This document shows, one piece after another, positions 1 through 64,000 of a stretch of DNA of 64,000 nucleotides. The notes below the pieces were generated by a model, which had not been told where the DNA came from, ran no database searches, and worked only from the letters and a program-made list of their open reading frames with translations. The stretch spans positions 76,198,001-76,262,000 of the forward strand of contig NC_086373.1 of NCBI RefSeq assembly GCF_036588685.1, written 5' to 3'. The position numbers and the translations under genes are program-made. The stretch's first letter is position 1. Each line of letters begins with the position of its first letter. This stretch comes from Mytilus trossulus. Its lineage: Eukaryota.

Positions 1-1289
1 GTGAGTATTTGAACATTTTGTACATGGTTGTGTTATAATTAGATGCACACATAGTTTGTTGATATTTGTAACAACAAATAACTGTTTTCTCTCCTACCGA
101 ATAGATGCATGTTGTCTCTCACGTACGTATGTAGCCAGGCTAGGTATATATATCTGTACAAAAAATCTTCTTTTTTTATAGAACTTTAAATTGTATTTAG
201 TTTAACAAAACTCGCTGAACCAAATACTACATTTTAAAACGTGTCGTTTTGTGTATATAAGATATAATTTTGTGTAAACAAGGTCCGATAAAAAAAAAAA
301 GTACTCGTGATAAGAATTTACACTTTGTAAATTAGTCGTGAACATTTTAGGTCTCCCAATATACCCAAAGTTAAATAAATAGCACAATATAGAGAGAGAG
401 AATCCTTCATACCTATCCTTTTTTCATAAGGAGGAAAGCAAACCTCTCGACCCAAACCTTTATATATATAAATTATTATTTGGCTTCACCACATCACTTA
501 TATGTATGTGTAACTTAATAAACTTTATAGACCACAACTTTTACGCCGTATTTGTCCATTCAGTACTCCACTTGTAACTATAGGTAAGGGTAATTTCCCA
601 ATCCTTTAAGTAAAAACTTAATTGTATTCATTATGCCTCCACCGTCCTCCATCCCCCCCCACCCCACCCCCACCCCACCCTCACGACGAAACATTCATTT
701 ATTTATGATACTTGGCAGATGATGTGTGTCGCAAAATCATCACGAACTTTATCAGCTGGGAATAACCCCTATATGTAATGAACATCAACAAGTGATTAAA
801 ACAATGTTTTTGTCCCCAACCTGTTCATGTTACACATAGCTAGATCTTTGACATTCAAGGTTAAATAATGTCAATACACCACCTCCTTATATTATTTTGC
901 TAAATATTTCATAACTGAATAAAAACACATTCTCAAAACCATATGTATTCCTATATAGTTACCATAATAATACCTTTGGTGGGTTCTTACCGCATAAACA
1001 TTGTACTATTTTGTGATTAGCATGTAGCCATGTGATTGTCTATGAAACAAATATCAACTAGAGTTCTAATGAAGTGAAATTAAGCAATTATAAGCAACTT
1101 TACGACCTTCAACAATGAGAAAACATTTCTGATTAGTCAGCGATATATAAAAAAAAACGATAAAAATGTGAAACAATTCAAACAAGAAACCTAAACAGTT
1201 TAAATTATAATAAAATGATTCACGAAAAACAAATATTGTAGTAACAAACCAACAACAACCACTGAACTACAGGTTTCTCTTGGGAAAGA

Positions 1290-1610
1290 CACTAACATGT
1301 TTAACCCCGCCACATTATTTAAGTATGTGCCTGTCCCAAGTCAGGAGCCTGTAATTCAGTGGTTGGCGTTTGTTTATGTGTTACATTTTTGTTTTTCGTT
1401 CATTTTTTTACACAAATAAGGCCGTTAGTTTTCTCGCTTGCATTGTTTTACATTGTCTTATCGGGGCCTTTTATAGCGGACTATATGCGGAATGGGCTTT
1501 GTTCATTGTTGAAGGCTGTACGGTGACCTATAACTGTTAATGTTTGTGTCATTTTGGTCTTTTGTGGATAGTTGTCTCATTGGCAATCATACCACATCTT
1601 CTTGTTTTAT
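1290..1610 (+). repeat. Dispersed ~320-bp repeat (SINE-like / Penelope terminal repeat)
   Basis: Near copy at 57110-57460; related partial copies near 6570, 7740-7930, 13470-13560 and 60700-61025, and reversed at 45500-45670, 48410-48620 and 60495-60630. Confidence 0.75.
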
Positions 1611-2016
1611 ACATACATGTTATAATAAATGTGGCGAAGTTAATAATTTTGTGAGCGCTCAACCCTCCAATAACCTGGGACAGTAATGTATCAGCCCAAC
1701 AAAAGAACAAGCTGTTAAAATATGTTGCATCTGACTTAACTCAAAAGATCGGTAAAAAAACAACCAACATTAAAACAATAAACACAGAGCACCGATTTAA
1801 GCGTACTCTCAGTTTAAGGGAAACTGCCTTTACTTCCATGCATCTTTTGCAAATAACAAACTCGTCCTTTGAGGGATGCTAGACAGAAGCAATATAGTAC
1901 AACATCGTGTTGGATATCATGAACTAGAACAGCCATACTAGTAACATATACTTGGTTATAGGATTACTCACTTAGTTTTCCTTTTTATATTTCTAGGTAC
2001 TTCAGAAGTATTAAGC

Positions 2017-3222
2017 ATGTCTGAAAAACGCAGAATACTTGTGTGTGGCGGTGGAAATGGTGCTCATTGTTTGTCTGCTCTCGCAGCTTCCAGGGACAAT
2101 TTAGACGTGCATGTTCTGACATTATACCAAGACGAGGCAGAGAGATGGGCTAAACATGTTGAAAAAGAAAATATGAAGTTGACAATAACGAAGCAAGATG
2201 GAACTCAATATGATATATTTTCGAAACCTTCACTTATAACGAAAGATGCTGCTAAGGCCATGTCTGGTGTGGAGATTGTTTTTCTTGTCGTTCCAGCATT
2301 TGCTCATGCTCAGTATTTTACCGCCATTGCGCCACACTTACAGCCAAATACACTTATTGTTGGACTCCCTGGTCAAGCTGGATTTGAACTTCAATGCCGC
2401 CACATAATTGGTGACAAAGCCAGCAGTTGTACTATCGCAGCATCAGAATCTTTACCATTTGCATGCCGAATTGTTGAATTTGGGAGACATGCCAGAATAC
2501 TCGGACTGAAAGATTCTCTTGGAATGTCAGCTTTAAAGGGTAAAGCATGTCAGCTATCATTTCCTGTGGTAGAAACAATCCAAGGAATTCTTGGAGAGTA
2601 TCCTAAATTAGAGCTACTCAAGAACTATATAGCAATAAATCTGATGGCAGATGCTAATGTTCATCCTCCTATGATGTACGGAAGATGGGGAAACTGGGAC
2701 GGGAAACCATTGAAGGAGGAGCCCTTATTTTACCAAGGTGTCGATGATAGACAAGAAGATCTTCTAAACAGGGTCAGTGAAGAATTGCTCGCAGCTGCAA
2801 AGGCAATCGAACAGAAAAGAAAAGACGTTGACATGTCAGAGGTTATCCATTTGTTCGATTGGTTTAAAATCCATTACCCTGATCAGATAACTGACAAGAG
2901 TTCTCTAAAGATGGCCATGAGAACAAATAAAGCCTATGACGGTCTGGTACATCCAATGGTGAAAACTGATGAGGGATATGTTCCGAATTTCAATTATCGG
3001 TACACATCTGAAGACGTACCTTTCGGAATGGTAGTAATGAAAGGAATTGCCGATCTAGCTGGTGTACCTACTCCAGCCATGGATGAAATACTTGCATGGG
3101 GACAACAGAAACTAGGAAAAGAATATATTGTTGGTTCAAAACTTATAGGCAAAGATATAGGATTAGCAAGGGCACCACAATCATTCGGAATGACCAGTGT
3201 AGATGAACTTTTTGATATTTGA
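2017..3222 (+). CDS. Opine dehydrogenase (octopine/tauropine/alanopine dehydrogenase family), paralogue 1, 401 aa, single coding exon
   Basis: Rossmann motif VCGGGNGAH, then PGQAG (Q120), ESLPFACR (E144), VHPP (H216) and NYRYTSED (R328, D333). Spacing matches scallop octopine dehydrogenase Q118/E142/H212/R324/D329. Splice acceptor ttttatatttctAG at 1995-1996; AATAAA at 3259. Confidence 0.95.
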   Translation: MSEKRRILVCGGGNGAHCLSALAASRDNLDVHVLTLYQDEAERWAKHVEKENMKLTITKQDGTQYDIFSKPSLITKDAAKAMSGVEIVFLVVPAFAHAQYFTAIAPHLQPNTLIVGLPGQAGFELQCRHIIGDKASSCTIAASESLPFACRIVEFGRHARILGLKDSLGMSALKGKACQLSFPVVETIQGILGEYPKLELLKNYIAINLMADANVHPPMMYGRWGNWDGKPLKEEPLFYQGVDDRQEDLLNRVSEELLAAAKAIEQKRKDVDMSEVIHLFDWFKIHYPDQITDKSSLKMAMRTNKAYDGLVHPMVKTDEGYVPNFNYRYTSEDVPFGMVVMKGIADLAGVPTPAMDEILAWGQQKLGKEYIVGSKLIGKDIGLARAPQSFGMTSVDELFDI

Positions 3223-6145
3223 AGCGGGCTATTCTTTTTTTAATTTTAAAACAAGTATAATAAAACGTTCTAGATTAAGCTTAATTTATGTAAACGATGT
3301 TGTTTTTAAGTATATACTATATAAACAATGTAATGCATTTGTAGTATAACTGATTTTGGACATTACACTGAATGTTGATGTAAAGTTCCAAAATCGCACT
3401 GAATGTTATTGATAAAAAAAAACAATGATCTTTGTTTAATGTTCTGCATATTACTTTGGTGTGAGTTATTAGATAGCTGAATTATCTGACAATTTGTCTA
3501 ACGTACCGTCAATTTTTAGCTATTATTCTACATTATACAAAAAAGTTAGCACATCGTACCAAAAGTATTTTAACGTTTCAGTGACTCCTGGGGAGTACTC
3601 TGCGTAAGACAGTTGTAAATGGCAAGAAAATACTTATCAGTTACTGTAAATGACCTACAAATAAATCAGCATCACCAAAATCGTCGGTCGGCTTCAAGGA
3701 GTTATTTTCTATGAATCACGATTTTGGCTTCTCGTAGATATAGAGATAAACTGTAAAATGCCGTACTTCACTAAAATACTATCTGGTTGGGGCTTTTTTT
3801 CTTTTGGAAACACCATTTAAAATGATCGAAATGTTCAGATGACTTCTTTTACTAATTTTAGTGTTCTATCTTATTTCTTTAAAACGATAAAAAAAAATAC
3901 ACTGAAAGTTTGAACATCAAAAATGATTAGCAATTTAAGTTCTACAAAAAAGTCCAAAACGAATGACAGGTCAATCAAACACAAACAAACAAAAATATCT
4001 AGAGAGCAACCATGACTACTGTCTGTTTTAAAGTGTTAATATACATTTGACCAAGAAGCTAGGATTTTGTTTAAAGCCCCAAAATTAGGAAACAACTCTA
4101 TATACATATGTATTACGTGTAGTTAAATAGTATTTGCAGTTGATGTGTTTATGAAACATTTGCCACTGGACGTTAAACAACAAATCATCTTAAAACAAGC
4201 CTGATTCAAATTGTCATAAGTTTATTTATGAGAAAATGTAGTTCATCTTTTTAGACGGTTTATTGGAAAAGAAAATAATTGAGTATTGACTTTACATGAT
4301 AGAAAGTCGAGGTTTTAGAAACTAAGAAAAACAATACTTTGTCGATCAGTTTTTCCCGTGTCGTGTCAGGCTAGCTTCCAGTTATCTAATATTGGGATTA
4401 TCTATTATATACAGACATAACCCTAATAATTATCGGTAGTGACCACTGTCGCTAAAGAATGTCCTTTCATTGCAATGACCCACCCGTTTTGAGACCTGGG
4501 GTGTTTTTCTGTACCATTGTATCAAATAACAAAAATATTAACACTTGTATATGCAGGTACAATCAATATTAGCAAAAAGAGGATGCATGGTACGTCGCCA
4601 ACATATATAACATGACATTAATAGAGTAGCAATGCTGTTCAACCACACAATCGTGTAGCAATAATAAACTAAAACCTTTATATTGTTACTTAGTCAACCA
4701 ATGCACCAAAATAAGAGCACCCGCAGTTACTTGTAACTAGTTCAAAGCCTTTACATCTAATGAATAAATCGTTTTCTCTCAGGCTAAAATATCAGTTCGT
4801 ATACTAGTACATAAAACGGACAGTTTTGGCAAAAAAAAATTCGTTGAAACTCTCTACTGCATTTTCTGTTGGATTCTACATGGAATTTTCCTATTTTGTA
4901 TTTTAGCTGGAAAAAACTCACGGTGACCCTATCTTTTCTTTAGAAATTCTCAAAGCATTGTCTGAAAGCTATCTTCTCCTTAAGTATTTAACAATTCTAT
5001 CATTTTGTTTAGTTTCTAACCACAAAATGGTGTTTTTTTCCTGTATAATCCTTACAAAATGTCTCAAATTGTCGCTTCCTGAAGCTTGAGAAAATGCGCG
5101 GTGACCTATCATTTTCATTATTTATTTCAACATATATCAATAGATACTACATTTTGACAAAGTATGAACAAATTCTATCATTTTTATTTTAGACTCACAT
5201 ACCTTAAGGACGCTTAACTATGGCAACAGAATACGCATGCTCGAAAATCCTTTCTGTGATTGGACAAAATGCTGTCATGGTGGGTGATTTGGTTGTGTTT
5301 GAAAAAACGTCTCGAAAATTATATCGTGATGGAAAGCAAGTGAAAAACTATAAATATTTGAACTAGATCTTACAAAGATTTATATTTTTATTAAAATATG
5401 TTTTTCTCCAATAGCTCTTTGCATCCGTGAAAGCTGTTTATTCGGGACAATATAATTTTTAATGTAAACTTTGTTGTACGAACGTTTTTATACCTATAAG
5501 CTGTATTGCTTTTGGTTTGAAATAAACTATGTGACTTTTAGGACGCACCTACGCATGTGAGATTTCCATCGAGATTTCCGCGGGGTTTTGGTGAATGTAA
5601 ACAGAAAAATACTACTTATACTACCAATAGTTTCTAGCTTTGTTAACCATGAATTAAGTTTAATGTAATGAGTAGTAAATGTATATTTGTTTCTTGTTAT
5701 TTGCACTGGATATTTTGACAAATAATGTTTTTAGATGTCATCACAATATTCTTATATATTATTGCCTTAATATAACCAGACTTAGGAAAGAATTTCTTGT
5801 AGTTACATTCAGATGGAGATTTTATTAAAGAGGTGCTTCTGATGGTTATCGAAATGATAGTTTTAAACATAAACTCAAATTTAAATACGTCGGATATCTT
5901 TTTTAAAGATAGTTCTTGTTAAATTACTAAATACACTCAGTGAAAGACATGCATTATTGCGTCCTTGACGTCGTCATGGCTACTTTCAATGTCACTGAAT
6001 GTTCTCAGTATGTTGTCTCATCCCGAGAAAGGAATAGGTAATATTTTATTATTCGCTGAATCCCGTCATATCTTTTAACAAAAGCTTTGACTATCTAGGT
6101 AAGCTCAGCAATCGGTTATCTACAAAATTAGGGTGTATATATGGT

Positions 6146-7735
6146 ACTGTATTATTACGCCGTCAATCAATCTGTGCATGGTCAATATTAGTTGTAATCG
6201 GTTGATTTGCTTCATTGTAGCTGGATGTCTAAATGTACAATGATGGACTTTTCTTTGACTTCTGGCCAATGTGCAGTCATTGATCCTGAGTTTTTGTTCC
6301 ATTCAAAATACATTGAAATTAAAACAGGTCAACATTAAACGACAGAACGATTCCTTTTCCATGGCTTTGCCAGTTGCACCTATTTAAATCCTAGTATTTA
6401 TGATGAGTTTTTCTAATTATATGTTGTTTACAGTTTGGACTTAAATTGAGCTGTAACAGTATTTCCCAAGATTAAGAAGAGGGTTCGGCGCTTGCAATCG
6501 ATATGGTCTGCAAATTCGCAAACAAATAATATAATCAGGACACGCTTCCGCAGATTATCTATATGCATGTTTCAAGCCAGGAGCCTGTTTTTTCATGGTT
6601 TGTCGTGGGTTGCTTAAATATCGTACTTGTATTTGTTTTTAGCTCATTTTTATGCCCCACCTACGATAGTAGAGGGGCATTATGTTTTCTGGTCTGTGCG
6701 TCCGTTCGTCCGTCCGTGCGTCTGTCCCGCTCCAGGTTAAAGTTTTTGGTCAAGGTAGTTTTTGATGAAGTTGAGGTCCCATCGACTTCAAACTTTGTAC
6801 ACATGCTCCCTATGATATGATGTTTCTAATTTTAATGCCAAATTGAGTTTTTATCCCAATTTCAAGGTCCACTGAACATGGAAAATGATAGTGCGAGTGG
6901 GGCATTCGTGTACTGAGGACACATTCTTGTTTTGTATATAACTGTATTATTACGCCGTCAATCAATCTGTGCATGGTCAATATTAGTTGTAATCGGTTGA
7001 TTTGCTTCATTGTAGCTGGATGTCTAAATGTACAATGATGGACTTTTCTTTGACTTCTGGCCAATGTGCAGTCATTGATCCTGAGTTTTTGTTCCATTCA
7101 AAATACATTGAAATTAAAACAGGTCAACATTAAACGACAGAACGATTCCTTTTCCATGGCTTTGCCAGTTGCACCTATTTAAATCCTAGTATTTATGATG
7201 AGTTTTTCTAATTATATGTTGTTTACAGTTTGGACTTAAATTGAGCTGTAACAGTATTTCCCAAGATTAAGAAGAGGGTTCGGCGCTTGCAATCGATATG
7301 GTCTGCAAATTCGCAAACAAATAATATAATCAGGACACGCTTCCGCAGATTATCTATATGCATGTTTCAAGCCAGGAGCCTGTTTTTTCATGGTTTGTCG
7401 TGGGTTGCTTAAATATCGTACTTGTATTTGTTTTTAGCTCATTTTTATGCCCCACCTACGATAGTAGAGGGGCATTATGTTTTCTGGTCTGTGCGTCCGT
7501 TCGTCCGTCCGTGCGTCTGTCCCGCTCCAGGTTAAAGTTTTTGGTCAAGGTAGTTTTTGATGAAGTTGAGGTCCCATCGACTTCAAACTTTGTACACATG
7601 CTCCCTATGATATGATGTTTCTAATTTTAATGCCAAATTGAGTTTTTATCCCAATTTCAAGGTCCACTGAACATGGAAAATGATAGTGCGAGTGGGGCAT
7701 TCGTGTACTGAGGACACATTCTTGTTTTGTATATA
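6146..7735 (+). repeat. Perfect 795-bp tandem duplication (6146-6940 and 6941-7735)
   Basis: Identical text at offset 795; identical ORFs at 6563 and 7358. Confidence 0.95.
6647..6931 (+). mobile_element. Helentron-associated non-autonomous element (HINE/DINE-1 type), one internal unit; second copy at 7442-7726
   Basis: T-run, then ATGCCCCACCTAC..GTAGAGGGGCAT inverted repeat, (GTCC)n microsatellite, core unit, GGGGCAT subterminal repeat, short hairpin and T-rich end. Confidence 0.75.
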
Positions 7736-9416
7736 AATCGGGCTCTTGACTTTCTCGTTTGTATCGTTTGACAATTTGTCATGGCAGAACAATTTATAGC
7801 TTGCAATGCGATATTATATAATAGGTTTTCTCATAGTTAAAGCCGTACATTGACGTATAGTTGCATCAAGTATTTCATTGGGTCTCTGTTATATAATTGT
7901 CTCATTGTCAATACTATCTTTTTATTTGTATATTAGAAATCACTTGTGTCAGTACTCAAAATGTGTATATCTTGTATGTGCATAAGGCCTTTCGTTTTAT
8001 TTTACCATCGATTTAAACTAAGATAAAAGATTGAGTCAATATATACCAAACAAGTGATATAAAGACATAATCAAAATATGTAAACCGAATATTCAAGGAA
8101 GTCCAACATAAAAAAAAGCGATCTTAGGATGGATTTTTCTCTTCATTTTCTAGTGGTATTTATGTTATTTATTTTAAATGGAAGTTCCCGAACCAAACAA
8201 ATTCCATAATATAAACGGGTAGAATCCAGATCGACGCACCAACACCTTGAGTCAGGCAGTGGTAACAAGCAAAATTAATTTAGTGTTAATGTTTAACATT
8301 TAGAAAAAAAGGAAATAAGTAAGTTGTTGAAGAAGGTTAAACAATCACCCGGATGTATATAGGATTGACTTGCTCTTCAAACTTGCGCAATATTGACAGG
8401 CGATAATATCACCCAATAAGTAGAGTAAGTATTTGATGCATATTTTGTGATTAATGTCATTCATAATTTATTAATTTTAACACAGTTTATAGTCAGTAAA
8501 GAATAATGTAATTTTATACTTTTTATAATATTCATTGTTAAGTACAATTGCATGTATAGCTAGCTTATTCAATATTTTAGTTTCATACTGGGGATCGAAC
8601 AATTAAATGCGAATCAAAAATTCCCTTCTATATGATTGTCTGTCGGTGTCTCTTTCCTTCAGCGGTGTTTATTTTGTTTGTATTTTTGTAGCATGGCATT
8701 GTCCGTTATTAATTTGCCACTGGACGTTAAGCAAATAACAATTAATCAATCAATCAGTTATCGTATTGATCGCTAGAAATGAGAACCGACTTATCTTCAC
8801 TTATCCTGTTATTGAAATTGTAACTGTGTATAGAAACTGAAATGTAAATTTACAGTTCTAGGAGGGTATATAAATGATTTAACATATGAATGTGGTAATA
8901 TTGTATACGTGTTGGCCGGGAAGTATTTGTATCTTTTCTGTTTTGCCCCGACATATTTTTAGATTTTTAATTAACATAACAAATAGAATTTAATAATGTT
9001 TTAAAAAAAAAGCGAAAACATGAAGCAAGGGATTGTAATCCTATTTCGATAAATGTGTACATTTACAAAAATATGTCGGGATTTTTTACTAACCAGACGG
9101 AAATGTTCTAAAATTACGGAAATTGTGAACTATTTTAGTTCCTTGAAAAACAATATGTATGTTCATTACTGATAACACATTGATTTATTGTAATCCAACT
9201 TTCAATTGAGGAAAATTGTTGGTTAACACCGAAAAGCCATTCTTGATTGATTAGAGTATTGTTTTACTTACACTATTCTTTTGTATGTAGTACACTAGTA
9301 GAAGGAATAAAGAAGTAAGAATCCGCATTTAAAATCTATAATTTTAATACAATTATCGAAAGGCTTCAAACGAGTATGTGTATCAGTCTGTTGCAAATCG
9401 ACTGTAGAAAATAAAT

Positions 9417-9622
9417 AGGGCTCTTCACGGTTAGTTCGCCCATGAATAGAGGCAGATTTTCATAATGGAGGTAAAAATAGTGTGAAAAATACGGGAAAAC
9501 ATCATTAAATTAGAGCAGTTGTTTGGAAACACACATCAGATTTCCCATTCTTCACTGTTTCCACCTCTTTCTAAAAAATCTGCACCTTATCCGATATGGC
9601 CGAACTAACCGTGAAGATCCCT
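9417..9622. mobile_element. MITE with ~27-bp TIR
   Basis: agggctcttcacggttagttcg-cccat pairs with atgg-ccgaactaaccgtgaagatccct. Confidence 0.7.
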
Positions 9623-9879
9623 GTTACATCGGAAGATAACTGTAATGAATTATAAACAATAGAAAGTTATTTCCCTTGGCATGAGATTGGTAGAGCTCTC
9701 TATAGAATTTATATTTCACTCAGTAAAGGTCTGTATTTTAGTGATTTTTTTGTGAAAATAATAAATATTTTTCAAAATACTTTTACTATCTTATATAAGA
9801 TATAACATAATAATATGAAGGCGTTTAACTAAAAAAAAGTCAAAAAATTTGCACGATTCTCAAATATATTGGTACTTTA

Positions 9880-10150
9880 GGTGGTAACCAACACCTTAAC
9901 TTAAATTAATTTGGCTCGTTTAATTTTCATAAATTTTGACAAAGTACTTATATTGACCCTTTGACAAAAATATAAAAATTTCAAAAAATTTGAAACAACC
10001 ATTTAATCAGAAAAATACACTGGTTATATAGCAGTTTGACAAACAATACTTTTATTATTGAGAAGCTTAATATTCTCTTAACAACACAACGTAATTAAAA
10101 CGTTTAGCTGACTTTTAAAGAGTTATATCCCTGTATTGTTAGGTACCACC
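9880..10150. mobile_element. TTAA-targeting MITE (Kolobok-like)
   Basis: ttta|ggtggtaaccaac ... gttaggtaccacc|ttaa. Confidence 0.55.
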
Positions 10151-10165
10151 TTAACTTAAAATAAT

Positions 10166-11412
10166 TGTAAGGGTTCCGCGGAAGCCTACTTTTGCTATTA
10201 ATTGCAGGCTCAACGAAAATGCGATACAGCAATCAATAAAACTATTCCTCTTGATACTATCATTTGATAGTAAGAGGCTTCTTTCCATGGTTGGTAAAAA
10301 TCCAAGACGGTTTATGAATCTAATAAATGTTTTAAGTGCTTTAACTGCAGACTGTATGTTATGTTAACTGAAAGAAAAAACTAAGTCCATTTATAACCAA
10401 AATACAGATACACAGGGACAAAATTTTAACAAACATTTCATTCTAGTGAACGCTCTTTGCACGTTAAGAACCCTTGCAACAAATCTTTTGAGGGGTCCGT
10501 AGGTGGCCTGTTGCAAGGCAAAATTTCTGTCCCTATCCAAAATGCCCTCATTTTCCAGTGGCAGTCCAAATTTCCCCGACCATCATCCCAGATGACCTAT
10601 ATCGTATCAACCTACCTATTGTATTTATTGTGAACTTGTTCTCGTCCTGAATATGCATGAAATATTTGCCACTGGACGCTAAACAACCATCAATCAATCA
10701 ATCAACCTTCTAGATGCTATAGCTTTTGGTCATTATTAAACTTCTGTCCAAGTTTGGTACAAATCCAAAATAGTATAAGAAAGTTATCAAGATTTAAAAA
10801 ACTTAAAGCACAGAGTGAATGTGATGTTTCCAAGCAGAAAATCTAAGTTCATTTAAAAGTAAAATACGGAACAAATGGATTTATTATTATTACAAAGTTT
10901 ACATCTGTATACTATCTTATGACCATAAACCAACTTCTGTTCAAGTTTGACTCAAATCCAAAATAGTACAAGAAAGTTATTAAAACTTTTAAAACTTTAA
11001 CCACAGAGTGAATTTGTTGTTTCCTGGCATAAATATAAGTCCACTAAAAGTAAAATACGGTAAAAATGGGTTTATTTTTTTACAAAATTTACTTCTGGAT
11101 ACTATCTTATGATCATAAACAAGCTTCTGTCCTTTTGTACAAACCCAGAATAGCTTAAGAAAGTTATTGAAATTTTAAAAACTTTAACCACGGAGTGAAG
11201 CTAATGTTTCCCGGAAGAAAAACTTTTTTAGTCCATTTATAAGTAAAATACGGAAAAATTGGAATTTCATTTTACATTATTTACTTCTGGATAGCATTTT
11301 ATGATCATAAACAAGCTTCTGTCCAAGTTTGGGTAGAAATCCAGGGTAATTAAAGATAGTTATCAAAATTTCAAAAACCTTTACTACAGAGTGAGTATTT
11401 GTGTGCGCCGCA
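10166..11412 (-). mobile_element. HINE-type element with ~190-bp tandem array; family member at 50701-51365
   Basis: Shared end tgtaagggttccgcggaa; cttctgtccaagtttgg-like unit at about 10741, 10933, 11124 and 11316; interrupted by a SINE. Confidence 0.7.
10447..10706 (+). mobile_element. 5'-truncated SINE with (AATC)n tail
   Basis: gcacgttaagaaccc core; 3' atttgccactggacg..(aatc)n, also at 4158 and 8712; flanked by ttctag direct repeats. Confidence 0.65.
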
Positions 11413-12538
11413 AAAATAGTGTTTCGATTTTGATGATTGACATGTTTTATTTGTGCAATAAGTAGAAGTATTATATGTTTACGGTGAAAATTACAGAGCC
11501 TTTGGTCTAATCTTAATCTTTAAAAAAATCTTTAAATTAAATTCAATCAGTATGATGATATTCTCTTATTTTCACCTTCTATTTTCAATACTCTGTGATC
11601 CAGGTGTTTTTACCTTCAATTATCAACATAGCAAACTGTTCTGTGATATTATCCTTGCCAAGACTACATGCAAGTTATATATGTTTAACTTCTTTTGTAT
11701 ACATATATAAATATTTAGTTTGAAGAAAAAAAAACTGTTTATATGTTTTGCACCCAATTCATACAATTCATTTGCAAATTACGACTTAACATTTTAACAG
11801 CAAAATGAAATGTAAATAATTATCTTCTCTGTCAGTTTAAGATTGATAATAAATATACTGAATTGTTCGCCAATCTAAGTCGTAAGTAATTTTGTGAAAT
11901 CGACTCCTGAATTGCTAAATCTATCTTAGTTGAGAGAGAGTCCTGAAACTCGTTTTTATTACCCTTGGATATATTCGTTTAACAGTGGTGAAAAGTCGCC
12001 AATCATGTAGAACAACAAATATCTGAAGGGCAAAACATAAGTTTAACTATATACTGGTATCTTAATATAATATAGCTCTTAATCGTCCTGGTATCTTTTA
12101 TATGTCTATAGCTCTTAATCGTCCTCTGTTTATTGTTAACGCTAATGAATAAAGCAGAAACTATCAAAGGATACCATCAACATCCAGTTCTCTAAATCGC
12201 AAAATAAGAACGGATTTTTCGATTGACATAAAACCTTTCTAAAATTTTGATAATGAAAAATAAGGATGAAAATTAAATGCTTATGTGTTATACTATATTG
12301 TTTTATAATGCAAAAATATATATATAAATATTGACGTAAAAAAATAATGGCAAATACATAAAATGGTATTAATACATCGCAATAACATTTGCTATTGTGA
12401 TTAGTGCTCGCTTGGTTTATATTTAGGGGTTCTTAAAGATTTTGACCGTTCACGAGACAAAGGCCTTCTTATTCATTACATATATGCGAAACCGATATTT
12501 TCTGTGTTAAAGTTTGAAATAGTTATCAAAGGTACCAG

Positions 12539-13415
12539 GGGCCGTGTCAATGAAAGTATCCTAGGATATGTCCTAAGATAGGTCTTAGGACATTATTTAG
12601 GATGGTCTTAGGACGTGTCTGAGACATGTCTTAGGATGTCTTAGGACTGTCCTAACTACGATGGTCCTAGGACCATCCTAACACATTTATTTAATTGAAA
12701 ATATATGTAAAGATTTGTATGACAAAGATTGAATTGTATTTTAGAACCTATATGTAAAGAGAGGGAGGATGATTGACTCTAATATAGAAAACAACTAACG
12801 CAAAATAAAAGTTAAAGTTTTTACGGAATACTAATAAATACGTTATTAAATATGATAAAAGATATAAATGAATTTAATACGAAAACAAAAGTAAATGTTT
12901 ACAAAACTTTGTGATATTCGTGCTGCAATTTTAGTACATAAACTAGTTTTGTCCTTAGGTCCACTCGATTTCATTACATATACCGAATCAAGATTAGGTA
13001 AAAAAAAGAAGTAAACTTTTCCCCATATTTGAATTATTTAAAATATGTTGCTTATGATGATAGTATTGTTCAGGCTCCAAAAAAAGGCAGCACGAAATAA
13101 TTTAATATAATACAATTAAATATTTAACAAACATTTAACATTTTTACTTATTAATTTTATCTTATGATGGTTTAATATTGTATTAGTATTTTTAGTATTG
13201 GGTTTATGCCATATTTATTGTTTTTATTACGTTTTAGGACGATGTAACCTTTAGGACTATCCTAAGACACCTATTTGTATATCCTAATTTTAGGACCAAA
13301 TTTAGGACATATCTTATTTTAGGAGACGTTCGTTAACCCGATTTAGGACTAAGACGTGTCCTAAGACCATCCTAAGACATGTCTTAGTCCTAGGACAGCT
13401 TCGTTGACACGGCCC
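12539..13415. mobile_element. PIF/Harbinger-like non-autonomous DNA transposon, 877 bp
   Basis: TIR GGGCCGTGTCAAyGAA, 3-bp CAG target duplication (12536-12538 and 13416-13418), and multiple subterminal TAGGA/TCCTAAG motifs at both ends. Confidence 0.85.
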
Positions 13416-14617
13416 CAGGATTATAATTTAGTACGCCAGACGCGCGTTTCGTCTACATGCAGAGATTGAAGGCCGTACTTTAACCTATAATGGTTTAATT
13501 TTTAAATTGTTATTTGGATGGAGAGTTGTCTCATTGGCACTCACACCACATCTTCCTAAATCTATTTAACACTGCACTCTGTTATAGGTAACAAATAAGA
13601 AAATGAAGCCAACCTGAAAATATCAAATTCAAATTTAGAAAATGTTTTTCAGGGGAATGATGGGATTTTCTTCCTGTACAAGACATTATTGCTGTATTTT
13701 GTGAAAGTTTCAATCAAAACATGAATCTTAAGATTTTAAAACACGTTTATCTTAGGTAAAAAGTTTGTCCTTCAACGTTTGATATTATATTTTTTGTAAT
13801 TTCATATATATTTAAAATACGTTCAGTTTTACAGTTTTACCATTAGCATACTGTTATGTAATCGAAATGCCATCGGTCTTATATACCCTTCTTCGTATTG
13901 TATAAATTGATTTTGATATTTGAAAAGTCAAAATTAATTATGATTACAAATTTTGGACAGACATGTGCATAATACGTTTTAAGAAACTAAGTTGTTATCC
14001 AATTATATTAATCTTAAAGAATATAACGACAAAACACATCGAAAGGGAAACATCTATGATAAGTTGTTCGGTTTTAATTCATAAGAGTGAAATATTTTTA
14101 CTGATATACTCCGTAAGTATAGTAACTCTTATTAAGAATCCGGTTTACCAACATATGATATAAAAGTTTTTTTTATAAGTGTTTTACCGAATATGATAAA
14201 ATAAAATGTTATAGTCTATTAATTTATTACCATTTGATTGCTTCTAAGATGGAAAGAACTCAACCACGTTTATGATTTTGGTGCCGTGAGAGTTGGAACC
14301 GTCCTTCTAGCTGCAATCATAATTGTATTGTTTCACTGTAGATGGAATATAAAAGCTTTTGAAACTTTTGTCACGCGCCTTGTTTGTTTAGATAAGATCG
14401 TATAATTGTAATCTACGAAATCAACAATTATGATTTTGTCTAAACTGACTTTAGAATCTTATGATAAGTATACGACAGGTGAAGACAAACGCCAAAGTTG
14501 ACAGGCAATTTTGCATGCTTCTTTTGACCGGATCAGTCTACAGGAATACCAAAATTGTTCCATTCCTATTAGATAACATTATAATTGTAAAATTGTATTT
14601 TATTACAGGTCATAAAC

Positions 14618-15832
14618 ATGTCTTCTGACACAACAAAACGACGAATACTTGTCTGTGGGGGAGGAAATGGTGCCCATTGTCTATCCACGTTAGCTGCCTC
14701 ACAGAACAATTCCGAGGTACACGTTCTGACATTATTTCAAGACGAGGCTGAGCGTTGGACAACACTATGTACGGATTCCGATGTAAAATTGACCATAATC
14801 AATCTTGATGGAAGCCAACGAGAGATATTTGCAAAGCCCACCCTGGTAACGAAAGATCCAGAAAAAGCAATGTCTGGTGTTCAGATCATTTTCCTTGTCG
14901 TTCCAGCTTTCGCTCATGAACAATATTTTAAGGCCATAGAACCACATCTCCAACCGAATACACTGATTGTTGGGCTTCCTGGACAGGCAGGATTTGAATT
15001 TCAGTGTAGAAGTATATTAAGCGACAAAGCGAACAAGTGTACTATAGCATCATTAGAATCATTGCCCTGGGCGTGTCGTATATTAGAATTCGGTAAACAC
15101 GCTCAGATTCTTGGAGCAAAAGATTCTCTGGGTATATCATACATTAAGGGAAAGTCGTGTAAATTACCTTTTCCAATAGTCGAGTCCATTCAGGATATTC
15201 TTGGTACAAAACCTGAAATTGAAGAAATACAGAACTACATTGCAATCAACTTGATGGCAAAATCTATGGTCCATCCTCCAATTCTTTACGGAAAATGGAG
15301 AGACTGGGATGAAAAGCCTTTACAGGAAGAACCTTTATTTTATCAAGGAATAGATGAAAGACAAGCAGACCTGTTATCTAAAGTCAGTGACGAACTGATA
15401 GCTACTGGGAAAAAGTTGGAGCAAGTCAAAGAGGGTATAGACATGTCACAAGTTATGCATATATATGATTGGTACAAAACCTACTATAAAGATCAAATAA
15501 CTGACAAAAGTTGTCTTATGAAGGCCATGAAAACGAACAGTGCGTATGACGGACTTGTTCATCCAATGATCAAAACTGAAAACGGCTACGTACCAAATTT
15601 CAATTACCGATACACAACCGAGGATATTCCATTTGGCCTTGTTGTAATGAAGGGCATTGCTGAAATCGCCGGAGTAGATACTCCAGTCATGGATGAAATC
15701 ATTTTATGGGCACAACAAAAACTAAACAAAGAGTACATCGTGGGGTCGAAGCTTTCGGGAAAAGATGTTGGTACCGCAAGAGCACCTCAGTCATTCGGTC
15801 TAAAAACTGTCGATGAACTTTTTGATACTTAA
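14618..15832 (+). CDS. Opine dehydrogenase paralogue 2 (possibly tauropine dehydrogenase-like), 404 aa, single coding exon
   Basis: Colinear with 2017..3222: VCGGGNGAH, PGQAG, ESLPWACR, MAKSMVHPP (H219), NYRYTTED (R331, D336). Acceptor tattttattacAG at 14607-14608. Confidence 0.95.
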   Translation: MSSDTTKRRILVCGGGNGAHCLSTLAASQNNSEVHVLTLFQDEAERWTTLCTDSDVKLTIINLDGSQREIFAKPTLVTKDPEKAMSGVQIIFLVVPAFAHEQYFKAIEPHLQPNTLIVGLPGQAGFEFQCRSILSDKANKCTIASLESLPWACRILEFGKHAQILGAKDSLGISYIKGKSCKLPFPIVESIQDILGTKPEIEEIQNYIAINLMAKSMVHPPILYGKWRDWDEKPLQEEPLFYQGIDERQADLLSKVSDELIATGKKLEQVKEGIDMSQVMHIYDWYKTYYKDQITDKSCLMKAMKTNSAYDGLVHPMIKTENGYVPNFNYRYTTEDIPFGLVVMKGIAEIAGVDTPVMDEIILWAQQKLNKEYIVGSKLSGKDVGTARAPQSFGLKTVDELFDT

Positions 15833-16513
15833 TGGCCTAAAAGGCTTTGAATTGTTAGGTTTTCTTGTTCCATCATATTAATTTATTAATTTATTTTTAT
15901 AGCTTATATATTTTACGACTAGTATTATTATTTTATTATAAATACCTTTTACAAAAAAACGTTCATTGTTTTATTTGTAAAGATTATGGTAACAGCTTTA
16001 ACATGCTAAATTTGTTTTATCTTTATAGTAAATCAGCATTAAATTCTCTTTTTCTTGAATTTGATAATTGTAAAATGTTTGTTCAATACTAGGTTTTATA
16101 TGGCAATTATTATACGGCATCTGCATTGCTTTCTTACTTATGCTAGCTGTATTATGTTGTTATTCGTGATACACAGTTATCTCTCTTGTATTAGATATTA
16201 TATTAAAGTTTTGTTAAATAATACTTTTTGCAGTCTTTGTTTTATTTCGCACTTCACCTGTTTTGAAAGAATAAATATGTTCACAAAGCGAAAGGGTAAC
16301 AACCATTGTTCTCCCCGTCAACAATGGTCAGATAACATTTCATTAAATATCCCATTTAAGTTTATTTTCGTAATTTTCAAAGACGGTAACAAATTAATTT
16401 TTATGCTATTCTGTTCTTAAAACTTCAACTTGATATTTTTTAATAAACAGATACCTTCAAAATGCATACAGCTATATCTACTTATTTTGCTGAAGGGAGC
16501 ACTTTAGCACTGC

Positions 16514-16595
16514 TATAAATAGGAAAACACATACAGTGTATATTACTTTCAGCCTAACCATGAATGCAAAACTAACAGACTAACTGAAGGTAAGT
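16514..16595 (+). promoter_or_regulatory. Candidate TATA promoter and short non-coding first exon of the TRIM-like gene
   Basis: TATAAATA at 16514 and a consensus donor AAG|GTAAGT at 16590 that could pair with the acceptor at 18581. Confidence 0.45.
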
Positions 16596-18597
16596 AATTA
16601 TATACTATAATAAACATATACATATACATACAGCGACTTGCAACTTTGTTAGTCTAATATGCTTATTTTAAATTAAATTTCATTTACATGTTTCGGAGTT
16701 TAGTATGACGTTTATTTTCACTGAACTAGTACACAACTTTGTTAAGAAATATCCTTATTTTAGCCACATTCTCGTATACAAATACAAAATTCAAATTGGA
16801 AATACACTTCTGTTCTGAAAAAATAAATACTAGTAGTGAAACTAGATGACTAAACTATAAGTTTGCAAATGCAGAGTGACAGGATCAAGACTAGCATCTA
16901 TTAATTTATTGCATAATGCAAATCACAAAGATTCTTTGATTAACTTATGGCATAACACAACTGACCCTAACGCAATTTTCAAATATACTACACTAACCTC
17001 ACAATGCTTTCATTCTTATACAACAAAGAGGTTAGAATCCTTTACAGCCGATTATTACTAATAAAGAATAAATACTATAGAAAAATTATCATCAATATGA
17101 ATGTATACATTGATATGTGTCAATAAAGTGAAAAGATTTTATAGTCATCAAGCGCGAAGTTTGGCTAGCCAAAAAAAACCAGGTTAAACCACCATTTGTT
17201 CTTAAAATGCCATGTAACAAGTCGGGAATATGGCAGTTGTTATCGCATAGATCGTTTATACTTTGCATTGTCGTTTTTTGTTGTTGTTTCACTTCAGTGT
17301 TTTTGTTTTTCCGGTGTTTTCCCATTATAGTTGATGTGTTTCCCTTGGTTTTACTTTGTAACCCGGATTTGTTTTCTTTTATTACTTTTGAACAGTGGTA
17401 CACTAATGTTGCTTTTGTTTAATATTTAAACAGCTATTCATAGATAGATAGAATGTTTCAAGATTGTTAACAGGTCTGTGGTGTATTTTAAACCTGTAAG
17501 TTTAGAGAAATTGCTATTTTTATAACAAACATATGAAGAAAAAAAATATTTTTATACCAACGTTTCAAAGGTAAAGTATAAGATTACATATACTCGTCAG
17601 TCTGTCTGTACGTAACGCAATTATATCGCACTTTTCTAGGCAACTACATTTCATAGCTCTTGATCATAAATGACATCAAGCTTCATTTGGTTATGCAATA
17701 AAATGTGACAAGAATTCAGCTCCTCCGATGATCTACTTCTTGTTTTCCAAATTCATAAAACATGCCAATCTGTAATCCATCAACATAACCGAAGGTGAAT
17801 GCTTTCTAGTATTTTAAACATACTTTCCTTGAACAAAACTGTTTCCGGTAGAAACAAAAAAGATATCGAAAAATAAAATAATACAGAATACAACACTGAA
17901 AACTATAACAAAAGCAAGAATGGAAATGACAAAAAAGCATAAATCAGCCAATGGCCACTAATGGGTCTTCAGCACAGCGACGACGAGAAAATCCTGCACA
18001 GAGAGGCGGGCTTCAGCTGGTCCCTTAAAAACTGTGTACTAGCTCAGTGAAAAAAGGGGTCACACTAAACTCTAAAAGCACGTTCTCTTATACCTCTAGC
18101 CAATGTAGAATAAACAAACACACAGTAATACCAAAGAAGTCAGAGTTCGATGTCAAAATAGGTAACAGACGAAGCAAATACTATCGACCCCTTTACAGAA
18201 CATAACTAATTGGTAAATGAATCATTATGACAACCACCATCAGACATCTTTAGTATGCGAACACATTATTATAAGTCTAAGGAAAGCACGACAAAGTCGT
18301 ACGTTGAAGATTGGTAAAGAAAATGAAAATTTAGGATAAGTTACAAAATGTGTTCAGTATTATGACAATTGAGGTGTTTTTACAATTTGAAAAAAATAGA
18401 TTAAAAATGTATTATTATTAATCAAATTCAATGTCATTTTACATAATTTCAATAAAAGAAAAATATCAGTTGCAGTTGCATTATTCAATTTTAAATTGGG
18501 TTTCAATTGGTAGAATTTTAAGAATCGCTCATAAATCTTTATGGTTAGTCACGTTTTGATATCTGACCATTTTGATTTCAGGTAATCGATTTTCAGT

Positions 18598-20523
18598 ATG
18601 GAGAGAGAAATATCGCCTATCAACTGTATCGAGCATCCAAAATTGCTCTTAAGTTATTATTGTTCTGATCACGATACAGTATTTTGTGAAAATTGTAAAA
18701 CTGAAATACATGGATCTTGTGCTGAAGTTCACACTGTTAAGAATGCATCCAAGTCAATAAGTGATGGCGACATTGTAAAGGCTCTCGTGTCCCGCATAAC
18801 AGAGGTAAAGAAAACCCTTTCAGGTACAACCGACAAACTAGAAGATAACATTGCTACTTTAAGCCAACAATATGACAGCATCAAGCAAAATATTTTCACT
18901 GCGAGGCAATCTATCAATCAGTATTTTGATTCTCTGGAGACAGAATTGACTAACCTTGTACGTGAACGCTGCATTAAAGACATAGAAGAGAAAATAGTAG
19001 AACTGGAGAGAAGAAATTATACTTTAGACCAATGGGAAGACGATCTAGAGTTAGCCATGCACAGTGACGATGAAGAAATGCTTTTTACCGTAGTGAAGAT
19101 CTTAAGTAAATTACAGAATGATATGGAATCATATTCAAATGACATTCTAGAAGAAATAAAGATAACGCATGTAAGGTGGACACCAATAAGAACAGACAGG
19201 ACTTCAATAGTGTCCTTTGTTGGCAAAGTGTCTTTGACTGAAATATCATCAAAAATTCAGAACACAAGTTCTTGTAAATCTACGAAAGCCTTGACACCCG
19301 ACTCAAGTCAGATTTCGCAAAGCAACATTGGTGCCGTTGATATTGCACAGGAATCTAAATCAGAGCAAGGTCTAGAGAAGGTTTCAATAAAAACAAAACA
19401 AGGTTGGGATCAGATTTCTAGTAAAGTTAAGGACGAGGAAGTTGAAGTTACCGGTGTTAATGCGGGCTTAAATCGGGCGTGTTCAAAAAACAACATGAAA
19501 TCAACTAAAACATCGACGGTTGTCGATTTAGAAGATGAACACTCAAAAGAAGTCAACGAGTCTAATGGCACAAGTAACCAAACGGAAATACAAGAGGATG
19601 AGAAAATAGATCAAGACAACAATAGTGAGAAAACACAACCAATCGAGAATTTACTGAACCAACAGGACGTCGATACTGTACCTAATAGTGCAAGAAAAAT
19701 GACAAGTACAAGAGGGTCTAGTAGAAGTAAAGCAGAAACAATTATTTATAGTGCAAAGTCTAAATTTGAAGCAACTAACTTAGGACGAAAAAATAGCACA
19801 GAAGTGCAGCGAGGATTATTTTTGACAGATGAAGGCATGTTATTCATGGATAAGACTAACAAACACATTTTCATATGCAATAAAGAAGGGCAAATGCTGC
19901 ATAAAATTAGTCTCAAATATGAACCCCAGGATGTGACAATGTTGGACGAGGGTCGAGCAGTGGCAACTATAGGAAACAATGGAATTCAAATAGTCAACAT
20001 ACACAGCTTACGAAAAGAAAAAGCTCACGATGTCGGGGGATTCTGTGGAGGGATAACTTCATATAAAGGTCAAATAATTGTAAGTGTTGATAAGAAATTA
20101 CGTTTGCTCGACGCTTTTGGATATACACTGCGTCGTTTGCAACATGATGGGAGCGCCTCGTTTGTCTGCTCAGATGATGCGGGTAAAATATATTATACCG
20201 ACTCAATGGATCATGCCGTTCATTGCATAGCATGGTTTGGAATACCAGTCTTTACTTACAGCAACAAAGGCTTAAAGTGTCCAATGGGTATCGTTGTCGA
20301 TTCTGATTGGTTCGTATACGTGGCTGGCTTTGAATCGTGTAACGTACAAAAGCTATCACCCAATGGACGATATCATTCTGATTTTTTGACTGAAAAGGAT
20401 GAATTGCATGAACCGTCTTCTCTTGCTTACAACGAGAAAGAAAATGAAATTTTAGTTATAAGTGATAATAATCAAACAGTAGAATTGTATGATCTGAATG
20501 ATGGCATCCGACATCAACAGTAG
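18598..20523 (+). CDS. TRIM-like protein without RING: B-box, coiled coil, low-complexity linker, NHL-like beta-propeller, 641 aa
   Basis: B-box2 pattern CIEH..YCSDHDTVFCENC..IHGSC, heptad-rich helix (about aa 60-200), S/T/E/K-rich linker, and C-terminal NHL-like repeats (PQDVTM, GKIYYTD, CPMGIVVDSDWFVYVAG, EPSSLAYN). Acceptor AG at 18580-18581, followed by an in-frame TAA before the ATG. Confidence 0.85.
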   Translation: MEREISPINCIEHPKLLLSYYCSDHDTVFCENCKTEIHGSCAEVHTVKNASKSISDGDIVKALVSRITEVKKTLSGTTDKLEDNIATLSQQYDSIKQNIFTARQSINQYFDSLETELTNLVRERCIKDIEEKIVELERRNYTLDQWEDDLELAMHSDDEEMLFTVVKILSKLQNDMESYSNDILEEIKITHVRWTPIRTDRTSIVSFVGKVSLTEISSKIQNTSSCKSTKALTPDSSQISQSNIGAVDIAQESKSEQGLEKVSIKTKQGWDQISSKVKDEEVEVTGVNAGLNRACSKNNMKSTKTSTVVDLEDEHSKEVNESNGTSNQTEIQEDEKIDQDNNSEKTQPIENLLNQQDVDTVPNSARKMTSTRGSSRSKAETIIYSAKSKFEATNLGRKNSTEVQRGLFLTDEGMLFMDKTNKHIFICNKEGQMLHKISLKYEPQDVTMLDEGRAVATIGNNGIQIVNIHSLRKEKAHDVGGFCGGITSYKGQIIVSVDKKLRLLDAFGYTLRRLQHDGSASFVCSDDAGKIYYTDSMDHAVHCIAWFGIPVFTYSNKGLKCPMGIVVDSDWFVYVAGFESCNVQKLSPNGRYHSDFLTEKDELHEPSSLAYNEKENEILVISDNNQTVELYDLNDGIRHQQ

Positions 20524-22350
20524 AAATGTTATTCAAGGGTTTATATAATGTTCAGATTTCTGTTGTCTCCAGAACTTAAAATGTTATAACATTATTACAA
20601 GGCTTATCCCAAGTATAATTAAAGGGGAAATGTATTCATTAGCACAGGTGAAAAATATAATCATGATAAATGTCAATCATATATATAAATATATATTGAT
20701 CAATCTGCACATGTTATAATAATGGTACCTGAAATTCTGAAATAAATAAAACCGTATTCATTCCAGATTCCAGGAATTTGTCTTCATCTTGACTTAAATT
20801 TCCCTAGGCATTTCGAATGACAATCAATTATTAGAATTATGTGTTAATTTGAATTACAAATTGGCAGAAAGGGGTAACGATACAATCGCCTTTCACTTTG
20901 ACAATTACGTATAATTCAAGGGGTGAAAAAAGGGTACGGACATCTTCATTTGACTCTTAAGAAAGCTAATAATCCTCGTTTTTGAAATGACAACAGATAA
21001 ATAAAGGCATCAGCAGTATACCGCTGTTCAAACGTCATAAATCGATTGCGAGAAAACAAATCCGGGTTACAACTTAAACAGAGGGAAACTCGTCAACTAT
21101 CAGAGGAAACCAACGAAACAACAGAAACAATAAGCGCAACAGAAAAACAAGCTATAATGCAACATACATAGAAACTAGCTATTAGATAATAGCTGTCATA
21201 TTCCTGACTTGGTACATGACATTTGAGAAAAATGGTGGGTGATAATAGTTTCGTGGCTAGCCAAACCTCGCGTTTTATGGGAATATTAAGTATACGGCTA
21301 AAATGACAACATTACATGGCAGGAATACAGTACAAACAAATAACAAACCAGGCCCATATGATGATCATGATGTCTTATGAGAGAATCCATGGATCCGGAG
21401 TAACTAACAGGCATGTTTATAATACTTTCTTTATTTCTACCACCGACTTCAATATCTCTAAACAGCCTTAATCGCTAATCTGGATCTTTATCCGGTGTTT
21501 TCAATAGCTACTCTCAATCGGCAGTCAATGAATCCATACTTTATTTTTGGCAAACCTGATTCTGACTATTTATAGAAAATGATGAAAAGTGATTTTACAA
21601 AAGTTTTTCTCCTCATAAATCCCTTGTCATTAATTAAACTTCCACATGTAATTCCTCTGGGCACCTTCTGTTTGTTTTGTATTTAATACGAATAATTTTT
21701 AGGTTTTCACTTAGCTAATCATGAACTTTGAACAGCGGTATACTACTGTTGCCTTTATTTGTCCTTGTTTAATTTGGAGTCGGGAGTACCTGATTTGTAT
21801 ATGCAGCTTTTCTAAAAGACGTATTGTCTTTTGTCTTTTAGATTGAATCTTTCTTAAAACCATAATCATATCATGTAATGGTGCACCTTGTTTTGATTCA
21901 AATGATTGGAGTTTCCTGAAAGCAAATCATGTTTGTAAATTCCGAAAGCATGCTGAAGACTCACTGAAAACTACGACAAAAATTGTTACAAAGTAGCTCC
22001 AAACGTTTTTAACGGTCATCCATTTTTGAGATGTGCTTCTTTTGTAACAGAATTAAATATTTCTTGAAATGAATGATGCTTAATGTGAATCTTCTTGACA
22101 GTCAAAATGCATGCCTCATACATACCTATCAATTTACCCTATTAGCTTGCTGAAACGATCTGAATGCTAGTTTTAAAAAATGTATCATCTCGTGCATTTT
22201 ACATACATGACTTTTGAAAATAAGTGAGGTAAAACGCTATTATCAAAGCTCGCCTTCAAAGATTGTTTTTAATTTTAAATTGAAAAGATACCCGCCTGGA
22301 TGAATTTTTATAATCTGTTTGCAATGTTAACATTCTGTTACCCGTATGAA

Positions 22351-22982
22351 TTTTTATGCCCCACCTACGATAACAGAGGGGCATTATGTTTTCTGGTCTA
22401 GTCTGTGGCTCCGTTCGTTCGTCCGTCCGTTCGTTCGTTCGTCCGCAGGTTAAAGTTTTTAGTCAAGGTAGTTTTTGATGAAGCCGAAGTACAATCAATT
22501 TGAAACTTAGTACACTTGTTGCTTATGATATGATCTTTCTAATTTTAAAGCCATATTAGACTTTTGACCCCAATTTCACGGTCAACTGAACATAGAAAAT
22601 GAAAGTGAGAGTTTCAGGTTAAAGTTTTTGGTCAAGGTAGTTTTTGATGAAGCTGAAGTCCAATCAACTTGAAACTTAGTACACTAGATGCTTTTGATAT
22701 AACCTTTCTAATTTTAAAGCCAAATCGGACTTTTGACCTCAATATCACGGTCCACTGAACATAGAAAATGAAAGTGGGAGTTTCAGGTTAAAGTTTTTAG
22801 TCAAGGTAGTTTTTGATGAAGCTGAAGTCCAATAAACTTGAAACTTAGTACACTTGATGCTTATGATATGACCTTTTAAATTTTAAAGCCGAATTAGACT
22901 TTTGACCCATTTAAACGGTCCATGAAACATGGAAAATGAAAGTGCCAGTGGGGCATCCATGTATTTTGGACACATTCTTGTT
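22351..22982 (+). mobile_element. Same HINE-type family with three ~169-bp internal tandem units
   Basis: Same ends as 6647-6931; caggttaaagttttt at 22446, 22615 and 22784. Confidence 0.8.
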
Positions 22983-25946
22983 ATAATTTGTTTGCAATGT
23001 TAACATTCTGTTACACAGTATGACTTCTAGATGTCAACTTTCGATGAACTTTTGTTAATGGGATATTGTATAAATTACCTGTACCCACACATCTCCAGAG
23101 CGAGACCTTTTAAATAAATGTCGGCTTTTTGTTAAACTATTAGTGTCTTGTAATATACTGTTGTTCAAGAATTATTTCAACATTTAAAGAGATTTGAAAC
23201 TATTCCTGAAATAAACATATTTAAATTTGAGATTAAACAAAACAGTTTCATTTACTTTTTTAAGATATACTATTATCATACCAACGTTTTTTTATAAGAA
23301 GGTTTGATATCTGGAGCATCCATATCGTCTCTACATGTATCAAAATTGCTTCACACAAATTCAATAATAGATCCAGATTTAACTGACTGTGTTACGATTG
23401 TCTATGCTACTTACTAGTATCTTTAACTAATTGTGAAATAACAATCATACAGAAGGTCTATTGGAAATAGTGATACTTCAATAGAAGTTGGCCTACTGTA
23501 CATTATAATATTTGCATTTAACCACAGTATGAATGCAGCCTGATACAAGCGCAGATGTTGAACCCTGAACTGTTGTGGCCAATTTGGACACAATATTCAA
23601 GCTTGATACTGTCTGAATTTGGATTGTGATCAAATTTTGTTGACATAGTATAGGTTTCTGACACAAAATAAATGTCAAGATCTTACAAATCTATTGCGCA
23701 ATACTGTGCACATTAAAAATTCTTCTTGAAAATTTTCAAAAATTTGAAATTTTTAAACTTTGAGACAAAAATTTGAACCTCTTAAAAAATTGGAACCCCA
23801 AAATTTTGAATCCCCTCTTGAAGCAATTACTCCCAACACTGAATTCCAGCCTTTCCTTTGTAGCATGGAACCTTGTATAATTTCGGAGAGATCCATACTC
23901 TTAAACACAAGTTATCGTCTTGAAACTAGAAAAACTTTGCACCTTTTTTGTCCTTTATTCCTAAACAGTTGGCACTTTAACCCTCAAAATTGATCAAAAC
24001 CTTCTACATGTTTTATTCAACATTGTGGTACAGTTTCAGAGTAATTGAAAAACTTATACACAAGTTATTATTCTGAAAGTAGAAAAATGCTTGTTTTGGC
24101 CCTTTTTGAGGCCCTAATTCCTAAACGGTTAGGACCTTCTTTTTGAGAAATTGAACCTTCTTATCATATTTCATAGAGATCCCTTGACTTAAACTGAAGT
24201 TATTTTTTGCAAACCAAATGTGACATCGGACTACACAGACGACAACTACATCATACCATTAAACGACCCCAAAAATAAATTTGCAGTTGTATAAAAAAAC
24301 AAAACTATGGATTTATTTTATGTTTTTATTATTGTTAAACAAAAACCATCTACCATATCTTAATTCACATCAACAGAAAATATAAGATTTAGGAACACAA
24401 ACAAGGATGATATCAACAATGTGAAACGTAACAGAATAGTATTCAATAATGAAAATTATGCAAATCAAATTGTAAAATATGACATTGGTTGCACAACATA
24501 AACCAAATCAATTATTTCACAAAAACCACAAAGACCTCTTCATTTCATTTGGTTCTGGTGATTTCTATATTACATTAAAACTGAAGTAAATTAGTCGATG
24601 TGGTTTTTTTCAAATCTCTGCTCTTGCATAAACATGAATATGGGAAAACAAATCAGTAAAGATACCAAGTTATTTGCATTGTTATTTAGAACATTTCTTG
24701 GGTTTTAAAACTGGCTAAACAATTATTTGCATTGCCTTGATGAATCCATTCATTGATTGTCAGTGATAAATGAAATAATGGAACAAGTTCTGAACATTTT
24801 TTTTTACAATTACTATGAATAAAAGGAGAAGTGGTGAATATGTCAACCCAGTGAGAAAAAAAAACAATATGCATGTATGTCATAAACATTTGGGTACAGG
24901 GTTCACTCCATATGGTATCTATCACCTTAATGTCCTCTAAAATTTTGCTGTTTTTAAAAGGCAGCTAAATTTAAACAGTGAGGCAAGTAAAATTTTGAGA
25001 CAAAACAATTCACCATACAATAGTTTATATATCAAATGGTATAAATTTTGATATAATAAAGACTTGTTAATTTTTTTAAGATTATAATCCTTGAAAACCA
25101 TACAACATGGATATTAGTTCTCATAAATAGACAAATTTCAATGATAAAACATTCACTGTCCGTCATATTTTACCCTTAAATGACCAAATAACATCTTTGA
25201 GACAATGAATAATAGTTGCTTTCCCTGATAAGTTTACATTTATGGAAAAATTAGGAGATTTCCTCAATTGAAAAATATTTTGATTTTAAGTGTGATAATT
25301 ATTGTAAGAGGTCTACCTCCATATTCCAGTTTGATTTATCCCATTCAAGTAGTGAAAACTAAACAATAACCAGATCAGTATATTATAGATAGGTTTTGAA
25401 TGACATAATTTAAAGTTAAGAGTTGTTTCCCTTGTCCAACTTTTTTGAGTGATAAATTGATGATTTTTTATTTGACAACCAAATTGAAATATGTGATATG
25501 CACCGGTCTGATAAAAGATACTTACCAAATGGAAGTAATGAATTAATCATGGCTTAAACAATTGAAACTTTTTACGTAAAAAAACAAGTTGAATAGGGTT
25601 GATTCTCCAACATTGTAACAAAAAGGAAGTACCGGTACCTCTTTTTCAAACTGTGACAATCAAAAGCTGTCTTGTCAAGAAAGATCTTAACAAAATATAT
25701 ACATATGCACCAGGCATTGTAAACAAAAATGTAAATAAACAAAAGTATCAATTGACAGATTTTAAACTGCAATGTAATGTGATATCTGTTAAAAATAGTA
25801 CATGTAAGTTTTTTCAATGAGACATACAATAGCACAAGATTAAATCTCCTCAGATACATACACATTATAGCGAGGCACTGTTATTATTTTAACTTCCACA
25901 AGTATGATGTAAAACATGAAAAATGGCCTTGCATTATAAGCCTCAA

Positions 25947-26509
25947 GGAGGTTCGCGGGTATAAGATTTTCAGAAAAAAAATAAACACTATTTTTTCAAT
26001 ACAAATTTTATTTATAACCTTTAATAGTTGTAACTTTATCATTTGGTACAAAAATCTTTCCAAAAAATCAATTTGTGTTGACCCCAGGTGACGTTTAAAA
26101 TGTAGATATCATGTAAAAAGCTCCAAATTATCTCCCTTTGGTGCAAAAATGCCATTTTTTGGCATTAAAATTGAAATATCTTTTTTAACTTATCGGTGAC
26201 CTATATTTTTTATTGTTGTTTTCAAATAAGCTGTACATAAACTAAATAATTGTAAAATTTGAGCGATTTCTGTAATTTAGTTCTTTTTTTATTTCGATAT
26301 TACCGTTTTTTCTCCTATTAGTTCAACAGAAAAAAAGGACATCAACAAAAATGTATGCTTCTTTCGAAGGCAGATTGTGAGCGTAAATTAATGGTGACCC
26401 CATTTTTTTATTTCATTTTTCTATTAAGTATAAGATAAAGTTCATTTATAGAAAAATAAAGAGAAATGCTATATTAAATAAAAAAAATCATTTAGACCCG
26501 CGATCCCCC
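25947..26509. mobile_element. TTAA-targeting MITE (Kolobok-like)
   Basis: tcaa|ggaggttcgcgggtataa ... ttagacccgcgatccccc|ttaa; internal GGTGACC motifs. Confidence 0.65.
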
Positions 26510-26772
26510 TTAATCAGTAATTTTTAAATAGATTTATTGCCATCAATGTATTACTCCAGCAAAGATTCAGGTGGCACATGTACAGGTCAACAAAGTCTTG
26601 TTTACCCTACATACTGGAGTATTGGCAGTTATTTCAAAGTATAGCATGATGATGCTCTGCTATAAAAAAAAAAAAAATGCTGAACTGATCATATAACTCA
26701 GGAATGTTAAGGGGACATAACTTGGAAATTAACATATTTCACATAAAAAATAAAGATAAAACTGAAACTTAA

Positions 26773-27263
26773 AGGGGCACTAGCTGTCAAAATCATGGTC
26801 ATCGATTTGACTCAAATTCTCATATTTGATTTATAACTATGTAAAACATTTATCCAAACTACCAAAAGTCTAAAATAAACAGTTTACAGAGCATGGAGTA
26901 CATAATATGTAGGTTCGTCTCGTGTGTATTTTAGTCCAGACGCCATCTAATTAATTATTGATTTGACAACATTGCTGCAAGTTTTCTTAATCTAAAATCG
27001 ATTTTACATATACATGTATCCATATAGGTAAATAATTTTATCCCAAATTAAGTGAAGAAAGGGGGTAACGGGGTAAGCTTAAAAACTATGTGAATTAAGT
27101 TCTTTATCCTACATTGAACTTTTGATGTCGTCCCTTAATTTGACAAAATTGAACCATTTTGGCTGCTAAAAGCGAATTATTATTTCACTATTTCACTTTC
27201 ATTATTGATTGAACAAAAAAAATCTTACTTTAGTTTTTTATATATCTCGTAGCTAGTGCCCCT
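26773..27263. mobile_element. Kolobok-like MITE (TTAA target)
   Basis: TTAA|AGGGGCACTAGCT ... AGCTAGTGCCCCT|TTAA. Confidence 0.8.
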
Positions 27264-28642
27264 TTAAAAATGCTTATTATAATAAAATTTGAATTTCATT
27301 TTTGATGTCTTATAATGAAAATACAAAAACAAATGGAATTATTCTCAAAAGCATACATTCAAAATAGGAAAATAAAAGATTAGATCATCTTATGAGTTTA
27401 TTGGTTCCCTCTATATTTCTTGCATAAAAAAATGCTGAGTTAGGAAGTTGAGTATTATGTTTTTCAACTTTTTCAGTTTTATTATGCAGCACATTAAATA
27501 ATCTCTATTATGTTTATTTGACACTTGCAGATCTCAAACTAGCAAAAATTGTAGACAAACATTTTTATCAAGATACATTGTATTATGCACAAAGGATATC
27601 AAATGAGTACGTCTGTTTCACAATTTCAATCTTGCATATAAACATTATAATTAGTTTATTATCATTAAACATTTCCAGATCATCACAAAAATGACAAGAA
27701 TGTCACAAACATAATAAGATACATTGTAGAATTCTTATGGTGTATTTACAATGCACCTTTAAAATATCAATGTCGTTTATTTAATAAATATGCTGAGATT
27801 CATGATTCTGTCATTACCATGTAACATGAGATTTCTGGAAAAATGTATGACTGTTTATGATTTTTAATTCTTTAAATACCATTTCTAACGTTTAACATAA
27901 CAACCTTTCAAAAGAATTTTAAAACATAATGATCACTAGTACTGTAGTATTATTAACTTCCAACTTATTTGGTAAAGAATTCTACTACAGGGGTGTATAA
28001 CAACCTCAACAACCAATGGCTGACATGGTCAACAATGCAGAAGATGATCCATCAGTTGAGAGAGTTGAAATTGGGAGGGGTTCAGTTAATTATGATAATC
28101 TCTGCTTCAATCACGCAGAAAATTTCACGGTTTATTATTAAAAACATTGTCCAAAAATTTTTTTAAAAATTGAAAACATGCATGGTCCCTTTTTCTTTAC
28201 AAAAATCAAAGCCTTCCAAATGCAATTATAGAATTTATCTAAGAATATTGATCATTGATTTTACAAAGTTTTCTTTCAGGACATTAAAATACAACAAGGG
28301 CATAAAAAGAGACCCTTCACAAAAGACTTTGCCATTGACGTTGGATTATCTTCTCTTAATTAGTAGTTATAATCATTACATGAAATTTTCTCATACTGAT
28401 TTTCTATCAGATTCAGTTTTATAACTAACATTGCTTTATCAACATAAACACAATGAATGCTTAGGTTAAATAAAAACAATGCTTCCTTATGTCAAGTATA
28501 TTAACTAAAAAAAAATATTTTTAAATCACAATTTTGAAGATAAATTTTGTGTGTGTGTCATATGTTTATATGTATATACATGTATGAAATAACATTATTC
28601 ATGATCAGATTTCATTAACTATTAAACAAATTAATCTCAATC

Positions 28643-28885
28643 TTGTGTAAGTTATCTTTACTAACAACATTGAATAATTTCTTTACTGACATTAATGTGT
28701 AAGTTCTTACTGACAATCATGTGTAAGTTCTTTTCTGACAATCATGTGTAATTTCTTTTCTGACAATCATGTGTAAGTTCTTAGGTACAATTGTGTGTAA
28801 GTTGACAACCTTCAATAAGTTGCAATTGTTTACTGACAATTTACTGAAAATCAGTTATTATCGTATGTAAGTTCTTTACTGGCAA
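28643..28885 (+). repeat. Degenerate ~26-bp minisatellite
   Basis: Repeats of ctgacaatcatgtgtaagttctt(tt). Confidence 0.75.
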
Positions 28886-30471
28886 GTGTGTCATCTTTAT
28901 CTAATAGTTGTACACTTTTCAGATGAATACAAAAGCAATGCAGTTTTTTCATGAAGTGAACCATAGTCTTTTAATCTGAAAAACAAAATAAATTAATTGA
29001 ATTAATAATGAATGACAAGTACAAAAGAACATATTTACAAACTTTAAAAAAAATATACTTGTTCTTACTAATTTATGTATAAGAATGTTTGAATACTTTT
29101 ACAAATGCAATAAAGTACATGTTCATGTAAGTCAGTAACACATGTAGATTTTCACCTGAAGTACACCCAGACCCTGGACATACATGTACAACAGTACCAT
29201 GCTTCACATCACACAATTTCTCATTGTCGTGTACTTTAATGTATGAAGGTGACTTTCCATGATTATAGTCACAATAAAAGGTTTTTTTTTCAAGGTTGGC
29301 TACTTTCGCCCCGCTAGTCATTGTATCTATGGTTATAATAAAAAAAGAATGGCTAATTTGTCAATGTACCAATTATTATCTCAGGAATATGCAATATATG
29401 CAACTTTTAATAGTTCTGTTTAATAACCCCTCATCAACATCAATAACCATGATAATAGATGTATATAAAGATGTATGAGTGTTGATGTAACCTGAAGCTA
29501 GTACAGATGCACTTAAAGCTTGCATAACATAACAACATGATCAAATCTATCCTAGACATTTATTGTTGAAGGTATTTGTTTTTGTAACATAAACATGTCA
29601 CCTGTTAAGTTAAGTTTTAGGTCATCAAAATAAATGAACGTGGCTTTTTAAAACTTTTTCAGTTCAGAAATTGTCCATGCAAAACATAATAAACATTTAA
29701 ACTGGATAAATTTTTGATTTCTTAACATGTTAATCTAACATAACACAGCTGACAACAGAAAAGTAGCTTTGTGTTTAAACTAGTCTTACGACACACGATA
29801 TGACATTTAAGGGTAACATAAACAAATGTACTTTTCTGAATTAATTTTATAAAAGACAGATGGGTTTTTTACACATGTTGTGATACATCAGAATAAAAAT
29901 AATGTTTTGGCAGATTATAAATGCAAAGGTTTAAATCTGTCCTACATTTCTGACATACTTACTTAAGCTTTTTCTTGTATTTTATGTATAGAACCAAAGT
30001 GGGAAATTAAAATTGTGAAGTAATACATATCTACATGTAAAGCACAGAAATGTTTTTTACTTTTAGTTTTAAATTTCCACTTAAATTTTAACATGTTTAA
30101 GAAAATTGATACCATTTGTAAACTTATTTTCCAAAAGACAAATGACATAAAACCATGACCTTATTCTCTGTATTTAAATTAAACTTCTTATCTCTGTCTG
30201 GCACTTAAATCATGTCAATGAACGTACTGAATTCAGCTGGATCAAGTTCAACATTTTACCATACAAAACATGCACATGCCACATTGTATGAATTTGGCAT
30301 TATTTCAGTTAAAAAATTGCTTGCTTAATGCTAAATTACACAACAAATATAACAATTAAATTTCATTTTAATAAATAGTTTTCAACAATATATAAAGAAA
30401 ATCCAATTACTATGATTTGTTAGTGTAAAGATGTCATTAACAGTCTGAAAATAACAGAAGTTTTTAGTGTA

Positions 30472-30949
30472 AACAAGTGAAACTGCGAGCTACTGCTCAC
30501 TGATGATACCTCCGCCGCAAGTGGATAATATTAATAGTGTAAAAATATGCAAGTGTTCGGAAAACAGGAAGTTGTCGAGTGATGAATCTGAAAACACATC
30601 ACACAGTATAGCTGACTTATATAAATCCTGAAACCAAATTTCAGAAATCCTTGTATTGTAGTTCCTGAGAAAAATGTGACAAAAATTTTCAACTTGGTTA
30701 TCATGTGTAAAATCATACAAGTGTTCGGTAAACAGGAAGTTGTCAAGTGATCAATCTGAAAACACATCACACTGTATAGCTGACTTAGAAAAACCCTGAA
30801 ACCAAATTTCAGAAATCCTTGTATTGTAGTTCCTGAGAAAAATGGGACAAAAAATATTCATGGGACGGACGGACTGACTGACGGACTGACGGAAGGACAG
30901 TCAGAGGTAAAACAGTATACCCCCCCTTTTTTAAAGCGGGGGTATAATT
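30472..30949 (-). mobile_element. HINE-type element with two ~168-bp internal units
   Basis: tataccccccttttttaaagcgggggtata hairpin at about 30917-30947, (GACG/GACT)n microsatellite, caagtgttcgg at 30550 and 30718. Confidence 0.7.
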
Positions 30950-31006
30950 AGGAAGACAACATCACCTGCATGTATAATATTATACTTACTTATGAATTAT
31001 AAGGTA

Positions 31007-32215
31007 TCAGTTCCATGTCAATTTCTGAGTATTTTTACATTCATGTAAAGCTTGGAGAGTTTTATCAAAGACTTCCCTCTGTCTATTGTAATCAACCCTG
31101 TGAAAAACCAGCAGGTACATGTAGTTACACATAGACCATCCACTGGAGGACAACTGGAATCTAGCACTAATTGTTGGTGGAATGTTCACTTCTTGAGCTA
31201 AAATTCCCATGTAAGCATCCTCGTTTGGAATGATTTTAATGTACTGACTAATGTTAACAACTTTTTTTACAACATCAGCAGAGAGTAAATAGCCTACACC
31301 ACTGACGTAAGGAGGATATGTGTCCTCCTCATATTCTTCTCTTAGCACGTGCCACCTACTGTCTTGATCACGTATAACTCTACGCTGTTTGGGGTCTGAC
31401 TGGACGTGACCCATGTATAAACTGTTGGCATCTTGATGATGTATTATGATATTATATAAGTTATGAGTATGAACAAAACAATCATCGTCAGTTTTTAATA
31501 TGAATTTGGCTGGGCAATACCTGCTTGCCCAGTGGAATCCTTGCATCACTTTTAGCGATAAGTTTCTGTAAGAGTCTGTATAGCTGCCTGATATTATATC
31601 CCTGAAAGACTTGAATTCCTCTTGTAAACTGTCCTGTAAGTCACTAGACTCGACTTTACCTATAAGAAACAAACATTGCCACGCATTCTCGGAATGTTTG
31701 TACAAAACTGGATTACACCAAGTCTCTCTTATAATTTGTCTATTCTGTATATTTTTGGGTGCAGACACTATAAGAATTAAAAATTCTATACCACTTTTGC
31801 ATATATTTCCAGGAGTATTTCCTAAAATCTCTGAAACATTCCATTTCAGACTATAATAATGATTCTCCATTGCAGCAAATTTTGATGATCCACCAAATTT
31901 TGGAATCAATTTAATTCTGCTTTTGTGAGAGCTGTGGTATGGAACTGTAGGTGGGAAATACTTCAATAAAAAGGTATAAAGCACTATAAAACCAATGGTT
32001 ATAGCAAGGACAGAAGTGATACTAGCTTTTAGTATAACCTTTGGTGATGTCCTATGCCTTCGCATTACTGACTGAACTTGAAGTGAGACAATATATTTAG
32101 TATCAACAGGAGATTCTGTCTGATGAGACGATTCGTCAGGTGTTGTTATTTGGCACTTCAGAGGATTTGCCTCATGCTGAAGATGGTGCATGGTGGGGAC
32201 TTTAGGTGTCCCCAT
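31007..32215 (-). CDS. Beta-1,3-galactosyltransferase / GT31-family type II membrane glycosyltransferase, 402 aa
   Basis: TM helix ITSVLAITIGFIVLYTFLL; GT31 motifs LILIVSAP..NRQIIRETW, DSYRNLSLK, KTDDDCFV (DxD), YPPYVSGVGY, EDAYMG. Acceptor ttttgtctttcAG at 32298-32299 on the minus strand. Confidence 0.93.
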   Translation of the reverse strand: MGTPKVPTMHHLQHEANPLKCQITTPDESSHQTESPVDTKYIVSLQVQSVMRRHRTSPKVILKASITSVLAITIGFIVLYTFLLKYFPPTVPYHSSHKSRIKLIPKFGGSSKFAAMENHYYSLKWNVSEILGNTPGNICKSGIEFLILIVSAPKNIQNRQIIRETWCNPVLYKHSENAWQCLFLIGKVESSDLQDSLQEEFKSFRDIISGSYTDSYRNLSLKVMQGFHWASRYCPAKFILKTDDDCFVHTHNLYNIIIHHQDANSLYMGHVQSDPKQRRVIRDQDSRWHVLREEYEEDTYPPYVSGVGYLLSADVVKKVVNISQYIKIIPNEDAYMGILAQEVNIPPTISARFQLSSSGWSMCNYMYLLVFHRVDYNRQREVFDKTLQALHECKNTQKLTWN

Positions 32216-32858
32216 GGCAAAAATGTTTGTCGGTCACAGATCTTCCACATCAAAACTCTTAGTAGAACAAAGCCATATTCTACTAGTATTCAATAATCTG
32301 AAAGACAAAAGCCGATTTGATAAATTACAAATAAAAATTGAAACAGGTTATTGGTATGTAATTTTACATCAACCTTATATATATCATGCATATTGTCTGA
32401 GACATCCCAGATATTTCAGATCCATATACACATACATGTACAGTAACAAGTTAATCTTATGGTTTGAGCATTGCCTTTACAAGGTATATAGCAATTTTAG
32501 CATTCTCCCCAGTTTATCCATACCTTTCACTAAATACAGCAATTTGAATGTTATTCACATTTTCTTTTAATTTCCACTTGTAATATGGATACTGTGAAAA
32601 GTTCTTGCCCTTACAGATAATAACACAGCATCATAATAACAATTATCGCACTGCGGGTAAATTAATTATCACATTGTGATTGGTTTAACGCCATCACATG
32701 GTGACCCCCTAAGAGACAGTAGGGGTAAGTAAATTTCATAGGGGGTTCATGACACCTTAATGGTGACGTCATCTATTAATGTTGTTGTGTTTCATTGTTT
32801 ATTTTGCAACAAAATGTGGCAGAAAAGTCTAGCGTGCGATAAATTTCTTATACAGTTA

Positions 32859-32981
32859 ACTACTGCCCCCTTACGGATCCATAGAGGGTGAATAAAATCC
32901 ATAGCCTATAGGGGACTCAGCATCCAGCGTCACCCCCTATGGATTTTACTAACCCTTTATGGATCTGCAGGGGGTCAGTAG
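32859..32981. repeat. Palindromic (hairpin) element
   Basis: actactg.cccc..ggatccatagaggg..taaaatccatag pairs with ctatggatttta..ccctttatggatct..gggg.cagtagt. Confidence 0.7.
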
Positions 32982-34019
32982 TGAACCATATAACTTATAA
33001 TAGTTTGATAAACATGAACATTGTTAATTTGACAATGATTCCTCAAACTTATAAATGATAATTTTTTAATATAATTTTGGCATTCTGTTTTAAGAAAAAA
33101 AATCTGAATCAATATAAATTGAATTTGCATGTTACCAAATTTCTGCATACACAAAAATTGCATTTGTAAAAAAACATGTCATCTTCATGTCTGAAAATCA
33201 GTTTAGATAGACATGATAGAGATATAATGTGTATTGTAATTAGCAAAGCAAAGCATACATGTACAAATGATGTCACCATTTGTATACTTTCAATGTTCAT
33301 TTAATGATTTTAGGATATTTAAGCATTTTTTTAACCTTTTTTCTAAAGAGGCATGATTTTTTTTCTCAAAAATTTAGTACACGAATGTATACAGAAAATT
33401 TGGTTAAGGTGGCTCAGTGGTCTTTTTCCATCTTAGATTTGAAGTTAGCAGATCAGTTGTCCTAAATCTTTGATGAAATGTGCAAATTTTGAGAGTAGTA
33501 TGTAATTCATTTGCAAGAATTTTGTAGAACAAAAAAAAGTGATCGTGTTATGGCTGTAATTTATAATCAAAGAGCAGATTGCTCTGAGGGTTACGATTGC
33601 CATTGTTTCATTGACACATGTAAACATGTAGCTGGATAATATTATTTTCAAAACTAATTCAACTGCACATGTAAAATAGTTACAAAATAGCCAATCCCGG
33701 ATAAGCGTATGAACAATGTGATTATGCCTATTGTGTTTTATTTTTATACTATCAATTCCAAGTTTACTTTCCACAGCAGTAACTGAGACTCAGAGTGAGA
33801 GAAGGTATCTATTTCACTTTGTATCTTATCACCTATTTTCCTATGTTAATTCTAGGAGGAACCCCATTCCTAACTCTTTAAATATTTAATTTCCTTTGGG
33901 TCAGTTATCATGTCTCCTTCCCATACATATTTATCGGTTTAAATTGCGATCTTTTTTAATATAATAAGACGTTTTTTGACAGAACCAGCTAAGACTCGAT
34001 GTATTGTTTTGATTTAGAA

Positions 34020-34045
34020 TTCACGGAAGTTACTTCCGGAAAGGA
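34020..34045 (-). promoter_or_regulatory. Candidate promoter of the GT31 gene (paired ETS-like sites)
   Basis: CGGAAGT-T-ACTTCCG(GAA) inverted ETS pair in a locally CpG-retaining patch upstream of the 32298 acceptor. Confidence 0.4.
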
Positions 34046-35354
34046 GACAACTCGAAACGATAATATGGAAGACTCCATTTCGCATGAAGGGGTGTTCTAC
34101 GATGTGGACGACATTTATTTTAATTTAAATGATGCATACGATTTAAAATTATGCAACAACAATAACCCTCAATAGCAGACATACATAAAAAAGATCCCAT
34201 GAGTTATAAATTAATTAATTGAGTGAGGAATCTAGAGCAACCATTCAATCTAAAACCCCTTGAAGTCAAGAAAACTATATGCATGCGTATAATTTCCAAA
34301 AAAAACCCTGGACCAAGAACGAATATTAAAAATGTTTATTAAGTGACCTACATGTAGATGGTTATCTATTGCTTTATGGAAGTAAAATCTCAAATATCAG
34401 TTTCATAACGGTTACATATAAGAAAAACTCCACTTCAGTTCTTATGTGACAGAAATAGATTTATCGGAATTCAGAAAGTCTCGCATTTTATCAAAACTGG
34501 GAATTCCATCTGATGTGCTTCTAAATTTATAAATTCACTAAACATAAATACTGCTTAATTCTGATTTTCCGTGTTGTTAAAAACACGCATAAAAGTCAAG
34601 GGAATTATCAAACGTGAAGATTATGAAAAGAATATCATAGGAATGTTGTTGAAGTTCAATAACTTTGTTTGATTTTACCTTATAAAGCAAGACAATCATA
34701 AGAATTTGAGATGTTCCTTTATGTTTAGAATAAAACGATTGACGTGAGGGCAATGCTCTGAGCCACCGGTATAAGTCTACAGATTGCTTGAAAAGCAATC
34801 GTATCCCAAAAAAAAAACATATTTGTGTTTGATTAATTTTTTCAACTTTGCCAAAAAAGGGGAGATAACTCAGAAAAAGAAATTTTTATCATGTAGTTTT
34901 GGTTTTTTTCACACAAAATTTGATTTTCCATGCATAATCTATACAAAATCTGACAATTAAGCATGTACTTTTTATTAAATTTTTGAAAAAAGCATTATAA
35001 AACCTTCATTTTGATAAATTATTAAAAAATTCTATGCCCCAGCCACTTTCACTAGGTTACTCTGATATACAAAAATGTATATATGATTGTTGATCAAATT
35101 GCTTTATGTACACATGTATTCCAATATTTCTACATTTATAATGTAGATGTATGTATGTGTCTGGATGCTATAAACAGTGGCAGATCCAGATATTTTCATA
35201 AAGGGTCCAGACTGACTGCCTAAGATGGGCCTGCTCCAGTGATTTCCTGTATAATCAACCAATATTTTTCACAAAAGGAGGGGACTCCCTCTAATTTTTA
35301 AACTATCAATTCCAAGTTTACTTTCCACAGCAGTCACTGAGAGTCCGCGAATTC

Positions 35355-36227
35355 TAGTCAAATCGGCACCTTGTTAAATCGGCACCTTGTCAATTCGGCA
35401 CTCAGTATAGTCAAATCGGCACCTAGTCAAATTGGCACCTGGTTAAATCGGCACTTTATATAGTCAATTCGGCACCCATGTTAGATTTATTTATTATACA
35501 TATTTTAACAGTAATTTCAGCAAAAACAGTAAAAATAAGGAAGGGGTTGTCCAGAAATATTCACTTAATTTTATTCACATTAAAATGATTTTTAGGAGTT
35601 GATGTATATATATTTTTCTCTTAACCAGTTACATGTAACTATATGTAAATGCCTATTTTAATTATATATATACAATGATCAAGGATTTGTATAGTTCTCA
35701 CTATACAAATCCTTGCAATGATATATGAGGTACCGTACTGGATATTTTTTATACACTTTTTAACAGTTGAACATTTTGCAGGATTGTTAGTTTAATGCTG
35801 TTTAAACTCTCCTGAAAAAACACCTTGAATTGCTAATTATTTTGCATGAAAGTTTGAATTATTGAAAGAGACTCATAGTTTTCCATTTTATTGCTTCTAA
35901 TTGTCTCATTGTTAAACATTAGTTTGTGTTAGGGCTTCTTTGTTTCTTATGAAGTTTTTGAAGAGAAAACTTATCAAAACCAAAACATCAGTCATAGAAC
36001 GTTGGGAAAACTTTAAATAATTAACCTATGTTTTCTAACTGCTTGATGCTTTTTAATGATGTAATGCATGATAAAATCAAAACCCCACATTTTAAAATCA
36101 TTTTTAAAAACATATAAAATATCAAATATTTTTGGATGCCAATTTGACCAGATGCCGATTTAACCAGGTGCCGATTTGACTTTTACTATGGGTGCAGATT
36201 TGACCAGGTGCCGATTTGACTTGTACC
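35355..36227. mobile_element. Non-autonomous DNA transposon with subterminal AAATCGGCACC arrays, nested in a CAGTGG-type MITE (35175-36244)
   Basis: About seven aaatcggcac-like repeats at 35360-35476 and inverted ggtgccgatt repeats at 36135-36222. Confidence 0.75.
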
Positions 36228-37854
36228 CTCTAAATCCATCTCTGGCTATGCAAAAAATGTCACATGGTGTAGAAAACAAATCCATTTACACATGTACAGA
36301 AAAAGCTCTATCCATATTTTTCAAATAATATGGGGAGGAAGTCCCCAATAACAGTAGAAAATTCAATAAAAAAAAATTCGGGAAATTTTTCCGAATTTTT
36401 CATTGTACTAATGAACTCAAAATCATTCAATTTTTTTTATGTCATGTTTTGAAATCCCGGACCTGCGCAGAAATTTACAATGTACTTCCTTTTTTTTCCG
36501 GTTTTGTTTGTATGAATCTTTTAGTAAAATATATATTTACCAGTCTATTATAAATAGGGAGGAACGCAATACCAATTTCATTTTTAATAATTCCTTGATA
36601 TGAAAAAACGTTACCTAATGATAGCGTTTCTTTGTTTACATTGCATATGCCGTCATAATTTAAATAACGTCACAACTAAAATCCTTAACAACGGAACCAA
36701 AATCGGAAACGTTACAGTATTTCCGTGGGTTTTTTCTAACAAATATTAAGTTACAAAAAAAAATTCATACAGACTTCGTCCCCATTTACAGGTAAAGCCT
36801 GCCTCATATTAACAAAGACAATTGTATTAAAGCTGTCACTGTCGACTTTGTACTTTAACACAGGTAAGACTACTGCAATGTGCTTAAAATTACTGTCGTT
36901 ATTGTCGAAAATCTAAATATTCACGGTTTTTTTTATACTTTTGTAAATATTTTAGTCTAACATGTCTAAGGTTAACATGTGTAATGAATAAATATAACCT
37001 ACCTGGACATGTCTGTAATCATTGATTTCTGTAATGTTAGTAGTTTACATTGATGAAATTTGAATATCTTAATCAACTGATTTTTTTTACAATATTTGAC
37101 TCCTTACCTTTAAAACAACCTGTGTTTTTGATAAACGATAAATGAATACCACGTAATGCCAAGCGCCATTTGGTGTTGTGCCAACAAGGTCAAGGCAATT
37201 TTTCATGGGAGACAACTCTACATTTTTGACACACCTCTTCCGATTTCCACAGAGTCCAAAGTTCACTTCATATTTTGTCAAAATTTATGAGAAATTCTAT
37301 TTAAAATGAATAAAGAAACATTTTTCAATATTTGCATGTCAAAAATCAATATATATTGTTCGTAAGGAGAGTGTGCTTTTCAGCCGGACATTTCTTTAAC
37401 ATCTCAGTATTAAAACTCTACCGTAATTTTTAGGCATACAAAAAAATATGCCATGAATACGGGAAAACTTCTGAAAACCCTTTTGTACACTGTCACTGAA
37501 ATTCTTTTTTAAAGAATGACATTTCACTGATTTAAACATTCTAGTCATTGCGCTTTACCAGAGACATATAATACATTATATGTCTCTGGCTTACTAGGCA
37601 AAGATTATATTAAATCAACATCACAGCTTGAGACCTTCTTCTGAACATGTGAGGGTATGATCTTTCTATCTATTATGATGCATTGGCAGAAGTCCATTAC
37701 TATCAATGAACTTCTAGCATTGGTTACCTAAACCTGAAATTATTATACTATAACATATTCCAGTCTAAACTACACAAAAAAAAACCTGTATAAAATCGTT
37801 TTATCCGTCGACCTCAGCTAGTGTGTTCTTTAACTCAGTCAAAATTGACACCGA

Positions 37855-38230
37855 GCCAAGTTGTAGGTATTCATATGAGCACCAATTGTGCCCCTTTAAA
37901 AGCGGATTTGGTAAATCAAATATTGAACGGAAATTACTATCCTTTTAGATTAAGGTTTTTCAGTTTTATTGACACTAGGAGACTTTTATGCAAAAAAAAA
38001 ACGACAAAAGGGAAGATTTTTCGTTCATTTTGTTTATTGATAATTCAAGTTCTTATTTGAATGGGGATGTTCCTTTGACACAGTCACCATCTTAAGGTGT
38101 TTATATATCACAACTCGTTCGCAACGCCCTTGTCTTTGGTGGCGTTTTTTTAATTTTAACGTAATCAATGCCGTTTTACTGGTATATCACAAGATCAGCG
38201 ATTTCGTTACCACTACTTAAAATATTTGGT
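37855..38230 (+). mobile_element. Degenerate Penelope-like RT fragment
   Basis: VGIHMSTNCAPLKADL resembles the GIPMGTNCAP RT motif, followed downstream by a [14 protein letters not shown] remnant. Confidence 0.6.
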
Positions 38231-38887
38231 TTGTAAGTTTGGCAGTACCTGTAGCCTTTTGTAGTTGACCATGCGATATGGGTTTTAAACAATAGAGGTG
38301 TCACATTCTTAAACTTATTCTTTTCTGTTAAGATGCATAATTTATGAAAAAAAGATATATGGCATTTTTCACTTCGAAAAAATATCGTTGACGTTGGACC
38401 TAGCTTGTCTGGTCTTATGTGGAATTCTTGTAAAGGATGTGATAAATTTTCGGAGAACGAAGTGATACATATTGTTTCACAAATTTGGAAACCTAGAAAG
38501 GCCTATGGTGTTATCAGTAAAGCAGCTTGAGCAAAGATTTTTTTGTTAAAATGTGTTCTATGTTCCAATGAACAAGGAATTCAAACAAGGCTAAACTAAG
38601 CGCTTCAAAATGTACAGAAAAAAAACAGAAATTAATCGTGAAAATGGAGACCCTTAAAGTAAAAGGGTAATTTTTCTTGAAAAACTGGAATGGATATTGA
38701 CTGATTTATTTTCTCTCAATCGATTTTTTACCCCAAACAGCAGTATACTATTGTTGCCTTTATTTTACAATATGTCAAAGGAATGTCACGTACCTGAAAT
38801 GCATGAATTGCTTGTATTGACCCATGTGCACGTCGAAACTACCAATCAATCGAAAATGTTGGTATTATTTCATTTAATTTAAACACC

Positions 38888-40235
38888 TTTTTTAGCTCAC
38901 CTGGCCCAAAGGGCCAAGTGAGCTTTTCTCATCACTTGGCGTCCGGCGTCCGTCGTCCGTCGTCCGTCGTCTGTCGTCTGTCGTCCGTCGTCCGTCGTCC
39001 GTCGTCGTCCGGCGTTAGCTTTTACAAAAATCTTCTCCTCTGAAACTACTGGGCCAAATCAAACCAAACTTGGCCACAATCATCATTGGGGTATCTAGTT
39101 TAAAAAATGTGTGGCGTGACCCGGTCATCCAACCAAGATGGCCGCCACGGCTAAAAATAGAACATAGGGGTAAAATGCAGTTTTTGGCTTATAACTCAAA
39201 AACCAAAGCATTTAGAGGAAATCTGACATGGGGTAAAAATGTTTATCAGGTCAAGATCTATCTGCCCTGAAATTTTCAGATGAATCTGTTAACCTGTTGT
39301 TGGGTTGCTGCCCCTGAATTGGTAATTTTGAGGAAATTTTGCTGTTTTTGGTTATTATCTTGAATATTATTATAGATAGAGATAAACTGTAAACAGTAAT
39401 AATGTTCAGCAAAGTTAGATTTACAAATAAGTCAACATGACCGAAATGGTCAGTTTACCCCTTTAGGAGTTATTGCCCTTTATAGTCAATTTTTAACCAT
39501 TTTTCATAAATCTAAGTAATCTTTTACAAAAATCTTCTCCTCTGAAACTACTGAGCCAAATTAATCCAAACTTGGCCACAATCATCTTTGGGGTATCTAG
39601 TTTAAAAAATGTGTGGCGTGACCCGGTCAACCAACCAAGATGGCCGCCACGGCTAAAAATAGAACATAGGGGTAAAATGCAGTTTTTGGCTTATAACTCA
39701 AAAACCAAAGCATTTTGAGGAAATTTGACATGGGATAAAAATGTTTATCAGGTCAATATCTATCTGCCCTGAAATTTTCAGATGAATTGGACAATCGGTT
39801 GTTGGCTTGCTGCCCTCCAATTGTTAATTTTTAAAGAAATTTTGCCGTTTTTGGTTATTATCTTGAATACTATTATAGATAGAGATAAACTGTAAACAGC
39901 AATAATGTTCAGCAAAGTAAGATCTACAAATTAGTCAATATGACCTAAATGGTCAATTGACCCCTTAAGGAGTTATTGCCCTTTATAGTCAATTTTTAAC
40001 AATTTTCATTAATTCGGTAAATTTATGTAAATTTTTACCAAATATTTTTCTCTGTTACTAATGGGCAAGGTTCATTATAGATATAATTGTAAGAAGCAAG
40101 AACGTTCAGTAAAGTAAGAACTTCAAACAAATCACCATCACCAAAATACAATTTTGTCATGAATCCATTTGTGTCCTTTGTTTAATATGCACATAGACCA
40201 AGGTGAGCGACACAGGCTCTTTAGAGCCTCTAGTT
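38888..40235 (+). mobile_element. HINE-type element with (CGTC)n microsatellite and two ~502-bp internal repeats
   Basis: 5' tttttagctcacctggcccaaagggccaagtgagc; 3' aggtgagc..aggctctttagagcctctagttt; repeat unit starts at 39024 and 39526. Confidence 0.8.
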
Positions 40236-43200
40236 TGTTTATAAGTTAGATACCATATCACTGGCGAAACTAATCATTTTATAGTTGATAAATGAACTGG
40301 GAATGTAAAGTGTTCCTTAAAATGTAAAAAAAAGAAAGACTCGTGATTTGTATATTACTGCCGATGCCGATAAACATGTGAATAACAATGTCGAAAATAA
40401 AAATACAACGCCATGGCTAAATAAAATCAAGTAACAAACAATAGTACTCAAAACAGAAAATAGAAAACTAAGACTGAGCAACACGAACCCAACAAAAAAC
40501 AGGGGGTAATCTGGAAGGGTAGTTCATCAGTGTTCAACACATGGCACCCGCCGAAGGATCGGTTGATTCTCTCTAATCACAACGGTTCCTTCAACAATCC
40601 GGAAAAACTATGAGTGACCGCACCAATTATGATAACTATGGCAATAATACTGAAAGCGGAGTTAAACACCAACCAATCAATCCATCAATTACTCCACCAA
40701 TTGTTCACAATTGTTTGTACTTAAACAAATAAGTGAAAAATTCAGTATAGTTAATTATAATATATTCTAAGACATACTAAACATAAACAATTTATACATT
40801 CATATATAAATCAAGAGCCACTCTTAAAAAAGAGTTATGAACTACTTCATGTATGCTAGTACTTCAAATGACAAAATGATCTAAAGTATGACGAAACAAT
40901 CTTTGAAACGAAAACAAATAAAATTCGGTTGGATTAATCGGATTGATACGAAAAAAAAAACACAACTTACAAAGATAAAAAAAAAAAGACTCAAAATTTA
41001 AAATTATATTATAGTGGGTTTCCTTACATCATGTTTCCTATGTTGTCATTTTGTTAAGGGAGGCAGATTTTTACAAGATGTCTTTGTTTCCGAGACGAAG
41101 TCGCAGCATTTCTTCCGTATACTTGTAATTTATGCAAGTTTTAAGAATAACATATTGTTTAAACTTAAAGACACTAAGTACCAAGAGCACTCACAGTTAC
41201 CGAAAGCTAGTTTAAATCACATACTAACTATTAAATAAATGTTGTCCTGTGCAGGCTAGATTATCAAGCGGTGAAAATCCAACAGATTATATTAAAGATG
41301 ATATAAATGTACAAGGTCTGAGATATAACATTATCTTGTGCAATGTCAAATTAAAAATATCATACTTAGGCGACGAATGCAGGAACATAAGTTTACATAA
41401 CTGTATAGCAATTTGTTTTGATTCATGAATAATGAAAACAGTCCTTTCTGCTATTCCTCTCGTATCTCAATCCACTTTATCTAGCCTCTAACTTGTACGT
41501 CCTTCTGTCCATTAATTTTAGTTTTCACAGAGTTGACCAATTCACAAACGGTGTTCCAATTTATATTTGCCTTAAAAGTTTCTGATTGACCCAAACGTGT
41601 CATTTAAGAGGACATGTGAAACCAAGGTTAAATCCATCATTTTCTACATGAACAAATGCCTTTACCAAGTCAGAAATATGCCAGTTGTTATCCATTCGTT
41701 TGATGTTTTACAGCTTTTTTTCTAACTTTTGAATTTTTTGAATGGTTGGTTATATATTCCATCTCATTTCATCAAACTTAACCAAATATCAAAATCAGAA
41801 GTTTCAGAACAACTTTCCGTATATTATTTACGCACTGATGTCATATGAAATGAAAAAGTTCCCATTACAAAACTTAGTTTCATCATTGAATATTGTTTCT
41901 AATCATCAACAAGCATTATAAAAAAAAATTCTTGAAGGCTAAGCAAAGGATATTTCTATTGAAAGAGCAAGTATTTAAAAAAAATAATCAAACAATGATA
42001 TGATGATCAAATTAGCATCAATATCTTTATTTGTTTTTCCGATGGAAGTTAAACGTTAATTATATTATTTAAAAGAAACATATATATATGTTCTAATACA
42101 ACTTAATAATTTGGAAATTTTCATATTTGGCTATAACAGTCAAGAAAGTTACTTTGCCATAGAATTAACACAGTATGTATGGCATTTTTTATTTGCAATG
42201 TGAACTCTTGAGAATAAATCGGAATTGAATATAAAAAATACACTATCATGAACTCCTGAAAAAAGTATCAGGAAATTTGTAACTGATCAAATCATAAAAT
42301 TTTAGTGATCATGAAAAATTCTAAAACTCACTAGTAAATTTTAGGAATTAAATATAAAATTTTACGAATTATTTTATCAGAATTCTGGGAAAATAATTCT
42401 GGGAAAATAAAGTTTCTACATTATCACTGATTATACAAATTCTCTACAACATATATACACGTATATATATATATACAGATTGTTAGTATACTAGGGGTAG
42501 TAGTTCCCAGGGTCAATAAACTCATGATGGCAGCTTTTAAACTCTCAATATGATTACTTTTAATTCACCAGATGTGATAAAAAAAACCCTTCTTATTGGT
42601 AAATATACGGAAAACTTGTTTCCGAATCACATTGTATTACTGTTTAAGTTTGTGAATGTGTCATAGGACCGACCTATATGCTATAGTTTGCTGTAAACCA
42701 CAGTATGACAAGGTTTGGTAGTATTTGGCAAAACTTGTTGGAATTTTTGGGTCCTCAGCATGCCAAGAAATTGCCTCCGACCGTTGAAATTCTGCAAACA
42801 CCCCATAGAGCAAATTACTTAGTACATGGATGATTAATATTGACCATTTGGTATATGGCTGTGTTCTAAGCGACACGTACATGAAGTTCATAAATTAATT
42901 TGTTCAATGAAATCAAATCTTTAAATACTAATGGGTGCCGTAGAAGGTCGACCGGAATTTTTAGCGAGGATTTCTTGGCATGTAATTCCCATCCATACTA
43001 GTAGTTTGTGTTGAAGGTATTAGGGGTTAATTTTAAGATTGTGGGTAACAAACATACAGAGAACTTCAAAAGACATTGTTTAGAGGATTTCAAAGTTTAC
43101 ATTCGCAATACTGGCTATTCTTTTCAGTTGTGTCCAGTTTGTAAAATTCTGTGAAATGCTCATTAAATACTAATAAATATTGATATATATCGGTTTTGCC

Positions 43201-43270
43201 GAAAAGTAACCGCATGTCTGTCCGCTTCTTTTTGTCATTTGTAGCCGAAGGCTGAAGTAAACAATCTTTT

Positions 43271-43421
43271 CAGTGGCGGGTCCAAGGGAGGGGGGTCCAG
43301 GGGTTGTACCCTTTTATTGGTCGATAAATGCATTTGAATGGGGACATGTGGTTGGAACCCCACCCTCTTTTTATCCTTGGTTCGGAACCCCCTTTTTTTT
43401 AAATGGCTGGATCCGCCCCTG
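43271..43421. mobile_element. Short MITE, CAGTGGCGG.. TIR, 5-bp target duplication
   Basis: ctttt|cagtggcgggtcca ... tggatccgcccctg|ctttt. Confidence 0.75.
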
Positions 43422-43707
43422 CTTTTGAATAAGAAGGGAACTTTGGCATTGGAATATACATACAAAAACACTGCTTTCAAAATCTACCTAAACTGGAGCC
43501 ACGAAGAAGCCAGACCGACTCGCTCTTCCGATATTACTATGTTTATCTCATGAATGACCATAACTAGTATAGTCATTCACTCCAATTTTGGTTTGAACTG
43601 ACAAACGTTCCACGTTTAGTTGTTCAAAATATTTGATTGATGTTAAAAAATTTAGATAATCATTTAGCTGAACGGCCCCAGAAAAGATGGTGACAATCTA
43701 CTAGGAC

Positions 43708-43800
43708 ATCAACTCCTTTCGTTATCCACAGGCAGCTGAAATAAACTGGAATCAACTCCTTTCGTTATCCACAGGCAGCTGAAATAAACTGGAATCAACT
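43708..43800 (+). repeat. 43-bp perfect tandem duplication
   Basis: atcaactcctttcgttatccacaggcagctgaaataaactgga twice, then atcaact. Confidence 0.9.
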
Positions 43801-44584
43801 ACCTCAGAGTTTTAGAGACGAAAACAGTTCGAGTCCGACAACTTCTAAACTTGTTTTTATGTACCTGGAATACAACAAATGACATTTTTTAACGACCTTG
43901 AATGGCTATACAGCCCTTGCACAGTCGGCACCTGGAATATAGGATGTGACCAAAATAACGTTTAGGAAAAGGGATATTCCAAGCACTTTGTGAACAGAAA
44001 CTTTTTTTGTACAAAAGGATTGACACTAATGTTTCGTTGTTGCAATTTTATTTTCCATCTCCGCTTTGCCATTTGTTTCAATAATTTTACTTTTAAGCCA
44101 AGAACAAAAAGTAAGAAAGTACCAAGTTACATCAAAGAAACTAAACGTATATAAATTGCATTTATTTTAGCATTTTGACAGATTTAAAGAGACGTCATGA
44201 TTACAAAAGAAATTTGAGAGTATATGTGTGGTTGTTTACATCCTCGAGAACTTTAAATATACCCTATTTAACATATGTAAAGTGAAACCTGAATTCTGAG
44301 GCTATAATTTCTTACTATCTTACTAATGTTTATGTAAGACTTATATATAGTTGTATTGATGTTGAACATTTTACATTGAAATAGTTTTCAATATAAAAAA
44401 ATTGTGATGTCCATATTTTGCAAAGGGATTTTGATAAATATTACAATATGTTGTGTCTTGTGTACTATTGTTTGTCTGTTTGTCTTTTTATTTTTTAGCC
44501 AAGTTATTGTGAGTTTATTTTTTCGATCTATGAGTTTAACTGTCCTTCTTGTATCTTTCACCCCTCTTTTAGTTTCAATGTACT

Positions 44585-44662
44585 CAGTGGCGGATCCAGG
44601 GGGAGGGTTCTGGGGGTTCATATAGTGGACCCCCCTTTTTAAAACGACTGGATCCGCCAATG
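44585..44662. mobile_element. 78-bp MITE of the same family, 5-bp target duplication
   Basis: gtact|cagtggcggatccag ... ctggatccgccaatg|gtact. Confidence 0.75.
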
Positions 44663-45049
44663 GTACTGCAATCAGTTGTGCAAATGTTCAGAATTCAAAT
44701 TGATAAGCATGGGTATTAATTTTAAAGTCAGTATCAAGCAGTGCAAAAAAAGAAAATTAAGAAAAAAAAGAAAATTCACCGTTGAATAACTCTTCAGAGT
44801 ACAACATATTTTGTTTTAATTTAAAGTAAGTCCAATATGCAAAAACTTAAATGGCCAGATAATATCAACCCATTCTGCGGAAAGGTTTGAGTTTTTGGCA
44901 GAATCTTCACCAAAGGTTCAAAATAAGCTTGAATAAATTAAACAATACTTCATATAGTGACTTTATAGTTATGGTATTGTTTTACTTTTTAAATTAATTC
45001 TTAAATATAATGAATAACAGATATGTTTATAGTATTTCTCACCTTACCT

Positions 45050-45220
45050 TTGGTGGTATCATGGTGAGGTGCTCTCCTGGAGTGGAATAGGAAGTGAGAT
45101 TTCTATAACATTTGTATTTGCTGCTTCTTCATCAAGCACACAACAATAATCAGTAGCAAAGATTGGTCAGATGACAGTCCAAATAATGTGTGCATGTAGG
45201 GTAACATGTGTTTCTACAAA
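45050..45220 (+). mobile_element. Degenerate tRNA-derived SINE
   Basis: A-box-like tggtggtatcatggt followed by a conserved-looking body (ctataa..tgtatttgctgcttct..aagcac..gcaaagattggt..ataatgtgt). Confidence 0.45.
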
Positions 45221-45669
45221 TTATTAACTGTTACCTTTTTACTAAATTTCATCACTTTTATATATCTTAATGCCTTTCAACTACTGTCAGATTAGTTGTA
45301 AGGGATAAGTTTAAATTAACAGTAAACATTTTTAGAGACATCTTGCTTGAAATGATTGGCAATTCCTTTTTGATTTATATTTAATCCATCAAAATATCAG
45401 TAAATATTCTTTACTAACCATTAACATTATGTTGATAGTCCTAATTAGAAAGCTTTACTACAACTATTATATAAACTTAACATGATCCAATAAAATAAGG
45501 TCAATAGATATAGGAAGACAACTCTCCATTCGAATAACTATTTATAAAAGAAACAATTATAGGTCAATGAAAGGCCTTCAACACAGAGCATTGGCTCACA
45601 ATGAACAAACTATAAAGGGCCCCAAAATTACTAGTGTAAAACCATTCAAACAGGAAAAGCTAATATAAA

Positions 45670-46612
45670 CCAAACCAGACATACATGTACACCTTTCAAT
45701 CATTCTAACACTAAATATAGTTGACCTATTGCTTATAGTTTCTAAGAAACAGACTTAACCAAGAAAGCTAAATATTGACCAATGAACAACAAAAAGTAGG
45801 TCAAGGTCAGATGAAACATTCCATTTAGACATGTACAGCTTACAATCCTACCATACAACAAATATAGTTGACCTTTTACTTAAATTTAAGAAAAACACAC
45901 AAATAAAACCTGGGATATGGTCATATACATCATAAAATATTTCTATACACCAAATATATTTGACCTTTTGCATATAGTATTAGAAAAAAAAGCCCTAAAT
46001 TCAAAAACTTAACTTTGACCACTAAACCATTAAAATTATGTCAAGGTCAGTTGACACCTGCCAGTTGGTTATGTACACCTTACAATTATTCCATAAACCA
46101 AATATAGAAGACCTTTTGAATACAATATAGGAAAAACAGACCAAAACACAAAAACTTAACTATTTCCACTAAACCAGGAAATCAGGTCAAGGTCAGATGA
46201 CACCTGCCACTTAGACATGTACACCTTCATACAACCTTCCTATACACCAAATATACTAGACCTATTGCCTATATTATCTGGAATATAGACTTGATAACCA
46301 AAACTTAACCTTATTCACTGAACCATGAAATAAGGTCAGGGTCAATTGAAAACTTGCCATATGGGCACGAAGAGAAATTAACATTATAATTTTTTTCAAG
46401 AAGTCATTGAACCATGAAAATGTAGTCAAGGACAATGGGCATGTGAAGGATGGAAACTTTGTAAAATAAGGCACCTTAATACAAATTATGAAACATCTAG
46501 GTCATCCACCTTCTAAAATATAAGGCTTTCAAGAAGTCAGCTCATGTCCCTGCCTTAGGATCTCAATCCCTATGCCTAGGTTTCTGCAACAAAAGTTGCA
46601 GACTCAACCAAA
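45670..46612 (-). repeat. Degenerate tandem-array element (ggtcaaggtcagatga..tgtacacctt..caaatatag units)
   Basis: Unit motifs recur near 45800, 46040, 46185 and 46335. Confidence 0.6.
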
Positions 46613-46985
46613 ACTGTTTTTTCAGCATTTTTAATGATGTCATAGTGATCATAATAACAAATTTAAACAATATGAATATGCCAACTTGGTATTTTTTTAC
46701 TTTCTATAATAAAGAGTTATTTCAACACTCCACCTCTTGCCACAAGTAATTTTTTTTCTTTTTTTAAGACAAGTGCATAAAGTCATGTTTGGCTTGTTTC
46801 CTATCAAAGTTTCAACATTCATGTGAAAATTATTTCACGGATTTGCAAACATGCAGATCATGTACATATTGCTATTTCATGGATTTAAGATCTGTACATT
46901 CATTTAATTTGATATTTTTTGAAAATTGAATCTGAAATCATTGTATTTCAGATAAACCCAATATAATTACAAACATCATAATTTT

Positions 46986-47197
46986 TTATGAGTTTAATAA
47001 TTGCTTGACATCATCATTATAGGCAAACAGTTTTAACATGTCTTTTTCTAAAGGATGTAATTCTCCAGGAATAACAAAAGAATGGAGAGGAGCACCAATG
47101 TCTACGGTCATCATGTCTGTAAAGGTTGCAGCAACAATTGTTTGTGTCTCTGATCCAATACGTGCAAGTCCAATACATATTGTATCTTCTGTAAATG
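46986..47197 (-). CDS. DPH5: DPH5 coding exon 8 (terminal)
   Basis: [21 protein letters not shown]...[21 protein letters not shown]...LLNS*. Confidence 0.93.
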
Positions 47198-50100
47198 CTG
47201 CAAAAGATCAAGACATTTATTCAATAATTCATAATGGGAAATAACTCATGTTTTATAACAAATGAACTAAACACTAAACCATATTTCCTATTTTTAAAAT
47301 AACTTATGTTGTTATATTACAAATATACCATACATTCATGATTGGAAATAACTCATGTATTATTTTGTATACCAGAAGGTAGTTGTTTTTTGGTTTTTTT
47401 TTATCTTTTATTTGTTTTTCAATAGTCAGGATTTTACACACCTCAATAAACTACCACCTCTTGCAAAACAGATAAACTTTCATTTTCATAAAAAATAAAA
47501 TGCTTTAAGGAAAAATCAAATTTGTGTACATATCAAGTACATGTATGTGATAGTTCTATCCTGTAAAATTACAGCAAACAAACAAGTGCAATAATACAAG
47601 AAGACTAAAAAGTAATAAAATTTAAAGTCAAAGCTATTGTTTTGTTTTTATCCAGTCTAAACCACTTCCAGTAAATTTATCTCCTTTTACTTGCCTAGTT
47701 TTTGTTTCAAAAATGACAATACACCTTTTCACATTCAGGAAGATATTTTAAATAAACATGAACTTTGAAAAAAATCCAGAAAAACAGGTAGTTTTATCTC
47801 TCTCATTGTTTTACATGCAGTGGAAACTGCACTTAGTACCTACACAATAATCAATGGGAAATAACTCATTCTGATGAATACAAATGTTCATAAAGGGAAA
47901 TAATGTATGTTGATTCATTATAAACAACTAATACACAAATTTCTGATGGGAGACAACTCATAGTAATTTTTTTTTTATTATTATTATATTATAAACATTA
48001 CTGACAAAACTTGCAAAAACTTACTAAACAAACAATGATAATTTAATGAGATTTGAATAAGTTAAAACCATTAAGCGTATTTCTAAATGAAAATATCCTT
48101 TTTTCTTTCAAATGCAAAACCAATTCTCAAAATACTACGGCCTTCGTACATTTTGTTTTATTTCACTGATAATATTATTTCTCTGCTATCTTTGACTGTG
48201 ACATCTATGACATTTAAGTAATTCACAATTACCTAAATCTTTTTCTCCTTCTTCTTTCTTTCTTTGAATAATTTCTACCAGCTGTTCTGCTGCTGTATTC
48301 ACAGACATATATCTTGGTGGCTCAAAAATCTTTTTTCCTCTAATAAAAAAACATAACATTAATACCAAGACGATATACAACCCAAAGATTTGTTTCATTA
48401 CAATAGATGATATGAATATGTGGTATGAGTGCCATTGAGACAACTCTCCATCCGAGTAACAATTTATAAAAGTAAACCATTATAGGTCAAGGAATGGCCT
48501 TCAACACAGAGCTTCGGTTCACACTAAACAGCAAGCTATAAAGGGCCCCAAAAATTACTAGTGTAAAACAATTCAAACAGAAAAATCAAGTCTAATCCAT
48601 ACAAAAAAACGAGAAACAACTTTGTTCCCATATATTGCTCCATTTGCTCATAACAATAGGAGATGTAAAGCAAAACAGACAGTACAGCAAAATTACCACA
48701 AAAAAACAATTTACCCTCATCAATAACTAAATCATCTAAATATTATTCCAGGGAATTTTTTTTCATCATATTTATCTAATAAAAAGGATCAAGACTGAAA
48801 AATATCAATTACAAATATTTCGCTTCCTAAAAATACCCTATATAAAATTGGATAAACAAGCAATGACTATTAATCATATTCCAAAAACAATATTTGTGTA
48901 TACAATCAGCAGAAATTTTTATTAATTATTATAGACCATACCAGCATTTTAGCAGCGATTGTGGAGTTTAATATGGTTTTGTAGGTTAGGAATGTTTCAA
49001 TTTTTTAACTATACGTCATGTGTTAATCAGTGACTCTATAATGTGGTATGTCTGTACATGTAATAACAAAACATTGGTTATTTTTTTGACTCTATAATGT
49101 GGTTTGTCTGTACATGTAATAACAAAACATTGGTTGTTTTTTTGGAGTGTGATTTTATAAGTAAAGCAATGTCAGCATAACAGTCTTGAGATCTATTGAA
49201 GCTTATTATGAAATAAAATACACATACTTCATTAAATTCTCTATACTTTGTTCTTTTACTTTAATATCTAAAAAAAACAGATGAAAACTGTAAACCTCAC
49301 ACATGTACCTCTATCAAAATATGATAAATATACAATGAAAACTGCAAATTTAAGAGTAAATCACAATTTTACCATAGTCAGCTTCATGAAACTGAAGTAT
49401 AAACAGTATGTGCATGCAAGAATTTCAAGCCTTCATAAGCATGATTAGTTCCATAACAAGCCTGAATCAAACTAGACATCTGGCTTTCATATGTGACGCT
49501 GCTGTATTTTGTTATACAAAGTACTAATATTTGGTTTGCAGTATTTTATTATTATTAATAAATCATGTATGAAAGGGTTTGATATGTCGACTTTGTTGGG
49601 ACCTTGAACTAGAAAATGGAAAAGTTTAACAAATCTATAAATTAACATCATTCAGTAATTCACAACGAAATAGTAGTCCTGTCGGTTTATCAGGTTGTCT
49701 GCATATTGATTTTGTCAAATATAAGCTAAGAGTCACAATACAAAACTTTTTGTCTAGTGAGTAACTGCAGTGAACGAGTTCATACAGGATTCATTTTGTG
49801 TGGAGCAGCTGATATTTTACAAATTAATATGATAAAAAATTATGGTTATTTATTATGGCATTTTTTTTTATAGAAACAAGAACTTTTCTTCATTTCAAAA
49901 GAAATCCATAAGATGACAGTAAAACTGCATTTGCGACCGTCAAATCTACAATTGACGGTGGCAAGTCTTCAACTACAGTACTGTTGTTCCTTAAATAGTA
50001 AAGGTGTTTTGTTTTTCATGCCATAAGTTTGCTTTTTGTCCCAATTGGTTTTCTTGCTAAAGGTTGTTTCTTTTTTACAATGTTTCATGCAAAAGACAGA

Positions 50101-53100
50101 AAACACTCTTCACGCCAAATATTATATTCTGTTCAGTGTGTAATCATATAACCATATCATGCTGATCCATGAACATTCCCCTTTTTACAATCCTTTATAT
50201 ATACCTAATAAACATAATGTATGCATTCCTAAATCTCTATTTCTTTTTATTTTATCATAAAAGCTATCAGGTCTCCATGTGTCTGTCCAGAAAACAATTG
50301 ATATAGTTTCACCAAAGTTGTACAACTGAAACATAGAAATAGTAGTTACAATTAATCACAATATATTATATCCATTTATTTCAAAAGTACTGTATATCAG
50401 CTCATATGCCTCATTTAAAATGTAATATGAATAATTGCAGAATAAGTGGCAAAATGCATGTTAAGATATTATCAATTATAATTAAAAACACTATTTTTCA
50501 ATGATGGTTTTGTCCCTTTTGTATAAGAAAATATAGCTAATATACCAATTAAAAGGTGTGACCTGTGGTCAGATATCTTATAAGAAACATACAAGATATT
50601 TTTCTGAATTGTTTATGTACTTTCTTTCTTAGAAGCCTGATATTGTGTTAATAATAGTACAGGTATAAGACACATGCAGGATATAATTATAAACAATATT
50701 TGTAAGGGTTCCGCGGAACACAGTGTCTCGCCTACTTTTGCTGTAAATTGTATGCTCAATAAAAATGAGAAAATATATCAATAAAAATATTCCTCTTAAT
50801 ACTATCTTTTGATTGTAAGAGCTTCTGTCCAAATTTGGTAAAATTCAAGGATAGTTAATGAATCTAATAAATGTTTTTAAAACTTTAACTGCAGACTGTA
50901 TGTAATGTTAACTGGAAGAAAATCTAAGTCCATTTAAAATTAAAATACAGAAAAAATGGAGTTATCTTTTTACAAAATTTATTTCTGGATACTATTTTAT
51001 GACCATAAATAAGCTTCTGTCCAAGTTTGGTACAAACCCAGGATAGTTTAAGAAAGTTATTAAAATTCTTAAAACTTTAACCAGAGTGAATATAATGTTT
51101 CTCTGCAGAAAAATCTAAGTCCATTTATAAGTAAAATACAGAAAAAATGGAATTTTATTTTTACAAAATTTACTTCTGGATACTATCTTATGATCATAAA
51201 CAAGCTTCTGTTCAAGTTTGGTAGAAATCCAGTTGAGTTTAAGAAACTTATTCAAATTTCAAAAACTTTGACCAGAGTGAATATTTGTGGACGCTGCCAA
51301 CGACGACGGAAAGTAGGATCGCTTAGTCTCGCTTTTTCGACTAAAGTCGAGGGCTCGACAAAAATCATTTATGTACTTTCTTAGAGGGCTGTACATGTGG
51401 TCACATAAGCCTGATTTAATGTTAATAAGTGTACAAGAGTATATGACACATGCAAGCTATAATTCTGAATTGTACTTTCTTCAATAACAAATGTTGTATT
51501 TTTAATTTATTTGAGAAATGTTGCTCATAGAGTATCTTGAGTTTATGGCTACATGCAAAAGTGATTTGAAAACAATTGTTAAAATCAAATAGACCGGTCA
51601 AACTAAGTTTGAATCTCAAACTAATTGCAAAAGAAAATGTTTTAGTTCGAATCTATAGCATAAAGCCCCAAATATACACAGAAAAAAGTCCCATAAAATC
51701 AAACTTGAGGAAAACTCAAATTTTTCATTTTTAATTTCTGATGGAAATTAACATTGGAAAGGGAGATAACTCTGCAAAAAATAGTCGTTTTCTGTTGATT
51801 TCCTAATATTCATGTAAAATATGATCCTTTGATGGGGTTATAAGTTCAAATTTGACTATATTATTTCATCTTCTTCTAGTGAAATGTACAAAACCAAAGT
51901 GTTATGGGTACCTTATTTTTTTTGCACAACTTTAATTAAAGAAATTGCAAATTTATGGCTTTATGACCAATTTGAAAAATAATAGGATATTTTTTATTGT
52001 TTATATCTGTAAATTATATTTGTTCAGCATCTAAGATGACTAAAATATCAAGAATCAATACATTCTGTTGATTAAGGTTATATTTTTGTAATAATTTTTA
52101 TTGATATTTCTGCCTTTTTTGCAGAGTTATTTCCCTTATCAATGCAAATCTCCATAGAAATTTTAAAATCATGATATTTTAGTTTTCCTCATGATGGATT
52201 TAATTGGACTTGTTCTGTGTATATTTGGGATATAACGGTTATTATTGAAACTTGAAAATCTCTGATGTAATTACTTCAAGGTAAGGGTCAAATGTATGCT
52301 AGATTGGCTGGACTAAAACTTTAGAAGCAGTAGTGAGCTTGTACTTGTCTCATACACTTTGACACATTCCGCATTTCCTTTCTCAATTTTATTATTTGCA
52401 GCATATATAAAATGAACATTTGAATACAACAATGCCTACCTGTAGACCACAACAGCCAACAGCATTCATTATAGAGGCATTATGTATAACTCTGTATTCC
52501 AGGTCTTTCTCCTTAGCTCTCAATACTAAATCTGTGTGAGTTGTTGCACTACAATGGTTTGACTGAATTTTAAATATAAGTTGTTTGTTCCAAATGCATA
52601 AAATAATTGTAGACCAGAATTATCAGACAGAGAAGAGCAGCCAACCCTGTTACTATTGACAGTTTTCCCTGGTTTCAACGTTCAAAATTTTGGTTCTAAA
52701 TTTACCTTAAATCATAGAAATTATAGCCATCTTGTCATCTACAAGAAAAAAAAACTCCCATAAAACTTTAAAATTTCAGAATTAAAGCTTAATTTCAGAT
52801 AATAGATATCTTAAGATAATCTTAAACTTGTTTTTGTTAAAAATGATAGTCAGAATGATTATAAAAATAATCTAATATTTAGCATTTATTAAGTGAAATA
52901 GGGTTGTGCTGCTTGGGTACTATGCATTAGACTTGTATAATCAATGCTAAACACATACCACCATACAAATATTAACAACTTCTATGACTTAATAAGGTAA
53001 ACCTACCCAAATGGATCACCTACAACTAGAAAGGAAACATCCTCTGTGTCAGATCCCTCAAACATTTCATCTACAAATATAGAAAAAGTAATCAATGCTT

Positions 53101-56100
53101 TGTCGACCAGGCTTTTTTTAAATATATTTGTATTGATGTTTAAAGTGAAAGATAGCTACTATACACAAAAATAATAATTGAAATTTGCATGTACAATGTA
53201 CATGTATAACACTGCAAACTTAATACATTTTTTTTTGTCAACAATTTTTTATAACATTAAAAAGAGATGTGGTATGTTATCCAATAAATCCTGATCCATA
53301 AAAAAAATATTGTAAAAGAGATATAAAGGTATAGTTATTTAACACTTAAAAGATATTAAAAAAATCTTTAAAGCATAGCACTATTTCTCAGATAAATCCT
53401 TCTTGTAAGAAAAGGAAAGACAAATTATTCAAAGCATTTGACGATTTTATAGCTTGCTCTGAAAAAAGTTTTAAAAAAGAGCATTAAACTGTTTAAAATA
53501 TCCTTCATCTCTTGACTAGCAGCTCCCTAACATGTAGACCTTATTGATGAATAAATGAAGGTGAAAACAAAAACGTCCTGTAAAAGTTAATTTTAAACCA
53601 ATATTATATAACTAGAACATGTATAAATCTATAAATAAAATACCTGACTGTGTTTCAACCATATCTCTGTCAGCCAATATAACTTTCCTTCCATAGAATT
53701 CTTCCTGAAAAAACATTTATACCTTTTAAAACAAGCATTAACTACTGATAAAAAAAAATACCCTGTATTGAAAAGCCTGTATATTAATTTTTATACTGCA
53801 CTCGTTCTATTTGAGCAGTCAAAATGCGTTGACTGTATATTTCTATGTCATATACAGTCACTGACCCGATATCACTTTTCCCCATGAATATTCAAATAGA
53901 AGTTGCCGAAAAAATATTTAATTATTCATACGACCTCTCGGTCAACCTTTTCTTGTTTCTTATGTATACAACGACGCGTGGAACGACTCAAACTTGTTTC
54001 TCTTACAATTTTTAGAAAAACATATTTAACATGTTAATAAATTTTTTTTGCAACCTATAAATCAATCTGTTTCATGCTTATTGCTGATTTTTTATTCCAT
54101 ATTCAAACGAATTCGTTCACCATCGATTGCGAGTTTCAACAGGTAATTAATGTAAATTTCATCGTGTTGTATACATGTATTTCTCCGCTTGCATGATATG
54201 AGGCCTTAGAAAGGGGGGATTTTCCCACTATTTAAATCAAATAAACAACATTAACACATTAAACCGTAAAAACAACAGTTAAAAATTATTTTTTTAGGTT
54301 GCATTATAAAGACAATAATAGTGCCTTGACTTGACATATCAACGATATAAGGATTCGGCCCGAAACGGGGAAATAGCTCAGCATAGCCTCGCATTTCCCA
54401 GTTTCTAAGCCTCATCCTTATATCTTCGATATGTCAAGTCAAGGCACTATTATTGTCTATATAATATGTTTAGTAGTAAATACAGTAGTTTTGTATATTT
54501 GATAAATAGCCTGCTGTTTAATTCATATCGCACAACTTTGATGCGCACCCTTTATCGCATACCCTTTATCACACCCCTACGCTTTATTGCATACCCTTTA
54601 TCACACCTCTACTTTTTTTTTTTTACATAAAGTTAGTTTTGTTGGGTTTTTTTGCTTAAGAAAAACTTCCTCAAAATAGGTCAATTTTTTGAATGACATC
54701 ATTGTTCAGTATGTGACGTCACAAACTTCAAGTTTTCATATTGTATGCGACGTCACAAATGTTAGTTTTCATATTTTTTGGCACACTAAATGCAACTATA
54801 AAAAATACAAAACACACAATAAATACAATTATCAACAAAATATTTTTAAAACAACAGCAAGCAAATTGTAAGGTTACCCCGGTGCTTCGGATAGGTAATT
54901 GAGCAGTTCTTTTAGGGCCTTTAAAACAAGACAAAAGTAAAACTGAAGGTAACCCAGTGCTTTGGATCAGAAAACAGTTCATGTAATATAATACTCTTCT
55001 GTTGATATATGATAAACCTTTAGGCCCTTGGGCTGATATTGATGTCTCGGGATGATACGACATATGATACGGATTTTGCCATGTATTATTGTCTATATAT
55101 CATCAGTCGTAGACAATATAGCTAAAATAAAATTGAAAATACTAACAGTTTTGCTTGCATGCCAATTGTTTGACCTAAATATTAAAATTAGAGGTTTGAT
55201 TCTCTTACACCAAATGATGACAACTGGTTGATGTTTGTTTACCTAACCTTCAAATGTAAGCCTCAAAATCATTTATATTACAGACACATTATCAAATTTA
55301 AATTCTTGTTGAAATTTATCATATAATAATCATAATAATATAGGGTTATCGCTCTTTTGTGCATTATCCCTTTCATCTTTTTTGAGATAATTGTTCATAT
55401 CATGCTACTCGTTTGAGATGAAAAATTATCGCTAGAAACTAAGCAGACATGTGGCATTGCTAAAGAAATTGACATGCGTTAAACAGATTATCATGGGTCA
55501 TCTCAACTCAATTGCCTTTCTCGCTTTCCACGTCCTGGCTCAAGTGAGAAAATCAATCTCATTGAGATGATCAACGATAATCTATAATTATTGCATGAAT
55601 ATTGGGGAATATTGTCCCGAGTAGAACTTTATATTGCAGGAGCTTGCGAAACACAGATATTTTTAATTGCTTCGAAACAGGGACCTGATTGTCTTCACAT
55701 ATTGAATGAAACAATTGAGGACAGATCCACATGGAAGCATCAGTGCATGTAATTAGTATACAAGTTGTGTTTTATGTCGGATATATGAATACCATTTATA
55801 ATCAAACGTCTGTTTTTCGCTACCGTAAGGCCTAAATCAAAATATTGTTTGTTTCCCCAATCCCGACCCTGCCAAGCCAGGTGTGGGTAGGTAGGTAGGG
55901 AAATAATTTTATTTTTCCAAAAAGCTTGAAAAATATCGGACGATCTGGCAAGCCCGAAAATTCAAAATGAATAAAATAGTATTTGACTTTTTTATGAGAA
56001 GCACCAATTTTGTAGGGTCGGTCAGGATTGGGGAAACAAACAATATTTTATTTTAGGCCTAAGCATGTATTCTTTTAATATAATTCATCAAATCCAATTT

Positions 56101-59100
56101 TGTAGCTACTGTAAGCTATATATACAATGTATATAAGGATAAAAATTGGATAGAATGTTTATAGTTAAGTTTATTTTAAAAGATATTTTACTGTCTTTCA
56201 TCATGTGGGTTAGCACATTTCTACCCTCTTCGCCTATTTATCTTTGAATTTCATCGATCAATCAATCAGGGTTGTGATTATTTACTGTTAATTTCCAAGA
56301 TAACTATTTTTACAGATTTAATAAATTAATCTTCAGGAGATTACAATAATCAAATGAACTAGTTGAAATGTGATGTTCCTTTGGCACCATCTTACGGTGT
56401 TTATATTTCACAGCTCGTATGCTATGTCTGTGTCTGTTGTGATGTTTTTAATTTTTAAATTACTTAAAACCTTTACTAAATTTTTTTCATAAATATAAAG
56501 AATGGTTTTGAAGTTTGGTTGTACCTGTAGAAAACTTATTTCAAACAGCATAGCACATCCTCATTTTTACAGAAATGTTGTTTACCTTGCACAGAAATTT
56601 AGAAATGATTCTTGTTAACTTATTGCTCTTTTAAATAAACTTATTCTAAAAGGTTACCAATTCAACACTGTAATAAGATCATTGAATATTGTTTTTATTG
56701 GTATAAATATTGATTTTGTTATCAGTGAATTAAAAGCAAACTTAATATTACTAGTATGTTATATCCATATACAATGTACACATTCAAGGATCTACAATCT
56801 GTCCATACTGGTAACTAGCATTGCACAAGGTCATATTTTTCTCTGTTTATGACTGTTTATGACATCTTTTCACTATATCCATTGGAGGTTGGATGTGTAC
56901 GGATTGATAGTTTAGTCTTAGATGCATGATTGTATTTTTTAGTTGTTAGTGGCTTTGAACTAACTGTCAGATAACTATGAATACTCTCAGATCTGTTCTT
57001 AATGTCTTTTTATTGTCGTGATGTACAAGTACCCAGCCATGTCCACTTGTATTTTTGTCAATCTGATGAGTTAAGCCTTTTTCAACTGATTTTTATAATT
57101 GGTATTTATGTTGTACTGTTCAACCACTGTCCCAGGTAAGAGGAGGGTTGGGATCCCGTCACATAATTTATGTATGTGCCTGTCCCAATTCAGGAGCCTG
57201 TAATTAAGTGGTTGTCATATTAATAAGTGTTACATATTTGTTTTTTGTTTATTTTTTTTATTTAAATAAGGCCATTACATGCAGTTTTCTCATTTAAAAT
57301 GTTTTACATTTTCATATCGGGACCTTTTATAGCGGACTATGCAGTATGGCTTTGCTCATTGTTGAAGACCATATAGTGACATATAGTTGTTAATGTCTGT
57401 GTCATTTTTGACTCTTGTGGACAGTTGTCTCATTGGCAATCATACCACATCTTCTTTTTTATAGTTACTGTTAAATATTTATAAATCATAATTTATATAG
57501 ACAATAGACAATAGACAATATTTTATTGGCACAAACGCATTTACAATAAATGGTAATGACCGAATGGATAAACAATTTGCTATACATGGTAGTAAAATAC
57601 AAACAATTATATATATATGTGAATAAACGATTAAAGGTATAATGAAAATCTATTACAATAGATTACTTCTTGCATTAAAACAATTTGTTACGAAAGAGGA
57701 AGATAATTTTAGTGCCTTATAGGATGTATTATTAAGTATGAGATTTATTATATTTTTATCACACAATGTGGTTTCACTTTTTCCTGTAATATTAAACATT
57801 TTTAATACAAAAGACTCTCTAATACTGGAGTAACCGCTACAGTGTAGCAACATGTGCTGTTCATTTTCAATTTCGCCACTTTTACAGATTTCACAAATTC
57901 TTTGGTCTCTGGGCATTTTTAAATATCTTCCTCTTTCAATGGCAAGGTTATGAGCACTAACTCTTAATTTACATAATGATGATCGATCTGATCTATTTTT
58001 CAAAGCATCAACATAACCTGCCCGTTCATTAATTTTGTAGACACTCTGGAAAAATATTAATTTAGGAGATGCTGAAATATTTGCATGTTGTTCCTGAAAA
58101 CCCTGATCAGTTAGTCTTTGTTTTATGAAACCAAACAGGGGTTTAATAGTAAGGTTATCATTTGACAAATAAGATAAACCTAAGTTTTGAATAATAATAT
58201 TTAACTTTTTCACCCATGGGTTGCTTTTTTTTGTAGCATTATATATTTGGTGAACTAAACTTCCTTCTGAAGTGATTAAATGATCCCAGAATTTAATGCT
58301 AGATAACATTATCCTATTTTTCAATGGCAGTCTTGCAAGTTCGGAACGACATGCATCATTCGAGGCCTTACAGTGTACTCCCAAGATTTCTTTAATAAAT
58401 TTTAAATGCAACTTTTCGTAGGCATCACTGTCTTTAAATGTCGAAATAATCCCCCAGATTTCACTACAATAAAGGAGAATAGGGGCTAAGGAATCAAAAA
58501 GTTTTTCCAGAAATTTACAAGGGTTATCTAATCCTATTGTTTTCTTTATTTTAAAATACGCTTTCCTAGCTTTTTCCATAAGCGAAGTGATGGCGACATT
58601 AAAACTGCCATTATATCTAATATTTATACCCAAGTTACTTGAAGTAACAATAAGTATTAACTGTCTCTAAGGATTTGCCATTATAATAAAATTCGTTCAG
58701 AAAAGACTTTCCGTTTGAATTGAAAACCATTACTTTTGATTTCTCTGTATTGACTTGCAATTTCCAAGAAGAACAATAATTACTTAATGTATTGAGACAA
58801 TTTTGCAAACCCTCTTTGCTATCAGATAATAATACAATATCATCTGCATACAAAAGTGCATTTAATGAAACATCACCAACTACAACTGGATCTGCATTGA
58901 TATTTTCCAAGTCTTTAAGTATGTCGTTTATAAAAAAATTAAAGAGAAGAGGACTCAATACATCTCCTTGTTTAACACCACAGTTTGATTCAAACGATGG
59001 GCTAAGACCATTAGAAAATTTAATTCTACTTGTTGTATTGGAGTACATTGAAAATATTATAATAAAAATATGTTTTGGTACATTACTTTGTAGTAGTTTA

Positions 59101-59353
59101 TGAAATAATCCTATTCTCCAAATTGTATCAAACGCTTTTCTGAGATCAATGAAAGCAGCAAATATTTTTTTGTTTTTGGCTTTATAATTGCTGACAATAT
59201 ATATGTAAAATTTACCAATTTTTCCTTGCCAACTGTTAAAATAGAAGTATATGCTTCAAGATACACCCTTTTGGATTTTTTGACAATTTCTAAACCTTTT
59301 ACTGTTATGTCTTTTGCATCCCCAAGACCTAAACCTATAAAATAAAACATCAT
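46986..59353 (-). CDS. DPH5: Diphthine methyl ester synthase, 8 coding exons, 283 aa
   Basis: Exons 59216-59353, 53644-53704, 53007-53070, 52440-52548, 50205-50325, 49228-49267, 48233-48339 and 46986-47197. All introns GT-AG with compatible phases; total 852 nt. Motifs [30 protein letters not shown]-like ([15 protein letters not shown]), [34 protein letters not shown]. Confidence 0.96.
48233..48339 (-). CDS. DPH5: DPH5 coding exon 7
   Basis: [35 protein letters not shown] between AG and GT. Confidence 0.93.
49031..49143 (+). repeat. ~56-bp tandem duplication
   Basis: tgactctataatgtggt.tgtctgtacatgtaataacaaaacattggtt twice. Confidence 0.85.
49228..49267 (-). CDS. DPH5: DPH5 coding exon 6 (40 nt)
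   Basis: (D)[12 protein letters not shown](K) between AG and GT. Confidence 0.92.
50205..50325 (-). CDS. DPH5: DPH5 coding exon 5
   Basis: [40 protein letters not shown] between AG and GT. Confidence 0.94.
50701..51365 (-). mobile_element. HINE-type element with ~190-bp tandem array in DPH5 intron 4
   Basis: Same family as 10166; intact end hairpin ttcgactaaagtcga followed by an A-run. Confidence 0.75.
51667..52229. mobile_element. Fold-back MITE with long degenerate TIRs
   Basis: cccaaatatacacagaa..gaggaaaact..gggagataactctgcaaaaa is mirrored by tttttgcagagttatttccc..agttttcctc..ttctgtgtatatttggg. Confidence 0.7.
52440..52548 (-). CDS. DPH5: DPH5 coding exon 4
   Basis: [36 protein letters not shown] between AG and GT. 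Confidence 0.94.
53007..53070 (-). CDS. DPH5: DPH5 coding exon 3
   Basis: tgtag|(D)[21 protein letters not shown]|gtagg. Confidence 0.93.
53644..53704 (-). CDS. DPH5: DPH5 coding exon 2
   Basis: ttcag|[20 protein letters not shown]|gt. Confidence 0.93.
54303..54465. repeat. Palindromic (hairpin) element, ~50-bp stem
   Basis: agacaataatagtgccttgacttgacatatc..gatataagga pairs with tccttatatc..gatatgtcaagtcaaggcactattattgtct. Confidence 0.8.
55829..56059. mobile_element. Tourist/Harbinger-like MITE
   Basis: ~40-bp TIR ggcctaaa..aatattgtttgtttccccaatcc; TAA duplicated on both sides. Confidence 0.85.
56370..57462 (+). mobile_element. Degenerate Penelope-like retroelement 3' region plus its abundant terminal repeat
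   Basis: Broken translation [15 protein letters not shown] at about 56372. The 57110-57460 segment (..gtgcctgtccc..caggagcctgtaatt..ggcaatcataccacatcttc) recurs at 1290-1610. Confidence 0.6.
57500..59199 (-). mobile_element. 5'-truncated non-LTR retrotransposon (RTEX/L2-CR1-group-like ORF2 3' half) with one frameshift
   Basis: Frame open from about 59198: [27 protein letters not shown]. Frameshift near 58635, then [23 protein letters not shown] zinc-knuckle, stop at 57653, AATAAA at 57522-57527 and a (TATTGTC)3 tail at 57500-57520. Confidence 0.9.
59216..59353 (-). CDS. DPH5: DPH5 coding exon 1
   Basis: [20 protein letters not shown]...GKEKL, then donor gtaaat. Confidence 0.95.
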
Positions 59354-59548
59354 CAGCTGATCTGTTTGTTTTGATTTTCAAAACACGTGTGTCATTCCGG
59401 AAGAAGTTTCCTCAAAAAGTGTTAGAGATTTCGATTGGACGTTTCTTTTTCCTATGACCAATCACTGACACGGTTATAAATTTTAACATTTATTAACTCC
59501 CTTGAATTCTAGAAATAACAACAATCCAGACAACGAAGAAAGTGAAAG
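59354..59548. promoter_or_regulatory. Bidirectional promoter shared by DPH5 and UBE3C
   Basis: 195 bp between divergent ATGs. E-box CACGTG at 59384, palindromic ETS-like TTCCGGAA at 59395, ATTGG at 59434 and CCAAT at 59458 in opposite orientations. Confidence 0.8.
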
Positions 59549-59614
59549 ATGTATAGTTTTGAGGGAAATTTCCGTCGAGCACCTGTACAATCTTTAAGAG
59601 GAGCAAGTAAAAAG
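59549..59614 (+). CDS. UBE3C: UBE3C coding exon 1
   Basis: ATG..AAG|gttcat, 66 nt. Confidence 0.88.
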
Positions 59615-62600
59615 GTTCATATATAATCAAATTCAATTATAACACCATTATATTTTGATAGAAAGGAGCTTATTTTACATCCTTGCATAGTCCTGTAATA
59701 TAATGTGACGTCCTTTATAATGACATTGCATTTAACTATTTATAATAATTTGGTTTATATTAATTTATATCCCACCATTAAAAATAATTCAAAAAGGTAC
59801 AAAAATAATCTGTTTACTGTACATGTCAATCTGTTCTAGTTAGGTCATTTTTTAAAACTTGACACAGAGACTTACTGGTACATTTTAGTTTAACATGCAA
59901 TAGAGGGATTGTAGGTATAACTATGAGCACCAATTGTGCCCTTTCAATACACCTTATCGCTATTTGTCCGCCATTACTGGATATCACATAGGTTCCCGTA
60001 AAATGTTCACGTCATAAAACAAAATATCTGTTGCTACAATGGAAAAGTGATTGCTGTATGCGTCAAAAAGTTCAAGCAGCCGAATCAACAAGGTGTATAT
60101 CAGACTTAATTGTTGTATGCTTTAGAATCCCAGTTTATGGCCTGAATCGTAAAGATCTTATTCAATTTGAACTAAATTAATTAGTAACTTAGAAACTGTT
60201 GCCATTGCTAACTGCTGTTAATAAAGTAATTTTTTTTTTTTTTAGATTTGATTATTTCATATCGATATGGGGAAACTATATGAAAATTTGTGACACAAGA
60301 CATCATTTTCTTATATTAGAACCCCTAAATTTTGATTCAATCTTTTGAATAAATTTATTTTAAAAGGCTATCAACCATTTTTTCAATTATGCATGTCAAC
60401 TTAACACAGTTGTAAAATCTTTAAATATTGTATTTATCGGTACTTACATGTACAAATGATGTACATCAATTTAAAAAAAAAGGATAGAAAGATATAAGAA
60501 GATTTGCCAATTGGACAACTTTCAATATAAATAGTCAACACAGAGCCTTGGCTCACACGGAAAACCAAGCTATAAAGCAAGGGCCCCAAAAATGACTAGT
60601 GTAAAACCATTCAAACGAGAAAAAAAACAACATTCTAACCTACATGTATATAAAACAAACAATCAACAAAAGACAACTCTTTAACCCTTTCAAGTTTTAG
60701 TGTGGCCAATGCCTTTTCCAAGTTAGGAGCCTGTAGTTGATTAGTTTTTTCTTCGTTCATGTTTTTCATATTGTGTGTGTACATGTACATTGCTTTGATA
60801 TAAATTAGGCTGCTGAATAGATTTACATGTGCCATGTCACTGAGGACCTTTTATATCCAACTATGGGGTACAGGTTTTTCTCATTGATAGAGGCTGTACA
60901 TGTACAGCAGCCTACAATTTCTCATTCATTCACTTCATTTGAACTTTGACTTTCATTGGCAATAGACAACAAATGGAAGTTTTTAACGACATATTGGCAA
61001 TAGCACCACATCTTCTTTCTTTTATAGTATTCTTTATTGGGGGTGTTGTCAAGTTCATGAAAACTTGGCCCAAGAAGTACTCTGATTTACAGTGACAACC
61101 CTGAATGGTTATCTTTAGCCATTGGTAACTAAGGTCACACTGACATGCTGAAGTAAACTACAGTTTGACTTCAGAGCAGATGAACAGAAATCATACATGT
61201 TGTAAGAAAAATGTTCTTTCCAAGGTACATGTACTTACCATACATGAATGCTGTTACATGTACATGTACTTTCATTTGACTTTTGTTCTGATTTAAAGCA
61301 GATTTTTTACTTGAATATTCTGACAAAAGAGATTCAGAAGAGCCATTTAGGCTCCGCAGGGCCTATAACTGCTCTCATGTGAAATGCTTTCTCGTTAGAC
61401 TACAAAATAAAAATAAATGCAATGAACATGGACAAAAAAATGTATTCAATGAACAGATATTCATTCTAAGATTATTTTTCATAAATTTATTTATTTCAGG
61501 ATGATAAAGAACTTTTGATAAAGAGAGCTCAAACAGAAAGACAGAAAAGAGAGGTAACTAAATACATGCAAGGACTATGTACAATGTATTTGCTAAATCA
61601 GAAAACTGTAGTGGTTTAATTTAATATTATGAGAAAGTAATTTAAATACATTACAAACCCTGTGTAAGAATAGGCTTTGAAATGATTATATTTTGACACT
61701 CAACTACAGATGAATCCTTTTTTTTCATTAAAAATATGTTTGCACTTTTGTAGTTTCCCAAATAATTTTGAACCCGGCTATAGCAAGGGCCTTATAATTG
61801 ACTGTTTTTATCTAAAAATTGTAATCATGATAGATTTATTAAAATCTCAATTTGACTATTACAGGACCAGAGAAGGAGAGCTGATAGTACAGTATGCATT
61901 CAGTCTTACTATCGTGGATATTCTGTCAGAAAGAAATGTGTAAGTACAAAATGTATATCATTTTCAGTTTGATTTGATAATCCATGTGCAATGTATGTGT
62001 TTGTTTTCATTTCTTCTTAAGTAATGTTTCTGTTAATAAACAAAATTAAGTGCTCTTCTTAGGTAAAGATTGCATGTAAGCAACCAAAACATCATCAGAT
62101 TGACTTGTTATCTAAATGTTCCGAGGCTTATCACTACCGTTTTTGATAATAAAATATAGTGCATTCATCATAACACTCTATACATCCTATCCATAAGCAC
62201 TTCCATAAACTTATCAATGTAATATATGCTCAGATATTTAAGGCACAAAAAGATGTAAGTCTTGTCAAGAAAATAACATAAATTTTGCAAGGTGCAGGAA
62301 TTTAATATCTAATCTAAAAAAAAAAATAATGTCATTGTTAACCTCATCTTAAAAAAATTGGAGTTATCTTCCTTTGTCTAGAATAGCTGTTAAATAAACT
62401 ACAACCAAATGCTATATTTAATAGTATTACTTCCCACTGGTGAATTGAAACAATCTTTACTGCTTAGTATTTTCATGCACTTGGATTTACTGTTGTCTGC
62501 AATATATTGTTATGGAAGCAAGAAACAACAATCTTAAATTCAGTCATAGTTGGCATCAACATTTAGGTTCTGAACTTCTGACTATAGTTATGTTTTTTCG

Positions 62601-63101
62601 ACATCAAAATCTTGGTGAAAATGAAAAACTGAGAACCTAAAATCTTCCGGTTGATATTTAAAAAAAAATATACTGTGTTTGGAAGGTTGAAAGAGATGAG
62701 AATTATTGAAAGGAAGATACCTCAACAACTGTATATTTAATTATCCTTTTTATAGAAGAAAAACCATTATGAAATGTTTGATAGCACAGAAATTATAACA
62801 TCTAAAACATGAACATCAAAATTGGCATAAATATACCATTTCCACCAAATTCAATGAAAAGATGGCCTTTTCCATTGATTTTTAGGACTGAAGCATTCAA
62901 AGTATGTATACTTATTAAGTTATAATATCATGTTACTTTTGTTGAAACGTCACATCTTTCTTTTTTCAGGCTGAACGGTTGAGGATTGAGTTTGATAAAG
63001 AAAGCAATTTAAAGAAAAACTCCACAGATACTAATTTCTTGTTGAAGTTGACTAGCAAACTAGGTTACTTTTGTGATGTGAAGAAAGATGGCCAAAGACT
63101 G
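59549..63101 (+). CDS. UBE3C: Ubiquitin-protein ligase E3C (HECT family), first 4 coding exons; gene continues beyond the window
   Basis: Exons 59549-59614 (MYSFEGNFRRAPVQSLRGASKK), 61500-61553 (DDKELLIKRAQTERQKRE), 61865-61939 (DQRRRADSTVCIQSYYRGYSVRKKC, IQ motif) and 62970-63101 (AERLRIEFD...DGQRL). All phase 0, GT-AG. Closely resembles the vertebrate UBE3C N-terminus (MFSFEGDFK..VSLGGASRK). Confidence 0.9.
59890..60460 (+). mobile_element. Degenerate Penelope-like RT fragment in UBE3C intron 1, interrupted by another repeat
   Basis: gtaggtataactatgagcaccaattgtgccc nearly matches 37863; later segments resemble 56500-56720. Confidence 0.5.
61500..61553 (+). CDS. UBE3C: UBE3C coding exon 2
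   Basis: tttcag|GATGAT..GAG|gtaac, 54 nt. Confidence 0.88.
61865..61939 (+). CDS. UBE3C: UBE3C coding exon 3 (IQ motif)
   Basis: ttacag|GAC..TGT|gtaagt, 75 nt, IQSYYRGY. Confidence 0.88.
62970..63101 (+). CDS. UBE3C: UBE3C coding exon 4
   Basis: ttttcag|GCT..CTG|gtagtt, 132 nt, open frame. Confidence 0.85.
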
Positions 63102-63548
63102 GTAGTTATTAGTTATGTTCTCTTGTATTAATTAAAACAAGTACATAATGTAACAACTTTGAACAAACCTTTTTCACTGCAGCATGATGCACCTTTAAAT
63201 CCTCTTAACTGATATACTGTATACCAGGTTATTTTTGCAGATTTGTAAAATTTCACTAATTTCATTGAATAAGGTATACAAAATATTTTGGCAGTTACTA
63301 TTTTGGCGGATTTATCAATAAATTTGCATGTGCACTATTGAATTGGCAGAATTTATTATGGCGATTTTGTATTATCCTGGAATATTTGCACCCCATGAAA
63401 ATAACCCTCTGTACTGTATTTCTTGCGATATGACCATGGTTTATGACTGAAGAACACATTATACTAAATAATTTTTGTTCAAACGTGAAGTTCACTTCCA
63501 TAAAATTTATGATTATAATGATTATCAAAGGAAAAATATTCGAACCTA

Positions 63549-63893
63549 ATGGTTGGTAGGTTGAGAAACATTACTACACTAATGAAATTGAGAATGGAAA
63601 TGGGGAATGTGTCAAAGTGACAACAACCTGATCAAAGAGCAGGCAACAGCCGAAAACTATAAGCTTCCAATTATCAAACTAAGGAAAGCTGTTTTCAATG
63701 TAAACTAAAATTCTTACCTATGGTTGGTAGGTTGAGAAACATTACTACACTAATGAAATTGAGAATGGAAATGGGGAATGTGTCAAAGTGACAACAACCT
63801 GATCAAAGAGCAGGCAACAGCCGAAAACTATAAGCTTCCAATTATCAAACTAAGGAAAGCTGTTTTCAATGTAAACTAAAATTCTTACCTATG
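63549..63893 (+). repeat. Perfect 171-bp tandem duplication in a UBE3C intron
   Basis: Identical text at offset 171, starting atggttggtaggttgagaaac. Confidence 0.95.
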
Positions 63894-64000
63894 CTGAGGT
63901 AAATAATTGTTACGTTAAGAATAATTTATATATTATATAGTACTGAACATAATACATGTGATGATACATGTTCACTCTATAACACAAAACCCTGTTCTTC

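What the first reader, a model, noticed from the sequence alone, without database searches (positions are those of the whole stretch)
2017..15832. Tandem opine dehydrogenases with opposite charge in the amino-acid-substrate loop
Seen: two intact, colinear paralogues 11 kb apart keep every catalytic residue but differ in the loop before the catalytic His: LMADANVH (Asp212) versus LMAKSMVH (Lys215). They also differ at ESLPF/ESLPW and DWFKIHY/DWYKTYY. Known: in scallop octopine dehydrogenase the 206-208 segment before His212, together with Glu142, contacts the amino-acid substrate; His-anchored numbering puts this Asp/Lys at position 208. Inference: copy 1 prefers a cationic substrate (Arg/Lys, octopine-type) and copy 2 an anionic or small one (taurine, beta-alanine). 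That would be a locally duplicated two-enzyme anaerobic end-product module whose specificity turns on a charge swap, possibly with octopine activity re-evolved from a tauropine-type ancestor.
Basis: partly seen in the sequence, partly recalled or inferred. Interest (0 to 1): 0.75.

Follow-up and report, generated by a model that had tools for sequence, protein, structure and literature searches.

The report
Mussel octopine enzyme re-evolved by Lys-to-Asp
Two neighbouring mussel genes encode intact fermentation enzymes, one matching the deposited octopine (arginine-using) dehydrogenase and one likely using small amino acids, and the lysine-to-aspartate difference in their substrate pocket recurs in several mollusc lineages, so it likely marks repeated re-invention of arginine use, though no assay has tested this.

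Summary
Both opine dehydrogenase ORFs are intact (2017-3222, 14618-15832; 70% identical), and Asp212/Lys215 align to scallop Tyr208. Copy 1 is 98% identical to the deposited Mytilus galloprovincialis D-octopine dehydrogenase, so its identity is not new. Copy 2 is probably not anion-specific: Lys208 is the usual molluscan state (49 of 77 rows), shared by named alanopine, beta-alanopine and tauropine enzymes, so a strombine/alanopine type is likelier. The array probably has three genes. What looks new: on trees built without the loop, Asp208 appears at least four times from Lys208 in bivalves, and again in cephalopod octopine dehydrogenases (one clade rejected, p=2e-44). Copy 1 is not the orthologue of scallop octopine dehydrogenase (p=5e-7); the mussel orthologue found has lost His212 and Arg324. 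Likely mechanism (inferred): Lys208 plugs the arginine sub-pocket beside conserved Glu142, and Asp opens it and adds a counter-charge. The same position helps switch specificity in a bacterial homologue. Against: scallop uses Tyr208, reportedly through its backbone; only two Asp lineages carry enzyme names; nothing was assayed; key papers were unreadable here.

The parts
2017..3222 (+). Copy 1: opine dehydrogenase, 401 aa, single coding exon; orthologue of M. galloprovincialis D-octopine dehydrogenase AFP55364 (Asp208 type)
   Evidence: (98.0% identity, 8 differences)
1981..1996 (+). Pyrimidine tract and AG splice acceptor in front of copy 1 (exon begins at 1997)
   Evidence: sequence; contig X2/record 10 aligns from 1995 with 70 unaligned letters before it (RNA status of the run is a guess)
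2446..2448 (+). Glu144 = scallop Glu142, guanidinium ligand; also kept in copy 2 (Glu147, 15056-15058)
   Evidence: PMC2924402 passage
2650..2652 (+). Asp212 codon GAT = scallop position 208 = Arthrobacter Asn198 (His-4); candidate specificity switch
2662..2664 (+). Catalytic His216 = scallop His212
2872..2874 (+). His286 = scallop Tyr282; His or Asn in 4 of 6 Asp208 lineages, Tyr in copy 2 (Tyr289, 15482-15484)
14056..14112 (+). Upstream exon of copy 2 in the database model XP_063401005 isoform X1; donor GTAAGT at 14113, intron 14113-14608
   Evidence: tblastn of P0138; sequence; contig X3/record 21 stops matching at 14609 with 24 letters left over
14618..15832 (+). Copy 2: opine dehydrogenase, 404 aa, catalytic part in one exon; Lys208 type, likely strombine/alanopine-like
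   Evidence: model pLDDT 96.3 and TM 0.92 to 3IQD
15260..15262 (+). Lys215 codon AAA = scallop position 208; two base changes from GAT

Best explanation
These are two intact members of a probably three-gene mussel array of opine dehydrogenases, in which copy 1 is likely the mussel octopine dehydrogenase (arginine + pyruvate), copy 2 likely uses small amino acids (glycine or alanine), and the Lys-to-Asp change at position 208 is likely the main step by which arginine use re-evolved. Shown: both fold or align like scallop OcDH with all catalytic residues; copy 1 is the orthologue of the deposited D-octopine dehydrogenase; it descends from Lys208 genes rather than from the scallop Tyr208 lineage; Asp208 is polyphyletic. 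Inferred mechanism: NADH binds first, then the amino acid binds by its carboxylate to His212 at the helix-kink-helix, the domains close, and pyruvate is condensed and reduced (scallop mechanism, PMC2924402, PMC6033044). In Lys208 enzymes the lysine side chain would fill the sub-pocket used by the arginine side chain, probably pairing with the conserved Glu142, leaving room only for short substrates. Asp208 would remove this plug and add a second carboxylate, helped by smaller neighbours at 209, 210 and 282. Inferred history: the mussel orthologue of the older scallop-type enzyme lost its catalytic residues and a duplicate from the Lys208 array took over octopine formation; the order of the two events is unknown.
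For: Copy 1 shares a 90% cluster with AFP55364 'D-octopine dehydrogenase' and is 98.0% identical to it. His-4 residue in the 15 database-named enzymes retrieved: octopine 4 Asp, 3 Tyr, 0 Lys (n=7); others 5 Lys, 3 Asn, 0 Asp (n=8) (about seven independent lineages). Tree of 104 rows with the 208-216 loop and 282-290 helix removed: the copy 1 and copy 2 clades are sisters (100/99) inside Lys208 mytilid clades, and the same under a mixture model on 44 rows. Six Lys/Asp changes on the tree. AU tests reject all Asp rows as one clade (p=2e-44), copy 1 with P0008 (p=2.4e-4), copy 1 with the Pinctada pair (p=1.6e-5), and copy 1 inside the scallop clade (p=5e-7). Control: Lys-to-Asp at this site ranks 2 of 197 derived residues needing two base changes, and first among the 12 charge reversals listed. 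In Arthrobacter opine dehydrogenase, Asn198 (His-4) with Ala111 (aligned to Gln120 of copy 1) switches substrate preference when both are mutated (PMC10787698 section 28). The mytilid rows of the scallop clade lack His212, Arg324 and mostly Glu142. M. edulis makes both strombine and octopine (PMC12202636 passage).
Against: No activity was measured, and the paper identifying the Mytilus enzyme could not be read, so the link between AFP55364 and an assay rests on its database name. Scallop OcDH is arginine-specific with Tyr208, and the agmatine-complex legend gives Tyr208 as a backbone contact, so Asp is not required and its side chain may not face the guanidinium. Only 2 of the 5-6 Asp lineages carry an enzyme name. 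One neutral-looking site (G367N) changes more often, 8 times. Two of three homologue searches used Asp-bearing queries, which favours finding Asp rows. Dreissena plus P0090 as one clade is not rejected (p=0.175). In cephalopods the direction is unresolved, and Asp could come from the outgroup Asn in one step. Co-change with position 282 is 4 of 5 pairs, p=0.125, not significant. In the bacterial enzyme a single change at 111 gave no gain of activity; two changes were needed. Absence of an intact scallop-type gene in Mytilus is inferred from one capped search, not from a genome.
Confidence: 0.6

Rival explanations
1. Copy 1 is octopine-type and copy 2 small-substrate-type, but specificity is spread over several pocket sites (208-210, the 278-290 helix, 118, 146, 163); Asp208 is a helpful marker, not a switch.
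For: Limpet tauropine and beta-alanopine enzymes differ around 277-291 with an identical loop. Positions 209 and 210 also leave the Lys-type state in 6 of 6 Asp lineage consensuses. The bacterial switch needed two sites. Scallop reaches arginine specificity with Tyr.
Against: Asp is the only residue shared by all six lineages, and its neighbours change to different residues. It needs two base changes each time and is the most repeated charge reversal.
Confidence: 0.25
2. One reading: copy 2 is a tauropine or beta-alanopine dehydrogenase whose Lys pairs with a distal sulfonate or carboxylate.
For: Named limpet tauropine and beta-alanopine enzymes and the Haliotis rows have Lys208. Opine dehydrogenases are described as promiscuous (PMC7669893 passage).
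Against: Three named alanopine enzymes also have Lys208, and annelid tauropine dehydrogenase has Asn. Copy 2's 282-290 helix (WYKTYY) resembles bivalve Lys rows, including oyster alanopine dehydrogenase (WYLNYY), not the limpet or abalone ones. The passages read on Mytilus report strombine and octopine.
Confidence: 0.1
3. The two copies are broad-specificity isoenzymes that differ mainly in tissue or timing, and the Asp/Lys recurrence is tolerated drift.
For: Published statements that specificity cannot be predicted from sequence. One other site shows as much two-step recurrence.
Against: No named octopine enzyme has Lys and no named non-octopine enzyme has Asp. All catalytic positions are conserved and dN is far below dS.
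Confidence: 0.05

Closest known systems
Mytilus galloprovincialis D-octopine dehydrogenase (AFP55364 / M1FK93)
   Same: Copy 1 is its orthologue: 98.0% identical, same loop, same 90% cluster.
   Different: Eight substitutions, none in the loop. Its genomic setting and origin from a Lys208 array were not found described in the searches run.
Pecten maximus octopine dehydrogenase (3C7A/3C7C/3IQD, PF02317)
   Same: Same fold (TM 0.92 for the copy 2 model) and the same catalytic and guanidinium-binding residues.
   Different: About 47% identical, Tyr at 208, and a separate paralogous clade; copy 1 inside it is rejected. The Mytilus member of that clade lacks His212 and Arg324.
Cephalopod octopine dehydrogenases (Sepia, Loligo, Doryteuthis)
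   Same: Asp at His-4; one Sepia pharaonis row even has the same ADANVH loop.
   Different: About 52% identical and not one clade with copy 1; Asn at 282, Pro at 163.
Molluscan Lys208 enzymes: Crassostrea gigas alanopine dehydrogenases 1 and 2, Fusitriton alanopine, Cellana tauropine and beta-alanopine dehydrogenases
   Same: Copy 2 shares Lys208 and belongs to the same large lineage; 60% identical to oyster AlaDH1.
   Different: Copy 2 is a mytilid-specific duplicate with no assayed orthologue found.
Arthrobacter CENDH/ArODH (1BG6) and metagenomic mODHs (PMC10787698)
   Same: Positions 111 and 198, which switch amino-acid preference there, map to Gln120 and Asp212 of copy 1 (198 by His-anchoring, the local alignment is gapped).
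   Different: About 21% identical; there the charge sits at 111 and 198 makes room, whereas here the charge itself is at 198/208.

Membership tests
NAD-dependent opine dehydrogenase (PF02317, octopine DH fold) | Pfam Octopine_DH domain above the curated cut-off | tested here: met
   105.6 and 112.8 bits against a cut-off of 30
NAD-dependent opine dehydrogenase (PF02317, octopine DH fold) | Two-domain fold with Rossmann GxGxxG/A motif | tested here: met
   CGGGNGA in both; copy 2 model pLDDT 96.3, TM 0.92 to 3IQD. Copy 1 by sequence only; its model failed
NAD-dependent opine dehydrogenase (PF02317, octopine DH fold) | His-Asp dyad and Arg324 sensor | tested here: met
   H216/R328/D333 and H219/R331/D336
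Octopine dehydrogenase EC 1.5.1.11 (copy 1) | Reductive condensation of L-arginine with pyruvate | not testable with these tools
   Supported only by orthology to a database-named enzyme; source paper not held
Octopine dehydrogenase EC 1.5.1.11 (copy 1) | Guanidinium ligands Glu142 and Trp278 | tested here: met
   E144 and W282, but also kept in copy 2 and most non-octopine enzymes, so not diagnostic
Scallop-type (Tyr208) OcDH orthologue group | Monophyly with Pecten OcDH | tested here: not met
   AU p=5.4e-7
Scallop-type (Tyr208) OcDH orthologue group | xMSYSFVH-type loop | tested here: not met
   LMADANVH and LMAKSMVH
Tauropine / beta-alanopine dehydrogenase (copy 2) | Preference for taurine or beta-alanine | not testable with these tools
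   No assay possible
Tauropine / beta-alanopine dehydrogenase (copy 2) | Grouping with, or diagnostic residues of, named tauropine enzymes | tested here: not met
   Copy 2 groups with bivalve rows, not with Cellana, Haliotis or Arabella; Lys208 is not diagnostic
Alanopine / strombine dehydrogenase (copy 2) | Preference for alanine or glycine | not testable with these tools
   No assay possible
Alanopine / strombine dehydrogenase (copy 2) | Lys208/Tyr282 pocket and bivalve clade shared with oyster alanopine dehydrogenases | tested here: inconclusive
   Shared, but this is the default bivalve state and no direct orthologue is named

The most novel reading that the evidence does not exclude
Octopine dehydrogenase has been re-invented at least five times in molluscs through the same charged pocket position (Lys to Asp at His-4 in four or more bivalve lineages, Asp also in cephalopods). 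In mussels it replaced the ancestral scallop-type enzyme, which survives as a conserved catalytically dead protein. One residue would then predict arginine use across the lineage, and one or two swaps would interconvert the two genes in this window.
Probability: 0.35. Interest if true: 0.68.

Novelty: new variant of a known kind. Interest (0 to 1): 0.45.

Why it matters
Papers read here state that opine dehydrogenase specificity cannot be predicted from sequence (PMC7669893) and that its molecular basis was unexplained until a bacterial double mutant (PMC10787698). This locus offers a natural pair, 70% identical, with opposite charge at the position implicated there, so the question is directly testable with a handful of mutants. 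If right, it gives a sequence rule for annotating anaerobic end-product pathways in molluscs, a clear case of repeated two-step convergence with replacement of an older enzyme by a paralogue, and a lever for engineering reductive-amination catalysts. The enzymes themselves and the tandem duplication are ordinary.

Tried and rejected
No whole genome is held, so the third array member and the absence of an intact Tyr208 gene were not checked directly. A model of copy 1 from a 2-row alignment failed (pLDDT 34). The good model of copy 2 gives no coordinates, so the Lys215-Glu147 distance was not measured. A metagenome scan for related loci gave two distant loci and no synteny. No RNA holder was listed on record; contig depths were not used to rank expression. 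Net-charge comparison of copy 1 orthologues against the Odh allozyme difference between M. trossulus and M. edulis (PMC3873017 passages) was uninformative: both -6. ESLPF/W was rejected as a determinant because Phe also occurs in Lys208 rows such as oyster AlaDH2. DWF/DWY was rejected because it is polymorphic among orthologues. Glu142 was rejected as the discriminator because nearly all rows keep it. Co-change of 208 with 282 is not significant. The profile-free search of 50% representatives gave mainly distant outgroups. Earlier scan findings: none. No complex was predicted; no binding claim is made. Rows dropped: 210 to 144 by an 85% identity filter, 144 to 104 for run time (near-duplicates and long degenerate rows), and 7 of 77 rows with loop indels before counting changes.
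Full report
OBSERVATION. The window is AT-rich animal DNA. Two long + strand ORFs, 2017-3222 (401 aa, P0001) and 14618-15832 (404 aa, P0002), are open and colinear, 70% identical, with dN 0.21 and saturated dS. Both carry Pfam Octopine_DH and match scallop octopine dehydrogenase (OcDH, 3C7A) over their length. Asp212 and Lys215 align without a gap to scallop Tyr208, four residues before the catalytic His. A model of copy 2 from a 119-row alignment has pLDDT 96.3 and TM 0.92 to 3IQD. Each gene has a splice acceptor just before its ATG. Contigs from runs guessed to be RNA stop matching at those points and carry extra letters (X2 record 10, 70 letters before 1995; X3 record 21, 24 letters beyond 14609), which fits spliced leaders. 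For copy 2 a database model places the upstream exon at 14056-14112.

IDENTITY. Copy 1 shares a 90% cluster with M. edulis, M. californianus and M. galloprovincialis proteins, among them AFP55364 'D-octopine dehydrogenase', 98.0% identical. Copy 2 is identical over its length to M. trossulus XP_063401005, which points to that species. Consecutive accessions (M. edulis CAG2256034/35/36, M. galloprovincialis VDI32687/88, M. coruscus CAC5404180/81) suggest a third, Lys208 paralogue beside the pair; it is not in the window. A tandem single-exon duplicate is also reported in a scallop (PMC11084901 passage), so the duplication itself is ordinary.

WHAT THE RESIDUE TRACKS. Among the 15 enzymes retrieved with a specific database name, octopine dehydrogenases have Asp (4: Mytilus, Sepia, Loligo, Doryteuthis) or Tyr (3 scallops). 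The others have Lys (5: two oyster and one Fusitriton alanopine, Cellana tauropine and beta-alanopine) or Asn (3 annelid enzymes, including Arabella tauropine dehydrogenase). These are labels, not assays I saw, and they represent about seven lineages. Lys is the common state of the lineage that holds both copies (49 of 77 rows). It therefore does not mark an anionic substrate. The two Cellana enzymes share the loop and differ at 20 sites, 10 of them in 277-291, so fine choice among small substrates probably lies in that helix. With strombine and octopine reported from M. edulis (PMC12202636 and PMC7669893 passages), copy 2 is most likely strombine/alanopine-like; which Lys paralogue does which is unknown.

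EVOLUTION. I built trees after deleting the 208-216 loop and 282-290 helix columns. With 104 rows (LG+G4) there are two old molluscan lineages: a Tyr208 clade (scallops, Solemya, Potamilus and others; 100/99) and a 77-row clade (100/99) with gastropods, cephalopods and most bivalve genes. The copy 1 and copy 2 clades are sisters (100/99), nested in Lys208 mytilid clades; a mixture model on 44 rows agrees. Asp rows need six changes: cephalopods, the Pinctada pair, the copy 1 clade, P0008, Dreissena and P0090. All Asp rows as one clade is rejected (p=2e-44), as are copy 1 with P0008 (p=2.4e-4) and with Pinctada (p=1.6e-5); Dreissena with P0090 is not rejected (p=0.175). The subsets were chosen after seeing the tree, and other pairs were not tested. 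The conservative count is four bivalve origins from Lys plus cephalopods, where the direction is open (outgroups have Asn). Lys to Asp needs two base changes. As a control, among 197 such two-step derived residues at 178 conserved columns, this one ranks second (6 changes; G367N has 8) and first among charge reversals. Two of three searches used Asp-bearing queries, which biases the sample. Position 282 changes from Tyr to His or Asn in 4 of 6 Asp lineages, not significant (4 of 5 pairs, p=0.125).

REPLACEMENT. Copy 1 inside the scallop clade is rejected (p=5e-7). A search from a Tyr208 query returned, as the best Mytilus-named hit, a cluster present in five Mytilus species that falls in the scallop clade but has Arg for His212, Ala for Arg324, Asn for Glu142 and an altered glycine loop; two unnamed relatives are similarly degenerate. 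No intact Tyr208 Mytilus protein appeared, but only 8000 candidates were scored, 9 unnamed intact Tyr208 clusters were not looked up by name, and no genome is held. Replacement of the older enzyme by a Lys208-derived paralogue is therefore likely, not shown.

MECHANISM. In scallop OcDH the arginine carboxylate binds His212 and the guanidinium binds Glu142 and Trp278 side chains, with backbone contacts from Met206, Ser207 and, in one legend, Tyr208 (PMC2924402 passages and part 1 of 5; PMC6033044 passages). Glu142 and Trp278 are kept in both copies, so something else must exclude arginine from non-octopine enzymes. In Arthrobacter ODH, Asn198 lies opposite Ala111, and changing both switches Phe to Asp preference, while changing 111 alone only kills activity (PMC10787698 passages and section 28). 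Those sites map to Asp212 (His-4) and Gln120 of copy 1. I infer that Lys208 acts as an internal plug, probably paired with Glu142, and that Asp208 opens the sub-pocket and adds a counter-charge. Side-chain geometry was not measured. The scallop backbone contact and its Tyr show that other solutions exist. My odds: copy 1 octopine-type about 0.85; copy 2 small-substrate type about 0.7; position 208 necessary for the difference about 0.6; sufficient alone about 0.25.

NOVELTY. Known: the enzymes, the Mytilus octopine dehydrogenase sequence, and that opine dehydrogenases do not cluster by substrate (PMC11084901 passages and supplement table rows). Not found in nine text searches of the held library: the recurrent Lys-to-Asp change, the non-orthology of mussel and scallop enzymes, or the degenerate mussel orthologue. 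The two most relevant papers were not read: Vazquez-Dorado 2011 (seen only as a reference; not held) and Smits 2008 (seen only as a reference; I recall, unverified, that it discusses residues near 208 as a size ruler). Part of this may be in print there. PMC11036304 (passages) and PMC3873017 (passages) added nothing decisive. Verdict: real, partly known, with a testable and possibly unreported convergent specificity switch; interest 0.45.

Noticed in passing
P0554, P0560, P0551 (Mytilus clusters), P0488, P0489; not in the window: A conserved mytilid member of the scallop octopine dehydrogenase clade lacking His212, Arg324 and an intact glycine loop: a likely pseudoenzyme kept across species (71-81% identity among P0554, P0488, P0489).
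   Followed up: partly
P0477 (labelled Lineus longissimus, 29 Mb contig): A ribbon-worm-labelled protein nests with scallop OcDH (100/99) at 75-78% identity, closer than most other bivalve members (58-73%): possible gene transfer, contamination or slow evolution.
   Followed up: partly
window 6146-6941 and 6941-7736: Exact 796-base tandem duplication (100% identity) between the two genes; recent duplication or assembly artefact.
   Followed up: no
window 18598-20523 (+): 641-aa ORF with a weak B-box hit and coiled-coil/propeller-like parts by eye; the M. edulis model CAG2256036 fuses copy 2 to it, probably a gene-model error.
   Followed up: partly
window 31007-32215 (-): Galactosyltransferase-family ORF (PF01762).
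   Followed up: no
window 57653-59048 (-): Two adjacent ORFs that look by eye like fragments of a LINE-type reverse transcriptase; the one scanned had no Pfam hit.
   Followed up: no
P0495, P0494 (sea-anemone clade rows), P0045: Asp near His-4 together with a one-residue loop deletion; possibly further independent origins, left out of the counts.
   Followed up: no
P0043, P0083, P0091, P0098, P0110/P0217 (mytilid Gly208 clade): A further mussel clade has Gly at 208, mostly with His at 282: an open pocket that might also admit large substrates.
   Followed up: no
window 39019-40013, 22446-22944, 63534-63893, 30537-30860: Other local tandem repeats of 150-500 bases at 89-98% identity.
   Followed up: no
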